A stretch of 55,207 bases of DNA, from assembly GCA_041666305.1 (NCBI GenBank), contig JBAYHD010000005.1, forward strand, positions 1 through 55,207. The letters are read 5' to 3'. A program made the translations under genes and the position numbers. Positions 1 through 55,207 of the stretch are shown here, one piece after another. The DNA is from Minisyncoccota bacterium. GTDB lineage: Bacteria; Patescibacteriota; Minisyncoccia; Phycocordibacterales; Phycocordibacteraceae. Under the pieces are notes generated by a model that ran no database searches, was not told where the DNA came from, and saw only the letters and a program-made list of their open reading frames with translations. Position 1 is the first letter of the stretch. Every line of letters starts with the position of its first letter.

Positions 1-2214
1 ACAGGTCTTGCTTGTCGTGTTCCATGTGTAGTTGGTATTGCAGCCGAACTGGCATTTTGCCGTGGTATTGGTTGCTGAATAAGAATAGGCGGTGGTGGTG
101 GCGAGGCCGGTGTTGTCGGGGGCCGGATACGCGGTGGCGTTTGCTGGAAGGCTGGTACAAACATACGTCACAGTGGCGCTTGTACTGCACGCGACTGTTT
201 TTGAGACTCCTCCCGAGGTGATGACGACCGAACCGGTTTTGGTGCCAGCGGTCGCGTACGATTTCGTGACGCTTAAAGCTGCGCCCGAGAGACTGTCGGT
301 ACCGCTCCACGCATAGGCATACGAACCGGTGCCGCCGGAGACGCCACTTGCGCTCCATGTGAAGGAAGTGCCGGTAGTACCGGAGGTGGGGGTGACGGAA
401 CAGGAACCGGTGATGGGGGTGGCGTCCCGACTTGCTTTGCACTGGCCACTCAAGGTACCAGAATACGTGCCGTCACTCGAACAGAGCCACGACACCGAAC
501 TGCCGATTGCAGGGAAAGTTTGGTTCGTAGGGGTACTATAGGCAGAACACTGGTAGTAGGTAGCATCGTAACCAGTCGCATTGGCTGGAAATGTATGCCC
601 ATTCGGCAGAGGAAGCCCTGCGGGTCCGCAGGCCGGAGCGGCGGCGCGGCTCGCCGAACAAGGACTGCTCAGTGTACCACCGTAGGTTCCGTCACTCGAG
701 CAGATCCAAGATACCGAACCACCGGCAGTTGGAAATGTAAGATTGGTGGAAACACTATTGCTCGAACATTGGTAGTAGGTGGTATTGTACGTCGCTAACG
801 CGTAAGGAAGCGGGTTCCCATTCGTAAAAGTGTGCCCGTTCGCTGAACCACAGGTTGGCGCCACTGGGGGGGCGGTAACGGTGCAATTCTGATTTGTATA
901 CGAACCACTCAAAGTGCCGTTCACACAAGTGCGCGTCTCGGAAGTGCAAACTGTTGGAGAAGTAACTGAAGATGATTGATATGCCGTGGTTGAAGCGGCA
1001 CTCGCGAGGGTGCCACCCCACGGGAGAACGCAGGAAGCCTCGGTGGCGGTAGTACAGCCATACGATCCAAATCCTAGTGCATCATATGATGACGGCGCCA
1101 CGCAAATTCCTCCATTTTCACCCAGACATGAAGGCGCATACTTGGAAGACGTTCTTGGGCCATACGCGGGGAAAGTCGAACTTGTGCCGGTTGTTTCCCC
1201 CGGGGATAAAATCCAAGTCCAGATAACCTGCCACACATCTGGACCTGGCGAAAAAGATTGCTCCACCGTACAAATTGGAAGATTCGCTGGAGTAACTGGA
1301 GTAATAATGACGTAGCCATTTCCTCCGGTACCGCCATTTTGATAGGTGCCCGAAGTGCCGGCACCGCTGGCGCCGCCGCCGCCGGGAATTATCGACCCGC
1401 CGTTCGCGCTTCCAGCAGAACCTGGAGCGCCTGCGCTCCCTGGAACGCTGGGGTCATAATACGAGTTGTATGCAGCACAACTCATATCACTGTTATATGC
1501 TGAACAAACATCTGAGACCGTATAAGGAATAGTGATAGCGGATCGTCCTCCATTCCCCCCGTAGGTGCCACCAAGTCCGCCGAGACCTGATCTTGCCCAC
1601 CAATTAGAACCATCCGCCCACGTCATACCCGTGGCTCCAGGGCCATAGCCAAAACCGCCAACGGCACCCATTCCATTACCGCAATTTTCACAACCCTCAC
1701 CAATTGATCCGGGAGTCAATCCGCCACCGCCACCACCGCCACCACCTGTGTGTCCGGGCGAAAGAATGGACATGCCGCCGCCGCCGCCGCCTCCTCCTCC
1801 GGCTACATACCCAGAAAAATATGAACTTCCGCCGCCGCCTCCGGCGCCGCCGTTGTAGGAAATACGCCCCCCAGCGCCTCCGGCGCCGACATAAAAAGTG
1901 ATGCTCTGTCCCGGAGTAACAGAAATCGTAGCGCGCGCATAACCTCCGGCACCTCCAGCGCCTCCCTGTACGCCTTCCGGCATGGTATATGCTCCGTCAT
2001 ACGGCTGTGCCCAACCACCGCCACCACCGCCGCCGCCAGCCAGCTGTACATCGAGCGTCGTATAATTACCGACGGTATAGGTGTAGACTCCGGGAGTTGT
2101 ATAGCTCTGTGCATGTACGCTCCCTGCACCGGCAAAAAAAACAGCGATTAATAAAATGGGGCGAAAAAACTTACTTTGTGATGGACGACGTACGTTCTTA
2201 TTGTTTGAACTCAT
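1..2214 (-). CDS. Secreted glycine-rich / Cys-repeat surface protein, 3' end runs off window (>=738 aa)
   Basis: Absent from ORF track because the frame stays open to position 1. Manual translation from ATG at 2214 gives MSSNNKNVRRPSQSKFFRPILLIAVFFAGAGSVHAQS (signal peptide). It continues with GGGGGGGG/GGAGG runs and two ~70-aa repeats (NGHTF..TYYQCS..SVSW[IL]CSSDGTY.GTLS..C.ASR). A PKD/Ig-like looking segment follows. No stop in 738 codons. Confidence 0.7.
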   Translation of the reverse strand, partial: MSSNNKNVRRPSQSKFFRPILLIAVFFAGAGSVHAQSYTTPGVYTYTVGNYTTLDVQLAGGGGGGGGWAQPYDGAYTMPEGVQGGAGGAGGYARATISVTPGQSITFYVGAGGAGGRISYNGGAGGGGGSSYFSGYVAGGGGGGGGGMSILSPGHTGGGGGGGGGLTPGSIGEGCENCGNGMGAVGGFGYGPGATGMTWADGSNWWARSGLGGLGGTYGGNGGRSAITIPYTVSDVCSAYNSDMSCAAYNSYYDPSVPGSAGAPGSAGSANGGSIIPGGGGASGAGTSGTYQNGGTGGNGYVIITPVTPANLPICTVEQSFSPGPDVWQVIWTWILSPGETTGTSSTFPAYGPRTSSKYAPSCLGENGGICVAPSSYDALGFGSYGCTTATEASCVLPWGGTLASAASTTAYQSSSVTSPTVCTSETRTCVNGTLSGSYTNQNCTVTAPPVAPTCGSANGHTFTNGNPLPYALATYNTTYYQCSSNSVSTNLTFPTAGGSVSWICSSDGTYGGTLSSPCSASRAAAPACGPAGLPLPNGHTFPANATGYDATYYQCSAYSTPTNQTFPAIGSSVSWLCSSDGTYSGTLSGQCKASRDATPITGSCSVTPTSGTTGTSFTWSASGVSGGTGSYAYAWSGTDSLSGAALSVTKSYATAGTKTGSVVITSGGVSKTVACSTSATVTYVCTSLPANATAYPAPDNTGLATTTAYSYSATNTTAKCQFGCNTNYTWNTTSKTC

Positions 2215-2225
2215 ACGGCAATTGT

Positions 2226-2804
2226 TCACTGTGCATTAGGGATCGCTGTTGGTATTTTTTGCGCGATCTGCACATGTATCTCTAAGGCAGTAAAAGTGGT
2301 CAATGCCGTTATGTCGCTTCCTGCGAACGCCGATATAGTATCGCCGACTTTAATATCAGCGAGGGTAATTTTTTCACGAGTGAAAGATTCCGGCGGTATC
2401 GGGAGGATGCCGGAACTTTTTGCTTCTGGCGATTGAGTCTGTTTCAAATATGCCTCTCGCTCTTTGCGGATAGTTGCCGCGTCTTTCTGGACGATACGCT
2501 CGACAATGGTCCCCGGTCCGACTACGACAACCATACGTGATGTCTGATCAACTGCATCGGAAGTATTCGGCACTCTTTGAGGATCCTTGAGTGTGATCTT
2601 TTGGTCGGATACACTTTCAACACTGCCTATTACGACACGAACAGGTATCGTCGTTACTCCCTGTGCCTGAGACGGAGCCTTGTTTGCGAGGCCTTGCCCA
2701 TAACCGAACCGATACGCGATATACGATGAGCCGGCTATAACGCACACCGCTATGACTACTCCAATAATAAGAACTCGTTGACTAGGATTAGAAGCCGGGG
2801 GCAT
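2226..2804 (-). CDS. Hypothetical membrane-anchored protein
   Basis: 192-aa ORF with one N-terminal TM helix (VLIIGVVIAVCVIAGSSYIAY); no recognisable domain. Confidence 0.55.
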   Translation of the reverse strand: MPPASNPSQRVLIIGVVIAVCVIAGSSYIAYRFGYGQGLANKAPSQAQGVTTIPVRVVIGSVESVSDQKITLKDPQRVPNTSDAVDQTSRMVVVVGPGTIVERIVQKDAATIRKEREAYLKQTQSPEAKSSGILPIPPESFTREKITLADIKVGDTISAFAGSDITALTTFTALEIHVQIAQKIPTAIPNAQ

Positions 2805-2948
2805 ATACCAGAAGAATACTCCATATTAGAAACAGTAGTGCGGTATGTCGATATACAAAGTGGATAATCAATGATGAGGTCACGTGCGCTCAGCATGTGA
2901 CCGTCGGTGAATTACCTCCAGGCGAAGCGATATATAATCTTCTGTTGT

Positions 2949-5057
2949 TTATGAGCCGCTCAATGCTTTGCGGGTGCGGGACTTTTTTATTTTCGGTCCG
3001 TTCCCTTCCAGTTTGTAGAGCTCGTCGCGGACGAGGGCGGCGGTTTCGAAGTCGAGTAACTCTACCGCCTCGCTCATCTCTTCCCTCTTTCTCTTTATAA
3101 ACTCCTTGGGGTCGTCCTTATAGGCAAGCGTATCGAGCACGAGGAGTTCATCTATCGTGCGCTGATGCTCGGTGCGCATAGATGCCGCGATGTCGTGTAT
3201 CTCTTTCTTGATGGTCTGCGGAGTAATGCCATGCTTCTCGTTATACGCGAGCTGTATTGCACGGCGACGGTTCGTCTCGCCGATAGCTCGCTCAAGGGAG
3301 CCGGTCATCACGTCGGCATACAGAATCACCCGCCCAAGAACATTTCGCGCCGCACGCCCGATGGTCTGGATGAGCGAGGTCTCGCTCCGCAGAAATCCTT
3401 CTTTATCAGCGTCGAGAATGCCCACGAGTTCCACTTCCGGTAGGTCGAGTCCTTCGCGAAGCAGGTTCACGCCGACGAGAATATCAAAGCCGCCTTGTCG
3501 GAATTTGGTGAGGATATCAATGCGGTCAATGGTTTTTACATCCGAATGCAAATATTCCGCCTTAATACCCTTCTCGCGCAGGAATGCCGCCAAGTCCTCC
3601 GCCATCTGCTTGGTGAGCGTAGTTGCGAGCGCGCGACCCCCGCGCTTAATAACTATTTCCGCTTCAGTAATAAAATCCGCGATCTGTCCCTTGTATTTCG
3701 CACTGTCATGTATGGCAGTGCCATTCCCTCCATATATGGAGGGAATCACTACGGCACCTTCGGAAACAGGGCGGACGGTGAGTTCGGGGTCGATGAGACC
3801 GGTCGGACGGATGACCTGCTCCACGATTTGTTCGGAATGAGCTTTTTCATACGGGCCCGGCGTCGCGCTCGTGTACAGCGCTTGGCCAATACGCTCTTCA
3901 AATTCTTCAAAACGGAGCGGACGATTGTCACGCGCGCTTGGCAAGCGAAAACCGTACTCAACGAGAACATCCTTACGCGACTTATCGCCGGCATACATAC
4001 CGCCGATTTGCGGGACGGTGACGTGCGATTCGTCTATGACGGTCAAGAAATCCGCGGAGCCGTCTTTCTTGTGCGGGAAATACGAAAGGAGCGTATGCGG
4101 CGGCTGGCCTGGAGCACGCCCGTCGAAGTGTCGCGAATAATTTTCAATGCCGCTCGTATATCCAAGCTCGCGAATGAGCGCGAGGTCGTGAAGCGTGCGG
4201 CGCTTGATGCGCTCGGCTTCGAGCGGTTTCTCTTCCCTTTTGAATTTCGCGAGTTGTTCTTCGAGCTCGAGCTTGATGTCCTCGATAGCGCGGTCGCGCT
4301 CTTCAATGCTGGTCACGAAGTGCTTCGCCGGGAATACGAAGACCGACTTTGGCTCTTTCATCTTTGCGCGCGAGACCGGGTCGAGTTGATGTATGGAAGC
4401 GACGACGTCGCCTTCGAACGTAATGCGGAAAATCGCACGCTCGTTCACCGGCATAAATTCAAGCGAATTGCCGATGGCGCGCACCTGCCCCGGATTGAGA
4501 TCGGCGTTCGTGCGCTCAAAATAAATGCCAACGAGCTTGCGAATAAGCGCCGCGCGATTCTCCGCGGCGCCTCGTTCTATCTTCACGTGCACTTTCTCAT
4601 ATTCCTCTGGCGACCCGAGGCCGTAGATAGCCGAGACCGACGCGACGATAATAACGTCTTTGCGTGTGAGGAGCGCCTGCGTCGCGGCGTGGCGGAGCCG
4701 GTCTATCTCGGCGTTTATCATCGCCTCCTTCTCTATATAGGTATCCGAGTGCGCGATATATGCCTCCGGCTGGTAGTAGTCGTAGTACGAAACGAAGTAG
4801 TGGACCGCATTCTCAGGGAAAAATTCCCGATATTCCTGCGCGAGTTGGGCAGCGAGTGTCTTGTTGTGCGCAAGCACCAGAGTCGGCTTATCGTGCTGGG
4901 CAATGACATTGGCCACGGTAAAGGTCTTCCCCGAGCCGGTCACACCGAAAAGCGTCTGATGTATCAAACCCTTCTCGAGTCCTTCTTCGAGTTTTTTGAT
5001 GGCCGCCGGCTGGTCCCCCGCCGGTGGGTATGGGGTATGCAATTTGAAATTAGCCAT
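2949..5057 (-). CDS. uvrB: Excinuclease ABC subunit B
   Basis: 702 aa; GVTGSGKT Walker A, DESH box, LREGLDLPEV, C-terminal UVR-like motif. Carries an extra segment containing two palindromes (3700-3746). Confidence 0.97.
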   Translation of the reverse strand: MANFKLHTPYPPAGDQPAAIKKLEEGLEKGLIHQTLFGVTGSGKTFTVANVIAQHDKPTLVLAHNKTLAAQLAQEYREFFPENAVHYFVSYYDYYQPEAYIAHSDTYIEKEAMINAEIDRLRHAATQALLTRKDVIIVASVSAIYGLGSPEEYEKVHVKIERGAAENRAALIRKLVGIYFERTNADLNPGQVRAIGNSLEFMPVNERAIFRITFEGDVVASIHQLDPVSRAKMKEPKSVFVFPAKHFVTSIEERDRAIEDIKLELEEQLAKFKREEKPLEAERIKRRTLHDLALIRELGYTSGIENYSRHFDGRAPGQPPHTLLSYFPHKKDGSADFLTVIDESHVTVPQIGGMYAGDKSRKDVLVEYGFRLPSARDNRPLRFEEFEERIGQALYTSATPGPYEKAHSEQIVEQVIRPTGLIDPELTVRPVSEGAVVIPSIYGGNGTAIHDSAKYKGQIADFITEAEIVIKRGGRALATTLTKQMAEDLAAFLREKGIKAEYLHSDVKTIDRIDILTKFRQGGFDILVGVNLLREGLDLPEVELVGILDADKEGFLRSETSLIQTIGRAARNVLGRVILYADVMTGSLERAIGETNRRRAIQLAYNEKHGITPQTIKKEIHDIAASMRTEHQRTIDELLVLDTLAYKDDPKEFIKRKREEMSEAVELLDFETAALVRDELYKLEGNGPKIKKSRTRKALSGS
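3723..3746. repeat. 24-nt perfect palindrome inside uvrB
   Basis: ATTCCCTCCATATATGGAGGGAAT; in-frame IPSIYGGN. It is preceded by the near-perfect 22-nt palindrome GCACTGTCATGTATGGCAGTGC at 3700-3721. Confidence 0.95.
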
Positions 5058-5060
5058 ATC

Positions 5061-5088
5061 TTGACATGTGGACCCTTCACTATACTAT
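5061..5088 (+). promoter_or_regulatory. Sigma-70-like promoter
   Basis: TTGACA-N16-TACTAT upstream of gene 5143-5454. Confidence 0.55.
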
Positions 5089-5142
5089 GCGACCAGCACT
5101 TTCGCTAGAAGTTCTTCGCGGTTCCACATATAGGGAGACATC

Positions 5143-5454
5143 ATGACCATTATCGTCAAACGCAAGCGCCGTGAACCGAAATTCGAGAAAGAAATGGGAG
5201 AAGTAGCCGCGGCGGCAAGAAGAATGAGCATACGTAAGCTGATCAGCATTCAAGAAGTCCTGGTCAAGAAACGAAAAGCGGATGATAAATTAAAGGCTGC
5301 TGCAATCAGACGCTATGCCGATAAACACAATCTTCATCTCTATTGTCACCGACACCCGTGGATAGCCGATCTATATAGCGGTGAAAAAATCCGCTTGCCA
5401 CCGGGCTTCTATGCGAAGGTCAATGGCGTTATTGAGAATATCATCGCAGAATGA
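5143..5454 (+). CDS. Hypothetical small basic protein
   Basis: 103-aa ORF; AGGGAGA SD-like sequence upstream, TTGACA-N16-TACTAT promoter at 5061-5088, hairpin terminator after stop. Confidence 0.5.
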   Translation: MTIIVKRKRREPKFEKEMGEVAAAARRMSIRKLISIQEVLVKKRKADDKLKAAAIRRYADKHNLHLYCHRHPWIADLYSGEKIRLPPGFYAKVNGVIENIIAE

Positions 5455-5478
5455 CTGATCGTCTCGATGCTTATGGGA

Positions 5479-5502
5479 AAGGGACCACACGGTCCCTTTT
5501 TT
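5479..5502 (+). terminator. Intrinsic terminator
   Basis: AGGGACC-ACAC-GGTCCCT followed by a T-run. Confidence 0.7.
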
Positions 5503-5504
5503 AT

Positions 5505-6809
5505 TTAGATATAGTAGTCACGAATGAAGTCTGCACGATAGTCGTCAAAGCGGCCGTTAAGAATAGCCTCGCGCGCGCCGGCGACCAAATTCAAGATGAA
5601 GCCGACATTGTGCATTGAGCAAATGACCGAGCCGAGCATCTCCCCGCTCCGCACCAAATGTGCCATATACGCCAATGTGAACTCCACACCCATGTGGGAC
5701 TTCGTAAGTCCCACATCAGAAAGAAGGGTGAAGTCGGTGCGGTATTTTTCGCCTTTGAGGTGGGCAATGCCATGCCTGGTGTAGATGGAGCCGTGACGGC
5801 CGATGCGTGTCGCCGCGACGCAGTCAAAGAGGTCCATACCGTTTGCAATGCCTTCGAGGATGTCACCCGGCTCGCCGATGCCGAGGAAGTGCCGCGGTAA
5901 TTCTTCTGGCAACTCACCCACTGCCGCCGCGAGCGCGCTCCGCATGTCCTCTTTTGAGAAAGAGCCGCCGATGCCGATGCCGTCAAAGCCGAGTGAAGCG
6001 ATCTCGCGTGCAGATTCTTTGCGCAAGTCCTCATGACGCCCGCCCTGCACAATGCCGAATATTGCCTGCCCGGACACTACGTCTCGCATTGCGCTTTGCG
6101 CATGGCCGGAGGCCGATGCGAGAAGTAGTGTACGGGCCTGCTTCTTTTCTTCATATTCGAGACGACGGTGATAATCGAGAGACCGTTTTGCCCAGCGATG
6201 AGTCCGGTCCATCGCTTCCTTCTGATATTCGTACGGCTCGGTTGGCGAAGTGCATTCATCGAAGGCGAAGAAGATGTCTGCTCCCAAGGCGTGCTGTATC
6301 TCGACTGAACGTTCAGGCGTGAAGCGGTGGAGCGAGCCGTCGAGATGTGAAGTAAAGGTGACTCCTTCGTCGTCGATGACGGCGAGTTGTCCGTGCTGGC
6401 TCGCCACGTCTTCATCATAAATCACCGGCTTCTCACTTGGAGGCGAAACCTCCAAGTCTTCTTTCGTAAATTTGGAAATGGTTTTCCCGAAGGCCGCGCC
6501 AAGCGAGAACACTTGAAAACCGCCCGAGTCGGTCATCGTGGGTCCTTCCCAGCCCATAAATTTCCCGAGCCCGCCGGCGTCCTGCACAATCTTTTCTCCC
6601 GGCTGGAGATACAGGTGATAGGTATTTGCGAGCACCACTTGCGCACCCAGTTTCCCGAGCGCATCCGGAAGAATTCCCTTCACATTCGCTTTCGTCCCCA
6701 CCGGCACGAAAGCCGGCGTCTGGATGACGCCGTGCGGAGTGGTCAGTGTGCCGGCGCGCGCCCGGCATCCGGGCGCGCGCTTCTCAATCTTGAATTGTAT
6801 CGCGCTCAT
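5505..6809 (-). CDS. tgt: tRNA-guanine transglycosylase (queuine tRNA-ribosyltransferase) homologue
   Basis: 434 aa; TDSGGFQV, GIVQGG and LFDCVAATR motifs. The CxCxxC zinc motif is not visible (see findings). Confidence 0.9.
   Translation of the reverse strand: MSAIQFKIEKRAPGCRARAGTLTTPHGVIQTPAFVPVGTKANVKGILPDALGKLGAQVVLANTYHLYLQPGEKIVQDAGGLGKFMGWEGPTMTDSGGFQVFSLGAAFGKTISKFTKEDLEVSPPSEKPVIYDEDVASQHGQLAVIDDEGVTFTSHLDGSLHRFTPERSVEIQHALGADIFFAFDECTSPTEPYEYQKEAMDRTHRWAKRSLDYHRRLEYEEKKQARTLLLASASGHAQSAMRDVVSGQAIFGIVQGGRHEDLRKESAREIASLGFDGIGIGGSFSKEDMRSALAAAVGELPEELPRHFLGIGEPGDILEGIANGMDLFDCVAATRIGRHGSIYTRHGIAHLKGEKYRTDFTLLSDVGLTKSHMGVEFTLAYMAHLVRSGEMLGSVICSMHNVGFILNLVAGAREAILNGRFDDYRADFIRDYYI
5692..5716. 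repeat. 25-nt palindrome (11+3+11) inside tgt
   Basis: ATGTGGGACTT-CGT-AAGTCCCACAT; encodes VGLTKSHM in tgt. Confidence 0.95.
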
Positions 6810-6839
6810 TACTCTCTAACGTACCTCATTCGGCTGGTA

Positions 6840-6867
6840 TTGACAAATTATAATTGTAGAGTATCCT
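6840..6867 (+). promoter_or_regulatory. Sigma-70-like promoter
   Basis: TTGACA-N16-TATCCT upstream of the lipoprotein gene. Confidence 0.45.
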
Positions 6868-6924
6868 TGTACCTAGACGGGGTTCCACCGCTTCAATTCT
6901 GAAACGGCCCCAAGATGGAGGTCT

Positions 6925-7482
6925 TTGACCATGAAAAAGATGTTGAGTAGGATCGCCATTTTGGCGAGCATCACTCTGATCAGCGGCTGTGCCTCACAAG
7001 GCCCGGCCGTAAAGCGAACCGAAACGTTCCCCGACGGCGAGAAAATTACTATCGTCGCCCACAAACAGAACGTCCCGGATTACTGGCTCGACCGTGACAA
7101 TCTCAAACTCAATTACTTTGTCCGGGGAGATGAAGTAACCGACAGGCAACTCGAGGCAATCAACAAAGCCGAGAAGCTGTGCCGGTTCTTCAACGGCGAG
7201 GTCCGCCCGAGTAATTTGGTTGCGGTACTTAGCAGTGGCGTAATCTACGCTATCGCCGGCGCTACTGGCCTGTACTTGGGCTCGGCCGCCTTCACCGGCG
7301 CAACCCAGGTATACCGGAACCAATCGGCTGAATATGGTGCATACGCTTCAGGCACCGGCGGTCTTGCCAACGGCTTGATCACGCTCGGAGGCCAGACGTA
7401 TACCTTCGAAAACTGCGGCCGGGAAATCCTTGCCGACATGCCCAACTACAAAGTGAAGGTGTTGGGAAAAAGTCCGTACTAA
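6925..7482 (+). CDS. Hypothetical lipoprotein
   Basis: 185 aa; signal peptide with lipobox LISGC; GGAGG SD; promoter-like TTGACA-N16-TATCCT at 6840-6867. Confidence 0.6.
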   Translation: MTMKKMLSRIAILASITLISGCASQGPAVKRTETFPDGEKITIVAHKQNVPDYWLDRDNLKLNYFVRGDEVTDRQLEAINKAEKLCRFFNGEVRPSNLVAVLSSGVIYAIAGATGLYLGSAAFTGATQVYRNQSAEYGAYASGTGGLANGLITLGGQTYTFENCGREILADMPNYKVKVLGKSPY

Positions 7483-7497
7483 GGAGCGTACGGAAAC

Positions 7498-7538
7498 GGG
7501 CGCGAACTTGCGAAAGCAGTTCGCGCCCATTATTTTTT
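7498..7538 (+). terminator. Intrinsic terminator
   Basis: 11-bp stem GGGCGCGAACT/AGTTCGCGCCC followed by ATTATTTTTT. Confidence 0.75.
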
Positions 7539-7552
7539 CGGAATCAGTGAAC

Positions 7553-8065
7553 CTATTTTTGTACGTTCAAAAGTTCCACTTCAAAAATGAGGTCTGAATT
7601 TGCCGGAATGCTCGGCGCCGGCGATTGCGCGCCATAGGCAAGTGCAGCCGGTATGGCGAGTACGCGCTTGCCGCCCACTTTCATACCAGCAACGCCTTCG
7701 TCCCAACCCTTGATCACCTGCCCTGCTCCGAGCGTAAAGGTGAAGCCGTTTTCGGTTTCCTTATGACTAGCCGACGCATCAAAGACAGTGCCGTTCGTGA
7801 GCGCCCCGACATACTTCACCGTCACTGTATCGCCTGCTGCGGCAACGGCACCCGTGCCGACTATTTCATCCTTCATCATAAGTTGCGTAAGCGGTTTTGT
7901 TTCAGCGGGCATAGTAGTTGATGCGGTTTGCGAATTGGTAGTAATTTGAACCGGTTCTTGAGTCGGAGCTGCGGCTCTCCACGGCCAGAGGCCCGGAACG
8001 ATAAAGAAGGTAACGACAACGGCGAGTGCAAGGGCTACAGCGATGCCTGTTTGAGTTGGTTTCAT
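7553..8065 (-). CDS. FKBP-type peptidyl-prolyl cis-trans isomerase, membrane-anchored
   Basis: 170 aa; C-terminal FKBP signature (VKYVGALTNGTVFD..GAGQVIKGWDEGVAGMKVGGKR..IPANSDLIFEVELL). Confidence 0.85.
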   Translation of the reverse strand: MKPTQTGIAVALALAVVVTFFIVPGLWPWRAAAPTQEPVQITTNSQTASTTMPAETKPLTQLMMKDEIVGTGAVAAAGDTVTVKYVGALTNGTVFDASASHKETENGFTFTLGAGQVIKGWDEGVAGMKVGGKRVLAIPAALAYGAQSPAPSIPANSDLIFEVELLNVQK

Positions 8066-8094
8066 ATGCTCATTATTAGTATGACGCTAGTATA

Positions 8095-8391
8095 CTACGG
8101 CTTTTGAAATTCTTTAAACCGCTTCACTTCTTCGGCAACGGCGGCCTTCGCTATCTCTTCGTGCCCCGGTACTTCGCGGTCCAAAAATGCTTTTAGTGTC
8201 GCCGCATCACCCGCCTCGGCAAGCTTCGCGAATTCTTCGCGCTTATTTTCTGCGAGCTTCCCGAACACCGCAACAGATGCGGCCTTCAGCGCAATTTCAC
8301 CGAACTGCGCGATGAGCGTCTGCTGTTCCGCGAGCGGAAGTTCCGCAATTCCCAAGTCGGTCGCTATCAACTTCGTCATTTCGTCTTGCAT
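8095..8391 (-). CDS. Hypothetical helical protein
   Basis: 98-aa ORF; its start codon directly abuts the 100-bp hairpin element at 8393-8492. Confidence 0.5.
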   Translation of the reverse strand: MQDEMTKLIATDLGIAELPLAEQQTLIAQFGEIALKAASVAVFGKLAENKREEFAKLAEAGDAATLKAFLDREVPGHEEIAKAAVAEEVKRFKEFQKP

Positions 8392-8392
8392 A

Positions 8393-8492
8393 CCCCGTAT
8401 GACTACTGTGAGTAGCCTCGATTATGAATAAAAAGAGCACGTCCCTGCATCACTGCGGCACTTTGTTGATTCGTGAGTGTAGTCATACGGGG
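8393..8492 (-). repeat. Related 100-bp hairpin element abutting the start codon of gene 8095-8391
   Basis: Perfect 14-bp arms CCCCGTATGACTAC (8393-8406) and GTAGTCATACGGGG (8479-8492); flanked by CATA at 8389-8392 and 8493-8496. Right flank CATAGGTG is identical to that of copy 2. Confidence 0.85.
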
Positions 8493-8515
8493 CATAGGTG
8501 GCATCATAGCATGGG

Positions 8516-11233
8516 CTATTTAATAAGTTGCTTAAATTCATCCGGTTCGGGCGGTTTCATCCAAGTCGTGAATAATCCAAGGCCAAGGAAACCTCGTGTC
8601 TGCATCATCTTGCCTGGGACCAATTTCCCGTCGACGAGACCCCATGGAATACGGTTTTCACCCGAGGAGTCCCCGCTGATGACAACTTTGCCCGGATTCT
8701 GCTTGAGATATTCTGTTATCGCGCCTAACCTCTCGGTTGGCGAGCCGCCATACGCGAAGAGTGCCCCATCCGGACTGGTATAGATATGTGGTTCGGCGAC
8801 CGGTATCTTAAGACCGAGCTGATTTGATATAAAGCCTTGTTCAACAACGGGCACAGGCGCTTGCGTCGCAGCCGCTTCCGCCGCGTTCGCGGGCGGAGTT
8901 TCCGCATGCGGTTCGCTCACGAATTCCGGAGCGTCGGTCCTATCAATTGTTGCTACCGGTTCCGGTGACACAATTTCTTTTTCCGGAAGCGGTTGGATTT
9001 TCTCGGCAGAAGGCGCTTCAGCAGGCGCAACTGGCACTTCCGGCTGAGCGACAGGTGTTTCTATCGGTGCGGTGAACGGCTCTGCGGCTTCGAACGGTTC
9101 CGCGGATGTTTCGGTTATGACAATTCCTTCTGCAGCTTCCGCAGGAGTGACTTTGGTCAATGACTCGGCAGAAGGGGCGCCGGCTTCCGGATGAAATGCG
9201 GGCGTCACCGGAGCACCGGCTGGCGCTTGAACGACTTCACCCAAATGAATTTGACCGTCAGCGCCAATGGTCATGTGCGCACCTACATCGATGCGGACAC
9301 TCGTACCGTCGGCATTGAAAAAACCGTGAGTGGAATCCGCAGCAATCTGGTGCACGACCTTATCAATGGATTGCGCATCGGCCTCAAGCAAGCGGCGGAT
9401 ATCGCTTCCTTCCGCATACGTGCTCGGATCAATGTGCTTATCCTGCAATTGTTCCCACACTCGCTTCACCATGTATTCGTATCCGTGACCCGCCGATGCC
9501 TCCACCGACGGCATCTCGGGTGCGACCGTTGCGGCGCTTGATTCAGCCGCTTGCGAAGCTGCCGCCTGCACATCCGCGGATGCCTGATGCCCTGTTTCCA
9601 CCGCGCGCATCGCTTGATATTGGACATCTGCGGACGCTTGGTGCCCGGCAGGAATTGCCGGATGTTCAAGCGTCGCTCCTTCGGCCGCAGCATGAGGAAC
9701 TTCTGGCGCTATAGATGAAGCGATACCAGCACCACTTGGCGGAGAGGCGACTTCTGTGGCCACGGCGGCGCCGTGCCCAAAGATGTTTCCGAGCCATTCG
9801 GTCACCTTCTCAGTGGCATATCGTCCAGCCATAGCAGATGCTCCTAGATATGCGCCTCCGAGCACAGCCGCATAGACATCTTTAAAGGTATCGGATTTAT
9901 TGGCGAGCCAATGTTCGGGATTTTTCGCAATACGCGCCTCCATTCCTTTGCGACGATTCAACGCAAACCCCGCACCACCCAATGCGCGCTGAGTGTACAT
10001 ACCTCCTGCAAAGATAGATGAAAGTGTCGGAAGTCCTGCGGTGGCCGCAACAGCACCACCGCCGATGAGCGCCGCGGTGATGTATGCCTTTTGCCGGAAT
10101 GGAAGCTTGTTGTAATTCTCGGTAAGAGCTTTCAAATCCGCTCCTAACTTCTCTCCTTTTTCATTGAGCGAGATATTCCTGTCCATAAAATACTTCGTGT
10201 ACGCCATTGCGCGCTCCGCACCCGTACGAACGGCCCGGAGCGATTCAATAGTGGGATTCGTCGCGACGTAGGCGACTCCCTTTCCTACCGCTTTTATATC
10301 TCCTGCAACATTTTTTGGGAATTGTTGAATAGTATCCCACAATTTCTTTTTCCAACCGTCACGCCAATCTTGTGTACGATCGGGCGTCGGCGAGATTTCC
10401 GGTTCGAATACAGGAGGTTCAGCTTGCGCTTCGTCATTTCCCCGACGATCACGGTTGTAGCGAAAAACCGCAGGATACTCTTCGTCCTCATTTGGATTCG
10501 GTTTCTCGGCCGCCGCTATCTGTGAAGATGCCTCTTCTCTGTCCTCCGGCTTCTTTGCAACCATGGCCGCAAGCTGCTCGGCAATGTAGTCCGGTTTCGG
10601 TCTCGGTTCGTAGAACTCTGGTGGCATTGGCGTGAGCGGTTTGACGGGCTCTGACTGAGCTTTCGGCTTCTGCGTTCGATGCTTGACCGGCTTCTTATTT
10701 TTGCTTTTCCTTTCTTTCTTCTCTTTGTCAGCACGCACTTCAGCCACATGAGCAAGATAACTTGCCCGTTTTTCTGCAGGAATCTTCTCGTAGGTTTTCC
10801 GCTCCTCCGGATCTAAGTGTTCCAAACCGGGCAAAATTGCTTCAGCAACAGCTGGTGTGATCGGTGATTCATTTTTCGCAGACTGCTCAGCGGCAACAAA
10901 CGCGTTAAATTTGCCCACTAGGCTACCCGCGACCTGCTCGCCATCCGGTGCTGTTGCACCGGGAACTGCTTCGGCTTCTGCCGCCCTCCTTGCTTCGATA
11001 TTTTTATCAATTAACGCATCTTCTTCCCTCTCACTCTGTATTGATTCCGCAGAAATCCCAGCGTCCTTTTTGTCCGCATCTCTCGGAGGTACTTCTGTCG
11101 GGACTGGCGTAGGTTGATTTGATGTTCGCGCGAGGGCGCGCTGAAGTTCCTCTTGAGTAGGGTCGACTTCTCCGCCTTTCGCCGGCCGAGATCTTCTACC
11201 TTCTTTAAAGCCTCCTCCGTTTCCTTTTGCCAT
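8516..11233 (-). CDS. Large low-complexity membrane protein co-oriented with the downstream ATPase
   Basis: 905 aa; Ala/Pro/Glu-rich N and C parts and central hydrophobic segments (AYITAALIGGGAVAATAGL, VYAAVLGGAYLGASAMAG). Its start lies 8 nt after the stop of the 925-aa ATPase gene. Confidence 0.6.
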   Translation of the reverse strand: MAKGNGGGFKEGRRSRPAKGGEVDPTQEELQRALARTSNQPTPVPTEVPPRDADKKDAGISAESIQSEREEDALIDKNIEARRAAEAEAVPGATAPDGEQVAGSLVGKFNAFVAAEQSAKNESPITPAVAEAILPGLEHLDPEERKTYEKIPAEKRASYLAHVAEVRADKEKKERKSKNKKPVKHRTQKPKAQSEPVKPLTPMPPEFYEPRPKPDYIAEQLAAMVAKKPEDREEASSQIAAAEKPNPNEDEEYPAVFRYNRDRRGNDEAQAEPPVFEPEISPTPDRTQDWRDGWKKKLWDTIQQFPKNVAGDIKAVGKGVAYVATNPTIESLRAVRTGAERAMAYTKYFMDRNISLNEKGEKLGADLKALTENYNKLPFRQKAYITAALIGGGAVAATAGLPTLSSIFAGGMYTQRALGGAGFALNRRKGMEARIAKNPEHWLANKSDTFKDVYAAVLGGAYLGASAMAGRYATEKVTEWLGNIFGHGAAVATEVASPPSGAGIASSIAPEVPHAAAEGATLEHPAIPAGHQASADVQYQAMRAVETGHQASADVQAAASQAAESSAATVAPEMPSVEASAGHGYEYMVKRVWEQLQDKHIDPSTYAEGSDIRRLLEADAQSIDKVVHQIAADSTHGFFNADGTSVRIDVGAHMTIGADGQIHLGEVVQAPAGAPVTPAFHPEAGAPSAESLTKVTPAEAAEGIVITETSAEPFEAAEPFTAPIETPVAQPEVPVAPAEAPSAEKIQPLPEKEIVSPEPVATIDRTDAPEFVSEPHAETPPANAAEAAATQAPVPVVEQGFISNQLGLKIPVAEPHIYTSPDGALFAYGGSPTERLGAITEYLKQNPGKVVISGDSSGENRIPWGLVDGKLVPGKMMQTRGFLGLGLFTTWMKPPEPDEFKQLIK

Positions 11234-11240
11234 ATGATAA

Positions 11241-14018
11241 TTATTTCGTGAGATAACGCTCGCGAATCATATTTTCAACTGTAGCACGGTCGCGGCCATA
11301 GGTGAGTGAGGAAAGATGCACGAGGTCTTCCACTTGTGCGTGATTAAGTGCCGGCAAGTCCGGCGTTCTCATGTCAAAAGGCTTCTGCGGTATGCCGGCG
11401 GCAAGAATTTTCGCATACGCATTGCGCGTTTCAATATTCACAAAATCGAGCGCTTCAAAGACTGGAGCGAACTGCTTCGCGAAGAATTCCGCATCTTCCT
11501 CGCCCACACGGAAAACCGCCATGTTGCCCACATTGCCGAAGACCGCATCGCGCGTCTTCTCTTCTATCTGCTTGAGGAACTGATGCGCCACGGTGAGCGC
11601 AAGCTTGTATTTGCGTGCCTCCGAAAGAATGCCGGGAATGGAATCGGTCGTTACATTCTGGAACTCGTCTATATATAGGTAGAACGGCGGATACGGCGCA
11701 CGAGGATTATCGGCGCGCGAGAGCGCCGCCATAAAGAGCTTGCCGACGATGATAAGGCCGAGGAGATTCGCATTCTTCTCGCCCAGGCGGCCCTTGGAAA
11801 GATTGATGAGCAGGATTTTCTTTGTATCCATCACCTCGCGGAACTTGAACGACGATTCTTGCTGGCCGACGATGGGGCGAATGAAATCGTTCGCGGTGAA
11901 ATCGTCGAATTTGTTCGTGATGTACGGCACGATGTTTTCAAGCGACGCGTCGCCGCCGGCCTTCGATGCAATGTCGTTCCAAAATTGATTCACGATGGGG
12001 TTCATGCTCTTCGCAAGCTTCTCGCGGCGGAACTCGCTATTGGAAAGCACGCGTGCGATATCCAAAATGGTGGAGCCGCTTGCGGGGTCTTCCATCACGA
12101 GCTGAGTCGCGTTGCGGAAGTATTGTTCGAATGCCGGTCCCATACTTTCGGGCACATCGCCGTAGAGCCGGCGGAATATCATCAAAAGCTCGTTCACGAT
12201 GAAGGTTTTCTGCTCCGGGCGCGAAATATTGTATTCAAGGAAGTTCAGCGAGAACGGGCGCGAAAGGTCGGCAGGATCGAAATAAATAACGTCCTTGTAT
12301 CGCTCCGGCGGCACCGCGGCAAGAATATCCAAAATGTCCGAACCGTGCGGGTCAATGAAGCAGCACCCCTCGCCGTTCATGATGTCCTGAATGATCATGG
12401 ACTTCATCAGTCCCGTCTTACCGGTTCCGGTTTGACCGATGATATAGAGGTGGCGCAGGCGGTCTTCGGGATCGAGGTATACGCGCGTTTCCTGCCCGCG
12501 ATACGTGTTTATCCCCAGAAGAACCGACCCCACTGGCGCTTGCCCCGTTTGAAATCCGATTTCTAATGGGGCAGGCGCATGCGTGAAGCGCGATTGTTTC
12601 AGATGCGGCGAGGATTCAATACCCGATGGCGGGAAATGGTAGATGGTGGTGAGTTCGCGCAAAGACAATGGGAGCGCATCAGCGCCAGAAAGACGGAATG
12701 AAAAATTATCGAACTCTTCCTGTGCATGGTGCCCTTCGGCGCGTACGAACTTCAATTGATTTCCCTGCGTATTCCCGAATTGATTGAATGATGCTTCCAA
12801 ATCGCCGAGTATTTGTTCCGCCGTGCGCTCGTTCCCCGAGGAAACGACGAGTCGTATCGTCGCACCCACGATGGGCGAAGCGATCTTCTTCTCCACCTGC
12901 TCGATGTAGATTTTGTTCGCTTCCACTTGACGCGTCTCTGCCTGCTTCGCTTTCTCCACATCCTTCGGCTTGCTGGAGAAAAGTGTTTTGCCGATATCGC
13001 GCGCAAATTCTCCGAATGCAGTCTCAGGTGTGGAGAAGGCGGACGATTTTTTCTCTCCCTTACGCAACGCCTGCAAAATTTTCCGATAATGCTTCACATG
13101 CCGGTCGCCGCGCGGTTCAATGATTATCTGGAGCGCCGCGCCTTCGCCGATGTGCTCAATTTTTGCGAACGCATTGAGTATCGCATTGAGAGGGTCTTGG
13201 TCGAAGTCGGTGTAATCCTTGAGCGGAAGGACCGGATTGTCGGTAAAATGTGCGACCGAGGCGAGCGAGGTCCCGCCGCGCGCGAATACGTTGTAGTCGT
13301 ACGGCTGCGGGACCAGGTGCGCATCGGGGAATACAGCGAGCAGCTGTTTTTCGAAAAGATTGCGCTTGCTGTTCGGTACTGCGGCGTAGAACTGCAGTTC
13401 GGGGCTGTCTGCAGGCACGGCTAGCTCGAGCGCGAAATGATGCGACTCGCCTGAAACCGCGTCTCCAACGGAAAGCAGGCCGGAATAAAATTGCTCCATA
13501 GCGGAGATGAGCTCCTTGAGCGTCTTCGTGCGCACATTCGGCTCGGCATTTTTCGGCTCCGGCAGCGCAATTTCATACAGCGTCATGCGCAGTGCTTGAA
13601 AACGAGGCGTCTGTTCATCAAGCCCGGGTGCTCCGATACCGGCTGCAATGTACCGCACGAGGTAGCGATGAAAGTCATCCGCAATATGCGGGTCGCGAAG
13701 TTTTTCAAGCACGTGGAGTGCATTTTTGATGCCCTTTTCTTCCATGGTGCGACGCAGGGCGTCTATCGCGCCGGCTCCCCCGCCTAAATTGAGCTCGGCG
13801 AGTATCGCTTCCGCCTCGCTTTCTTTTGTTGCGTTGTTGATGCGATATTCGGGGGCAAGGATTTTTTCAGGCGCTGCCTGATGCTCGTGAATTGTTTCAG
13901 AAATGATCTGTGCGCGCTCCGCGCCTTGGCCCGCGAGTTCCGCTTCTTTGCTCGCGACCCGCTCGCGCAGATACGCGAGCTCTTCCTCGGGCGTGGACAA
14001 CTTCGGCGCTGTTTCCAT
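11241..14018 (-). CDS. FtsK/HerA-superfamily ATPase resembling T4SS coupling proteins (VirD4/TraG/TraD-like)
   Basis: 925 aa; Walker A IIGQTGTGKTG, CCFIDPHGSD, Walker B-like YLYIDEFQN, LTVAHQF. Confidence 0.75.
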   Translation of the reverse strand: METAPKLSTPEEELAYLRERVASKEAELAGQGAERAQIISETIHEHQAAPEKILAPEYRINNATKESEAEAILAELNLGGGAGAIDALRRTMEEKGIKNALHVLEKLRDPHIADDFHRYLVRYIAAGIGAPGLDEQTPRFQALRMTLYEIALPEPKNAEPNVRTKTLKELISAMEQFYSGLLSVGDAVSGESHHFALELAVPADSPELQFYAAVPNSKRNLFEKQLLAVFPDAHLVPQPYDYNVFARGGTSLASVAHFTDNPVLPLKDYTDFDQDPLNAILNAFAKIEHIGEGAALQIIIEPRGDRHVKHYRKILQALRKGEKKSSAFSTPETAFGEFARDIGKTLFSSKPKDVEKAKQAETRQVEANKIYIEQVEKKIASPIVGATIRLVVSSGNERTAEQILGDLEASFNQFGNTQGNQLKFVRAEGHHAQEEFDNFSFRLSGADALPLSLRELTTIYHFPPSGIESSPHLKQSRFTHAPAPLEIGFQTGQAPVGSVLLGINTYRGQETRVYLDPEDRLRHLYIIGQTGTGKTGLMKSMIIQDIMNGEGCCFIDPHGSDILDILAAVPPERYKDVIYFDPADLSRPFSLNFLEYNISRPEQKTFIVNELLMIFRRLYGDVPESMGPAFEQYFRNATQLVMEDPASGSTILDIARVLSNSEFRREKLAKSMNPIVNQFWNDIASKAGGDASLENIVPYITNKFDDFTANDFIRPIVGQQESSFKFREVMDTKKILLINLSKGRLGEKNANLLGLIIVGKLFMAALSRADNPRAPYPPFYLYIDEFQNVTTDSIPGILSEARKYKLALTVAHQFLKQIEEKTRDAVFGNVGNMAVFRVGEEDAEFFAKQFAPVFEALDFVNIETRNAYAKILAAGIPQKPFDMRTPDLPALNHAQVEDLVHLSSLTYGRDRATVENMIRERYLTK

Positions 14019-14024
14019 TTCCTA

Positions 14025-14121
14025 CAGTATACCCGAGCACTCACCGTTTTTTTCGTTCACTCTGCACAAGTTTGGTGTGGAGAGTGTTTCTAGGAGAATC
14101 GGTGAGTGCTCGGGTATACTG
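14025..14121. promoter_or_regulatory. Perfect 22-bp inverted repeat (52-nt spacer) carrying a TATACT -10 box in each arm, between divergent start codons
   Basis: CAGTATACCCGAGCACTCACCG (14025-14046) and CGGTGAGTGCTCGGGTATACTG (14100-14121). TATACT lies 7 nt before ATG 14018 (minus strand) and 8 nt before ATG 14129 (plus strand). Inner imperfect repeat CACTCTGCACA/TGTGGAGAGTG. Confidence 0.8.
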
Positions 14122-14128
14122 CACTCAC

Positions 14129-14746
14129 ATGCTCGATTTCCTCACCGCCTGTATACAGCTTGATCCAATCTCCATTATAAAAACAGGCAGTTATCTCGGT
14201 CTCGCAATCGCCATCTTCTCCGAGAGCGGATTGCTCATCGGCATATTTCTCCCCGGCGACTCGCTTCTTTTTGCCGCGGGACTACTTGCCGCCGGCGGAT
14301 TCCTCTCCCTCGTGCCGCTCGCGCTCGTCGTGACCGTCTCCGCGATACTCGGCGACTCGGTCGGCTATTGGTTCGGCGCAAATGTCGGCGTGAATTTTTT
14401 CAAGCGCAAAGACTCGTTCTTTTTCAGACAGGAATATCTCAAGCGCACGGAACTTTTCTACCAAAAATACGGCGGGCGCGCGGTCGTGCTCGCGCGCTTC
14501 GTGCCTATCGTACGCACTATCGCACCGATTCTCGCCGGCATTGGAAGCATGACGTACAAAGAATTTCTTCGATATAACATTCTCGGCGGACTCCTTTGGG
14601 GCATCGGGATGACCTCGCTCGGGTATTCGCTCGGCTCGGTACTTCCGAACAGCGAACACTACATCCTTCCTATTTCGCTCGTCATCATCGCGCTTTCTTT
14701 CCTCCCCATCCTCATCAATATCCTCCGCGGCAAGCGCGCGGTCTAA
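14129..14746 (+). CDS. DedA family membrane protein
   Basis: The ORF-track frame 13910-14746 is trimmed to ATG 14129 (MLDFLTAC...). It has the DedA motif SGLLIGIFLPGDSLLFAAG. The longer start would run through the inverted repeat and the divergent gene. Confidence 0.85.
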   Translation: MLDFLTACIQLDPISIIKTGSYLGLAIAIFSESGLLIGIFLPGDSLLFAAGLLAAGGFLSLVPLALVVTVSAILGDSVGYWFGANVGVNFFKRKDSFFFRQEYLKRTELFYQKYGGRAVVLARFVPIVRTIAPILAGIGSMTYKEFLRYNILGGLLWGIGMTSLGYSLGSVLPNSEHYILPISLVIIALSFLPILINILRGKRAV

Positions 14747-14952
14747 AGACCAACGCCAGTCAGGGTCGTCGTGTATGAGCTGATGAATTGCGGAATGGCG
14801 AATGCAAGACCGATAAGAGGGATGATAATGAGCGCGATAGTGACGACGCCGGTCCAAAAAAGATATTTGCGTGTGGATTCCACGGCACGATACGCCGCAT
14901 CGGCTTTTGCGCTTATCTCCTCAAGTTTCGCGAGCAGTTCAGGATCAATCAT
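14743..14952 (-). CDS. Hypothetical small membrane protein
   Basis: 69 aa; one TM helix; overlaps the next gene by 8 nt (operon-like). Confidence 0.4.
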   Translation of the reverse strand: MIDPELLAKLEEISAKADAAYRAVESTRKYLFWTGVVTIALIIIPLIGLAFAIPQFISSYTTTLTGVGL

Positions 14953-15280
14953 TGCGCCACAGGTGGAACACCCAGTTCACCACGGCAAGGACTATTGCGA
15001 AGAAAAATGCCGGCCAAAATCCCGCAACGAGGAATCCTGGTACGACGTATGACGCAAGCATTACGAGAAGCGCATCTATGACGAGCGTAAAAAGACCGAG
15101 CGTGAGCAGCGTTATCGGGAACGTGAGAATGACGATAACGGGACGAACGATAAGGTTAAGAGCGCCGAGGACGACTGCCGCAATGAACGCACCGAGAAGC
15201 GTGACGGTCACGCCCGGGACAACGTACGTCGTGATGCCGATCGCGAGAGTTGCAATGATCCAATGAAAAAGTGTTTTCAT
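14945..15280 (-). CDS. Phage-holin-family-4-like (DUF360-type) membrane protein
   Basis: Start trimmed to MKTLFHWIIATLAIGITTYVVPGV; 4 predicted TM helices typical of this family. Confidence 0.6.
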   Translation of the reverse strand: MKTLFHWIIATLAIGITTYVVPGVTVTLLGAFIAAVVLGALNLIVRPVIVILTFPITLLTLGLFTLVIDALLVMLASYVVPGFLVAGFWPAFFFAIVLAVVNWVFHLWRND

Positions 15281-15287
15281 GCGCGGA

Positions 15288-16001
15288 TTATACCAAATGC
15301 ACGACCGTGTAGAGCACGAGTGCGCCAAAAAGCGTCATGATGGTCGTGAGCGCGCGCGGATGCCGATGATGGCTTTCAGGAATGAGGTCGCTTGCCGAGA
15401 GGTAGAGGAACGAACCGACGAAGACGGCAAGTACGAGACCGATGGATGATTCGGGAATGCGGAAAAGAAGCGTGGAGGCGGCGCCGGCAACCGGCGCCGC
15501 CGCATCGATCAAGAGCCAATTAAATGCGCGACGCCAGCTCCCGCCGTTTTTCAGCACCAGGTTTACCGTATTGATACCGTCAGAAAAATCGTGCGTGAGC
15601 ACGGCGGCCGTTACGACGATGCCGACCGCAGCGGACGCCTGAAAGCCGATGCCGATCGCCATGCCGTCCAGAAAACTGTGCGTGGAGAGTGTGAGTGCGC
15701 CGAAAAACCCCCGCGGGGTGTTGATTTCTGAGTCTTCTTCGTGTGTGTGGAGAAGAATGAGTCGGTCAAGCAGCAAGTATCCGAAAAATCCAATGGCAAT
15801 GAAAAATGATATGGTCGCGCTGGTATGATATATCATACCAGCTTGAATCGCCTCGGGCAGGAGATCAAAAAGAGCAACGCCCGCGACCGCACCCGCCGAG
15901 AAGCCGAGGATGAGATGAAGCTTGTCGCGGAATCGCAGGGCGAATGAACCTCCTATAAAAGTGGCGACCGAAGCGGCCAGGGCGATATATAGGATATTCA
16001 T
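15288..16001 (-). CDS. ZIP family metal transporter
   Basis: Start trimmed to MNILYIALAA; HSFLDGMAIG and HDFSDGINT motifs. Contains the 24-nt palindrome at 15819-15842. Confidence 0.85.
   Translation of the reverse strand: MNILYIALAASVATFIGGSFALRFRDKLHLILGFSAGAVAGVALFDLLPEAIQAGMIYHTSATISFFIAIGFFGYLLLDRLILLHTHEEDSEINTPRGFFGALTLSTHSFLDGMAIGIGFQASAAVGIVVTAAVLTHDFSDGINTVNLVLKNGGSWRRAFNWLLIDAAAPVAGAASTLLFRIPESSIGLVLAVFVGSFLYLSASDLIPESHHRHPRALTTIMTLFGALVLYTVVHLV
15819..15842. repeat. 24-nt perfect palindrome inside the ZIP transporter gene
   Basis: GCTGGTATGATATATCATACCAGC; in-frame AGMIYHTS. Confidence 0.95.
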
Positions 16002-16070
16002 ATTGCTAATAGTACCGCATAGAAATAATAAACCCACCGAAGCGGACTTATTGTCCTTTCTTGGTGGGTT

Positions 16071-16727
16071 TCAGAATGGTATGTCGTCGTTGTAATCGTT
16101 GCCTTGTGAAGATTCCGGGATTCTCTTTGGTCCTCCGCGAATGACGGGTCGATCAGTTCTCGGAGGTCCTCCCCTGATAACAGGCCGAGTTGTTTCTTGG
16201 ACCACTGGTGCCGGTTTTTTCTTCTCGTCCAACGAATCGTGTCCGATGTGAGTGATTTCTCCCGTGGACATGTTGACGATGAATCCGCGATCCTTGCCAA
16301 CATAAGGCAAACTGCCTGATATCTTTTCCCTCGTAACGAATTCATGAGCGGTCTCCGCAACGACGGAAGGCATCTCGCCATGAGCGACAACAATAATGAC
16401 ATTTGCATTATAGTGATCGGCAAGTCTCAATACCTTGTCGAGAATTTCATGCGGCTTACGAATTTCGTCCCGGTCGGTCATGTACAGGTTAGTGACGATC
16501 ATGTCTTCGCCCGTACATCTCAACGCTCGGATGGACTCTAGTGCTCTCGGGAGAGCCGAGAAACTGAAGCAGACACGAATTGTTTCTGAATCTCCAAAGG
16601 TCTTGGTAACGAACGCATTGACGACCGTCCGGAGATTTTCCATCTGCTTGCGACCATCTTCCGACAACGGTGACGAATCACCGCCGCTATATTCGCCGTG
16701 CCGTACGATAACAAGGAGCTTATCCAT
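16071..16727 (-). CDS. Histidine phosphatase (phosphoglycerate-mutase-like) family protein with repeat tail
   Basis: Start trimmed to MDKLLVIVRHGE (RHG motif); second His in VVAHGE; C-terminal RPVIRGGP repeats; GGAGGG SD. Confidence 0.65.
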   Translation of the reverse strand: MDKLLVIVRHGEYSGGDSSPLSEDGRKQMENLRTVVNAFVTKTFGDSETIRVCFSFSALPRALESIRALRCTGEDMIVTNLYMTDRDEIRKPHEILDKVLRLADHYNANVIIVVAHGEMPSVVAETAHEFVTREKISGSLPYVGKDRGFIVNMSTGEITHIGHDSLDEKKKPAPVVQETTRPVIRGGPPRTDRPVIRGGPKRIPESSQGNDYNDDIPF

Positions 16728-16807
16728 GTTGTAATTCCCTCCAAAAATTGAATGGATGTACCAGTATTCTGTCGTCCTTTTACAACTTTTGGTACCAAAA
16801 CGCAACT

Positions 16808-16843
16808 GTCTCAATTTTTATCCTATAGGATAAAAATTGAGAC
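16808..16843. repeat. 36-bp perfect AT-rich palindrome, intergenic
   Basis: GTCTCAATTTTTATCCTA|TAGGATAAAAATTGAGAC; lies between the DsbA terminator and the histidine-phosphatase gene. Confidence 0.9.
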
Positions 16844-16861
16844 ACCCGATAAAATACGCAA

Positions 16862-16888
16862 CGCGCGACCGGCGGAGCCGGTCGCGCG
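16862..16888 (-). terminator. GC-rich hairpin terminator downstream of the DsbA-like gene
   Basis: 12-bp stem CGCGCGACCGGC/GCCGGTCGCGCG; T-rich on both sides. Confidence 0.6.
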
Positions 16889-16984
16889 TTCTTTCTGGAT
16901 TTACTACCAAGCGAGCCGAGCGACGAACGAGTTCGTACTCGATTCGTCTGAGGCGAGCGCAGGGAGAAAGCTTGCGAGCAAAGC

Positions 16985-17686
16985 TTATTTCAGAAGCGCA
17001 TCAAGCGCCGTCTTGAAGGTTGCGTAGGGATACGCGCCCAGAATGGCTTGCGTCCCAATGACGAAGCCAGGAGTTGCGTTCACGCCGGCCTTCTGCGCTT
17101 CGGCCTTGTCTGCATCTGCTTCCGCCTGATAAGCGCTTGTGTTCGCTTTTACATCAGCGGCAACCTTCTTTGCATCAATGCCAGTAATGGTCGCATTGAG
17201 CTTATCTATGGACGCGGCGTCGCCGAACCCTATGTCCTGTTCTTCGTCTTGCGCCTCATACATCGCAGTACGCCACGCCATATATTGATCCGGATACAAT
17301 TTCCAAATCGAACGGTCATACAGAGCGGCTGTCGTTGAGTCATTGCCGAGGAACGTGAAGTTCATGAACACGACCTTCACCTTTCCGGTATCCACATAAT
17401 CCTTAACGATCTGCGGGAACGTCGTGAGCTCGAATTGTTTGCAGAATGGGCACTGAAAGTCGCTCCAGAAAGCGATAGTAACGGGCGCATTTGCGGACCC
17501 GATGAATGGATCGCCATCCGTCTTGATGTCTTTGATATTTGCCGAAGGGGCGGCTGGGGCGGCGGCCGTTCCGCTCGGCGCTACGGGAGACTTTGAGCCG
17601 TTCCAGAGGACCGCGCCTGCGATAAAGAGTCCCGCGAGAATGACTGCTGCTGGTAAGAAATACTTGTTTGTTTCATTTGTTTCCAT
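16985..17686 (-). CDS. DsbA-like thiol:disulfide oxidoreductase, membrane-anchored
   Basis: Start trimmed to METNETNKYF; CPFC active site; thioredoxin-fold context. Confidence 0.8.
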   Translation of the reverse strand: METNETNKYFLPAAVILAGLFIAGAVLWNGSKSPVAPSGTAAAPAAPSANIKDIKTDGDPFIGSANAPVTIAFWSDFQCPFCKQFELTTFPQIVKDYVDTGKVKVVFMNFTFLGNDSTTAALYDRSIWKLYPDQYMAWRTAMYEAQDEEQDIGFGDAASIDKLNATITGIDAKKVAADVKANTSAYQAEADADKAEAQKAGVNATPGFVIGTQAILGAYPYATFKTALDALLK

Positions 17687-17736
17687 ATGTGAGCGATGAT
17701 ACCATGCGAGCGGACAATACAACTAGGGGGGTTCCT

Positions 17737-18225
17737 ATGGACATTGCAACGCTGGCTCTAATCTTGCGTAATGACGACCGCGAAGTTCTGCTCGGTCTGA
17801 AGCGGAAAGGCTCTAAGCTCGGAGCGAACAAGTGGAATGGCCCCGGCGGCATTCAAGAATTGGGAGAAACGATCCTCGAATGCCTCGTGCGAGAAACCGA
17901 GGAAGAGGTCGGAATCATACTGCTCGCGGAAAAGGTCGAGAAGGTTGCCATCATCACCTGCTACTACCTCGCGGCCGGGATCCCGGTGCCGTATATGGAA
18001 ATACATGTCTATCGCACGAGCTTCTTTATCGGGACACCGCATGCAACGAAAAGCATGTTGCCCGCCTGGCACGACGTCAATGACCCTCCGTTCGGTGAAA
18101 TGCATGAATCCGACAGCAAATGGTTCGGTCGCGCCATCAAGGGCGAGAAATTCCGTGCGAACGCATATCACCGAGAGAAAGCGGAAGGATTTATCAACAT
18201 CGAGTTCTTACCGTTCTCCGAATGA
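17737..18225 (+). CDS. NUDIX hydrolase
   Basis: Start trimmed to MDIATLAL with AGGGGG SD; Nudix box GGIQELGETILECLVRETEEEVG. Confidence 0.75.
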   Translation: MDIATLALILRNDDREVLLGLKRKGSKLGANKWNGPGGIQELGETILECLVRETEEEVGIILLAEKVEKVAIITCYYLAAGIPVPYMEIHVYRTSFFIGTPHATKSMLPAWHDVNDPPFGEMHESDSKWFGRAIKGEKFRANAYHREKAEGFINIEFLPFSE

Positions 18226-18260
18226 CCCGGCCGCGCATCTGATGCGCGGCCACTCTGTTT

Positions 18261-18755
18261 TCAGGAGGCCTTCTTCCACTCCGACTTCTCGCCCCGGCGG
18301 CACGCGTCGGCCATTTGTAATTCTTCATCAATGCCGCCGATAAGGTCATACGACTTCCCCTCTTCAAGCGTGACCCACGCATATTCATCCGTCTCGCTTG
18401 TCTGCAGTACAACCTCTCCTCCGGCCCAATCCGCCATGCAAGAAATGATGAGTATGGGCGTGCCTTCTTTATCGATCGTCGCGAGTGATGTCACGTATTC
18501 AATATTCTTAATTTCAAGTCCAACTTCCTCCGTAACTTCACGGCGCACGACGCGTTCAAGCACGTTGTACCAGCATTCGTCGGTGTCTTTCGGCAGATTA
18601 ATATAATCATCCGTCGTAATTCTTCCGCCCGGCACGGTCCACTTCCCCGGAAACCGTTTTTTGGACATGACACGACGAGTAATAAGATATTTTCCGTCTT
18701 TCACGACAATGGCTGTTATTGCCACTTCGTGCAGAAGTTGTGGTTCTGTATTCAT
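18261..18755 (-). CDS. NUDIX hydrolase
   Basis: Start trimmed to MNTEPQLL; Nudix box with insertion (PGGRI...LERVVRREVTEEVGL); convergent with the other NUDIX gene. Confidence 0.75.
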   Translation of the reverse strand: MNTEPQLLHEVAITAIVVKDGKYLITRRVMSKKRFPGKWTVPGGRITTDDYINLPKDTDECWYNVLERVVRREVTEEVGLEIKNIEYVTSLATIDKEGTPILIISCMADWAGGEVVLQTSETDEYAWVTLEEGKSYDLIGGIDEELQMADACRRGEKSEWKKAS

Positions 18756-18787
18756 GGTAGGTATAGTACCACCACATTCTGGGGTAC

Positions 18788-18816
18788 TTGACAAATAGCC
18801 TGTAAGGTGCTATCAT
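18788..18816 (+). promoter_or_regulatory. Sigma-70-like promoter, cassette A
   Basis: TTGACA-N17-TATCAT upstream of gene 18867-19256. Confidence 0.65.
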
Positions 18817-18866
18817 GGACTTTGGCGTGCTGTAGCTTGGCACTATCCACTCACAAGGAGGTAGCG

Positions 18867-19256
18867 ATGAACAAGCTTTACGGTTCTTTGATTATGACGT
18901 TGTGCGTTCTTGTCTCGATTATGTTCGGTTCCATTGCGGCGTTTGCAGTTCCCCATCGCGGCCCCCCTATCGGGAAGCCATTGCAGATCGTCAAAATCGA
19001 CAAACAACACGCAAAGGAAGGTCGTACTTGTGGGAAGTACTTCCTTTTGACGAAAGATTCCAATCAGACGTTCTTCATGTGGGATCTCGGCGGATGGTAT
19101 TCGGATCGCGGTGAAGTCACAGTGATTGTGGACCAGTCGGTTCACACACCAACAGTGATGTTCGAACAGCCCAACGGCCGATACTTGTCCGTCATCCGCA
19201 TGCCCGCCAAGGAAGCGAAGACGGCGCGATTGTGCCTCCTCGCTCCGAGCAGGTGA
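18867..19256 (+). CDS. Hypothetical secreted protein (MNKLYGSLI leader)
   Basis: Start trimmed to MNKLYGSLIMTLCVLV; AAGGAGG SD; own promoter and terminator. Confidence 0.55.
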   Translation: MNKLYGSLIMTLCVLVSIMFGSIAAFAVPHRGPPIGKPLQIVKIDKQHAKEGRTCGKYFLLTKDSNQTFFMWDLGGWYSDRGEVTVIVDQSVHTPTVMFEQPNGRYLSVIRMPAKEAKTARLCLLAPSR

Positions 19257-19276
19257 TAACCGTGTTCATTCCAAAA

Positions 19277-19308
19277 CCCCCAACCTTGCGTTGGGGGCCT
19301 TTGTTTTC
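19277..19308 (+). terminator. Intrinsic terminator
   Basis: CCCCCAAC-CTTGC-GTTGGGGG followed by CCTTTGTTTT. Confidence 0.7.
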
Positions 19309-19325
19309 AGCACATTTCGGAACCC

Positions 19326-19354
19326 TTGACAATAGTGCCTGACTATGCTATCAT
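19326..19354 (+). promoter_or_regulatory. Sigma-70-like promoter, cassette B (duplicate of A)
   Basis: TTGACA-N17-TATCAT upstream of gene 19414-20010. Confidence 0.65.
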
Positions 19355-19413
19355 AGGAAGAGTGGTGCTGAAGCTTGGCACTTCCTACAAATTCTCAATT
19401 TAGGGAGACGGTG

Positions 19414-20010
19414 ATGAACAAGCTTTACGGTTCTTTGATTCTGTTGGTGTGCTTCGTCTCTTTGCCGTCACTGGCAGCGGGCGAGGAAAAGGAGGAGGTC
19501 AAGCCGTGGTGGACGGAAGTCCAAACACAGTCTGACGGAACTGCGAAAGCGGTCCTCTGGTACGAGCGCGATATAACCGAGTCTCTCGGGTTCTTCGCCC
19601 TCGCAACGACGGACACGACCCGGTATGCAGCGGCATATGCCGGACCGTACTGGAAACCGACTGAATGGCTTCAGCTCGGCGTTGGCATCGGCAGGGAAAA
19701 TCAGCCGAACGCCATGCGCCGAGCTGCGTTCTACTCGATTGACACCGAAAAGTTCTATTCATTCGGTACAGTCGAGAACGGTGGCTCCGGTCCCTGGTAT
19801 CGCGCTCACGCGATATACCGACTGAACGAACGTTGGAGCGCCGGCGCGATGACAGAGCGAGATGTTGGTTTCGGCCCTCGGGTTGAATACAACATCAACA
19901 AAGACATCATCGTGTGGGCAGCAGCCCTTCGCGGCAATGTCCCCAATGCTGAGTTAGAGATCAAGGAAAGAAAAACCACTTTGCTCCTCGGCTTCAGCAT
20001 CAGTTTCTGA
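19414..20010 (+). CDS. Hypothetical secreted beta-rich protein ending in Phe (MNKLYGSLI leader)
   Basis: Start trimmed to MNKLYGSLILLVCFVSLPSLAAG. Its first 27 nt are identical to the preceding gene. Alternating-hydrophobic C-terminus LLLGFSISF. Confidence 0.55.
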   Translation: MNKLYGSLILLVCFVSLPSLAAGEEKEEVKPWWTEVQTQSDGTAKAVLWYERDITESLGFFALATTDTTRYAAAYAGPYWKPTEWLQLGVGIGRENQPNAMRRAAFYSIDTEKFYSFGTVENGGSGPWYRAHAIYRLNERWSAGAMTERDVGFGPRVEYNINKDIIVWAAALRGNVPNAELEIKERKTTLLLGFSISF

Positions 20011-20043
20011 ATCGCTGCTCTGTCTTCGCAGGCTAGAGCTCAC

Positions 20044-20071
20044 GAACCCCACTTCGGTGGGGTTCTTTTTT
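20044..20071 (+). terminator. Intrinsic terminator
   Basis: GAACCCCAC-TTCG-GTGGGGTTC followed by TTTTTT. Confidence 0.85.
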
Positions 20072-20072
20072 A

Positions 20073-20097
20073 TTTAGGGACATCGTAAGTCCCTAAA
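20073..20097. repeat. Same palindrome family, intergenic copy
   Basis: TTTAGGGACAT-CGT-AAGTCCCTAAA, immediately after the stop of gene 20098-21240. Confidence 0.85.
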
Positions 20098-21240
20098 TCA
20101 TTGATACTGGACGTAGACTGGCGCGGGGGTGAGTTTCAAGACTTCGGCAGGCGTGAGGAGGCCGTCCGCCGGCGGTCGGCTGTCGTTTTTATAAAAAAGC
20201 TTGACGCCGGTGAACTGCACCGGTTCCGGCACGATGACTCTGCTGTAGGTATTTCTTTTTTTCGCTTTCGAGCCGAATCCGTCCATATCCATCACTATCT
20301 GCACTTCAGGTAGGGGCTGTATCTTTTCATAATTCGTTACCATGTCCTGGGTGAAGCGATGGATGATGAGCACCTTCGGCGGCAAGTGATTTTCGCGCAC
20401 AATGCGCGCAAGGTACTCGGCGGCATAATTGATATCAATGGCATCAAAAGTGCCGATGACTGTGCCGGGCCGCTCGCCGTGCTTCATCGAGAATTCCGGG
20501 TCGATGCCGAGGTGAACCTGCGGCATCTTCAAATACTTTTCAAGTTGCGGTAGCTCGTATTGAAGCGTACTGAGTGCCACCTGCACATCGAGGAATACAA
20601 GACCGTGTACCCGGTTCGCCAAATCGAGCGCGTGGTCTATCTGATCGTCCGGCATGCGCAGAATGTATTTCCCTTCTTTGCCGGCACCCGCCTGCGCAAC
20701 AGTCGCGATGTAGTGAATCGCCGGTACGGCCGGCGTCGCAGGGTCTGCGGCTGCCCATTTTGCCGTCGTGCTCGCGAGCATGGAGAGCATTTGATCGGTC
20801 GGGTATTCGCCGAGCACGCCCATGCCTTTTGAATAAAAATTGCCGTAATACGCGACGATGCGTTTGAACGGAAGAATGGCATCGGCATTCGGATAGACCG
20901 TGCTCACGGGCCAGAGGTCGCCCTGTACCTGCACGGACGACGAGGCTGTTGAGAAAGGGAGTGCGGATGTTGATGATGCGACCACCGCAGCCGCAACAGC
21001 TGCCGCCGCACTTTCATATATGATAGTGCTCGATGCAATATCGAAATGCGCGAGCGCGAGCATTCGTGCGTTGTAGTCCGCCTTATTGAGTTCGGGCAGC
21101 GGAATAAAGCGCTCTGCCACACTGGCAGTCTCCGAGCGATACTCGGTTGCGACGAGACCGGAGTAGCCGAATGCATAGACGACCGCGAACGCGGCGATGC
21201 TCGCGCCGGTCACTCGTGTCTTGGTACTCATTGGGGCCAT
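20098..21240 (-). CDS. Hypothetical membrane-anchored protein
   Basis: Start trimmed to MAPMSTKTRVTGASIAAFAVVYAF (TM helix); about 380 aa; no family recognised by eye. Confidence 0.5.
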   Translation of the reverse strand: MAPMSTKTRVTGASIAAFAVVYAFGYSGLVATEYRSETASVAERFIPLPELNKADYNARMLALAHFDIASSTIIYESAAAAVAAAVVASSTSALPFSTASSSVQVQGDLWPVSTVYPNADAILPFKRIVAYYGNFYSKGMGVLGEYPTDQMLSMLASTTAKWAAADPATPAVPAIHYIATVAQAGAGKEGKYILRMPDDQIDHALDLANRVHGLVFLDVQVALSTLQYELPQLEKYLKMPQVHLGIDPEFSMKHGERPGTVIGTFDAIDINYAAEYLARIVRENHLPPKVLIIHRFTQDMVTNYEKIQPLPEVQIVMDMDGFGSKAKKRNTYSRVIVPEPVQFTGVKLFYKNDSRPPADGLLTPAEVLKLTPAPVYVQYQ

Positions 21241-21256
21241 TCTACACTTTTTCACT

Positions 21257-21412
21257 TTATTTTTCTTTTGTGTCAGCCCAGAGTGCAAGCGCGGCAAGCG
21301 CGGCAAATATCGCAACTCGTAGCCAGTTCTGTGTCTGCGCCGCGTCGAGAAGCGCCGCACCGAAAAAGATAGCGAACACCGCAAAACTTGTTCCGAATGT
21401 GAGGTTTTTCAT
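21257..21412 (-). CDS. Small two-TM membrane protein (51 aa)
   Basis: Below the ORF-track size cut-off. Manual translation: MKNLTFGTSFAVFAIFFGAALLDAAQTQNWLRVAIFAALAALALWADTKEK. Its ATG lies 2 nt after the MazG-like stop. Confidence 0.45.
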   Translation of the reverse strand: MKNLTFGTSFAVFAIFFGAALLDAAQTQNWLRVAIFAALAALALWADTKEK

Positions 21413-21414
21413 AG

Positions 21415-21750
21415 TTAATTGAGTTGTTTGTTGTGCTTCGCTTTTATCTTTTCCACCTTGTGCGCGAGCGCGTCCATCACATCCACTTCCATGCTCTTCG
21501 CGAGCAGGAAGGCAACGATGACAACATCTGCGAATTCGTCGGCGAGACTTCCGGTATCTCTTTCGCCCATCTTCCCTGTCCGCTGGTCACCGAGTGCGGC
21601 AAGCACTTCGTCGCTAAGCTCGCCGAGCTCCTCTGACAGCTTCACCGTCCGCGCCAATATCCGCTCCCGCTCCGTGTAGTTCAAGGTCTTCGTGGTACGA
21701 AAAAGCTCGTCCTGTTCATCTATAAATTTCTGGAATTCTTCGATGGTCAT
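21415..21750 (-). CDS. MazG-like nucleotide pyrophosphohydrolase
   Basis: 111 aa; EELGELSDEV ... LADEFADVVIVAFLLA pattern typical of MazG/NTP-PPase. Confidence 0.7.
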   Translation of the reverse strand: MTIEEFQKFIDEQDELFRTTKTLNYTERERILARTVKLSEELGELSDEVLAALGDQRTGKMGERDTGSLADEFADVVIVAFLLAKSMEVDVMDALAHKVEKIKAKHNKQLN

Positions 21751-22148
21751 AGATGTTTTTGCTGATAAGCGTCAATGCGCGCAATGTCTGCAAAATCTTT
21801 TTCTCGGCCAAGCGCCTTCTTGAACTTTTTTAGTTCGTCAAGATTCATAAAATAAATTCCATCTATTACCATCGCCGAAGCAATTGCTTCTTCGGTGGTA
21901 GTCGGGTATTCAGACCATGAAAGTTTCGGAATGATATCTACTTTTTCTTTCTTGAGAAAAATCTTTCCGTATCGTTCCTCTTCCTCCCACTCCCCCGTTG
22001 CTCGCAACCGTTCGAAGAGTTCAGGCAAAACCGCGATATCTATATCGCCTGCTTGGCGTATATCGAGAGCTTCAAGGGGACCACTACCGACAATAACGTA
22101 TTCTCCTGGCGGAAAATTGAGTTCTTTTGCTTTCTCGATAATGTTCAT
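21747..22148 (-). CDS. Putative minimal nucleotidyltransferase-fold protein
   Basis: 133 aa; GSGPLEAL...GDIDIAV (G[SG]..DxD-like); ATGA overlap with the MazG-like gene. Confidence 0.45.
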   Translation of the reverse strand: MNIIEKAKELNFPPGEYVIVGSGPLEALDIRQAGDIDIAVLPELFERLRATGEWEEEERYGKIFLKKEKVDIIPKLSWSEYPTTTEEAIASAMVIDGIYFMNLDELKKFKKALGREKDFADIARIDAYQQKHL

Positions 22149-22161
22149 AGTTTTATTCGAG

Positions 22162-22232
22162 CTGGGGGACTTGGAATCGAACCAAAATTAACGGCTTCAA
22201 AGGCCGCTGTCCTACCGTTAGACGATCCCCCA
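22162..22232 (-). tRNA. tRNA-Gln(TTG)
   Basis: Cloverleaf by eye: acceptor TGGGGGA/TCCCCCA, anticodon stem GCGGC/GCCGT, loop CTTTGAA, T-loop TTCGATT. Confidence 0.85.
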
Positions 22233-22282
22233 ATGTTTCAAACTCTACCACTACTTTCGCCATTCGTCCGCCCTCATTCCCA

Positions 22283-22315
22283 CTATTCTACTATTCGCGC
22301 GAATTAGAGAATAGA
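22283..22315 (-). promoter_or_regulatory. Second copy of the 33-bp palindrome, overlapping the arsR stop and upstream of tRNA-Gln
   Basis: CTATTCTACTATTCGCGCGAATTAGAGAATAGA (32/33 identical to the first copy). Confidence 0.65.
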
Positions 22316-22570
22316 GATGATGGAACGAGCCGGTGACGACAGATCGCGGGCCAGGGAGTAGAACATCTGCAGACTCCTCTGCTCGCGGTCCAGCAAATTC
22401 GCCGACGAGAGTATGCCCAGATGCTTTGACGTTGCCTTGAACGAGAGGCGGATTTCTTCGGCGATGTCGCCGACATTTGCCTCTTTTTCTTTCTTAACGA
22501 AACGCAGAATGGCGAGCCTGCGCCGGTTCGCCAGCGCTTTCAGAGTCCGTTCAAGTTCTTTGTCCGCCAT
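22304..22570 (-). CDS. ArsR/SmtB family transcriptional regulator
   Basis: 88 aa; LKALANRRRLAILRFV winged-HTH signature; flanked by two copies of a 33-bp palindrome. Confidence 0.8.
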   Translation of the reverse strand: MADKELERTLKALANRRRLAILRFVKKEKEANVGDIAEEIRLSFKATSKHLGILSSANLLDREQRSLQMFYSLARDLSSPARSIISIL

Positions 22571-22576
22571 ACGTAA

Positions 22577-22609
22577 CTATTCTACCATTCGCGCGAATTA
22601 GAGAATAGA
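22577..22609 (-). promoter_or_regulatory. 33-bp palindromic operator-like site 6 nt upstream of the arsR ATG
   Basis: CTATTCTACCATTCGCGCGAATTAGAGAATAGA, with core ATTCGCGCGAAT and outer CTATTCT/AGAATAG. The gene-strand arm contains TAGAAT 8 nt before the ATG. Confidence 0.7.
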
Positions 22610-22643
22610 AAAAGATGGGGATAGAAAGAAGACGTTGTGACAC

Positions 22644-23681
22644 TTATTCAGGAAGCAGCTCTAAAACCGCTAATTCCAGGGGGAGCGCGAGAATGGGCGC
22701 GTAGCGGATGCGGTCGGCGGCGTTCAGGAACGCCAACATGGTCTGGTGCGTAATGTAGGACCTCGGAGGTCCTACATGGGCGAATTTTTCAAGGGCGGAA
22801 AATTCGTCCGCGCCGAGCTCGCTTTGGAGCGAGGCGCGGAGTTCAGGAGCATAGCGGATGAGAAGTGTGCTGCGTAAGGCCTCCAGCACGAGTTCTAGAA
22901 ACAGCTTCATATCTACATCGGCCTTTGCCGCTTTCTCGATTGCATCCAATGCCTTTCCGCGTTCGCCCTCTGCGAGCGCGTTCACGAGCGCGTGCACCTG
23001 CTCTCTGCGCGGCGCACCGGTCGCCGCTTCTACCGTCTCGCGCGAAAGCGATTTACCTTCCGTTGCTGAAAATACTTTCTGCAAAACCGAAAGCGCATCG
23101 CGATATGAGCCGTCGCCGAGCATTGCAATAAGCTCGGCGGCGTCCGGTGCGAGCGTATATCCCTCTTTCTTCGCCACCGCGGCGGTCATTCTCGCCAATA
23201 CTGCGCGCGTCGGCTTCCTGAATTCAAATACCTGGCAGCGCGATTGCACCGTCTCCGGCACTTTCGTGAACTCGGTTGTCGCGAGTATGAACACCGCGTG
23301 CGCCGGCGGCTCCTCCAGCGTTTTCAGAAACGCATTCCATGCGCCTTTGGAGAGCATATGCACCTCGTCCAAGATGTACACCTTGTACGGCGAAGCGAAC
23401 GGGAGCGTGTACACGCCCTCGGCCAAGGCGCGAATGTCTTCCACTCTGTTATTGCTCGCCGCGTCTATCTCGTAGAGGTCGTTCTCGGTGCAGCCGATGG
23501 CGCTCGCGAATATGCGCGCAACGGACGTTTTCCCCAGTCCGCGCGTGCCGGCAAAGAGATACGCGTGCCCTATCTTCCCCGACTTGGCCGCTTCCTCAAG
23601 CGGCTTCGTCACTTGCTCCTGCCCCACGACATCCGCAAAAGTAGCGGGACGATGAATGCGATAGAGGGACTGGTGCGCCAT
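22644..23681 (-). CDS. dnaX: DNA polymerase III subunit gamma/tau (short form)
   Basis: 345 aa; GTRGLGKTS Walker A, ILDEVHMLS, LKTLEEPP, SRCQVFEF. Confidence 0.9.
   Translation of the reverse strand: MAHQSLYRIHRPATFADVVGQEQVTKPLEEAAKSGKIGHAYLFAGTRGLGKTSVARIFASAIGCTENDLYEIDAASNNRVEDIRALAEGVYTLPFASPYKVYILDEVHMLSKGAWNAFLKTLEEPPAHAVFILATTEFTKVPETVQSRCQVFEFRKPTRAVLARMTAAVAKKEGYTLAPDAAELIAMLGDGSYRDALSVLQKVFSATEGKSLSRETVEAATGAPRREQVHALVNALAEGERGKALDAIEKAAKADVDMKLFLELVLEALRSTLLIRYAPELRASLQSELGADEFSALEKFAHVGPPRSYITHQTMLAFLNAADRIRYAPILALPLELAVLELLPE
22753..22777. repeat. Same palindrome family inside dnaX, with compensatory changes
   Basis: ATGTAGGACCT-CGG-AGGTCCTACAT; encodes HVGPPRSYI. Confidence 0.9.
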
Positions 23682-23696
23682 AATGCTCCGAGTATA

Positions 23697-23747
23697 TCAA
23701 AACAAAAAGAAAAGGCCTCGGGTCCGCAAAATCGCGAAACCGAGGCC
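23697..23747 (-). terminator. Intrinsic terminator upstream of the dnaX promoter
   Basis: GGCCTCGG ... CCGAGGCC followed on the minus strand by TTTTCTTTTTGTTTT. Confidence 0.65.
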
Positions 23748-23862
23748 AATGTTGCACTTCGCCCATGAAAGGAGAAATGGCTACTTAGAACGACCATCGG
23801 AAAATGTTCTCTCTAAGCAGTCTCATTTTATACCCTGCGTATATTTCTGTCGAGCAAATGTG

Positions 23863-24225
23863 CTATTGATACCTCACAATAACGTCGAAGTCTTTGACAG
23901 GGCCGGTACTGGCCTTGCTTGTCGCAGGCACGACGGGTTCGGTATCGGTCGGTTCGAGGCTCTCGAGATGAAAGGTCATCTCCGCGGCCAAGATTTTGAA
24001 ATCGCCGCTGCTTTTCTCCAGGCGACCGATGCGTTCTCGCAACGCCTTTACGTGACGGGCTCGATCTTGATCCTGCGATGCGGTGAAAGCCTCATTGAAT
24101 TCATCTCCGATTTCTTTGAGCCTCTGCCCCAGTGCAAGCGCCTCCATCGGTGCGAGAGGCCGTTTGATGCGGTCCGCGACCTCGCGCAATCTGCTCGAGG
24201 CACGGTCGAACTTTTTCATGTCCAT
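23863..24225 (-). CDS. Hypothetical coiled-coil protein
   Basis: 120-aa ORF with GGAGAA SD; hairpin plus T-run terminator downstream. Confidence 0.4.
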   Translation of the reverse strand: MDMKKFDRASSRLREVADRIKRPLAPMEALALGQRLKEIGDEFNEAFTASQDQDRARHVKALRERIGRLEKSSGDFKILAAEMTFHLESLEPTDTEPVVPATSKASTGPVKDFDVIVRYQ

Positions 24226-24256
24226 CTAGTTCTCCAGTGATGTGTCCGCAATCAAC

Positions 24257-25258
24257 CTATACGAGCGGACCAACAGCGTCAAGTGTCATTTTCTCGAGCT
24301 CAGTAGCGCTCTCCGCGGTCATGAGTTTTGTGCGCAGCTCCGCTGCGCCGGCAAAGCCGGTAACGAACGCTTTGATATGCTTTTTCAAAATCGCAAAACT
24401 TTTAGCGGGCGTTATCTTTTCAAAATCGTATGCGAGTTCAAGGAGCGCCGCGAGTTTCTCGGCGAGCGGCGTGTCTTCCGTTTTTCTGCCGGCGAATACC
24501 CATGGATTACCGAACATTGCACGGCCGAACATTGCACCGTCGCATCCTGACTCTGCAACTTTTGTCCGCGCGTCTTCCATGTCCTGCACGTCGCCATTAC
24601 CGATAAGAAGCACTTTCGGATTTACGCGGTCGCGCAACGCGACCGCTTTTTTCATCAGCTCCCAATCGGCGGGCACGAACGACATCTCTTTGCGCGTACG
24701 CAAATGGAGAGTGATGGCGACGGGATTCGCTTCAAGAAGCGCCGTCAGCCATTCATCAAGCGACTCTTTGTTATATCCGATGCGTGTTTTCACCGAGACC
24801 GGCAACGGACTGGCTTCCTTAGCGGCACGAATAAGCTCCTTGGCGAGCGCGGGATTCTTCACCAATGCTGCGCCCGCGCCCTGTTTCTCAATGCTTTTAT
24901 CCGGACAGCCCATATTGAGGTCAACACCATCAAAACCTAGCTCGGCAACGAGCTTCGTCGCATACGTAATCATCTCCGGTTTGCCGGAAAAGATCTGTGC
25001 GGCAATGGGCCGCTGTTCTTCTGTAAACTGCAAATCCCGCAATAGGGGGTTGCTGGTATGATATATCATACCAGCACGCGATTCGATTTCCCCCCTTTCG
25101 ATCAGATGGAAAAGTCCGTCGGCCGAAACGAATTCCGTCCAGAACACGTCCGGCTTCCCATGTTTCGCCACGAGCGCGCGAAAAGCAACGTCGGTGACGT
25201 CCGCCATCGGTGCCATCACGAAAAATGGCTTAGGTAAGCCTTGCCAGAACGATTTCAT
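24257..25258 (-). CDS. tRNA-dihydrouridine synthase
   Basis: Start trimmed to MKSFWQGL; MAPMADVTD, DLNMGCP and VKTRIG motifs. Contains the 24-nt palindrome at 25052-25075. Confidence 0.85.
   Translation of the reverse strand: MKSFWQGLPKPFFVMAPMADVTDVAFRALVAKHGKPDVFWTEFVSADGLFHLIERGEIESRAGMIYHTSNPLLRDLQFTEEQRPIAAQIFSGKPEMITYATKLVAELGFDGVDLNMGCPDKSIEKQGAGAALVKNPALAKELIRAAKEASPLPVSVKTRIGYNKESLDEWLTALLEANPVAITLHLRTRKEMSFVPADWELMKKAVALRDRVNPKVLLIGNGDVQDMEDARTKVAESGCDGAMFGRAMFGNPWVFAGRKTEDTPLAEKLAALLELAYDFEKITPAKSFAILKKHIKAFVTGFAGAAELRTKLMTAESATELEKMTLDAVGPLV
25052..25075. repeat. Identical 24-nt perfect palindrome inside the dus gene
   Basis: GCTGGTATGATATATCATACCAGC; in-frame AGMIYHTS. Confidence 0.95.
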
Positions 25259-25278
25259 ATTGCCTATTCTAGCAGGTA

Positions 25279-25307
25279 TTGACAAATATAGCGATTAGGT
25301 ATATATT
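25279..25307 (+). promoter_or_regulatory. Sigma-70-like promoter with no downstream ORF
   Basis: TTGACA-N17-TATATT. Confidence 0.5.
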
Positions 25308-25313
25308 CACGTT

Positions 25314-25394
25314 CGGGTGCTGCATTCGAATGAATGCGCCAAGCGCCAGGGCAGGGTCGACCGAAGTTTGGTCTTCCTTGCCCTGTTCTTTTTT
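25314..25394 (+). ncRNA. Candidate ~80-nt small RNA (orphan promoter plus intrinsic terminator)
   Basis: TTGACA-N17-TATATT at 25279-25307. Then hairpin GCATTC-GAAT-GAATGC and a 10-bp stem (25347-25385) followed by TTCTTTTTT. No plus-strand ORF follows. Confidence 0.3.
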
Positions 25395-26223
25395 ACTGGC
25401 TTTGCGCTTTCTTTTTCAAATACACCTTGCCATCGAAACGTAAGTCAACATATTCAATTGAGCCGTCCGCAAGATTGAAATTATCGCGCGCGGACACGAG
25501 CGCGGTAAATGCATTGTTTTCATGTCCGAGAAGGTAGGTGATGCGCGTACCGCCCACCACATAGTCATCCACCTCATCACCCCGCAGGACAACTTTCACG
25601 GCTGGCGAGCCAAGCGTGTCAAGCTGACGCGCGAAATCAAAAGCGTGCGGCAAACGTTCGGCATACGCGATGGTCGCATGAAGAGGTTCTAATGTGTCAT
25701 TTACAAGCGGCGCATACAGTACAAATGAATTGATAGTTTGCGTGGAACTCGCAGCAGCGGCAAAAATGTAACCGCTCGCGTCAAAGACGTAACAGTATTC
25801 GTCCACACCGGGCGTAGGAGCGAGACCGCACCAGCGCGCAACGGGGGCGCGATCATCCGTTTTTATTGAGATTCCGGTCAAGCCGTTGCGGAATATGGAA
25901 ATGGCGGCGATGTCCGGATGCGCAGCGAGAATGTCGGCACGAATATGCGATTCCGGAAAAAAGAAAGCGGAATCGCGCGGGATAACGCCGAAATAACTTC
26001 CTTGCATTTCGGCTTTTGCATAATCAGCAAATGAGGCGTCCGAACCGTACACGACAACGCTCGAAATGCGGACCGAACTTTGCCAGAGACCCCAGATAAG
26101 CGCGCCGAACAACACGCAAAGAAGAACGCAAAATGCGATGAGACCGCGGCGGCGGCGCAGCCGCCGCCGCTCCGCAAGCCGCTCGCTACCCTGCGGTTGG
26201 GCCGATGATGCTCTTCCCAACAT
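25393..26223 (-). CDS. FtsQ/DivIB-like cell division protein
   Basis: 276 aa; basic N-terminus, one TM helix, POTRA-like segment; overlaps the serS 3' end by 38 nt. Confidence 0.6.
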   Translation of the reverse strand: MLGRASSAQPQGSERLAERRRLRRRRGLIAFCVLLCVLFGALIWGLWQSSVRISSVVVYGSDASFADYAKAEMQGSYFGVIPRDSAFFFPESHIRADILAAHPDIAAISIFRNGLTGISIKTDDRAPVARWCGLAPTPGVDEYCYVFDASGYIFAAAASSTQTINSFVLYAPLVNDTLEPLHATIAYAERLPHAFDFARQLDTLGSPAVKVVLRGDEVDDYVVGGTRITYLLGHENNAFTALVSARDNFNLADGSIEYVDLRFDGKVYLKKKAQSQ

Positions 26224-27460
26224 AAGGCACTAAAGCGTCGGGCACCTTTATCGTGCCGTCAGACTGCTGGTAATTTTCGATGAGGACGGCGAGGAACCGC
26301 GGCGTCGCAAGCGCGGTGTTATTAAGGGAATGTGCGAACTTCAATTCGCCCTGCGCATCGCGATAGCGGATATTCAGCCGGCGCGTTTGAAAATCGTGGA
26401 AGTAGGAAGAGGAATGCGTTTCGCGGTATTTCCCTTCCGACGGCATCCAGCATTCGATGTCGTATTTTTTCACCTGCCCGAGCCCGAGATCGCCCGCGCA
26501 ATTGACGACGACGTGATACGGGATCTTTAGGAGCTGGATCATTTCTTCGGCGTTCGCGGTCAATTCTTCGTGATACGCCACGCTCGCCTCATGCGAAGCC
26601 TCGCAGAGAATGACTTGTTCAAATTTAAAGAATTCGTGCACGCGCACCAGTCCTTTCGTATCTTTGCCGTGCGCACCGGCCTCGCGGCGAAAACAGGGCG
26701 AGAAGGAAAAATATTTCATCGGGAATTGCTTTGCATCAAGCGTTTCATTCATGTGCAGACCCATCGTGGCGACCTCGGCGGTGCCGGCGAGATACTCGCC
26801 ATCCTGCGTCTTGTACAGGTCTTCTTCCGATTGCGGTAAATAGCCAGTGCCCATAAATGATTCGCGGCGCACGAGCGAGGGAACGATCATCGGCGTGAAG
26901 CCTCCCTTTTTTACGAAATGGTCGGACATGAAATGCCACAATGCGTAAGAAAGAAGTGCGGCATCGCCTTTGAGAAAATATCCGCGGAAGCCGGCAACCT
27001 TCGTACCGCGCTCGAAGTCGGCGATATCAAGCGCGGTCATAAGATCCACGTGGTTTTTCGGCGTAAAGCCGAAATCCGGTAGCGTGCCCCATTTCTTCAC
27101 TTCCATGTTGTCGGCATCGCTCTCGCCATCGGGCACCGACATGTCGGGAATGTTCGGGACCATGAGCATCAGTTGCTGCCACTCGATCATCACCTTTTTC
27201 AATTGTTCTTCGCCCTCCGCCATGCCGGCTTTCAGGTGTTGCATCTGTTCAATGACCTTCTCGCGGTCGCCGCCTTTGGCGAGTTGTATTTCACTACTGC
27301 GCCGGTTCTGCTCCGCGCGCTTGATATCGAGCTCTTGCCGGATTTTCTTGCGCTCGTCGTCCACGGCAATGAGCCGGTCGATATCGACGTCGATGTGTTT
27401 TTTCATCGCGCCCGCTTTGATGATCTCCGCGTTCTCCCGAATAAAATGTATGTCGAGCAT
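26186..27460 (-). CDS. serS: Serine--tRNA ligase
   Basis: 424 aa; N-terminal coiled coil; class II motifs (FRREAG..., GDLGLGQVKKYDIE). Confidence 0.95.
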   Translation of the reverse strand: MLDIHFIRENAEIIKAGAMKKHIDVDIDRLIAVDDERKKIRQELDIKRAEQNRRSSEIQLAKGGDREKVIEQMQHLKAGMAEGEEQLKKVMIEWQQLMLMVPNIPDMSVPDGESDADNMEVKKWGTLPDFGFTPKNHVDLMTALDIADFERGTKVAGFRGYFLKGDAALLSYALWHFMSDHFVKKGGFTPMIVPSLVRRESFMGTGYLPQSEEDLYKTQDGEYLAGTAEVATMGLHMNETLDAKQFPMKYFSFSPCFRREAGAHGKDTKGLVRVHEFFKFEQVILCEASHEASVAYHEELTANAEEMIQLLKIPYHVVVNCAGDLGLGQVKKYDIECWMPSEGKYRETHSSSYFHDFQTRRLNIRYRDAQGELKFAHSLNNTALATPRFLAVLIENYQQSDGTIKVPDALVPYVGKSIIGPTAG

Positions 27461-27469
27461 TGCCGCCTA

Positions 27470-27476
27470 GTATACT
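27470..27476. promoter_or_regulatory. Palindromic -10 element AGTATACT shared by divergent serS and dprA
   Basis: The serS-dprA intergenic region is 22 bp. TATACT reads on both strands, 6 nt before the dprA ATG and 8 nt before the serS ATG. Confidence 0.5.
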
Positions 27477-27482
27477 GCACCT

Positions 27483-28346
27483 ATGGACATTCGTGAACTT
27501 GAGCGCGCAGAGTGGCCTGCACAACTTTTGGAAATACCGCAGCCGCCCGAGAAACTCTGGGTACGCGGTTCTTTGCCTCCCGCGGGCACGAAATACCTCG
27601 CGGTTGTCGGCTCTCGTGCGATGACGCGCTATGGGCAGGAAGCCTGCGAAAAACTCATCATGGGTCTTGCGGGCTACCCTATTTCTATCGTCAGCGGTCT
27701 TGCACTCGGCGTCGATGCGTGTGCGCACAAATCGGCACTCACCGCCGGAATACATACCGTCGCCATCCCCGGCTCGGGACTCGATGATTCCTTCCTGTAT
27801 CCAAGGTCGAACCTTGGATTGGCCAACAATATTGTGAACGCTGGCGGTGCGCTTGTGAGCGAACACGAGCCGAACTATCGTGCAGCGCCGTGGGACTTTC
27901 CTTCAAGGAATCGCATCATGGTGGGCCTCGCGGACGCAGTTCTTGTCATTGAGGCAGGCAACAAATCCGGTACGCTTATCACTGCGCGGCTCGCAACCGA
28001 ATACAATCGCGACCTCCTCTGCATTCCTCATCGCATCGGCGACCCGCACGCATTCGGTTCTCATCTTTTCATCCGGCTCGGCGCCGCGCTCGTGAGCGAG
28101 CCGCTCCACATACTTGAAGCGCTCAAAATACCGCCGCGTGCCCCAACGGGGCCCCTTCGGGGAGGCGCCCCGAGCGACCTAGAGGACGCGGAACTCGTTA
28201 TCTGGAGTATGATTGACGAGCCAATGACCCGCGATGAAATTCTTCGTGGAACTGGCCTCCCGGCGGGCGAAACACTCACTGCGCTCGTCGCACTAGAGCT
28301 GCGCGGTCTTATCAAAGAAGAATTCGGTGCGTGGCGTAAAATATAA
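27483..28346 (+). CDS. dprA: DNA-processing protein DprA (Smf)
   Basis: 287 aa; AVVGSR, SGLALGVD, GSGLD..YP..N motifs; -10 box 6 nt before the ATG. Confidence 0.9.
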   Translation: MDIRELERAEWPAQLLEIPQPPEKLWVRGSLPPAGTKYLAVVGSRAMTRYGQEACEKLIMGLAGYPISIVSGLALGVDACAHKSALTAGIHTVAIPGSGLDDSFLYPRSNLGLANNIVNAGGALVSEHEPNYRAAPWDFPSRNRIMVGLADAVLVIEAGNKSGTLITARLATEYNRDLLCIPHRIGDPHAFGSHLFIRLGAALVSEPLHILEALKIPPRAPTGPLRGGAPSDLEDAELVIWSMIDEPMTRDEILRGTGLPAGETLTALVALELRGLIKEEFGAWRKI

Positions 28347-28348
28347 AA

Positions 28349-29128
28349 ATGAAAATTTACTCTTGGAACATGTTGTTCCGCAACAAGGAACAAGACCGCG
28401 CGTTCGAGTTCATCAAGAACAGCGATTTCGATATTTTCTGTTTGCAGGAAGTGCCGGAAGAATTTCTCAAACGATTGCAGACGCTTCCCTGTTCTATTGC
28501 GGAACGCATTGATGTCGAACGGCTTTTTGCAAAAGGCACGATGTCCAATTATGTCGTCATACTTTCCAAATACCCGATCGAAGCGCAGGGTGAAATATCC
28601 TTCCCCGACTATTGGCATCTCTTACCGCTACGTACGCGCATCTTCGTCCGACTCATGAAACCGTTCGGGTTTTCAAAGATACGCAATCGCGGCGCCATTT
28701 TCGCCGATATCCGCGTTCCCCTTTTATCGCATACTATTCGCGTTTTTAATCTGCACATCATCCTCGCCCAACCGGCGTGGCGATTGAAGGAATTTGAGAC
28801 CGCAATGGCCGAACGCGATCCAGCTCGACCGACTATCGTCTGCGGCGATTTTAATACCGTTCAATCTCCGCACATTTCAATATTGAATTGGTTCCTTGGC
28901 GGACCCGCGAGCGACGCGCTTTTGTACAACCGCGAACGCACGCGCATAGAACAGCGCTTTGTTGAACACCAATTAACGAATGCGCTTGCCGGCGGCGTCA
29001 CGCATCCATTGTCGCAATCGCAGCTCGACCACATCCTCGTATCGCATTCGTTCTCCATTAAAAATACTTCTGTTATCCCCGACCGATTCGGTTCCGATCA
29101 TCATCCGATCTTCGCTGAAATCTCATAA
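28349..29128 (+). CDS. Endonuclease/exonuclease/phosphatase (EEP) family protein
   Basis: 259 aa; SWN..., CLQEV, GDFN, SDHHP motifs. Confidence 0.8.
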   Translation: MKIYSWNMLFRNKEQDRAFEFIKNSDFDIFCLQEVPEEFLKRLQTLPCSIAERIDVERLFAKGTMSNYVVILSKYPIEAQGEISFPDYWHLLPLRTRIFVRLMKPFGFSKIRNRGAIFADIRVPLLSHTIRVFNLHIILAQPAWRLKEFETAMAERDPARPTIVCGDFNTVQSPHISILNWFLGGPASDALLYNRERTRIEQRFVEHQLTNALAGGVTHPLSQSQLDHILVSHSFSIKNTSVIPDRFGSDHHPIFAEIS

Positions 29129-29138
29129 GCGCGACTTG

Positions 29139-29272
29139 CCCGGTAGGACAACTTGGCATTGTGCATATTGCTCGTTATCAACACGTACGATTCATATCAA
29201 TATCTGCTTCATACACAAGCGTACAGAAGTTATATTTCGGTGCACGAGCGATGCCAAGTAGTCCTCACCGGG
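29139..29272 (+). repeat. Hairpin element copy 1 (134 bp), gene-proximal arm next to the TTG/topA side
   Basis: Arms CCCGGTAGGACAACTTGGCAT (29139-29159) and ATGCCAAGTAGTCCTCACCGGG (29251-29272); flanked by CTTG at 29135-29138 and 29273-29276. Confidence 0.9.
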
Positions 29273-29337
29273 CTTGACCATATATAGGTATGCGCGTTAT
29301 GAGTTAACGTGTGACCAAACGATTACTCATTGTGGAA

Positions 29338-29375
29338 CCCCGTACCAAATGTCTCGGAAGACAGTTGGTACGGGG
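29338..29375 (+). repeat. 11-bp perfect inverted repeat 13 nt upstream of the topA ATG
   Basis: CCCCGTACCAA (29338-29348) and TTGGTACGGGG (29365-29375). Confidence 0.85.
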
Positions 29376-29387
29376 CGTGTCGCCTTC

Positions 29388-31781
29388 ATGAAAAGACTTC
29401 TTATCGTGGAGTCCCCCACGAAGGCGAGGACCATCGGACATTACCTCGGCAAGGACTACACCGTCCTTGCTTCGGTCGGTCATGTGCGCGACTTGCCCAA
29501 ATCAAACAAAGACGCTGTTGATATTGAGGGCGGCTTTATTCCGCGTTATGTGATACCCGCCGAGAAACGCGAAGTCATTGAGAAGATAGAAAATGCGGCG
29601 AAAAAAGCGGACGAGATATATCTCGCGACCGACCCTGACCGCGAGGGCGAGGCGATAGCATGGCACATCAAAGAAGTTGCCGGTCTCAAAAAACCGAAAC
29701 GCGTGGTCTTCCACGAGATCACGAAAGCGGCGGTTGAAGAAGCCATCGCGCATCCGCGCGCCATTGATGAGAATTTGCGCCGCGCGCAAGAAGCGCGGCG
29801 CGTCCTCGACCGCATCGTGGGCTACGACCTTTCCGGCCTCATCTGGAAAAAAGTACGCTACGGGCTTTCGGCCGGGCGTGTGCAATCGCCGGCGCTGCGT
29901 ATCCTTGCAGAGCGCGAGCGCGAGATCAAAGCCTTTACGCCGGTCATTTATTTTGTACTTTCGGCCCTCTTTAAATCAAAAACCGGCGAGGTCGCGACAA
30001 CCTGTGTCGAGCAGCCTTTACTGAAAGAAGTCGCCGACACTATCGTACAGACCGGCAGAAGTGCCAAGTGGAGCGTTGCTGACGTCGGAGAAAAGTCCGA
30101 GGAGCGTAATCCGCGCCCGCCATTCACTACTTCCACCTTGCAACAGACCGCTTCCACGCGCCTCGGCTTCGCGCCTTCACGCACGATGCGCGCAGCACAG
30201 AAACTGTACGAAGCCGGCCACATTACCTATATGCGTACCGACTCGGTGAATCTCGGCACCGACGCAGTCGCAAAGATGGCGAGCGTTGTGGAGAGCCAGT
30301 TCGGGAAAGAATATGTGCAGGTGCGCGTTTACAAAACCACCAGCAAGAACGCGCAGGAAGCACATGAAGCCGTCCGCCCCACCGATGCGGGTAAAGCACG
30401 CGCGGGCGCCACGCCGGACGAAGTGGCACTCTACGAACTTATCCGCATTCGTGCGCTCGCTTCGCAAATGAGCGCCGCGCGCATTATGCGCACGTCTCTC
30501 TCGGTCAAAGCCGATGCTGACATCCCGTTGTTTACCGCAAACGGTTCGCGCATGCTCTTCCCCGGCTGGCTTGCGCTCGATACGGCGGCACGTGGCGAAG
30601 ATGTGGAATTGCCGAAGCTCGCCGTCGGCGATCCTCTTACGCTTCTCTCGCTGTCATCTGAACAAAAACAGACCGAACCGCCGAACCGATACACCGAAGC
30701 GGGTCTCATCAAAGAACTCGAGAAACGCGGTATCGGTCGTCCTTCCACGTACGCGTCAATTATGAAAACCATTCAGGACCGCGGCTATGTGGAAAAGCTT
30801 GGGCGCGCACTGAAGCCGACCGCGACCGGCATGGTCGTCTCCGGATGGCTGGAGGAAAATTTCCCGACCTATGTGAGCGACACGTTCACTGCAGAAATGG
30901 AAAATGAATTGGATGAAATTGCGCGTGGCGAGCGCGGCTATGTCGAGACGCTCAAAGCCTTTTATGGGCCATTTGAAAAAGAGGTGCGCGCTGGAGACAA
31001 ATTGCCGAAGGCAACTTCCCTCGGCGATGTTCCGGTAGAATTCCCCTGCCCGTTGTGTGCAAGTCCGATGGAATTCAAGCTCGGCCGCGGCGGCATCTTT
31101 ATGAGCTGTAAAAAATATCCCGATTGCCTCGGTGCGCGCACTGAAGAAGGAATGGAGCTCAAGGGCGATGAACCGATCGGATACCACCCCGAGACCGGCG
31201 CACCTATTTTTATCAAGACCGGACGTTTCGGACCGTATGTAGAAATGTCATTGCCGGAAGAAATCGTTAAAGAGGAGATTGTCGTTAGTGAAGATGGGAA
31301 GAAACCAAAAAAGAAAGTAACGAAGCGCGGCAAGGGCCGGCCGAAGACCGCTGCGAAGCGCGCAAGCATTCCCGCCGGCACTGACCTCGCGAGCGTGACG
31401 CTCGCCGATGCGCTCAAATACCTCTCGCTTCCGCGAGAGCTCGGGATGCATCCTTCCACCGGCAAAGCGGTATTCGCCTCAACCGGACGCTTCGGCCCGT
31501 ACGTCGGCAGTGACGGAGAATTCCGTTCCATCAAAAAAAGCGATCCGTACACCATTACGTTCGATGAAGCGCTCGCGGTACTCGCAGAGCCGAAGCGACC
31601 ACCGAAAGGCGTGGAGATCGTGAAAGAGATCGGCAAGCATCCGAAGACCGGCAAGACGATGACGCTCTACAAATCAAAACAGGGGTTCTTTTTGAAAAAA
31701 GGCCTCCGCCGCATCTATCTCCCTGAAGCGACCAAGCCCGATTCCTTCACTCCGGAAGAAGCCGCTGAGTATTTGAAATAA
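29388..31781 (+). CDS. topA: DNA topoisomerase I
   Basis: Start trimmed to MKRLLIVESPTKA (Toprim); YMRTDS active-site Tyr region; C-terminal Zn-ribbon (CPLC..C..C) and repeated GRFGPYV motifs. Confidence 0.93.
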   Translation: MKRLLIVESPTKARTIGHYLGKDYTVLASVGHVRDLPKSNKDAVDIEGGFIPRYVIPAEKREVIEKIENAAKKADEIYLATDPDREGEAIAWHIKEVAGLKKPKRVVFHEITKAAVEEAIAHPRAIDENLRRAQEARRVLDRIVGYDLSGLIWKKVRYGLSAGRVQSPALRILAEREREIKAFTPVIYFVLSALFKSKTGEVATTCVEQPLLKEVADTIVQTGRSAKWSVADVGEKSEERNPRPPFTTSTLQQTASTRLGFAPSRTMRAAQKLYEAGHITYMRTDSVNLGTDAVAKMASVVESQFGKEYVQVRVYKTTSKNAQEAHEAVRPTDAGKARAGATPDEVALYELIRIRALASQMSAARIMRTSLSVKADADIPLFTANGSRMLFPGWLALDTAARGEDVELPKLAVGDPLTLLSLSSEQKQTEPPNRYTEAGLIKELEKRGIGRPSTYASIMKTIQDRGYVEKLGRALKPTATGMVVSGWLEENFPTYVSDTFTAEMENELDEIARGERGYVETLKAFYGPFEKEVRAGDKLPKATSLGDVPVEFPCPLCASPMEFKLGRGGIFMSCKKYPDCLGARTEEGMELKGDEPIGYHPETGAPIFIKTGRFGPYVEMSLPEEIVKEEIVVSEDGKKPKKKVTKRGKGRPKTAAKRASIPAGTDLASVTLADALKYLSLPRELGMHPSTGKAVFASTGRFGPYVGSDGEFRSIKKSDPYTITFDEALAVLAEPKRPPKGVEIVKEIGKHPKTGKTMTLYKSKQGFFLKKGLRRIYLPEATKPDSFTPEEAAEYLK

Positions 31782-31828
31782 AAAATCACGACCCGAATGG
31801 GCCGTGAGGGTAGTGCGAACTGGTCAAG

Positions 31829-32290
31829 CTAGTCTTTTCTTTTCAGCGCGCTCATGCACGCCTTTGTGACGGCATCAACGCGTTCTTGCGGATAGTCTTT
31901 CGCATCATCCATGTCCACTGCCGTCGCAAGCCGCCGCATCCGTATACCGCCCGTTCGACGATACTGCTCTAATATCTCCGAATGCACCCTCGCCTCTTCT
32001 CTCGGATCCATCATCGAGTTTATCAGTATCGAATATTGCGGATTGTCGGGGCTGATTCCTGCTTCTTCAGCTACTCTTTCTGCCCCAGCAAATCGCAAGC
32101 CGAGAGTGTCGAGCGCATAGTCAGGGTCGAGTCTTTCCAATTCGGCCTTGTACCATGCGACAATCCGGCGTTCGCATTCACGGTGATGAAAACGAATGCG
32201 GAACGATTGGTGCAACGGAGAAATCTTCATACCGCGTTCTGGAAATATCTGATCAAGCCATACCACCATACGTGCAAAGAACAGACTCAT
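31829..32290 (-). CDS. Hypothetical protein
   Basis: 153-aa ORF with GGAGAGG SD. Confidence 0.45.
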   Translation of the reverse strand: MSLFFARMVVWLDQIFPERGMKISPLHQSFRIRFHHRECERRIVAWYKAELERLDPDYALDTLGLRFAGAERVAEEAGISPDNPQYSILINSMMDPREEARVHSEILEQYRRTGGIRMRRLATAVDMDDAKDYPQERVDAVTKACMSALKRKD

Positions 32291-32348
32291 GATTCACCTC
32301 TCCTCTAGTTGACGAACCCGGCTTACTGTACCAGTTTCGAGACAAAAG

Positions 32349-32393
32349 CCAATATCCTTATCTTTGACGGTCGGTCATCCATAAGGATATTGG
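32349..32393. repeat. 13-bp perfect inverted repeat with 19-nt spacer in the rel upstream region
   Basis: CCAATATCCTTAT (32349-32361) and ATAAGGATATTGG (32381-32393). Confidence 0.85.
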
Positions 32394-32445
32394 AAGTAGT
32401 CGTCTATAAGACAAACATAAAGAAGGAGGTGTATAGTAGTCTTCT

Positions 32446-34032
32446 ATGACCACCGTCAAAGAGATCGTCGGCAAAATGTCGAGGGCCTCGGCCGAGGATA
32501 TCGCTTTCGTCGAGAAAGCGTATGAGTGCTCCAAGAAGGCGCATGAAGGCAATTCTCGCTACTCCGGCGAACCTTACTTCATACACCCGGCAGCCACCGC
32601 AAAGATACTCGCGGAGTACGGTATGGATGCGACAACCATCGCCGCGGGACTTCTGCATGACGCGGTGGAAGACGGCGGCATCTCACGCGAGGAGGTAGAG
32701 AAGGAATTTGGGAAAGAATTACTCTTCATTGTTGACGGCGTGACGAAACTCGGCACGCACAAATATCGTGGCGCCGAGCGCCACGCGGAATCGCTCCGCC
32801 GACTCCTGGTAGCGACCGCGAGCGATATTCGCGTGCTCATCGTGAAGCTTGCCGACCGCTATCACAACATGCAGACATTAGAACATGTGCCGGAGCACAA
32901 ACGGCAACGGATCGCACTCGAGACGCTCGAGATCTACGCGCCTATCGCCGACCGCCTCGGCATGGGTAAAGTGAAGAAAGAGCTTGAAGATCTCGCATTC
33001 CCATTCATGGATCCGGATGCCGCACGGCACGTTGCGGAAGTACTCAAATTGAAGACGCAAGAAACCGAGAGCGGTCTCGCGAGAGTGCAAAAAGAACTGC
33101 TCCGCGAGCTCGCGAAGAAAGGGCTCACGAAATTCCATTCCGATATTCGCATGAAAGGCCTCTGGAGCCTGCATCAGAAATTGAAACGAAAGCGCGACGA
33201 CATAAATTTGATACACGACATCGCGGCCTTACGGCTCGTCGTACCAACCATTGAAGATTGCTACACGACGCTCGGCCTTGTGCACGCACTCTACCGGCCG
33301 CTCCCGGGCGAATTCAAAGACTACATCGCATTTCCGAAACCGAACGGCTATCAATCACTCCACACGACCGTCGTCACGCCGGAAGCCGGCATCGTGGAAA
33401 TACAGATTCGCACCGAGGAAATGCATAAGCGCGCTATGTTCGGTATCGCGTCGCACATGTCGTACAAACAGCTGGGGAAAAATATCGAAAAACTGGAAAA
33501 AGACGTGCAGAAAAGCAGATTTTCCTCGCTTTCATTTTCGTGGGTCCGCTCGCTTATTCCATCGCTCATGAAAATCTCCAAAAAAGAAGGCGGCCAGAAA
33601 ACGGTGACGCAAGTGCCTCCCTGGCTCGCCGAACTTGCCGAGGCACACACGGATATTGCCGGCTCTGAGGAATTCGTGGAGGGGCTGAAGGAAGATTTCT
33701 TCTCTCATCGTGTGTTCGTGTTCACGCCGAAGGGCGATGTCATCGACCTGCCGGCTGAATCAACTCCGATTGATTTCGCTTACGCGATACATAGCGATCT
33801 CGGCGACCATTTACAGGGCGCCAAAGTCAACGGAAAAATGGTTTCTTTTGAGACGAAGCTTGGCAATGGAGAAGTTGTGGAAATTCTACGACGCGATTCT
33901 GCGCACCCGTCCGCAAAATGGCTCGAGGTCGTGCGCACCTCGCTTGCGCGCCGGCACATTCGTACCGCACTTGGTATGACCGAGCCTACCAAGCCTTCGC
34001 GCCGACGTCATCGGCACGTCACTAAAAAATAA
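32446..34032 (+). CDS. relA: RelA/SpoT-family (p)ppGpp synthetase/hydrolase, short form
   Basis: 528 aa; HD domain (HDAVEDGG), synthetase domain, TGS domain; no long C-terminal regulatory part. Confidence 0.9.
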   Translation: MTTVKEIVGKMSRASAEDIAFVEKAYECSKKAHEGNSRYSGEPYFIHPAATAKILAEYGMDATTIAAGLLHDAVEDGGISREEVEKEFGKELLFIVDGVTKLGTHKYRGAERHAESLRRLLVATASDIRVLIVKLADRYHNMQTLEHVPEHKRQRIALETLEIYAPIADRLGMGKVKKELEDLAFPFMDPDAARHVAEVLKLKTQETESGLARVQKELLRELAKKGLTKFHSDIRMKGLWSLHQKLKRKRDDINLIHDIAALRLVVPTIEDCYTTLGLVHALYRPLPGEFKDYIAFPKPNGYQSLHTTVVTPEAGIVEIQIRTEEMHKRAMFGIASHMSYKQLGKNIEKLEKDVQKSRFSSLSFSWVRSLIPSLMKISKKEGGQKTVTQVPPWLAELAEAHTDIAGSEEFVEGLKEDFFSHRVFVFTPKGDVIDLPAESTPIDFAYAIHSDLGDHLQGAKVNGKMVSFETKLGNGEVVEILRRDSAHPSAKWLEVVRTSLARRHIRTALGMTEPTKPSRRRHRHVTKK

Positions 34033-34046
34033 AGTCGTCGCTAATT

Positions 34047-35054
34047 TTATACGCTGAAACCCGTGATGGAATAGAGATCGTCGTCCTCGCGCTCTTCGGG
34101 AGCGGCTGGTGGAATGAGATCGTTCGGAAGTTGCGTCGTGTTTGGGAAAATCTCCGACGCTTCTGCGAATCCGGTAGGCTCACCGTCGACCACTGCTTCC
34201 GCCACCTGCTGTTCGGCAGCGAGCGTCGCAACGAGCTGTTGCAGATCTTCGGGAGAGAAGAAGTCAATGCGAAGAGAACCTCCTTCGGCATTGGTCTCTA
34301 TGATGACACGCGTGCCCAGGGTTTCGGTGAGCGCTTTTTCTATGTCTACCATCTCCTGCGATTTACGATGATGCTTGTGCACGCGCTCCTGCGCGATGGA
34401 TCGCGCAATGCGCTCGGCAGTGCGGACCGGCAATCGTTTCAAAATGATTTCCTTAAAAAGAGTTTCGCGCTCTTCGGGACGGTCGTTCAGCGACATCAAA
34501 GGACGCGCGTGGCCCTCGCTTATTTCGCGCCCCACAATGGCGCTCTGCATATGCTCGGGAAGTGAAAGGAGGCGGAGCGAGTTGGAGACGTATTCGCGGC
34601 TCTTCCCTATCTTCGCGGCAGTCTCGGCGTGCGAGATACCGAACTCGTCAATGAGTTTCTGCAGCGCTTTCGCGCGGTCTATCGCATTGAGATCTTCGCG
34701 TTGAAGATTTTCAATGATAGCGAGCTCGAGCTTTGTGAGATTATTATCGCCCTGGCGTATCACCACCGGCACTTGTCGGAGTCCCGCAAGCCGGCTCGCG
34801 CGCAAACGCCGTTCGCCCGCGATGAGCTCATAGACGCTCGCGAGGCCATCCTCCTTCTCTACCTCGCTACGGCTTACGACGAGCGGTTGCAACACGCCGT
34901 ATTGGCGAATACTCTCCGCAAGCGAGCGTAGACCTTCCTCGCTGAATTCTTTGCGCGGCTGGTAGGGATTCGGCACGATACGGTCCACATCGATCCAAAA
35001 AACCGAGTCGTACTTGGTCGGAATATATGCCGCATCATCCTTCATTGGTCCCAT
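34047..35054 (-). CDS. parB: ParB/Spo0J partition protein
   Basis: 335 aa; NPYQPR, GVLQPLVV, ELIAGERRLRA motifs, HTH; acidic C-terminal extension. Confidence 0.85.
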   Translation of the reverse strand: MGPMKDDAAYIPTKYDSVFWIDVDRIVPNPYQPRKEFSEEGLRSLAESIRQYGVLQPLVVSRSEVEKEDGLASVYELIAGERRLRASRLAGLRQVPVVIRQGDNNLTKLELAIIENLQREDLNAIDRAKALQKLIDEFGISHAETAAKIGKSREYVSNSLRLLSLPEHMQSAIVGREISEGHARPLMSLNDRPEERETLFKEIILKRLPVRTAERIARSIAQERVHKHHRKSQEMVDIEKALTETLGTRVIIETNAEGGSLRIDFFSPEDLQQLVATLAAEQQVAEAVVDGEPTGFAEASEIFPNTTQLPNDLIPPAAPEEREDDDLYSITGFSV

Positions 35055-35102
35055 TTTAGCACGATGAAAAATCCGAAGCGAAATGGTAATGTGAACACTA
35101 CA

Positions 35103-44097: not shown

Positions 44098-45567
44098 ATG
44101 GCGCGGATTGCACGACCGCCCGTCATCGCGGTGATGGGCCATATAGACCATGGCAAGTCTTCCCTTCTCGATTACATCCGGAAGGCAAATATTGTCGCGG
44201 GCGAGGCGGGCGGCATCACTCAGCACGTCGCCGCATATATCGCGCTCCACAACGATCGTGCGGTCACCTTCCTCGACACGCCCGGCCACGAAGCGTTCAA
44301 GGCGCTCCGCACGCGCGGCGCGGCCGCGGCCGACATCAGTATCCTCGTCGTCGCCGCAGATGAGGGAGTGATGCCGCAGACGCTTGATGCGCTTGCTGCG
44401 ATCAAAGAAGCCGGCATCCCATTCATCGTTGCCATTACAAAAATAGACAAGAACAACGCCGACATTGAGCATGCAAAAAATTCAATGCTTGAGCACGGCA
44501 TCTATCTGGAAGGACTTGGCGGCGATATCGCGTACGCGCTCATTTCCTCCAAAACCGGCGAAGGCATACCGGAATTGCTTGATCTGGTACTTCTCGCGGC
44601 TGATCTTGCAGAGATAACTGCCGATGCTGATGCTCCGGCGACCGGATTCGTTTTGGAATCCACGCAAGACCCGAAGCGCGGTGCATCGGCGACGCTCATC
44701 GTGAAGGACGGCACACTCACTCTTGACGGGTTCATCGTTGCGGCCGACGCATTTGCCCCGATACGTTTCATTGAGGACTTCCGCGGCAAGCGCATAGAGC
44801 GCGCGGGACCTTCGGAGCCGGCGCGCATTTCAGGATTCAGCAAATTGCCAGCGGCCGGCTCTCTTTTCAGCATCGTAAAAACAAAGAAGGAAGCCGAGGC
44901 GCTTGCAAAAGAAAATGCGAAAGAGCTCGCCGCACTTCCCGAACGCACCGCATCAGTGGAAGGCATCGCTGAATTGCCTCTCGTCATAAAAGCAGACGTC
45001 GCCGGCTCCGTGGACGCCATCGAACATGAGCTCGCAAAGATCACGCACGAACGCGCCTCAGTGCGCATCCTATCGTCCGGCGTCGGGAGTGTGTCGGAGA
45101 CCGATGTGAAGACCGCATACGCTGCGGGCGGTGTCATCATTGCATTCAATACCGGGACTGATGCTATCGCTCGTGATCTTGCTGAGCGCGAACACGTGGT
45201 CATAGAAACGTTCTCTATTATTTACGAACTTACGGCAAAAATTGAAGAACTTCTTGCCAAATGCGTGCCGAGCGTTGCGACCGAAAAAGAGCTCGGCCGC
45301 GCGCTCGTGCTCAAAGCATTTTCTTCAAGCGCCAAAAAGCAAGTGCTCGGCGCGCGCTACGTCTCGGGCATCCTCACCGTCGGCAATCGTATGAAGCTAT
45401 TGCGCAAGGGCGAGGAAATCGCGCGCGGAAGCATCGGCAATCTCCAGCAAGCGCGCGCCGACGTGAAAGAGATAAAGACCGAAGGCGATTTCGGCACCGA
45501 AATCGAATGCCGCGAGAATGCTATTTACGGCGATGAGATTGTCGCATTCGTCGTTGCTGAATCATGA
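44098..45567 (+). CDS. infB: Translation initiation factor IF-2 (begins at the G domain)
   Basis: 489 aa; [26 protein letters not shown]. Confidence 0.93.
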
Positions 45568-45887
45568 ACCCTGACTCCCGCTCCAAGAGTCCGCGCCGAC
45601 AAAGCGACAAAGCCGCGGAGATAGTCGCGCATGAAGCGGCGCAATTCATCGCACGCGAAGCGGGTAGTGAATCGCTCATCACCGTCATCCGCGCACAAAG
45701 CGTCGCCCACGGCGATCGAGTCATTGTGTTCGTGAGCGTGTTCCCCATCGAAAAAGCCCGCAATGCAATCGCTTTTCTCGAACGCCAACGCGAAGCGTTT
45801 TCCGATTACTTGAAACAGCATGCACGCTTACGCCTCCCACGTATCGACTTCCAACTCGATAACGGTGAACTGTCAGGCGAATTATAG
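45564..45887 (+). CDS. rbfA: Ribosome-binding factor A
   Basis: 107 aa; ATGA overlap with infB; RbfA-like layout ending ..LPRIDFQLD. Confidence 0.7.
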   Translation: MNPDSRSKSPRRQSDKAAEIVAHEAAQFIAREAGSESLITVIRAQSVAHGDRVIVFVSVFPIEKARNAIAFLERQREAFSDYLKQHARLRLPRIDFQLDNGELSGEL

Positions 45888-45935
45888 GTGTGGATTAGTA
45901 AATTATCGTGCAGGATATATTGTTATCATATCTAT

Positions 45936-46667
45936 ATGGGAGTTAAGTATGATAGTAATGAGAAGTTCTTTGATATCTGGGGTCCTGAAATGGCATACGT
46001 GCTTGGCTTTATGTTTGCGGACGGAAGCCTTGAGGATGCATCTTACCTCCGAGGAAAATATGTCCGCGTAAGCAGTACCGACAAAGATCGCATCGTAGCA
46101 ATAAAATCCCTTCTTAATTCAGAGCATACGATTGTCCGACGCGATCTTGGAGGAAATCATAAGACGACCTATCTGTTACGTATTGGCAGCCATACTCTCT
46201 TTGATCGTCTCGCCAGTTTAGGAGTGACGCCCCACAAATCGCTTACGATGCAGTTCCCAAAAATGCCGCCCAAATATCTTGCTGATTTCGTTCGTGGTTA
46301 TTTCGATGGAGACGGATGTGCTTACATAGACAAAGGATTGGATGGGCGGCCGAAACGATTGCTCTCCGTATTCACAAGCGGCAGCAAATCCTTCCTAGAA
46401 GGTTTGCACACCAGCTTGGTATCGAATATCGGGATTATCGGTACCGGATTGCATCCTCATGGCAGTACACATGGAGCATATCAATTGCGTTATTCAACTC
46501 GCGATAGCCTCCGATTGTTTCAACTCATGTATAAGGGCATCGTCCCGAAGAAACTACATCTTCAGCGAAAATACGATATATTTACCTGGTACCTCAAGAA
46601 ACGAAACCTCCCCATTAGAGACATTTCGTTTGTTCTGGAACAAGCTGGCCCGATGGTGAAGCGGTAA
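45936..46667 (+). CDS. Free-standing double-motif LAGLIDADG homing endonuclease
   Basis: Start trimmed to MGVKYDSNEKFF; motifs YVLGFMFADGSL and FVRGYFDGDGCAY. Visibly AT-richer than its flanks. Its last 21 nt overlap tRNA-Cys. Confidence 0.85.
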   Translation: MGVKYDSNEKFFDIWGPEMAYVLGFMFADGSLEDASYLRGKYVRVSSTDKDRIVAIKSLLNSEHTIVRRDLGGNHKTTYLLRIGSHTLFDRLASLGVTPHKSLTMQFPKMPPKYLADFVRGYFDGDGCAYIDKGLDGRPKRLLSVFTSGSKSFLEGLHTSLVSNIGIIGTGLHPHGSTHGAYQLRYSTRDSLRLFQLMYKGIVPKKLHLQRKYDIFTWYLKKRNLPIRDISFVLEQAGPMVKR

Positions 46668-46718
46668 CACATCGCTCTGCAAAAGCGACATGCGCGGGTT
46701 CGATTCCCGCTCGGGCCT
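46647..46718 (+). tRNA. tRNA-Cys(GCA)
   Basis: Acceptor GGCCCGA/TCGGGCC, anticodon stem TCGCT/AGCGA, loop CTGCAAA, T-loop TTCGATT. Its 5' 21 nt are overlapped by the LAGLIDADG ORF. Confidence 0.85.
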
Positions 46719-46749
46719 CATGGATAAAAATGTATTATGATGAAGGTTC

Positions 46750-46840
46750 GCCGGGATGGCGAAATTGGTTAGACGCACAGGACTTAAAATCCTGAGAGGG
46801 CCTAAAAACCTTCATGTGGGTTCGACTCCCACTCCCGGCA
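46750..46840 (+). tRNA. tRNA-Leu(TAA)
   Basis: Acceptor GCCGGGA/TCCCGGC, anticodon stem CAGGA/TCCTG, loop CTTAAAA, long variable arm, T-arm GTGGG-TTCGACT-CCCAC. Confidence 0.85.
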
Positions 46841-46858
46841 CAAATGCAAAAGAACCAT

Positions 46859-47668
46859 ATGCGCATAGGAGTTTTTGATTCCGGATTCGGCGGATTACAC
46901 GTCCTGCGCTCCATCGTGCGCGCACTTCCCCAGTATGACTACGTGTATCTCGGTGATACCGCGCGCACGCCCTATGGCGATCGCACACAAGAAACGATAT
47001 ATGCATTCACGAAGCAGGCGGTGAATTTCCTTTTCAAGCATGACTGCGCACTCGTCATCCTTGCGTGCAACACCGCTTCAAGCGAAGCTCTTCGAAAGAT
47101 ACAGCGCGAGTATCTGCCGAAGCACGGCAACGGGAGAAACGTGCTCGGCGTTCTCATTCCAGCCGCAGAAGAAGCAATATTGAAAACAAGAAACAAGAAA
47201 ATCGGCGTCATTGCGACGAGTGGAACGGTCGCATCAAAAACATTCGTGCGGGAACTCACCAAACTCGACCCAAATGTAAAAGTATTTCAAAAAGCCTGCC
47301 CGCTTCTCGTCCCGCTTGTGGAAGCGGGCGAACAAAATTCGCCTGAGACGGAAATGATACTAAAGCGCTATCTCGCTCCTCTGTTGCAAAAAAAGATTGA
47401 TACGCTCATCCTCGGCTGCACGCACTACGGCATTCTGGAGAAAAAAATTCGCGCCATCGTCGGACCCAAGGTAAATATCATATCGGAAGCAAAAGTCGTG
47501 CCAAAAAAATTGGCGCGGTATTTACGAAAACATAGCGAGCTCGAAAAAAATCTCGACAAGCGCTCGACGGTGCACTTTTATTCCACCGATCGCACCGATA
47601 GTTTCCAGATACTCGGCAGTAAATTCTTCGGCCGACCGATAGAAGTCGAACAAGCAACGCTCGATTAG
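46859..47668 (+). CDS. murI: Glutamate racemase
   Basis: Start trimmed to MRIGVFDSGFGG; ACNTAS and GCTHY catalytic Cys motifs. Confidence 0.9.
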   Translation: MRIGVFDSGFGGLHVLRSIVRALPQYDYVYLGDTARTPYGDRTQETIYAFTKQAVNFLFKHDCALVILACNTASSEALRKIQREYLPKHGNGRNVLGVLIPAAEEAILKTRNKKIGVIATSGTVASKTFVRELTKLDPNVKVFQKACPLLVPLVEAGEQNSPETEMILKRYLAPLLQKKIDTLILGCTHYGILEKKIRAIVGPKVNIISEAKVVPKKLARYLRKHSELEKNLDKRSTVHFYSTDRTDSFQILGSKFFGRPIEVEQATLD

Positions 47669-47672
47669 ATAG

Positions 47673-47755
47673 TGCTGGGAAGAGGACTCGAACCTCCAAT
47701 GGGTTGCCCCGCTAGCTCCTAAGGCTAGTGCGTCTACCAATTTCGCCATCCCAGC
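47673..47755 (-). tRNA. tRNA-Leu(TAG)
   Basis: Acceptor GCTGGGA/TCCCAGC, anticodon stem CTAGC/GCTAG, loop CTTAGGA, variable arm, T-loop TTCGAGT. Confidence 0.85.
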
Positions 47756-47796
47756 GCTTTCAAAGCATACTATCATTTGTTATATTCTGTAATGTC

Positions 47797-47869
47797 GCAC
47801 CTATAGCTCAGTTGGTAGAGCAGCTCCCTCTTAAGGAGACGGTCCCTGGTTCGAGCCCAGGTAGGTGCA
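47797..47869 (+). tRNA. tRNA-Lys(CTT)
   Basis: Acceptor GCACCTA/TAGGTGC, D-arm GCTCAGTTGGTAGAGC, anticodon loop CTCTTAA, T-arm CCTGG-TTCGAGC-CCAGG. Confidence 0.85.
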
Positions 47870-47873
47870 CCGC

Positions 47874-47901
47874 TTGACTTTTCCGTAGTTTCGTGTATTA
47901 T
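47874..47901 (+). promoter_or_regulatory. Sigma-70-like promoter
   Basis: TTGACT-N16-TATTAT upstream of the SPFH-like gene. Confidence 0.6.
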
Positions 47902-47951
47902 GCACCGCAGAGTGCAGCTCTTTCCGCTGCTCATATACAAGGAGAAACTTC

Positions 47952-49331
47952 ATGTTCGAACTCTTGATTGGTTTGATCCTCTTGGTGGTGATTGCCGTAT
48001 TGGTGATCGCCGTCATTCTGTTGCTTTCTAACCTTGGGGCCTATTTCACAAAGATAGCCCAAGGTACGACGGCATTCATAACTGCCGGCGAAAGCTTGCA
48101 GGAAATCGTGCCGAATATCGGCGGATACAAGATGTCCGAAGCCGTCGATCTCGAAGGCCAGCGCTGGCTCGTTCCAGCAAAGGATGAAAAAGAACAGATC
48201 ATTGCACTTTTCCGCGACGCAATGTTTGGAACCGTATGGTTCCAGAAATTGTTGTGGAAGAAATTCGGCGTGAAGTTCATAAGCCTGTTCTGGCCGCATA
48301 CTCGTATCCACGAGTTCGACATACGGAAAGGTGGGCGACGGAGAATCGAGGCGCGTAACGAAGTTGGTGCGGATGCACCTCTTCGCTCTCGCGTGATTGA
48401 TTCGCCGGTGAAAGAAACTGTCGTTGATTCATTGTTATTCCTCGCTCCACGACCGGTGTACATGGAAGGAGTGGAACTGGCGGGGGATAACTCGAAGATC
48501 AATCTGTTGCTTCTACCGGTATTCCGGCAAGTGATTCCATCGCTGCCGGTATTCAACCTGAAAGGAGACTTCTTTACACTTCTAGACGCTGCCATAGAAG
48601 CGGCGGTAGTGGACTTCTTTGCGAAACACCGCGTCGCGGTATACAAAGGAGAAAAGGACGATCCGAGGAAGGGACAGCTTGCCGGTGATTCATATGATCC
48701 GGCACAAGCAGCCCAGCAAGAAGAAAGCCCCCTGACGTACGCTCATTGGCTCAAGCTGACTAAAGCCGGCGAAGGATCGCCATTGGAAAAAAGGCTTCGT
48801 CATCTTAACGTCAGTAGAGAGTATGTGAAAAAACTGGCAGATAAGCAGAAAGCGGAACTTGTCGCGTACATCAAAAGCGACTTGGTTCATGCGGATGATG
48901 CTGCCGACATACCTGTCGGCAATGTTGCTCAAATGATTCCAAGCGGAATCGTTCCTCGATTCGGATACGCTCTGGTGAGCTTCAGGATCGTTGAATGGGA
49001 ACCGCACAAAAGCACTGAACCCTTGGCGAAAGCACTTCTAGCTAAGGAAACGGAGCTCCATGCGGCTGAAGGTGTCCGGCAAAAATCTCTCGGAGAAAGG
49101 GATTCCAAGGTGGCAAATGCGACGGGAGATTCATCCCTCGTTACGCAAGTCATGGACGCGTTCACAAAGCATAACGTGGACGCAAACGTGGCCGCAGGAG
49201 TCCTCGAAACGATGGTTCGGACCAAAAACATCGGCGGTAGTCAAATCACCACCTATGTTGAGGGAGGAGCCTCTGCTTCAGTGATGGTCCCCACTTCACC
49301 TTCTGTTTCAACCAAAAAGGAGACGGCATGA
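47952..49331 (+). CDS. Membrane-anchored SPFH/band-7-like protein (tentative)
   Basis: 459 aa; N-terminal TM helix; SPFH-like beginning (FTKIAQGTTAFI..) and a coiled-coil-rich C-terminal part; AAGGAGA SD; TTGACT-N16-TATTAT promoter. Confidence 0.45.
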   Translation: MFELLIGLILLVVIAVLVIAVILLLSNLGAYFTKIAQGTTAFITAGESLQEIVPNIGGYKMSEAVDLEGQRWLVPAKDEKEQIIALFRDAMFGTVWFQKLLWKKFGVKFISLFWPHTRIHEFDIRKGGRRRIEARNEVGADAPLRSRVIDSPVKETVVDSLLFLAPRPVYMEGVELAGDNSKINLLLLPVFRQVIPSLPVFNLKGDFFTLLDAAIEAAVVDFFAKHRVAVYKGEKDDPRKGQLAGDSYDPAQAAQQEESPLTYAHWLKLTKAGEGSPLEKRLRHLNVSREYVKKLADKQKAELVAYIKSDLVHADDAADIPVGNVAQMIPSGIVPRFGYALVSFRIVEWEPHKSTEPLAKALLAKETELHAAEGVRQKSLGERDSKVANATGDSSLVTQVMDAFTKHNVDANVAAGVLETMVRTKNIGGSQITTYVEGGASASVMVPTSPSVSTKKETA

Positions 49332-50032
49332 TGGACAGCCCTATTCTGTTCGCCTTATCTGTTGTGGCTGGAATCCTGGTTTCGTTGGCCCTGTTCCTTT
49401 GGGTTGCAATTAAACGTAAATCCGGGAAGAAGCAATCCAACGGGGATTCTACCTCCCCGTCGGGCGGCAAAGGCGAAAAAGGACGGTTTATGAAGTATTG
49501 GTGGACCGTCCCAGCCGTTCTCGTTGGCTTCGCCGGTGTGTGGTGGCTCTGGGGGAAAATATCCACCATGAGTTTCCGCTTCACCTTCCCTGATGTGTCG
49601 GGGGCTGCTGTGCCATTCGCAATCATCGCGGGGGCAGTGATCGTCTTCACTCACCTCTTCAAAGGCGATTGGGCAGCAACCGCCCGGAAAGTAACGTGGT
49701 CGTCGGTGGTAGTCTTTATCGCCATCGGCTTACTCTCCCTTTACGGGGATTGGAAGAACGAAGCTCTCGGCACTTCACAACAGGCGCAACAAGCCTGCTC
49801 GCCCATCAGCGATGCGAAGGTGCATCGTTGCGTGCTGAACGAACGACCGCAGGTCTTTACCACCGAGCAGCTTGCCTATTCGGAAGCGCTTGAGTTCTGC
49901 ATCGTGCGGCCAACGGGCACCGCGTATGAGAGCAAAAAAGTCGGGCCAAACTCGTTTGAGGTGAGAAGCACGAACGGGACGTTCCCGATCGAGTACAAGC
50001 TCCTCAAGGGAAATTGCCCCGATAAGTTCTGA
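49328..50032 (+). CDS. Hypothetical 4-TM membrane protein with Cys-containing C-terminal domain
   Basis: 234 aa; ATGA overlap with the SPFH-like gene. Confidence 0.5.
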   Translation: MMDSPILFALSVVAGILVSLALFLWVAIKRKSGKKQSNGDSTSPSGGKGEKGRFMKYWWTVPAVLVGFAGVWWLWGKISTMSFRFTFPDVSGAAVPFAIIAGAVIVFTHLFKGDWAATARKVTWSSVVVFIAIGLLSLYGDWKNEALGTSQQAQQACSPISDAKVHRCVLNERPQVFTTEQLAYSEALEFCIVRPTGTAYESKKVGPNSFEVRSTNGTFPIEYKLLKGNCPDKF

Positions 50033-50058
50033 AGCTGTACATTCGGCGAAAGCCAAAA

Positions 50059-50086
50059 GGCCGCGCGCAATGCGTGGCCTTTTTTT
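50059..50086. terminator. Bidirectional intrinsic terminator between convergent operons
   Basis: GGCCGCGC-GCAAT-GCGTGGCC flanked by an A-run and TTTTTTT. Confidence 0.8.
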
Positions 50087-50102
50087 CTTTTCCACTTCCC
50101 TT

Positions 50103-50381
50103 TTATTGCCCTCGTATCGTTTGGCGGATGTCCGGAAGATTGAACGTGCCGAGCGCGATATTAATGACGCCGTACGCACCGAATATGATGACGAGCCCCA
50201 CGAGACCCCATAAGATAGCGCTCTTGCCCTCTTTGCGCTTCGTTTCGTCCCCCGCGTGCGCAATGAACTCAAACACACCCCAGAGGAACACCACGAACGC
50301 GACCGCTGCAAGAAGCAGGATTATCGGATCGATAATCTGCGTAACAACCCTCCCGAGGAAATTATTGAGTGTGGCGAACAT
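50103..50381 (-). CDS. Small T4SS-pilin-like (TrbC/VirB2-like) membrane protein, paralogue 1
   Basis: 92 aa; two TM helices flanking a charged loop: AAVAFVVFLWGVFEFI..GDETKRKEGKSAILWGLVGLVII. Confidence 0.65.
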   Translation of the reverse strand: MFATLNNFLGRVVTQIIDPIILLLAAVAFVVFLWGVFEFIAHAGDETKRKEGKSAILWGLVGLVIIFGAYGVINIALGTFNLPDIRQTIRGQ

Positions 50382-50756
50382 TTACCCGCCGACCTGAACG
50401 CCTGAACTAGGAGTTGTGCTCGGACCGGTCGAATCACCAAAAGTGATGGTACCGGTCAGGATGTTCACCAGACCCCAGACGGAGACCATCACGAAGAAGC
50501 CGATGAGGCCCCAGAGCATGAGGTTCTTACCCTTCTCTTTCACCTCCTCGGAATTGGCGCCGAGAATGAACGTATCGAACGCTCCCCAGAGGAAGACGAT
50601 GAACGCCACCGCGAAGAGCACCGGGACGAGGATGTTGTTGATGGTATTGATAATGAACGAACCGACGTCGGAAATGTTGCTGACCGCGGCCATAGAGACG
50701 AGCGGGAGCGCAAATGCGACGAGTGTTCCTGTTGTGAGGGCTAGAGCTTTTTTCAT
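50382..50756 (-). CDS. Small T4SS-pilin-like membrane protein, paralogue 2
   Basis: Start trimmed to MKKALALTTG (signal peptide); NILVPVLFAVAFIVFLWGAF..EEVKEKGKNLMLWGLIGFFVMVSVWGLVNI. Confidence 0.65.
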   Translation of the reverse strand: MKKALALTTGTLVAFALPLVSMAAVSNISDVGSFIINTINNILVPVLFAVAFIVFLWGAFDTFILGANSEEVKEKGKNLMLWGLIGFFVMVSVWGLVNILTGTITFGDSTGPSTTPSSGVQVGG

Positions 50757-50849
50757 AGTATGGGTAAGTGAATAACGGATTAATTGTAACGTTTCTGTTG
50801 TCGCGGTCAATGAGATTCCGCGCGGTATGTGGATAGCCTTACCAACGTG

Positions 50850-51773
50850 CTAACACGAGTATGGGTCCCCATTATCGTCATAGCAGGTACCCGTCGTAGT
50901 TTGGGGTGGACAAGATGCGGTATCAAATGCTTGGCTTCCATCCCAACAGGTAACATACGACTGCGTAGTGGCAACACAATTTCCGTTGGCATCTACAGTC
51001 CCCTCGTGGTCATAGGCATCTAAGCAGTAAGATCCAAGTCCTGGGCTCGTACCGCCCGATGCCGATGCTTCACAAGTTGGATAACCTAAACTCATGCCGC
51101 ACGTGAGCCCCGTGGCACAAGGAGAATACGTGCAGTCCGCTCCGAGACCGACAGCGCTAATCTGCGCATTCTGGATAGTTGCGCTAGGATTTGGATACAC
51201 CGAATAATAAGAGGCTGAATACGCTGCTTGAGCCGCCTGACAATCGGCGCTCGTACTGCTCGAACTGCAAACGCCTTGCATAGAGTTGTACTGAGTCGTC
51301 AGTGCCGCGACCTGGGCAGGAGTTATGGTCACCGAGCCTCCTCCTGTTGTTGCCGCCGGCGGATTCCCGAATATGGAATTTGCCCCCGTTGAAGAGACTC
51401 CACCAACGTTGCCGATGGTCGGATACGCCGGTGCCTGGCCGACCGAGAGACCGAGCGTGCTCATGAAGATGTTCACAATGCCCCAAAGCGACAGGATGAC
51501 GACAAACCCAATAACGCCCCAGAGCGTGAATTTTCGACCGTCCTCGCGGCTTTTCTCTTCGGAGGCGCCTTGAATGAAGTATTTGTACACGCCGAAGAGG
51601 AATACGATGAACGCGATAGCCATCAAAACCGGCACGAGGATGCCATTGATGACGCCGATGATGCTATTGGAGTAGTTCTGCAAATAGGACACATTGACGC
51701 CGGTCTGCGCAGCCGCTACAAACGGCGCGCCGAAAGACGCGACGGGAGCGGCGAATCGGAAGATTTTTTTCAT
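50850..51773 (-). CDS. T4SS-pilin-like protein, paralogue 3, with Cys-rich C-terminal extension
   Basis: 307 aa; signal peptide, GILVPVLMAIAFIVFLFGVY..EEKSREDGRKFTLWGVIGFVVILSLWGIVNI, then a ~190-aa Cys/Gly/Ser/Thr-rich tail. Confidence 0.65.
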   Translation of the reverse strand: MKKIFRFAAPVASFGAPFVAAAQTGVNVSYLQNYSNSIIGVINGILVPVLMAIAFIVFLFGVYKYFIQGASEEKSREDGRKFTLWGVIGFVVILSLWGIVNIFMSTLGLSVGQAPAYPTIGNVGGVSSTGANSIFGNPPAATTGGGSVTITPAQVAALTTQYNSMQGVCSSSSTSADCQAAQAAYSASYYSVYPNPSATIQNAQISAVGLGADCTYSPCATGLTCGMSLGYPTCEASASGGTSPGLGSYCLDAYDHEGTVDANGNCVATTQSYVTCWDGSQAFDTASCPPQTTTGTCYDDNGDPYSC

Positions 51774-51787
51774 ATTTTATTCTGGCG

Positions 51788-52192
51788 TTATATACAATTC
51801 CCGCTCGCGTCTTTCGGGCATTCTGTATAGACCGTTCCTCCCGCTCCCGTCGTTCCGTAGGGAGAGATGGATGACGGTGTCGGGGGCGCGTAGTAACCTG
51901 CGAGACCAAAGGTGTTCGCAACCACATTCACGAGTCCCCAGACGGATATCATTACCACAAATGCGATGATGCCCCACAAAAGAAGCTTGTGCCCTTCCGA
52001 CACCTTTGCCGGATCGCCTCCCGAGAAAATATACGCCTTGGCGATGCCGTACAGGAATACGATGAAGGCAATGGCGAACAAGACCGGTACCAGGACATTA
52101 TTGATGAGGTAAAGGATGTTTTGCGCGACCGCGCAGAGCGTATTCGTGCACACATTACCGATCGATATGCCAAGTCCAAAAGAAATATTCAT
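51788..52192 (-). CDS. T4SS-pilin-like protein, paralogue 4
   Basis: 134 aa; NVLVPVLFAIAFIVFLYGIA..DPAKVSEGHKLLLWGIIAFVVMISVWGLVNV. Confidence 0.65.
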   Translation of the reverse strand: MNISFGLGISIGNVCTNTLCAVAQNILYLINNVLVPVLFAIAFIVFLYGIAKAYIFSGGDPAKVSEGHKLLLWGIIAFVVMISVWGLVNVVANTFGLAGYYAPPTPSSISPYGTTGAGGTVYTECPKDASGNCI

Positions 52193-52210
52193 ACGTTCCA
52201 GTATACCGAA

Positions 52211-52486
52211 TTATGGCTGCGGCATGATGCCGAGCGTGGATAACACTATATTTACGAATCCCCAAACGGAGAAAAGCACCACTATGCCGATGAGACCCCA
52301 AACGATGAATTTCCGCCCTTCTTCGCGCTTGGCTTCTTCATCGCCGTGGAGAAAAAAATAATTCACCACACCCCATATGAACGCTGCGAAGGCGAAGGCG
52401 AAGATGACCGGAACGACGACCATATTCAGAAGGCCGATGATGCCCGAGGAGCCGTCGCCGATGAAATTCTTTAAACTTGTGCCCAT
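52211..52486 (-). CDS. T4SS-pilin-like protein, paralogue 5
   Basis: 91 aa; MVVVPVIFAFAFAAFIWGVV..DEEAKREEGRKFIVWGLIGIVVLFSVWGFVNI. Confidence 0.65.
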   Translation of the reverse strand: MGTSLKNFIGDGSSGIIGLLNMVVVPVIFAFAFAAFIWGVVNYFFLHGDEEAKREEGRKFIVWGLIGIVVLFSVWGFVNIVLSTLGIMPQP

Positions 52487-52487
52487 A

Positions 52488-53051
52488 TCAACCGCCGAGC
52501 GCCTGGATGGTCGCCTGGACGCCGGAGGCTATCGCTTGCGCGCCAAGCAACACCAATGCTCCAATGACGGTCCAAAGAAGCGCCGTGCGCGCTGTCGTTA
52601 TCTTCCCTGGATCGCCCCGTGCAACGACAAAAAGGAAACCGACGTAGACGAGCATCAAAACAACCACGACCGCACCGATCTGGATCACGAGCCTTAGAAT
52701 GCTCGTAAGAAAAGAGGAAAGACATGTGCCATTACTGCTGCAGGAAGTATTGCCGAGCGGGTTGATGAGCGTGGTAGCGGGTCCGGGAGGAGTTACGGTA
52801 CCGCCTGAACCGCCTGTGGTTCCCCCACTACCGACCGTTCCTCCGGAACCTCCGGTTGTACTGCCCGAAGCAGTACAGGAGAGAACAGTATCCGTACCCA
52901 CTTCTACCGATACACAGGTGCCGGTATTTCCGTTGTAAGTACACACATCATTCACATTCTTGCCTGTACAGCCCTGCGCACTTGCAAAAAGTGGTGTGCC
53001 GAAAGATGCGGCAAGAATGAAAGCGGTGACGACGAAAATTCGTGTGTTCAT
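52488..53051 (-). CDS. TrbC/VirB2-like pilin-type protein, paralogue 6, with Cys/Gly-rich N-terminal domain
   Basis: Start trimmed to MNTRIFVVTAFILAASFGTPLFASAQG (ATGA overlap with the SBP gene). It has a GGSGGTV repeats linker and a C-terminal two-TM hairpin VVVLMLVYVGFLFVVARGDPGKITTARTALLWTVIGALVLLG. Confidence 0.6.
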   Translation of the reverse strand: MNTRIFVVTAFILAASFGTPLFASAQGCTGKNVNDVCTYNGNTGTCVSVEVGTDTVLSCTASGSTTGGSGGTVGSGGTTGGSGGTVTPPGPATTLINPLGNTSCSSNGTCLSSFLTSILRLVIQIGAVVVVLMLVYVGFLFVVARGDPGKITTARTALLWTVIGALVLLGAQAIASGVQATIQALGG

Positions 53052-54355
53052 TGTTGGAGAAGCGCAGTCAGAGACTGCTCGGCGGAGACGAGCGCGGATT
53101 GAAGACTCAAACGGCCGCTTATCACACTTCCAATCATACCCGAGAACACCGCGTCGGTATCGGTGGGTGCTGGGGACAGCCATCCGCGGGCATACAGCGC
53201 CTCAGCGTATGCGACCGCTCCCACAGGGTCGGTCGGCACGCTCGAAAGTTGATTCAGCGTCGCCGGAGCGAGACCCGTATTCGCGACGGCAACGACCTGT
53301 TCGGCGGAATTGGTCAGGAGCACGGCCGTTTGATATGCACCCGCCGGATTTTTTGCTCCACGCGGAGCCATGAACGCATATACGAGCCCGTACGTACTTT
53401 TCAGCTGCGACGTTGCGGGCTGCGGCACAACGCTAACACTGAAATCAAGGTTTGGGTTCGCCGAACGCAAGTAGCGCGCCTCGGAAACGTACCCGAGATA
53501 GAGCGCGAGATCGCCCGAAAGGAATGATTGTTGTGAGTCCGGCAACGACGAATTCCACGTGTATGAGATCTTTGAAGGATCGGCGAACTGCGTGTAGAAA
53601 CCAAGCACCGTGGGCCCCGGAGCCCTTCCGACTGTCGTGGCTAATCCGAGGTTCGCGGCAATGACGCCGCCGGTCGAATATCCGGAAACCGGAACGCCTT
53701 GCTGCAAAAAGAGCGTGGAAAGTATCCCGCGCGCGTTGTGAACGTTTGTGTATGTGCCGAGGGCGATAAGACCGCGCGTGATCTGTCGCGAGGGTGTGAG
53801 TATCGCGATATTTGGCACAAGACCGGTCAGTGCTTCCCATGAAGCCGGGGGTCTTGCGATGCCGCTGCTCTGCAAAATGGCGCGATTGGAGAACAACACG
53901 AGCGGGTCCACGAGAAATGGAATGCCCCAGTAGCCGGTTCCTCCCCGTGTGGCGAATATGCTCGCTCCTCCGATGAATGCGTTCGTGAACGTGCTTTGGG
54001 AAAGCGTCGCGGAAGGTATCGGTGTGATGAATTTCGTAAGCGGTTGAAGCTCCTCCTGTGTAGCAAGCACGAGATCGGGCGCGGCGCCGGTCGCTATCGC
54101 CGAAGCGAGATCGGCCGGCAAGGTTGCGGTATTTTTCTGCACATAGGAAACGCTTTTCAGTGACGGATCAATTCCGGTCGCTGCGACCAGAGTCGCTTCC
54201 ATAGCCGAGGACGGTAGCGTGCCCCAAATCACGACCGTGCCAATGGCGCTTGCGTTGTTACTTTTGCTCGTATAGGTGGCGAAGACGAACAGCCCGACCA
54301 GGGCGCCGATACCGAATACCGCAAAAAGGATCCATTGAAAGAGGGAGATTTTCAT
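53048..54355 (-). CDS. Extracellular solute-binding protein (ABC sugar-type SBP fold), membrane-anchored, orphan
   Basis: 435 aa; N-terminal TM helix; VVIWGTL, APDLVL, GIPFLVDPLVLFSN..PPASWEAL typical of family-1 SBPs. No permease or ATPase gene in the window. Confidence 0.7.
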   Translation of the reverse strand: MKISLFQWILFAVFGIGALVGLFVFATYTSKSNNASAIGTVVIWGTLPSSAMEATLVAATGIDPSLKSVSYVQKNTATLPADLASAIATGAAPDLVLATQEELQPLTKFITPIPSATLSQSTFTNAFIGGASIFATRGGTGYWGIPFLVDPLVLFSNRAILQSSGIARPPASWEALTGLVPNIAILTPSRQITRGLIALGTYTNVHNARGILSTLFLQQGVPVSGYSTGGVIAANLGLATTVGRAPGPTVLGFYTQFADPSKISYTWNSSLPDSQQSFLSGDLALYLGYVSEARYLRSANPNLDFSVSVVPQPATSQLKSTYGLVYAFMAPRGAKNPAGAYQTAVLLTNSAEQVVAVANTGLAPATLNQLSSVPTDPVGAVAYAEALYARGWLSPAPTDTDAVFSGMIGSVISGRLSLQSALVSAEQSLTALLQQ

Positions 54356-54894
54356 ACCGTGGGAGACGTGAAGACAATGCCGTAATGATGCGGTCCGGCA
54401 CGGAAGGATTTCACTTTATGAAAACCGCCGTTGATGAAGAAATCCTCCGCCTGATGTTCGGAAACGACTTTCTCCGGCGCGGGACCCATGCCCCCGTAAC
54501 TTCCCGCCCAGTCCACCACCATGAGCTTGCCGCCGGGCTTCAGTACGCGTTTCATTTCCTTCAAGAGCGCAAAGCGATTTTCTATCTGGAAAAAGGTGTT
54601 GGCGAGCAAAATGGCGTCGAGCGACCCGTCGCGCAGATGCGTGCCGCCGGGCTTTTCAATGTCGCCCCAAATCGTGTTGATGATGTTTTGGTGGTGTACG
54701 TGCGCATTGAGTTTGATGTGCTTCAGTACATCTTCCTGCACATCGATTGCATACACTTTCCCGCCGTGGCCCACGACCGCGGCGGCGGCACGCGTGTAAT
54801 GGCCGGAGCCGGCGCCGAAGTCGCCGACCTTCATTCCTTCTCGCAGGCCGAGCTGAAGAACATTCTCGTGGGGAGAACTGAAATGCGCGCTCAT
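54352..54894 (-). CDS. Class I SAM-dependent methyltransferase
   Basis: 180 aa; VGDFGAGSGHYT motif I; ATGA overlap with the SBP gene. Its start codon abuts hairpin element copy 4. Confidence 0.8.
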   Translation of the reverse strand: MSAHFSSPHENVLQLGLREGMKVGDFGAGSGHYTRAAAAVVGHGGKVYAIDVQEDVLKHIKLNAHVHHQNIINTIWGDIEKPGGTHLRDGSLDAILLANTFFQIENRFALLKEMKRVLKPGGKLMVVDWAGSYGGMGPAPEKVVSEHQAEDFFINGGFHKVKSFRAGPHHYGIVFTSPTV

Positions 54895-54895
54895 A

Positions 54896-55030
54896 CCCGG
54901 TGAGGACTACTTGGCATTGCTCCTCCGTGTCGGACGGAGAATAAAATCGTGCCGCTAGTAAAATGATTGAGGGTCATATTTTAAAATGGATTTGTGGAGC
55001 AGTGACACTATGCCAAGTTGTCCTACCGGG
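54896..55030 (-). repeat. Hairpin element copy 4 (135 bp), abuts the methyltransferase start codon
   Basis: Arms CCCGGTGAGGACTACTTGGCAT (54896-54917) and ATGCCAAGTTGTCCTACCGGG (55010-55030); flanked by CATA at 54892-54895 and 55031-55034. Confidence 0.9.
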
Positions 55031-55136
55031 CATACTATATAAAATACCACGCGCGGCCCGCCTCTAGCCGCGCAATCAACACATAATGAACCACAGCCGC
55101 CTAGAAGGCGGCTGTATCCTTAGCGCACTAAAGTGC

Positions 55137-55207
55137 TTAGTTAGGAAAATCCACGATGGTGAAGTCGTCTCCACGTTTGTCGAAGTCTTCGTCCTGGTTT
55201 TTGATAT
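55137..55207 (-). CDS. 3' end of an unidentified gene entering from the right edge
   Basis: Open frame ...IKNQDEDFDKRGDDFTIVDFPN-stop, followed by a GC hairpin at 55093-55115; too short to identify. Confidence 0.25.
   Translation of the reverse strand, partial: IKNQDEDFDKRGDDFTIVDFPN

Follow-up and report, generated by a model that had tools for sequence, protein, structure and literature searches.

Three intact open reading frames on the minus strand of the window, as we call the whole 55-kb stretch of DNA analysed here (55,207 nucleotides), contain members of one family of short palindromes. The genes are tgt, encoding tRNA-guanine transglycosylase (5505–6809; PF01702), a dnaX-like gene for DNA polymerase III gamma/tau (22644–23681; assigned by a Pfam match), and a class-V aminotransferase gene that is cysteine-desulfurase-like (42544–43722; PF00266). 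The tgt copy, ATGTGGGACTT-CGT-AAGTCCCACAT (5692–5716), is read on the minus strand as D-VGLTKSH-M with ACG as its sense-strand loop. In the desulfurase-like gene the 11+3+11 core (43211–43235) is part of a longer 13+3+13 palindrome, CCATGTGGGACTT-ACG-AAGTCCCACATGG, whose perfect dyad extends over 43209–43237 and whose loop, ACG, is inverted relative to that of the tgt copy. The dnaX gene carries a variant, ATGTAGGACCT-CGG-AGGTCCTACAT (22753–22777). An imperfect relative, ATTTAGGGACAT-CGT-AAGTCCCTAAAT (20072–20098; core TTTAGGGACAT-CGT-AAGTCCCTAAA at 20073–20097), is intergenic and flanked by convergent genes, with a terminator hairpin (20044–20065) and a T-run directly before it. Its single A.A mismatch lies at a position of the stem where other members of the family often have no base pair, and it has the inner core GGGAC-xT-CGT-Ax-GTCCC in common with the family. 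A weak fifth candidate with two mismatches, AATAAGGGTTT-ACG-AAATCCTTAAT (35192–35216), lies just 3' of tRNA-Leu; its arm resembles GGGTTT variants found at the RAYT loci described below, and it is uncertain, the chance expectation of such matches being 0.55.

All four palindromes of a preliminary description of this DNA were present where it had placed them, and its claim that chance recurrence is negligible was borne out: ATGTGGGACTT-N3-AAGTCCCACAT has two exact matches in the window (in tgt and the desulfurase-like gene) and none in 100 dinucleotide-preserving shuffles. The degenerate core TRGGACNT-N3-ANGTCCYA gave four window matches against a shuffle mean of 0.23, namely both exact copies, the variant at 22753–22777 and the imperfect copy at 20073–20097. 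When folded as single-stranded DNA, each window copy formed a full hairpin (–8.4 to –14.6 kcal/mol, z –5.8 to –6.9); the perfect copies are 25–29 nt long, with a stem of 11–13 bp, a 3-nt loop and DNA folding energies of –10.5 to –14.6 kcal/mol. The family density is ~1 per 14 kb (4–5 copies in 55 kb), and 3 of the 4–5 copies are intragenic and in frame. We also counted 14 perfect hairpins with a stem of at least 10 bp in the window, compared to ~0.4 by a rough back-of-envelope expectation. Template switching was considered as a source of the family and rejected, since it cannot yield an identical 25-mer at unrelated sites across many genomes.

The three coding copies are read in one shared phase, in which the 3-nt loop forms one codon (3/3), as DVGLTKSHM in tgt, HVGPPRSYI in dnaX and HVGLRKSHM in the desulfurase-like gene. 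These translations in intact minus-strand reading frames confirmed that unrelated core genes encode near-identical peptides at the palindromes. The Tgt of the window was modelled with low confidence only (mean pLDDT 63), and its residues 366–378 came out as coil.

Copies in other genomes and their reading phase

The palindrome also occurs well outside the window, as an exact-pattern search through the GTDB set, with one genome for each species, showed. The exact 25-mer was found in 28 stretches from at least ten Patescibacteria MAGs (Kaiserbacteria/Paceibacterota) and nowhere else among the GTDB species genomes; the near-complete MAG JALHPE01 alone has no fewer than 12 exact copies. Proteins of the window are 82–88% identical to proteins of the palindrome-bearing MAGs, which assigns the window to their lineage. 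Roughly half of the copies in the loci fetched with this pattern lie in frame within housekeeping genes. A phage origin of the palindrome was rejected, as the viral contigs of IMG/VR contained no copy.

Genes for AtpG, MurD, UvrC, ValRS, AlaRS, PurH, PheT (three sites) and TsaD (two sites) host the 25-mer in relatives. Outside the transposase gene described below, copies of the exact variant occupy ~13 independent sites, all of them in the phase x-VGL[T/R/P]KSH-[M/I]. In its other phases the window variant would encode MWDFVSPT or CGTYEVPH, with a stop codon in one of the loop orientations. Other arm variants also occur in an MxDLV-type phase. This indicates that the phase preference is variant-specific, as expected if the encoded peptide is under selection. 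The sense-strand loop was ACG at ~11 of 13 sites in confirmed host genes, a bias that could reflect either peptide selection or a strand-specific insertion mechanism.

Filled and empty sites in orthologous genes

When the three host proteins of the window (Tgt, the desulfurase-like protein and DnaX) were aligned with their orthologues, palindrome-free orthologues were found to carry different, shorter peptides, which excludes convergent coding constraint as the source of the shared peptides. 'Empty' orthologues at the tgt site are exactly 24 nt shorter, and in the closest subclade each orthologue has a hairpin peptide here or else one of the short empty loops SEGSD and SKDSY. Subtracting 24 nt (T GTG GGA CTT ACG AAG TCC CAC AT) from the filled tgt allele leaves S-E-G-G-E-F, which is collinear with the empty S-E-G-S-D-F. 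The added unit is thus 24 nt inside a Glu codon, with the frame preserved by its length. Orthologues that are filled at this site carry the arms ATGTGGGACTT, ATGTGGGACGT, ATGTGGGACAT, ATGTGGGACCT or ATGTAGGACGT, each with a matching right arm; at stem position 10 the pairs T:A, G:C, A:T and C:G were all found, and at position 5 either G:C or A:T. In distant Paceibacteria this place is taken by the canonical zinc motif CxCxxC, whose cysteines the Kaiserbacteria-related clade has lost (DPETxVPGTE). We rejected the idea that the palindrome had destroyed the Tgt zinc motif, since the cysteines are absent clade-wide with or without the palindrome (DPETxVPGTE or SEGSD).

The site in the desulfurase-like gene is a hypervariable loop that reads ARxGxxxxR in most orthologues and holds different hairpin-type peptides in others. 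At the dnaX site, the closest orthologues (82–88% amino acid identity) have 12 nt (KEKG/AGKD) where the window has 24 nt, which makes for a net gain of 4 aa instead of 8; in two further species this spot is occupied by other hairpin variants. In MurD, the 25-mer is identical at 25/25 positions in three species with flanks that are only 60–64% identical, an identity that is biased by our having chosen these loci by exact match. Even so, it points to constraint or homogenisation. At one PheT site two species share the same arms with an inverted loop, and a C-terminal PheT copy (locus L015) replaces nine residues with a net change of 0 aa. Sites of this kind, which depart from 24 nt (PheT in L015 and dnaX), reflect either secondary deletions after insertion or a loss of target sequence that accompanied insertion.

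A RAYT-like transposase gene carries the same palindrome

In five of the 28 pattern-fetched loci, each from a different MAG, there is a gene for an HUH/Y1 transposase of ~220 aa. At these loci the palindrome is found 5–25 nt upstream of the start, inside the gene and directly after the stop codon. No transposase gene is present in the 55 kb of the window. The protein matched the Pfam family Y1_Tnp (PF01797, IS200-like) with an E value of 4.5e-6, the matches scoring 22.6–27.2 bits at a cutoff of 23, and it scored 34.3 bits with the NCBIfam RayT model NF047646, far under the cutoff of 80. By these profile scores, the transposase is a distant relative of RayT, not an equivalog. The HUH motif H-x-H-L-L and the motif Y-x-H-L-N-P were invariant across 48 transposase sequences. 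A search of the PDB with the sequence profile gave no match, and the fold search alone succeeded: the top PDB match of the AlphaFold model (pLDDT 83) was 4ER8_A (E 2e-6, TM 0.66), the structure of E. coli RAYT in complex with a REP hairpin, and the next matches of the predicted fold were ISDra2 and IS608 TnpA (the structures returned were 4ER8, 2XO6 and 2A6M). The transposase carries an extra C-terminal region of ~80 aa. We found 217 relatives among the GTDB species genomes and more than 6,000 in a metagenome protein collection, annotated at the source as 'transposase' or 'hypothetical'. Genomes often encode two or three paralogues, with different hairpins at each paralogue's gene.

The internal palindrome copy has a fixed position at aa 42–53, between helix 1 and the strand that precedes the HUH motif. 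At 27 loci it is read in one phase and at 20 in another; the segment has a pLDDT below 50 and is predicted to be disordered. Conservation there is thus of the nucleic acid, not of the peptide.

Hairpin variants co-vary with the transposase gene

We examined a further 80 loci with homologues of the transposase. A perfect hairpin with a 3-nt loop was found at the transposase gene in 64 of the 80 loci. Of the three positions (upstream, internal and downstream), two or more share the same perfect arm in 52/80 loci, and all three do so in 26/80. Arms match within a locus and differ between loci, amounting to 29 distinct 9-nt arms. One locus (L136) has a RAYT-like gene flanked by the window's dnaX variant, ATGTAGGACCT-CGG-AGGTCCTACAT, and in the MAG JBAZRE01 the tgt gene and the genome's own transposase gene have identical hairpins (L029 versus L165). 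Loops at the transposase loci are almost always CGT/ACG (97 cases: CGT 49, ACG 48) or CGG/CCG (23 cases). The loop orientations of the upstream and downstream copies differ in 18 loci and match in 14; with no clear rule in these counts, we rejected an inverted-pair arrangement of the flanking copies. Most variants have GTGG or GTAG at positions 3–6, but this tetranucleotide is paired with CCAC or CTAC and not single-stranded. Some variants linked to RAYT-like genes have no GTRG tag, for example ATATCGGGAGAT.

Discussion

We consider it highly probable that the palindromes are REP-type elements of a REP/RAYT-like system in Kaiserbacteria-related Patescibacteria, and that the transposase likely spreads them. 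This reading is built on their recurrence, their insertion relative to orthologues, the compensatory changes in the stem, the co-variation of hairpin and transposase paralogue, and the RAYT fold match. From these observations we infer that the transposase mobilises the repeats and acts on single-stranded DNA. The window's own genome presumably encodes such a transposase; as the window has no transposase gene, the link for this genome is drawn from the identical sequences in relatives. Also weighing against this reading are the low score of the transposase with the RayT model, the paired tag of these perfect palindromes and the sites where host sequence is replaced (PheT in L015 and dnaX). In the mechanism that we propose, the ~220-aa HUH/Y1 transposase (IS200/RAYT fold) would recognise its own hairpin variant, presumably as single-stranded DNA, and would be likely to carry out the copying, excision or homogenisation of the repeats. 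In gene-dense genomes many copies would land in coding DNA, and copies in surface or variable loops would persist. At the best-resolved site, the 24-nt unit (8 codons) would keep the reading frame, and selection on the peptide would remove nearly all copies outside the phase that reads the loop as a codon (x-VGL[T/R/P]KSH-x).

GTAG-type REPs have stems of 6–13 bp and loops of 2–3 nt, their tags can degenerate to GTRG or GTGG, and their sub-families differ by complementary stem changes (PMC3733652). The palindromes described here resemble them as short, dispersed hairpin repeats with a stem and loop in the reported range and, in most variants, a GTAG/GTRG tag, and complementary stem changes likewise set the Patescibacteria hairpins apart from one another. 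The E. coli RAYT, which cleaves at CT, binds a hairpin that is imperfect together with an unpaired 5' GTAG (structure 4ER8, PMC3479197; see also Nunvar 2010, PMC2817692, and Bertels and Rainey 2011, PMC3116915, on REP/RAYT systems). As in RAYT systems, the HUH/Y1 gene is flanked by the same hairpins, each paralogue has its own variant, and 4ER8 is the best structural match. In relatives, the association with the RAYT-like gene was found at 5 loci with the window's exact sequence and at 52 of 80 homologue loci with matching hairpins. Unlike the classical REP, with its imperfect hairpin and unpaired GTAG, the element is a perfect palindrome with a paired tag (GTGG...CCAC), so that the same element is presented by both strands. 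A minority of REPs are known to lie within genes, notably genes for repair and tRNA-related functions (Di Nocera 2013, PMC3733652). In contrast to the classical extragenic REP, some half or more of the Patescibacteria copies are in frame inside essential genes. The transposase also departs from known RAYTs in the internal hairpin copy at a fixed position in its gene, in its score far below the NCBIfam RayT cutoff and in its C-terminal extension of ~80 aa. Full-text searches of the literature turned up no account of REP/RAYT systems or of palindromic repeats for Patescibacteria, Parcubacteria or Kaiserbacteria; a REP/RAYT-type system that lives largely inside genes is apparently new for Patescibacteria.

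The preliminary description had likened the palindromes to the in-frame palindromic elements of Rickettsia (RPEs). The likeness holds insofar as dispersed palindromic repeats are inserted in frame in unrelated functional protein genes, here core genes, and add a peptide to loops, and it does not extend to membership of the RPE family itself. RPE-1 is ~100–150 bp long, and RPEs are not known to flank a cognate transposase gene. The element described here has 25 nt, a GTRG tag, a Patescibacteria lineage and no sequence similarity to RPEs, of which the short RPE-4 and RPE-6 have a CGTC tag (PMC3733652). The GTRG tag, the 11-bp stem, the 3-nt loop and the tie to a RAYT-like transposase therefore place it with the GTAG-type REP/RAYT systems and not with RPEs. 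The IS200/IS605 elements (IS608, ISDra2) have the same transposase fold and hairpins at both ends of the gene, and their excision and insertion without target duplication would fit the clean 24-nt difference between filled and empty tgt sites. In IS200/IS605, however, the repeat is the whole gene-carrying unit and the end hairpins are imperfect and mutually different, whereas in the present family dispersal is confined to the 25-nt hairpin, and the transposase genes that one genome carries are diverged paralogues.

A protein-binding site tolerated in coding DNA had been suggested at the outset. In its fullest form, the palindrome would be a host-beneficial duplex site for a dimeric DNA-binding protein with a role in chromosome organisation, segregation, replication or global regulation; the sites would be kept by selection, and the association with the transposase would be secondary or the result of domestication. 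A perfect 11+3+11 dyad is typical of dimer binding sites, yet the sequence varies among related genomes and tracks the transposase paralogues (29 arm variants), unlike a conserved host site. The element at the tgt site persists across many species, but its compensatory stem pairs preserve a hairpin rather than a fixed recognition sequence. Conservation at orthologous sites can be extreme (25/25 in MurD versus 60–64% in the flanks), whereas the loop orientation flips at one orthologous PheT site, and the transposase is the sole candidate binding protein seen. We regard such a host site as improbable. The suggestion of a protein-binding site holds only insofar as it is probably the transposase that binds.

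Less probable still, by our estimate very unlikely, is an element that acts in RNA, either as an mRNA hairpin for stability or translation or as a mimic of a tRNA anticodon stem-loop. In the latter version GGGAC-UUACGAA-GUCCC would resemble tRNA-Arg(ACG), with the TadA substrate motif UACG, and the other orientation would resemble tRNA-Thr(CGU). TadA edits UACG hairpin loops, and the loop context T-ACG-A / T-CGT-A is kept in nearly all variants. Most copies are transcribed within genes, although the transposase gene is flanked by copies on both sides; the sense-strand loop is ACG at ~11/13 confirmed host-gene sites, but both orientations are equally common overall (CGT 49, ACG 48). An RNA element would need no perfect Watson-Crick symmetry on both strands, and single-mismatch copies have no preference for G.U over A.C on the sense strand (5 versus 10). 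Mimicry of a tRNA anticodon arm, or an origin from a tRNA, has a low probability: the stems of tRNA-Thr(UGU) are unrelated, and the 269 fetched loci contained neither tRNA-Arg(ACG) nor tRNA-Thr(CGU).

The uptake or segregation site that had also been suggested is disfavoured, as the hairpin changes between genomes with the flanking transposase paralogue and occurs only ~1 per 14 kb. For DNA uptake signals accumulated in coding DNA through biased uptake and recombination we see next to no likelihood: Patescibacteria commonly carry competence genes, uptake sequences likewise favour particular reading frames and some sites show replacement without length change, but uptake motifs occur at ~1 per kb and known ones have 9–12 nt, far shorter than a 25-nt perfect palindrome, and the palindrome inserted cleanly as 24 nt at tgt and varies among close relatives with the transposase instead of being conserved across a species family.

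If the palindromes are indeed elements of a REP/RAYT-like system, they bear on a process that, to our knowledge, has never been shown in vivo, the transposition of REPs by RAYTs; we also know of no direct observation of the spread of REPs. REPs are usually regarded as intergenic, and here such a system populates the genes of the ultra-small and gene-dense genomes of Patescibacteria. Its usefulness is threefold: orthologous sites, filled and empty, with a difference of exactly 24 nt; a natural specificity table in the form of dozens of paralogous transposases that each come with a hairpin variant of their own; and a transposase gene with an internal copy of its target. For annotators and structure predictors, VGLTKSHM-like peptides in Patescibacteria proteins are to be taken as loop insertions encoded by the repeat and not as conserved motifs. 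More tentatively, and as a possibility that we would rate below even, the palindromes may be a gene-adapted REP lineage: a frame-neutral mobile unit of 24 nt that encodes, in its preferred phase, a benign, flexible peptide and is spread and homogenised by RAYT-like transposases, with the internal target copy possibly serving autoregulation. If this is true, the set of at least 29 naturally co-varying hairpin/transposase pairs and the clean filled and empty sites would make it the first system that lets the mobilisation of REPs and its specificity code be read straight off genome sequences.

In-frame palindromes in PheT and within the transposase gene

At about positions 7018–7042 of L015, a locus from another genome, nine well-aligned residues of the C-terminal domain of PheT are exchanged for the palindrome peptide DVGLTKSHI, leaving the length of the protein unchanged. 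This replacement is at odds with the prediction of a simple 24-nt insertion.

The genes for the RAYT-like transposase also carry a copy of their own hairpin. Such a copy lies within the coding sequence of nearly all homologues (loci L109–L188) at a fixed position, amino acids 42–53, where the protein is predicted to form a disordered loop. Two reading phases of this internal hairpin occur, either one being used.

A second palindrome family and other hairpins

A second in-frame palindrome family, unrelated to the REP-type one, has an ATATAT centre and arms of 9–10 nt. The peptide AGMIYHTS is encoded by the copies GCTGGTATG-ATATAT-CATACCAGC in the ZIP transporter gene (window 15819–15842; gene 15288–16037) and, with the same arms, in the tRNA-dihydrouridine synthase gene (25051–25076; gene 24257–25285), as well as by a copy of this sequence in an HhH-GPD (MutY/EndoIII-like) gene on a Hainich groundwater contig (L269, 1916–1939). 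In the UvrB gene (2949–5057), the copy ATTCCCTCC-ATATAT-GGAGGGAAT (3723–3746) encodes IPSIYGGN, which falls within an extra segment of roughly 20 amino acids. This family was almost missing from the other Patescibacteria loci (about 1.17 Mb), and a search for a gene associated with it found none.

Perfect hairpins with stems of at least 10 bp numbered 14 in the window, against a rough expectation of ~0.4. A 38-nt perfect palindrome, TGTCTCAATTTTTATCC-TATA-GGATAAAAATTGAGACA, occupies intergenic DNA at 16807–16844 and is followed by a GC-rich 14+3+14 hairpin (16860–16890) and a T-run. Six further GC-rich perfect hairpins (6754–6780, 15477–15501, 18229–18251, 26146–26170, 36469–36491 and 55093–55115) have stems of 10–12 bp and, in most cases, 3-nt loops; their sequences are unrelated and some are intragenic. 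When the GC-rich hairpin in the N-terminal part of tgt was compared with orthologues, no insertion was seen. Between the convergent ORF 5143–5454 and tgt, the hairpin AAAGGGACC-ACAC-GGTCCCTTT with its T-run (5478–5499) looks like an ordinary bidirectional terminator. Its arm is similar to the REP core GGGACC.

The comparison of tgt (5505–6809) with loci L029–L108 also showed that the three zinc-binding cysteines of the CxCxxC motif have been lost in a Kaiserbacteria-related Tgt clade, which still has the histidine, whereas other Paceibacteria keep them.

Implications

Orthologues of Tgt and of the cysteine-desulfurase-like protein (gene 42544–43722) contain further peptide patterns with mirror-complementary codon pairs, such as EVRLPYQV[GR]KSDF and SEVRTSDVLTS (P0013, P0041, P0122, P0130, P0142, P0190 and others). 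At the level of protein sequence, this suggests that further palindrome families in other lineages have inserted in the same variable loops. For the RAYT-like transposase genes, the internal hairpin copy may have an autoregulatory role.

Follow-up and report, generated by a model that had tools for sequence, protein, structure and literature searches.

The window analyzed in this work, a stretch of 55,207 nucleotides taken as a whole, carries on its minus strand three genes, coding for a ZIP-family metal transporter, a tRNA-dihydrouridine synthase (Dus) and UvrB, each of which contains a long perfect palindrome translated as a part of the protein (Table 1). The palindromes of the ZIP and Dus genes share one exact 24-mer, GCTGGTATGATATATCATACCAGC. 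The initial annotation, made from the letters of the window, had described this 24-mer as an exact repeat in two hosts, read in both as AGMIYHTS and lying amid unrelated flanks, and had pointed to the third palindrome, in uvrB, with the same frame and a central IY. The window search reproduced the repeat, translation of the minus-strand hosts gave the same peptide, the flanks of the two copies proved to be unrelated, and the dyad centre of the uvrB palindrome was found between the ATA (I) and TAT (Y) codons, as it is in GCTGGTATGATATATCATACCAGC. The frame shared by the ZIP and Dus copies is the weaker part of this evidence, since frame 2 of GCTGGTATGATATATCATACCAGC contains the stop codon TGA on both strands and only two frames are thus open.

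Table 1. Palindromes of the window and the genes in which they lie
Feature	Positions	Strand	Reading or Pfam family	Remarks
uvrB gene, 702 aa	2949..5057	-		host of the third palindrome
24-nt perfect palindrome ATTCCCTCCATATATGGAGGGAAT, core CCCTCCATATATGGAGGG	3723..3746	.	IPSIYGGN	in uvrB; family F3
ZIP-family metal transporter gene, 237 aa	15288..16001	-	PF02535	host of the first copy of GCTGGTATGATATATCATACCAGC
24-nt perfect palindrome GCTGGTATGATATATCATACCAGC	15819..15842	.	AGMIYHTS	in the ZIP gene
18-nt core of the ZIP-gene palindrome	15822-15839			
22-nt near-palindrome GCACTTTCATATATGATAGTGC	21008..21029	.	TIIYES	in ORF 20098-21384 (-)
Dus (tRNA-dihydrouridine synthase) gene, 333 aa	24257..25258	-	PF01207	host of the second copy of GCTGGTATGATATATCATACCAGC
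26-nt perfect palindrome	25051..25076	.	(R)AGMIYHTS(N)	in the Dus gene; includes GCTGGTATGATATATCATACCAGC at 25052-25075

Apart from these two copies, the 55-kb window contains no further match to GCTGGTATGATATATCATACCAGC with up to three mismatches, and none was obtained in 100 dinucleotide-preserving shuffles of the window. Perfect palindromes with arms of at least 12 nt number four in the window and zero in 30 Markov shuffles, and 4 of the 17 ATATAT hexamers of the window are the centres of long dyads of the kind listed in Table 1. Both copies of GCTGGTATGATATATCATACCAGC are situated mid-gene, 160-200 nt inside their hosts and not at promoters, which is atypical for an operator. The near-palindrome GCACTTTCATATATGATAGTGC differs by one mismatch from ACTATCATATATGATAGT, a palindrome bracketing a TrpR-like gene (see below) at another locus, L117; possibly, a copy from a different palindrome family is decaying here. 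The ORF that contains it gave no Pfam match.

The sigma-70 and terminator scans of the window called the copies of GCTGGTATGATATATCATACCAGC and the uvrB palindrome as neither, and the Rfam scan recognized tRNAs only, with no family at the palindrome positions. These scans bear on a function at the level of RNA, i.e., on an mRNA hairpin (a processing site, terminator or attenuator) selected for its structure. The 24-mer does fold into a 10-bp stem (-9.1 kcal/mol as DNA, z = -6.4), and some copies in other genomes are flanked by A- and T-runs in the manner of bidirectional terminators; however, it is the sequence that the copies have in common and not structure alone, their arms are perfectly Watson-Crick paired without G-U pairs, and the copies in the window lack a T-tract. 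We regard this weak explanation as hardly probable at all.

Host genes with and without the palindrome

The ZIP protein has a near-constant length (mostly 237 aa) across nearly all of the best 120 orthologues. Residues homologous to the palindrome site usually read LGTKYHSA and in a minority of proteins xGMIYHTx, and intermediate peptides exist; in the closest relative (91% identity) the palindrome position is occupied by GGA ACC GGC TAT CAC AGC. The carriers, about 10 of the 120 nearest orthologues, are polyphyletic, being scattered over a rough NJ tree. The palindrome in ZIP overlays native residues with the length of the protein unchanged, and a clean 24-nt insertion is excluded for this gene by the nearly equal lengths of the orthologues.

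The palindrome of Dus lies within an insertion-prone loop that is absent from most orthologues, and about 15 of the 120 carry the palindrome. The extra loop segment comprises 7-16 aa, differs by lineage and shows no clean 24-nt unit; in other lineages the same loop holds a 20-nt perfect palindrome of another family, F2 (CACTACGATATATCGTAGTG), a GC-rich hairpin of ~41 nt or non-palindromic inserts. In the Dus gene of GCA_030688305.1 (L083, 487-1497), an in-frame GC-rich imperfect hairpin of ~41 nt is tandemly duplicated in this loop (RSEVSPCLLSRREVSPCLSS).

In UvrB, the loop with the palindrome is an insertion relative to most bacteria, and other lineages have whole domains there, according to a search of a representative library that was too coarse to resolve the loop alleles. 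Among 120 orthologues at 85-91% identity, about half have no insert; in the others the inserts are numerous and unrelated, several of them being palindromic peptides centred on IY. Palindrome carriers are a minority of the UvrB proteins. Following VRPVSEG in this loop (orthologues P0392-P0510, equivalent to 3690-3765 of the window), the families SLSPTVVRDNEH, HPMSRPEVGHRMS and EPMRGFTKPP recur, which look like in-frame GC-rich hairpin repeats.

The initial annotation had implied that an 8-aa mobile unit was inserted into protein loops and had envisaged relatives with alleles lacking it. The idea of loop insertion held in part: insertion-prone or hypervariable loops do accommodate the palindromes of Dus and UvrB, but ZIP shows no change in length. 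The discrete mobile unit itself is unsupported, given the variable Dus segment, the unrelated UvrB inserts, and the lack of both duplication and transposase; no target-site duplications and no fixed unit length were seen at the palindromes in the ZIP, Dus and UvrB comparisons, and no transposase genes were found within the window. A clean 24-nt insertion is likewise unsupported for Dus and UvrB, where the segments vary.

In-frame residence in protein-coding genes is nevertheless observed, and in this respect the palindromes resemble the Rickettsia palindromic elements (RPE) and PARCELs, which place palindromic DNA in frame within the genes of reduced-genome bacteria and add or replace peptide segments at tolerant positions. 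RPEs, however, are insertions of 100-150 bp. The unit described here measures 18-26 nt, need not represent inserted DNA, as ZIP demonstrates, and has a cognate regulator gene associated with it. The discrete insert of a MITE or RPE, with terminal inverted repeats, duplication and change of length, was found in none of ZIP, Dus and UvrB.

Spread and exactness of the palindrome families

The near-exact search envisaged in the initial annotation, which brought up no more copies in the window, yielded one other exact match to GCTGGTATGATATATCATACCAGC in the species-representative genomes, located in an intergenic region of a Candidatus Kaiserbacteria MAG. The genome of the window is itself Kaiserbacteria-like (CPR). 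The 18-nt core GGTATGATATATCATACC (family F1) was found in at least 80 stretches of the species-representative genome set, about 50 of which, among the matches listed, belong to Patescibacteria with several copies per genome; related genomes have at least 5-16 copies of the core each. In 410 kb of listed loci, 59 copies of the core are exact, 3 have one mismatch, none has two and 1 has three. Within long ORFs it is read as GMIYHT about 27 times and as YDISY about 3 times. Orthologues of MurD, HolB, MutY, Mpg, TrpS, RecG, UvrC, TsaD, ZIP and Dus share the core at homologous sites, and it occurs also in UvrB, ArgS, PyrD and enolase (the names of the hosts were assigned by eye from the sequences). 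Dozens of independent assemblies contain the core, and orthologues have it at corresponding places, which made us drop another weak explanation, that of an assembly or adaptor artefact.

In Flavobacteriaceae (L005, L008, L011, L015, L025, L028, L040, L045, L050, L069, L073 and others), GGTATGATATATCATACC occupies an orthologous intergenic position, with a small HTH gene of the XRE family ~50 nt downstream of it and no TrpR-like gene nearby. We treated these copies as a separate or chance occurrence, the adjoining HTH gene being unrelated and of XRE type.

The exact 24-mer shared by two non-homologous genes had been ascribed in the initial annotation to the level of DNA and not to coding convergence, and the codon comparisons are in agreement with this. 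The 18-mer is found at the aligned position in 19 pairs of orthologues that represent 10 gene families (61-87% amino acid identity), while outside the motif 44% of identical-residue codons agree; the exactness of these pairs is partly a matter of ascertainment, as they were found by exact search. Elsewhere in the compared genes, codon agreement is about 44-54% of identical residues. ZIP genes were also picked by the peptide GMIYHT alone, which avoids the bias of exact search, and the exact 18-mer was present in 5 of these 7, the other two having one and two synonymous mismatches. One ZIP allele, GMAYHTS, has non-palindromic codons. The motif is conserved at the DNA level.

Family F2, with the palindrome ACTACGATATATCGTAGT, came to light in a Dus gene, and at least 120 stretches of metagenomic sequence contain it; its solo copies in coding regions read TTIYRS or LRYIVV. 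One and the same residue of UvrB carries F1, F2 or F3 depending on the lineage, and in a pair of UvrB proteins that are 79.5% identical F2 is found in one and F1 in the other at this residue. In enolase, similarly, the same residue carries F1 or F2 by lineage. Family F3, that of uvrB in the window, recurs at the same UvrB loop of another CPR genome, and in no locus of the scan did it adjoin a TrpR-like gene; as a widespread family it is unsupported, the genome scan having given 8 matches, which is about chance, with one of them (UvrB) informative.

Family F2 was also observed, in its other open frame, inside a recurring reverse-transcriptase-like ORF (..ELEx-LRYIVV-FLRDxLKLELHP) of the metagenome loci L137, L143, L150, L153, L154, L158, L159, L175, L185, L192, L198, L201 and L208. 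The ORF may belong to a multi-copy retroelement that carries the site; alternatively, it may be a target of the site.

The distribution of the core permits one to consider an uptake or chromosome-organisation signal, i.e., a motif built up by biased DNA uptake or recombination, or a density-dependent site of a nucleoid, segregation or partition protein, with the position within genes being incidental. Like the Neisseria DUS and Haemophilus USS, the palindromes are exact short motifs in coding regions with preferred frames, a bias toward genome-maintenance genes (here UvrB, UvrC, RecG, MutY, Mpg and HolB; in Neisseria the bias of DUS is similar) and a possible origin by substitution, which in our case would proceed in situ over compatible residues, as the intermediate ZIP peptides illustrate. 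The copies are also dispersed around the closed 993-kb chromosome OY969413.1, where the core lies, among the matches listed, at about 280, 495, 851 and 909 kb; for comparison, sites of the parS, NBS and matS type cluster regionally and have ParB, Noc or MatP as a partner, and the candidate partner here is TrpR-like and not ParB-like. Known uptake sequences, however, occur roughly once per kb and are ~20-50 times denser than the motif described here (2 copies in 55 kb of the window, tens per genome), lack intrinsic palindromy and are not accompanied by an HTH gene. From an uptake signal one would not expect so tight an association and co-variation with the gene of a cytoplasmic HTH regulator, and no regional clustering of copies was seen among the matches listed. 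This explanation is weak as well, and we consider it very unlikely.

A TrpR-like gene bracketed by the palindromes

Pairs of cores 460-530 bp apart enclose an ORF of ~140 aa, which matches the Pfam family PF01371 (Trp_repressor) with 29.8 and 45.9 bits at a cutoff of 27, the YerC/TrpR models of NCBIfam and PDB structures of a 'putative Trp repressor'. A PF01371 protein of the TrpR fold thus adjoins the palindrome in related genomes, and no TrpR-like gene was detected by tblastn within the 55-kb window; the link of the 24-mer to the regulator therefore rests on relatives. The protein-alignment search of the genome set revealed 36 TrpR-like loci, all of them in Patescibacteria, and the same perfect palindrome was found on both sides of the gene in 31, on one side in 4 and on neither in 1. 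A dyad at the promoter of the regulator, as in operators of the TrpR family, is present in those 31 loci; the copies in the window are intragenic. The upstream palindrome is situated 0-180 nt before the start codon and the second copy just after the stop codon. The bracketing palindromes are lineage-specific, e.g., GGTATGATATATCATACC, AGTATGATATATCATACT, ACTATGATATATCATAGT, ACTACAGTATACTGTAGT, CTTACGATATATCGTAAG, ACTCCAGTTAACTGGAGT, GGATTGATATATCAATCC, CACCCATATATGGGTG, ACTATCATATATGATAGT and GCTACCATATATGGTAGC; in PFBL01000020.1, the gene of the Kaiserbacteria TrpR-like protein adjoins the 26-mer GGCTGGTATGATATATCATACCAGCC. F2 brackets a TrpR-like gene in 17 of 80 metagenome loci among the matches listed, and the proteins concerned are 30-49% identical to those of the F1 type. 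This association of site and gene is directly visible in the compared loci.

The same comparison reveals co-variation of the site with the protein. The recognition helix TRQT is found with the half-site TATGATA, SPST with TACGATA and SPVT with ACAGTA, and in a second TrpR-like subfamily the helix xDT goes with a TGATATATCA centre and T, N or Q in that position with a CATATATG centre; helix classes thus partition with half-site classes, the sequences being phylogenetically related and the counts referring to lineages and not to independent events. The same F1 core, on the other hand, brackets two TrpR-like subfamilies with differing recognition helices. At the locus L105, a second TrpR-like paralogue (3042-3386) has a distinct palindrome of its own, CAACTTTATCTTATAAGATAAAGTTG, upstream of it, which suggests paralogue-specific sites within one genome.

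In the flanks, 93% of the half-sites have a purine at -3, and the base at -1 is T or A; the site is therefore ~24 bp long. With T at -1, the sequence becomes TGG-TATGAT, an extended -10-like element, on both strands. In several loci the inner hexamer TATCAT was located by eye ~7 nt upstream of the ATG of the TrpR-like gene, which suggests that its transcripts may be leaderless or have a short leader. The gene order glyA, TrpR-like gene, argS is conserved in 8 species, with the downstream palindrome preceding argS; the regulator gene is therefore resident and not mobile.

The enclosure of a gene between two palindromes resembles the REP/RAYT systems (REPtrons), in which short hairpin palindromes are dispersed over the genome and two of them bracket the gene of a presumed recognition protein. 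By analogy, the 24-mer could be a selfish REP- or MITE-like hairpin repeat, spread by transposition, hairpin-templated copying or short-patch gene conversion and surviving only in intergenic DNA and tolerant loops, with the TrpR-like gene encoding its RAYT-like cognate recognition protein. Such an element would agree with the dispersed, multi-copy and nearly identical palindromes, with the bracketed gene, with the patchy, polyphyletic distribution among orthologues, with the loops of Dus and UvrB being hot spots also for other hairpin families, some of them GC-rich, with F2 residing in a multi-copy reverse-transcriptase-like ORF, and with a weak match of the bracketed protein to the HTH of IS630 transposase. 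It would also agree with the symmetry of the palindromes, which often runs past the conserved core into non-conserved, unique flanks for up to 52 nt (some copies at TrpR-like genes are perfect over 46-52 nt), an extension that a dimeric regulator does not require. RAYTs, however, are HUH/Y1 transposases, whereas Pfam and NCBIfam gave only TrpR/HTH matches for the bracketed protein and revealed no HUH, DDE or recombinase domain and no PF01797, so that an IS200/RAYT-type transposase is excluded; furthermore, REPs are extragenic and degenerate, whereas the copies described here are often intragenic and nearly invariant. The synteny conserved in 8 species, the absence of target-site duplications and of a defined insert length, the unchanged length of ZIP, the rarity of decayed copies and the lack of a transposase in the window also speak against such an element. 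All in all we consider it rather unlikely; its selfish, hairpin-driven, REP-like dynamic stays the main rival of a regulatory function, possibly operating alongside protein binding, because the copies are polyphyletic, the hot-spot loops hold unrelated hairpins and the symmetry extends into unique flanks.

Putative operator-type sites within coding regions

Considering that the palindromes bracket TrpR-like genes and change together with the encoded proteins, that the palindrome overlays native residues in ZIP and occupies hypervariable loops in Dus and UvrB, that neither duplications nor a transposase were found, and that the site is exact while synonymous sites around it are scrambled, the 24-mer is best read as a cognate operator-type site rather than a classical mobile element. 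We think it probable that it is a copy of the recognition site, an operator-type dyad, of the ~140-aa Patescibacteria-specific TrpR/YerC-like HTH protein, and we infer that this protein binds it. The TrpR-like protein would bind, probably as a dimer, to a site of ~24 bp, R-N-W-GGTATGATATATCATACC-W-N-Y. At the gene of the regulator itself, one site lies 0-30 nt upstream of the start and overlaps a -10-like TATGAT/TATCAT (with T as the flank, a TG-n extended -10), and a second site, placed before the neighbour, directly follows the stop codon. This bracketing layout is the one that might be expected of autoregulation combined with control of the neighbour gene.

The intragenic copies, in turn, are kept at the DNA level, with GMIYHT (strongly preferred) or YDISY as the only tolerated readings. 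They would arise either by substitution over compatible native residues, as in ZIP and probably MurD, or within hypervariable surface loops, as in Dus, UvrB and RecG. Our best guess is that these copies would control the transcription of the host gene in cis, via a roadblock or a repressible internal or antisense promoter. The sporadic presence of the palindromes among ZIP, Dus and UvrB orthologues fits rapid gain and loss or selfish spread equally with a conserved regulon.

The regulators TrpR and HisR (YerC) bind palindromes of about 20 bp with a lineage-specific consensus (PMC9413887). In both the E. coli TrpR/trp operator and the Firmicutes HisR (YerC), as in the case described here, a small HTH protein of the TrpR fold is combined with a perfect dyad of 18-20 bp, the AT-rich centre of the dyad overlaps a -10-like hexamer, and a copy with a lineage-specific consensus is located at the regulator's own gene (PMC9413887). 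The differences are that here a site also follows the gene, that extra in-frame copies exist inside unrelated coding sequences, and that the TrpR-like proteins are extended at the C-terminus by a basic segment of about 50 aa. The bracketing site of one lineage, ACTCCAGTTAACTGGAGT, shares its GTTAAC centre with trpO. Operators within coding sequences are represented by lacO2 in lacZ, galOI in galE and the PurR site in purB, which can act by looping or roadblock and cooperate with promoter operators. Those sites are single and degenerate, whereas here exact copies stand alone, mid-gene, in many unrelated genes.

Our literature search found nothing linking Trp-repressor-like proteins to CPR bacteria or describing these palindromes. 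What seems to be unusual, judging from the sequences compared, is the genome-wide, in-frame intragenic spread of a putative protein/operator pair of the TrpR family. As a more far-reaching and doubtful extension, Patescibacteria may possess an undescribed genome-wide system, in which a TrpR-like family co-evolves with exact lineage-specific palindromes written into housekeeping genes, perhaps especially those of DNA repair (UvrB, UvrC, RecG, MutY, Mpg, HolB). The sites of such a system may force defined peptides into protein loops, and it may constitute an intragenic roadblock or antisense-promoter regulon, conceivably SOS-like, that replaces promoter-based control in compact genomes; alternatively, it may be a new type of 'operator element' that propagates itself and is recognised by an HTH protein without catalytic function.

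Patescibacteria constitute a large share of bacterial diversity, and their gene regulation is almost unstudied; the present finding points to a conserved family of regulators with a clear, computable recognition code. A putative protein-binding DNA word appears to be maintained in coding sequence strongly enough to fix 6-8 aa in unrelated proteins, and this could account for a part of the short 'insertions' that seem so puzzling in proteins of CPR bacteria. In annotation, the peptides GMIYHT, TTIYRS and PSIYGG should accordingly be treated with caution as probably DNA-driven rather than protein-driven. With both the protein and the 24-bp site defined, a direct experimental handle is available.

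The layout of a regulator bracketed by its own palindrome is repeated within the window by an ArsR-family HTH gene of 88 aa (ORF 22304-22570, minus strand), which is enclosed by two 32-nt imperfect palindromes, 22283-22314 and 22577-22608, with the sequence CTATTCTAC(T/C)ATTCGCGCGAATTAGAGAATAG. The end of the upstream copy is 6 nt from the ATG, and the downstream copy is ~50 nt upstream of a tRNA gene (22162-22232). A 38-nt perfect palindrome, TGTCTCAATTTTTATCCTATAGGATAAAAATTGAGACA (16807-16844, -15.4 kcal/mol as DNA), located in the spacer that separates a DsbA-like gene from an unannotated ORF, was called terminator-like on the minus strand. The 925-aa protein encoded at 11241-14018 of the minus strand, with HerA/DUF87 and C-terminal TraG/TraD matches, is by these matches a predicted coupling-protein-like ATPase of a type IV secretion or conjugation-like system.

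Follow-up and report, generated by a model that had tools for sequence, protein, structure and literature searches.

The window analysed here is a 55,207-nt stretch of DNA from a Kaiserbacteria-like Patescibacterium, in which most genes have a TANNNT motif 6-9 nt ahead of their ATG. It holds four hairpins of ~135 nt, each bracketed by exact 4-nt direct repeats, which we refer to as copies 1 to 4 of family 1. Copy 4, the subject of this analysis, stands directly before a methyltransferase gene, the stop codon of which overlaps the start of the next gene (ATGA, 54352-54355). The features at this locus and at the other hairpins of the window are as follows.

54352-54894, minus strand: gene behind copy 4 for a SAM-dependent methyltransferase of 180 aa
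54892-54895, minus strand: proximal target duplication of copy 4, TATG on the gene strand (CATA on plus), containing the methyltransferase start codon
54896-55030, minus strand: family-1 copy 4, a 135-nt hairpin element with an AT-rich interior
55030-55025 with 54901-54896, minus strand: P1 of copy 4, CCCGGU with ACCGGG on the gene strand
54902, minus strand: bulge of copy 4, 1 nt
55024-55010 with 54917-54903, minus strand: P2 of copy 4, 15 bp
55008-55004 with 54931-54927, minus strand: helix A:A' of copy 4, GUGUC with GACAC
55001-54996 with 54923-54918, minus strand: helix B:B' of copy 4, UGCUCC with GGAGCA
55031-55034, minus strand: distal target duplication of copy 4, likewise TATG when read on the gene strand, where the transcript presumably has its 5'-terminal AUG
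55041-55049, minus strand: methyltransferase promoter, extended -10 box TGGTATTTT, with the distal ATG 7 nt downstream
55050-55074: terminator-like hairpin, its T tract overlapping the extended -10 box TGGTATTTT
35220-35879, minus strand: peroxiredoxin gene, its ATG adjoining copy 2
35877-36019, minus strand: copy 2 (element 35881-36015), CATA at 35877-35880 and 36016-36019
37526-38563, minus strand: gene for a 345-aa protein of no Pfam family, its ATG adjoining copy 3
38561-38702, minus strand: copy 3 (element 38565-38698), CATA at 38561-38564 and 38699-38702
29135-29276, plus strand: copy 1 (element 29139-29272), CTTG at 29135-29138 and 29273-29276
8389-8496, minus strand: member of a different hairpin family (CCCCGTATGACTAC...GTAGTCATACGGGG; element 8393-8492), CATA at 8389-8392 and 8493-8496
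14028-14118, minus strand: a third hairpin type (CCCGAGCACTCACCG...; element 14032-14114), TATA duplicated on both sides

A sequence-only reading of the window had described these hairpins as lying exactly against start codons, with the bulged arm towards the gene and a -10-like box before the distal TATG. The positions and sequences of all four copies proved to be as first described, and the bulged arm faces the gene in 4/4. The -10-like boxes are likewise present at copy 3 (a TATGAT box with 6 nt between it and the distal TATG), at the 8393 element and at copy 4, where the box is conserved in ~70 orthologous promoters. Contact with a start codon, which had been claimed for every element, holds for copies 2-4 (3/4) and fails for copy 1. 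This copy is bracketed by CTTG on both sides, as reported, and lies between gene 28349-29128, whose stop precedes it by 7 nt, and topA, whose start at 29388 follows after 115 nt. The TTG beside it had been proposed as the topA start, which is contradicted both by the Toprim domain, beginning at residue 4 of the ORF from ATG 29388, and by the orthologous locus L069, in which the TTG frame closes after 20 codons. The proximal CTTGACC of copy 1 may be a -35 box. The peroxiredoxin gene, behind copy 2, probably has a short leader.

Elements of family 1 share the ends CCCGGTNAGGAC, are 132-142 nt long and are non-coding, their sole reading frame (from the distal ATG) running for 6-47 codons with no conservation of its length. 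P1 and P2 together form terminal inverted repeats of 21 bp, one arm carrying an extra base, with 96-100% of cells paired over 37 copies. The lower stem (CCCGGUAGGAC / GUCCU-N-ACCGGG) is near-invariant in sequence as well as in pairing. The RNA of copy 4 folds at -53.4 kcal/mol (z = -6.4 vs shuffles).

From related genomes and metagenomes we gathered 39 distinct copies and tabulated 38, from independent assemblies. Several are of groundwater origin, in assemblies from the Hainich aquifer (L074, L076, L080). A start ATG lies 1 nt away (once 2 nt) in 33/38 of them, before ~19 unrelated genes and in one orientation throughout; the products encoded behind the elements include MreB, MraY-type, FtsX, GreA, RsmH, Fmt, RNase III, peroxiredoxin and methyltransferase. 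The distal ATG is intact in 33/33 start-codon copies, preceded by T or C. The remaining 5/38, away from a start ATG, have exact 4-nt repeats too (CAAG, CAAC, CTTG), and an exact TTTG repeat was also found at a non-ATG site. Across the table the two flanks are identical in ~30/38 copies, the others differing at the fourth base only. We take the proximal ATG to be the true start because Pfam domains begin within residues 1-19 and because empty orthologs share that ATG. The window holds 41 YATG at starts, 48 elsewhere in non-coding DNA and 599 in coding DNA, so that random insertion with survival outside coding DNA would place ~46% of elements at starts, and the 19/19 observed there have P ~4e-7. 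The start-codon and flank pattern is far beyond chance. Several copies may share a genome, with four in the 55-kb window, two on a 1.1-kb contig (L090) and three in MAG STE_50 (L009, L034, L233), L034 being the rnc gene of a relative with a family-1 element at its own start. The both-orientation signature of an inverton was not seen: start-codon copies from independent assemblies are all oriented alike.

Two accounts of the elements had been put forward from the window alone, one being insertion with target-site duplication at the TATG of leaderless genes, and the other a functional 5' module in which the true AUG pairs with a duplicated 5'-terminal AUG. The first predicts empty sites with a single tetranucleotide, and in ~150 orthologous loci examined the unoccupied ones do hold a single YATG. 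At the methyltransferase, most of 80 orthologs are empty, with a conserved extended -10 box TGNTATTTT preceding their single YATG by exactly 6 nt, and at the peroxiredoxin ~70/73 are empty. Occupancy is low and patchy (~2-3% of orthologs), and the occupied methyltransferase alleles are scattered over the gene tree. One methyltransferase 97% identical in protein to that of the window has an empty site (L093), another, 96% identical, has a different hairpin at the same spot (L094), and in seven genomes the same start has a 9-codon leaderless uORF ending in AUGA. Insertion at TATG is therefore upheld by the target duplication and the empty sites, with 'leaderless' too narrow a term, given that the rnc (L034) and fmt (L092) sites lie inside operons and that there are probably four such sites.

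The single YATG at empty sites, taken with the 4-nt repeats, therefore identifies a foldback element of MITE type whose target duplication is 4 bp long. By these comparisons, 54892-55034 belongs to a family of mobile foldback elements, non-autonomous and MITE-type, in Kaiserbacteria-like Patescibacteria. They integrate by a 4-bp staggered cut, nearly always at YATG, with duplication of that tetranucleotide. The element can evidently be lost precisely, one YATG remaining. The copies that persist are overwhelmingly those that duplicate the start-codon YATG of a gene, in a single orientation. Matches to the 22-nt arm in 185,579 species genomes always had the partner arm ~135 nt off, in a pattern search that does not span kilobase gaps. 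There was no long element with family-1 ends in 750 kb of loci or in viral contigs, and no transposase gene with such ends in any DNA examined. Since no transposase partner was found, we infer mobility from polymorphism only.

We compared copies at the same site to see which parts of the element are retained. Their arms are 82-99% identical, their interiors 42-84% and adjacent third codon positions 32-60%. Arms are conserved in copies away from start codons as well, the topA copies of the window and L069 (a non-start site) having arms 97% identical at a site that offers no neutral yardstick. Changes on both sides of a pair occur in 13 pairs, a covariation value reached by 0/500 shuffles and one that collapses in slid controls; P2 contributes both-side changes in 7/15 pairs, with 96% of cells paired. 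Compensatory changes are seen between orthologous copies, C-G to U-A at the GreA site and G-C to A-U in P1 of L233. Helices A:A' and B:B' cross, yet each covaries, with both-side changes across copies. The fixed-column pairing of A:A' is 57% because its distance to P2 varies by 1-3 nt; counted per sequence, it has 5-7 bp in most copies. These patterns indicate that the stem is under purifying selection in place, and some of the covariation could come from arm-to-arm correction of the DNA palindrome, without selection. The two YAUG copies can pair on the gene strand only (U.G, A-U, U-A, G.U; 88% of cells paired). The strand of the functional fold was also sought in wobble pairs and energies, which proved uninformative: by our own reading of the arm sequences P2 has 3 vs 3 wobble pairs between strands, and mean folding energies are alike (-56.7 vs -56.0 kcal/mol). 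The pairing of the two YAUG and the selection on the stem lend some support to the functional module proposed earlier. However, with ~2-3% of orthologs carrying it, the hairpin does not qualify as a conserved leader.

Family 1 has company at these positions. A second, unrelated-looking hairpin (family 2) lies in ATGA stop/start overlaps, keeping the stop on one side and using its own terminal base to rebuild ATG or GTG on the other. The 8393 element has the layout of family 1, against the ATG of ORF 8095-8391, its distal TATG preceded by TATGAT and 7 nt. At the 14032 element, the proximal TATA belongs to a -10 box (TATACT) 7 nt before the ATG at 14018 of gene 11241-14018.

Several other identities were rejected. 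The lengths of the elements and the distal-ATG frame, which always closes, are incompatible with an in-frame coding insertion, and a regulon leader is incompatible with the unrelated downstream genes. Rfam 15 returned only tRNAs at gathering threshold and nothing relevant at E <= 10 on the element, and so gave no match to a known RNA family or self-cleaving ribozyme. An internal promoter giving a leaderless transcript at the proximal ATG was discarded because the preceding 12 nt (GUCCU-N-ACCGGGU) lack TANNNT by eye; inspection likewise found no -10 box at a usable distance from that ATG. Insertion of the IS200/IS605 kind, 3' of a fixed tetranucleotide, is at odds with flanks that vary together. 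The integron attC motifs (RYYYAAC / GTTRRRY) are matched, as GTTAGGA, only in copies with T as the extra base; elsewhere the sequence is GTGAGGA or GTCAGGA.

Mobile hairpins are common in bacteria, and the closest in general form are the Correia (NEMIS) elements, which are ~100-150 bp long, non-coding, flanked by terminal inverted repeats, present in several copies per genome and often just upstream of genes, where they are co-transcribed as a long hairpin. They duplicate TA, however, and identity with them was rejected because the family-1 duplication is 4 bp and usually YATG. Compared by features, not sequence, family 1 differs further in lying exactly on start codons, in its fixed orientation, in a stem kept by compensatory change and in its crossing helices, and it has no known parent IS. 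PATEs and REPINs (Y1-mobilised, IS200/IS605-derived) resemble family 1 in being hairpin-forming, non-coding, orientation-biased and partly conserved in structure, but have no target duplication and combine a constant 5' target with a constant 3' end. The flanks of family 1 co-vary (CTTG/CTTG, GTTG/GTTG, CAAG/CAAG) and therefore represent a true duplication, unlike those of PATEs and REPINs. Target duplications of 4 bp are made by the IS5 group, IS1380 and IS701, with IS5 targeting YTAR and the ends of IS1380 starting with CC. The near-palindromic family-1 target YATR (TATG/CATA, CATG; TATA in the 14032 element) resembles the YTAR of IS5, and may hint at a link with these IS families.

Other systems offer parallels for how a gene might tolerate such an insert. 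In T4 gene 60 and the yeast mitochondrial byps, as in family 1, a hairpin insert lies between identical codons, and byps look mobile; AUG on both sides of the hairpin in 33/38 copies would amount to identical take-off and landing codons. The family-1 insert differs in being 135 nt rather than 50 nt and at a start codon rather than inside an ORF, and no in-frame stop directly follows the distal AUG (AUG CCC GGU AGG ...), the UAG being in the +2 frame only. The cauliflower mosaic virus shunt has a short ORF that closes at the base of a very stable stem, beyond which translation starts again; the layout, though not necessarily the shunting, is shared by family 2 and by family-1 copies inside operons. 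We know of no bacterial ribosome shunt. The intervening sequences of bacterial 23S and 16S rRNA are likewise sporadic hairpin insertions, conserved in the stem and variable in the AT-rich interior, and the host molecule still works after RNase III has removed them. Their place is in rRNA helices, and the cut rRNA stays fragmented, whereas family 1 is found in mRNA, at start codons and with target duplications. Rickettsia palindromic elements are also mobile palindromes that survive where gene function is spared, including in essential genes, but they are translated in frame, while the distal-ATG frame of family 1 always closes and the length of the element is not a multiple of three.

The explanation that we favour as a whole, and that we regard as somewhat likelier to be right than wrong, is a mobile element inserted at the start YATG together with re-initiation of translation across its hairpin. 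The duplication would keep the original ribosome entry point intact distally, as a 5'-terminal AUG 6-7 nt past the -10 box or as the stop of an upstream ORF, and would also keep an intact AUG on the gene side. In the transcript, a hairpin of about -55 kcal/mol would pair both YAUG and so set entry point and true start side by side. Translation from the distal AUG, or arriving from the upstream ORF, would open the lower stem and then end inside or just ahead of the element, and ribosomes would restart at the exposed proximal AUG, held near by the remaining inner helices. Selection would keep the stem, we propose, because coupling to the gene would be lost if the 139-nt leader, which has no Shine-Dalgarno sequence, were unfolded.

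The specific mechanism, termination/re-initiation coupling carried across the hairpin, is more tentative than the explanation as a whole, and we would put it at rather less than an even chance. At operon-internal sites the upstream ORF does enter the element, where a UAG closes it after 8 nt of stem, and in 134-nt copies with bulge A the upstream frame ends at UAA, 6 nt before the AUG. The 9-codon uORF with its AUGA at the methyltransferase start, and the placing of family 2 in ATGA overlaps, fit such coupling as well. No fixed uORF stop position was found among copies, however; the distal-AUG frame closes at codons ranging from 6 to 47, same-site copies included, and therefore a fixed re-initiation geometry is not conserved. 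The stem also begins 0 nt after the 5'-terminal AUG, which should hinder 70S binding unless initiation is co-transcriptional. A variant that we consider unlikely is that the elements are 'translationally transparent', their start codon being duplicated (family 1) or rebuilt (family 2) so that ribosomes cross a 115-140-nt insert unread. No better a prospect, to our minds, is its structural corollary, in which the stem would set the entry point beside the true AUG and the crossing A:A'/B:B' would act as a clamp holding the arms.

Alternatively, the hairpin might be removed rather than crossed, with RNase III cutting the 25-33 bp stem and RNase J perhaps trimming further, to give a message that begins at the proximal AUG, or very close to it, and is translated as leaderless. 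P0, P1 and P2 together make a stem of 25 bp which, with 6 bp more, is a textbook substrate, and a bulge and internal loops that set the cut site would explain the single tolerated orientation. RNase III cleaves other inserted hairpins, namely the Correia elements of Neisseria and the intervening sequences of rRNA. As the genome mostly translates leaderless messages, any 5' end made at the AUG should be usable, and promoter-proximal and operon-internal copies are accommodated equally. Also in its favour, the relative with an element at the start of its RNase III gene (L034) encodes that enzyme, and RNase III, RNase J and YchF are kept in >=90% of CPR genomes (PMC12641178). Nevertheless, we find this route doubtful: the usual cut inside the duplex would leave a leader of ~10 nt or more, the sequence has no feature that would fix cleavage at U|AUG, the stem of family 2 has the A of the AUG in its final base pair, and trimming does not account for a distal ATG that is intact in 33/33 copies when either T or C may precede it.

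The elements could also be purely selfish neutral MITEs, with a preference for YATG and removal elsewhere, the arm signals then reflecting recent spread or palindrome correction. Patchy occupancy at ~2-3% of orthologs, wobble pairs and folding energies without strand preference, arms conserved at non-start sites too, family-2-like copies elsewhere with other flanks and several unrelated hairpin families at the same hot spots would all be expected. Non-start YATG in non-coding DNA is equally common, however (48 vs 41), and should be less harmful to occupy, yet 19/19 independent sites are starts, in one orientation; recent arrival also predicts something other than interiors diverged to 42-84% beside arms at 82-99%. 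Moreover, the genes preceded by the hairpin include the essential mreB, mraY-type, fmt and greA, which must therefore be expressed in spite of it, and the terminal pair of family 2 is T..A or C..G, giving ATG or GTG, which argues for selection on the rebuilt start. We therefore hold neutrality to be quite improbable. More improbable still is a domesticated regulatory leader, in which the lower stem CCCGGUAGGAC / GUCCU-N-ACCGGG and the crossing helices would form a switch or protein site gating the AUG. The invariance of that lower stem beyond pairing, an AUG lying within the stem, interiors conserved per site above the neutral level, and A:A' and B:B' helices that cannot both be nested yet each covary (the signature of a pseudoknot or two-state switch) would suit such a leader. 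Set against these are the ~19 unrelated downstream genes, which share no function, the lack of the element from most orthologs, the lack of any Rfam match at any threshold, and the fact that neither a candidate partner protein nor conserved unpaired nucleotides, as ligand pockets and ribozyme cores typically have, came to light.

Full-text searches of the literature on MITEs in CPR, on leaderless genes with MITEs and on leaderless genes in CPR turned up no family in which the start codon itself is what the target duplication copies. Here essential genes (mreB, mraY-type, fmt, greA, rnc) lie directly behind a hairpin of about -55 kcal/mol without a Shine-Dalgarno sequence, and therefore these streamlined, largely leaderless bacteria must be able to initiate where a long stem has its base. 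If ribosomes do pass the insert unread, these elements would give ribosome shunting or hopping a bacterial equivalent, and would be a case of selfish DNA in the start sites of essential genes. The pattern supplies a start-site rule for gene-callers in Patescibacteria, and the natural pairs of occupied and empty alleles are ready material for experiments. More broadly, it indicates that even in genomes of ~1 Mb, where non-coding DNA makes up only ~6%, start and stop/start junctions harbour mobile DNA that is active and excises precisely.

On the plus strand, positions 54892-55034 read CAT-A-CCCGGTGAGGACTACTTGGCAT ... ATGCCAAGTTGTCCTACCGGG-CATA, and the hairpin enclosed here is one of four family-1 copies in the window, which lie as follows.

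54896-55030, copy 4: proximal CAT (54892-54894) complements the ATG that opens the minus-strand methyltransferase ORF 54352-54894
35881-36015, copy 2: layout as copy 4, against the minus-strand peroxiredoxin ORF 35220-35879
38565-38698, copy 3: layout as copy 4, against the minus-strand ORF 37526-38563
29139-29272, copy 1: inverted, with CTTG on both flanks

In an alignment the four copies are conserved over about 30 bases at either end, with an AT-rich middle that cannot be aligned, and the gene-strand fold of copy 4 has a calculated energy of -53.4 kcal/mol (z = -6.4). The sequence-only reading had placed each hairpin against a start codon, between 4-nt direct repeats and with its bulged arm towards the gene. 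The placement is as claimed for copies 2, 3 and 4, where CAT complements the ATG of an ORF, and the gene-side arm of all four has one extra base. For copy 1, the CTTG flanks and an open TTG frame stand, and the assignment of this TTG as the topA start does not: the true start is the ATG at 29388, the Toprim domain beginning at residue 4 of its ORF, and the TTG frame shuts after 20 codons in the orthologous locus L069. A short hairpin (29338-29375, CCCCGTACCAA...TTGGTACGGGG) lies 13 nt ahead of the true topA start codon, with CCCCG/CGGGG ends as in the mobile hairpins and without a flanking repeat. Beside copy 4, a consensus scan marks an outward promoter-like pair at 55018-55045 on the plus strand (TTGTCC in the distal arm, 16 nt, TAAAAT), which could drive opposite-strand transcription away from the element.

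We scanned the 22-nt arm against one genome per prokaryotic species and obtained seven true matches, all in Patescibacteria (Kaiserbacteria, Paceibacterota and Minisyncoccia MAGs) and all seven with a partner arm about 135 nt off; a two-arm pattern added three copies and a metagenome scan 26 stretches. Removal of duplicates left 38 distinct copies, to which the variant L233 was added later. For 33 of the 38, CAT and one base (two bases once) precede the extra-base arm, a long ORF begins at that ATG, and CATA or CATG comes next at the far end. These 33 copies are spread over about 19 unrelated genes, including those for peroxiredoxin, methyltransferase, FtsX, MreB, an RNase H-like exonuclease, a sigma-region-4 protein, RNase III, GreA, an MraY-type transferase, RsmH and Fmt, and because the Pfam domains begin at residues 1-19 the proximal ATG is the real start. 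The five non-start copies, at three further sites, have exact 4-nt repeats too (CAAG, CAAC, CTTG), and one locus, L010, has a TTTG repeat. Repeats that are exact at each site yet differ between sites are the signature of target-site duplication, not of a conserved motif or of an end carried by the element. A transposase partner was not found in species genomes searched through the arm pattern, in 750 kb of related DNA or in viral contigs, and the literature on MITEs in CPR, and on leaderless genes with MITEs or CPR, yielded nothing comparable.

Empty orthologous sites with a single tetranucleotide, the test set by the sequence-only reading, are what most of 80 methyltransferase orthologs (67-97% protein identity) possess. 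Their sequence runs ...GTTGATTGCGCGG-hairpin-CGCGTGNTATTTTATAGGY|ATGAGCGCGCAT: six bases separate an extended -10 box from one ATG, so the gene is leaderless and YATG is present only once. The window promoter is the same, with TGGTATTTT at 55041-55049, then TATG, the element and a second TATG. L093, whose protein is 97% identical to that of the window, has an empty site, and L094, which comes from the same MAG and is 96% identical, has a different hairpin at the same spot. Among 73 peroxiredoxin orthologs about 70 are empty, the site being occupied only in the window, L230 and L233. Occupied alleles are scattered over the methyltransferase tree and the nearest neighbours of each are empty; therefore the element has often been gained or lost, and its loss is precise. 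On these comparisons the family-1 hairpin qualifies as a MITE-type foldback element with a 4-bp duplication, usually YATG, and precise loss.

Other hairpins occur around both sites. About 40 nt ahead of the methyltransferase gene, the window (55050-55074) and orthologs L093-L172 have a conserved GTTGATTG with a GC-rich, terminator-like hairpin behind it, and the T tract of this small hairpin doubles as the promoter's -10 box; L104, L116, L120 and L163 have a longer, unrelated hairpin in place of the small one. L182, L189 and L226 carry a perfect 51-nt palindrome, CATGAAGGGTTTCGGAAATCCTTCATTTGATGAAGGATTTCCGAAACCCTTCAAAG, inside the coding region of the divergent miaA; it lies about 150 nt before the ATG of the peroxiredoxin gene and is missing from other orthologs. 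The peroxiredoxin leaders of L174, L184, L194, L202, L215 and L241 hold other variable hairpin-like inserts (e.g. TTAGGCGCTAGGCTTTAGGC...GCCTAGTGCCTAACGC), which lie between the ATG and the promoter region that miaA and the peroxiredoxin gene share.

A crude gene call assigns about 94% of the window to coding sequence; 41 YATG tetranucleotides lie at called starts, 48 in the rest of the non-coding DNA and 599 within genes. Context-blind insertion with survival only outside gene bodies would put slightly less than half of the copies at starts, and all 19 independent YATG-flanked sites are at starts (about 4e-7 under this null) and in one orientation (about 2^-18). Family-1 copies are thus retained at start codons in a single orientation, a bias that holds although insertion at the start of mreB or fmt should be the most dangerous kind. 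By eye, the reconstructed targets have nothing in common beyond YATG, and a mechanical cause of the orientation bias is unlikely because the target consensus YATR is near-palindromic. Nor is placement tied to promoters, since the element is operon-internal in L034 (rnc) and L092 (fmt), and probably also in L021 and L090; at operon-internal sites the long upstream ORF reads xAU GCC CGG UAG and ends at the element's own UAG. Most window genes have TANNNT 6-9 nt before the ATG without a Shine-Dalgarno sequence, and a minority have GGAG at normal distance. The -10 box keeps its distance of 6-7 nt to an ATG when the element has inserted, this ATG now being the distal copy, so the transcript should begin AUG-hairpin-U-AUG. 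An identical 27-nt palindrome, GCTGGTATGATATATCATACCAGC, at 15816-15842 and 25052-25078 resembles extended -10 boxes set back to back.

Where different organisms have the element at the same gene, the copies are 82-99% identical in the arms and 42-84% in the interior, and third codon positions in the adjacent gene's first 300 nt are 32-60% identical. Interiors are homologous within one site and unrelated between sites, so same-site copies are inherited rather than fresh arrivals. In pair counts over 37 copies, the lower stem helix P1 (CCCGGU/ACCGGG) shows no change apart from G-C to A-U on both sides in L233. In P2 (15 bp), seven pairs have changes on both sides and 96% of cells are paired. 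This covariation was not matched in any of 500 shuffles, and pairing falls from 88% to below 40% when the partner is shifted by one column; at the GreA site a compensatory pair is C-G in L075 and U-A in L080. Above P2, two helices cross in sequence order. B:B' (UGCUCC/GGAGCA; variants include UGCUUC/GAAGCA, UACUCC/GGAGUA and UGCUCG/CGAGCG) stacks on P2 with 7-10 nt bulged on the 5' side, and A:A' (CGUGUC/GACACG; variants include CGUGCC/GGCACG, CAUGCC/GGCAUG and GGGGAU/AUCCCC) has 7-9 nt bulged on the 3' side; each changes on both sides between copies. Together they make up a compact pseudoknot or else represent two alternative states, and minimum-energy folds choose A:A' or B:B' depending on the copy. 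Stem and inner helices are thus constrained in place, and the crossing helices are a feature that a plain transposon end would not need. The duplicated tetranucleotides can lengthen the stem, though only on the gene strand (U.G, A-U, U-A, G.U, or C-G if the distal base is C); with 88% of cells paired and no double changes, the data are compatible with this pairing and are not evidence for it. Folding energy prefers neither strand (means -56.7 and -56.0 kcal/mol), and P2 G.U pairs in arm sequences read by hand are equally divided (3 vs 3).

A generic hairpin scan over 750 kb of related DNA gave a second family (TCCCGTTAGAAAT...ATTTCTAACGGGA, about 80-120 nt) with TGAA flanks (TGAG once), with copies as follows.

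L104, 2039-2155
L122
L123, 2039-2153 and 2158-2276 (tandem)
L128
L171
L092, 287-403
L094, 1386-1501
L095, 3347-3425
L149, 2065-2142
L181, 1990-2066

The left duplication is preceded by A in 11 of 11, so the original site was ATGAA; in five genomes it is the ATGA overlap of the methyltransferase stop with the next gene's start, which in the window (54352-54355) is unoccupied. Insertion leaves the stop codon in the distal copy, and at the proximal side the last base of the element joins with TG to re-form the start codon; the outermost pair is T..A in nine copies (giving ATG) and C..G in two (GTG). Relatives in three IMG/VR stretches have other flanks. The window itself shows this theme in two more hairpin types, a 100-nt hairpin of another family (8393-8492, CCCCGTATGACTAC...) with CATA duplicated, at the ATG of a 98-aa ORF without a Pfam family, and an 83-nt hairpin (14032-14114, CCCGAGCACTCACCG...) with TATA duplicated on both sides, the proximal TATA completing the -10 box TATACT of the HerA-like gene 11241-14018. 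Seven genomes (L101, L117, L127, L140, L141, L155 and L149) have a 26-nt insert between -10 box and methyltransferase ATG (ATGAGCCCTTCGACTTACTCAGGATT|ATGA...), just upstream of position 1501 and patchy over the gene tree. The insert gives rise to a leaderless uORF of nine codons (MSPSTYSGL) that overlaps the true start with its stop (AUGA), so re-initiation downstream of a leaderless uORF can evidently work at this gene.

The window holds further repeats: a 35-nt palindromic sequence (ATGTGGGACTTACGAAGTCCCACAT core) at two distant loci (5682-5716 and 43211-43245, 97% complementary); a 34-nt, internally palindromic direct repeat (22282-22315 and 22576-22609, 97% identical) bracketing a small ORF (22304-22570) beside a tRNA gene; and, at 50260-52430 on the minus strand, four to five tandem paralogous small genes (repeat families D1, D2 and D4) with segments 60-80% identical.

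The frame opened by the distal AUG (MPGRTTWH...) closes anywhere from codon 6 to codon 47: at a UAA 6 nt before the AUG in 134-nt copies with extra base A, at the UGA of AUGA in three 136-nt copies, and early in others. Ribosomes may reach the proximal AUG by termination and re-initiation across the stem, or RNase III, possibly with RNase J, could remove the hairpin and expose this AUG, two enzymes that at least 90% of CPR genomes have kept (PMC12641178). We prefer termination and re-initiation only slightly, because of the operon-internal UAG, the layout of the second family, the mini-uORF alleles and a distal ATG intact in 33 of 33 copies. The hairpin would be part of the mRNA, and the element may be tolerated in that its duplication keeps the ribosome entry point and the true AUG together at the foot of one stem.
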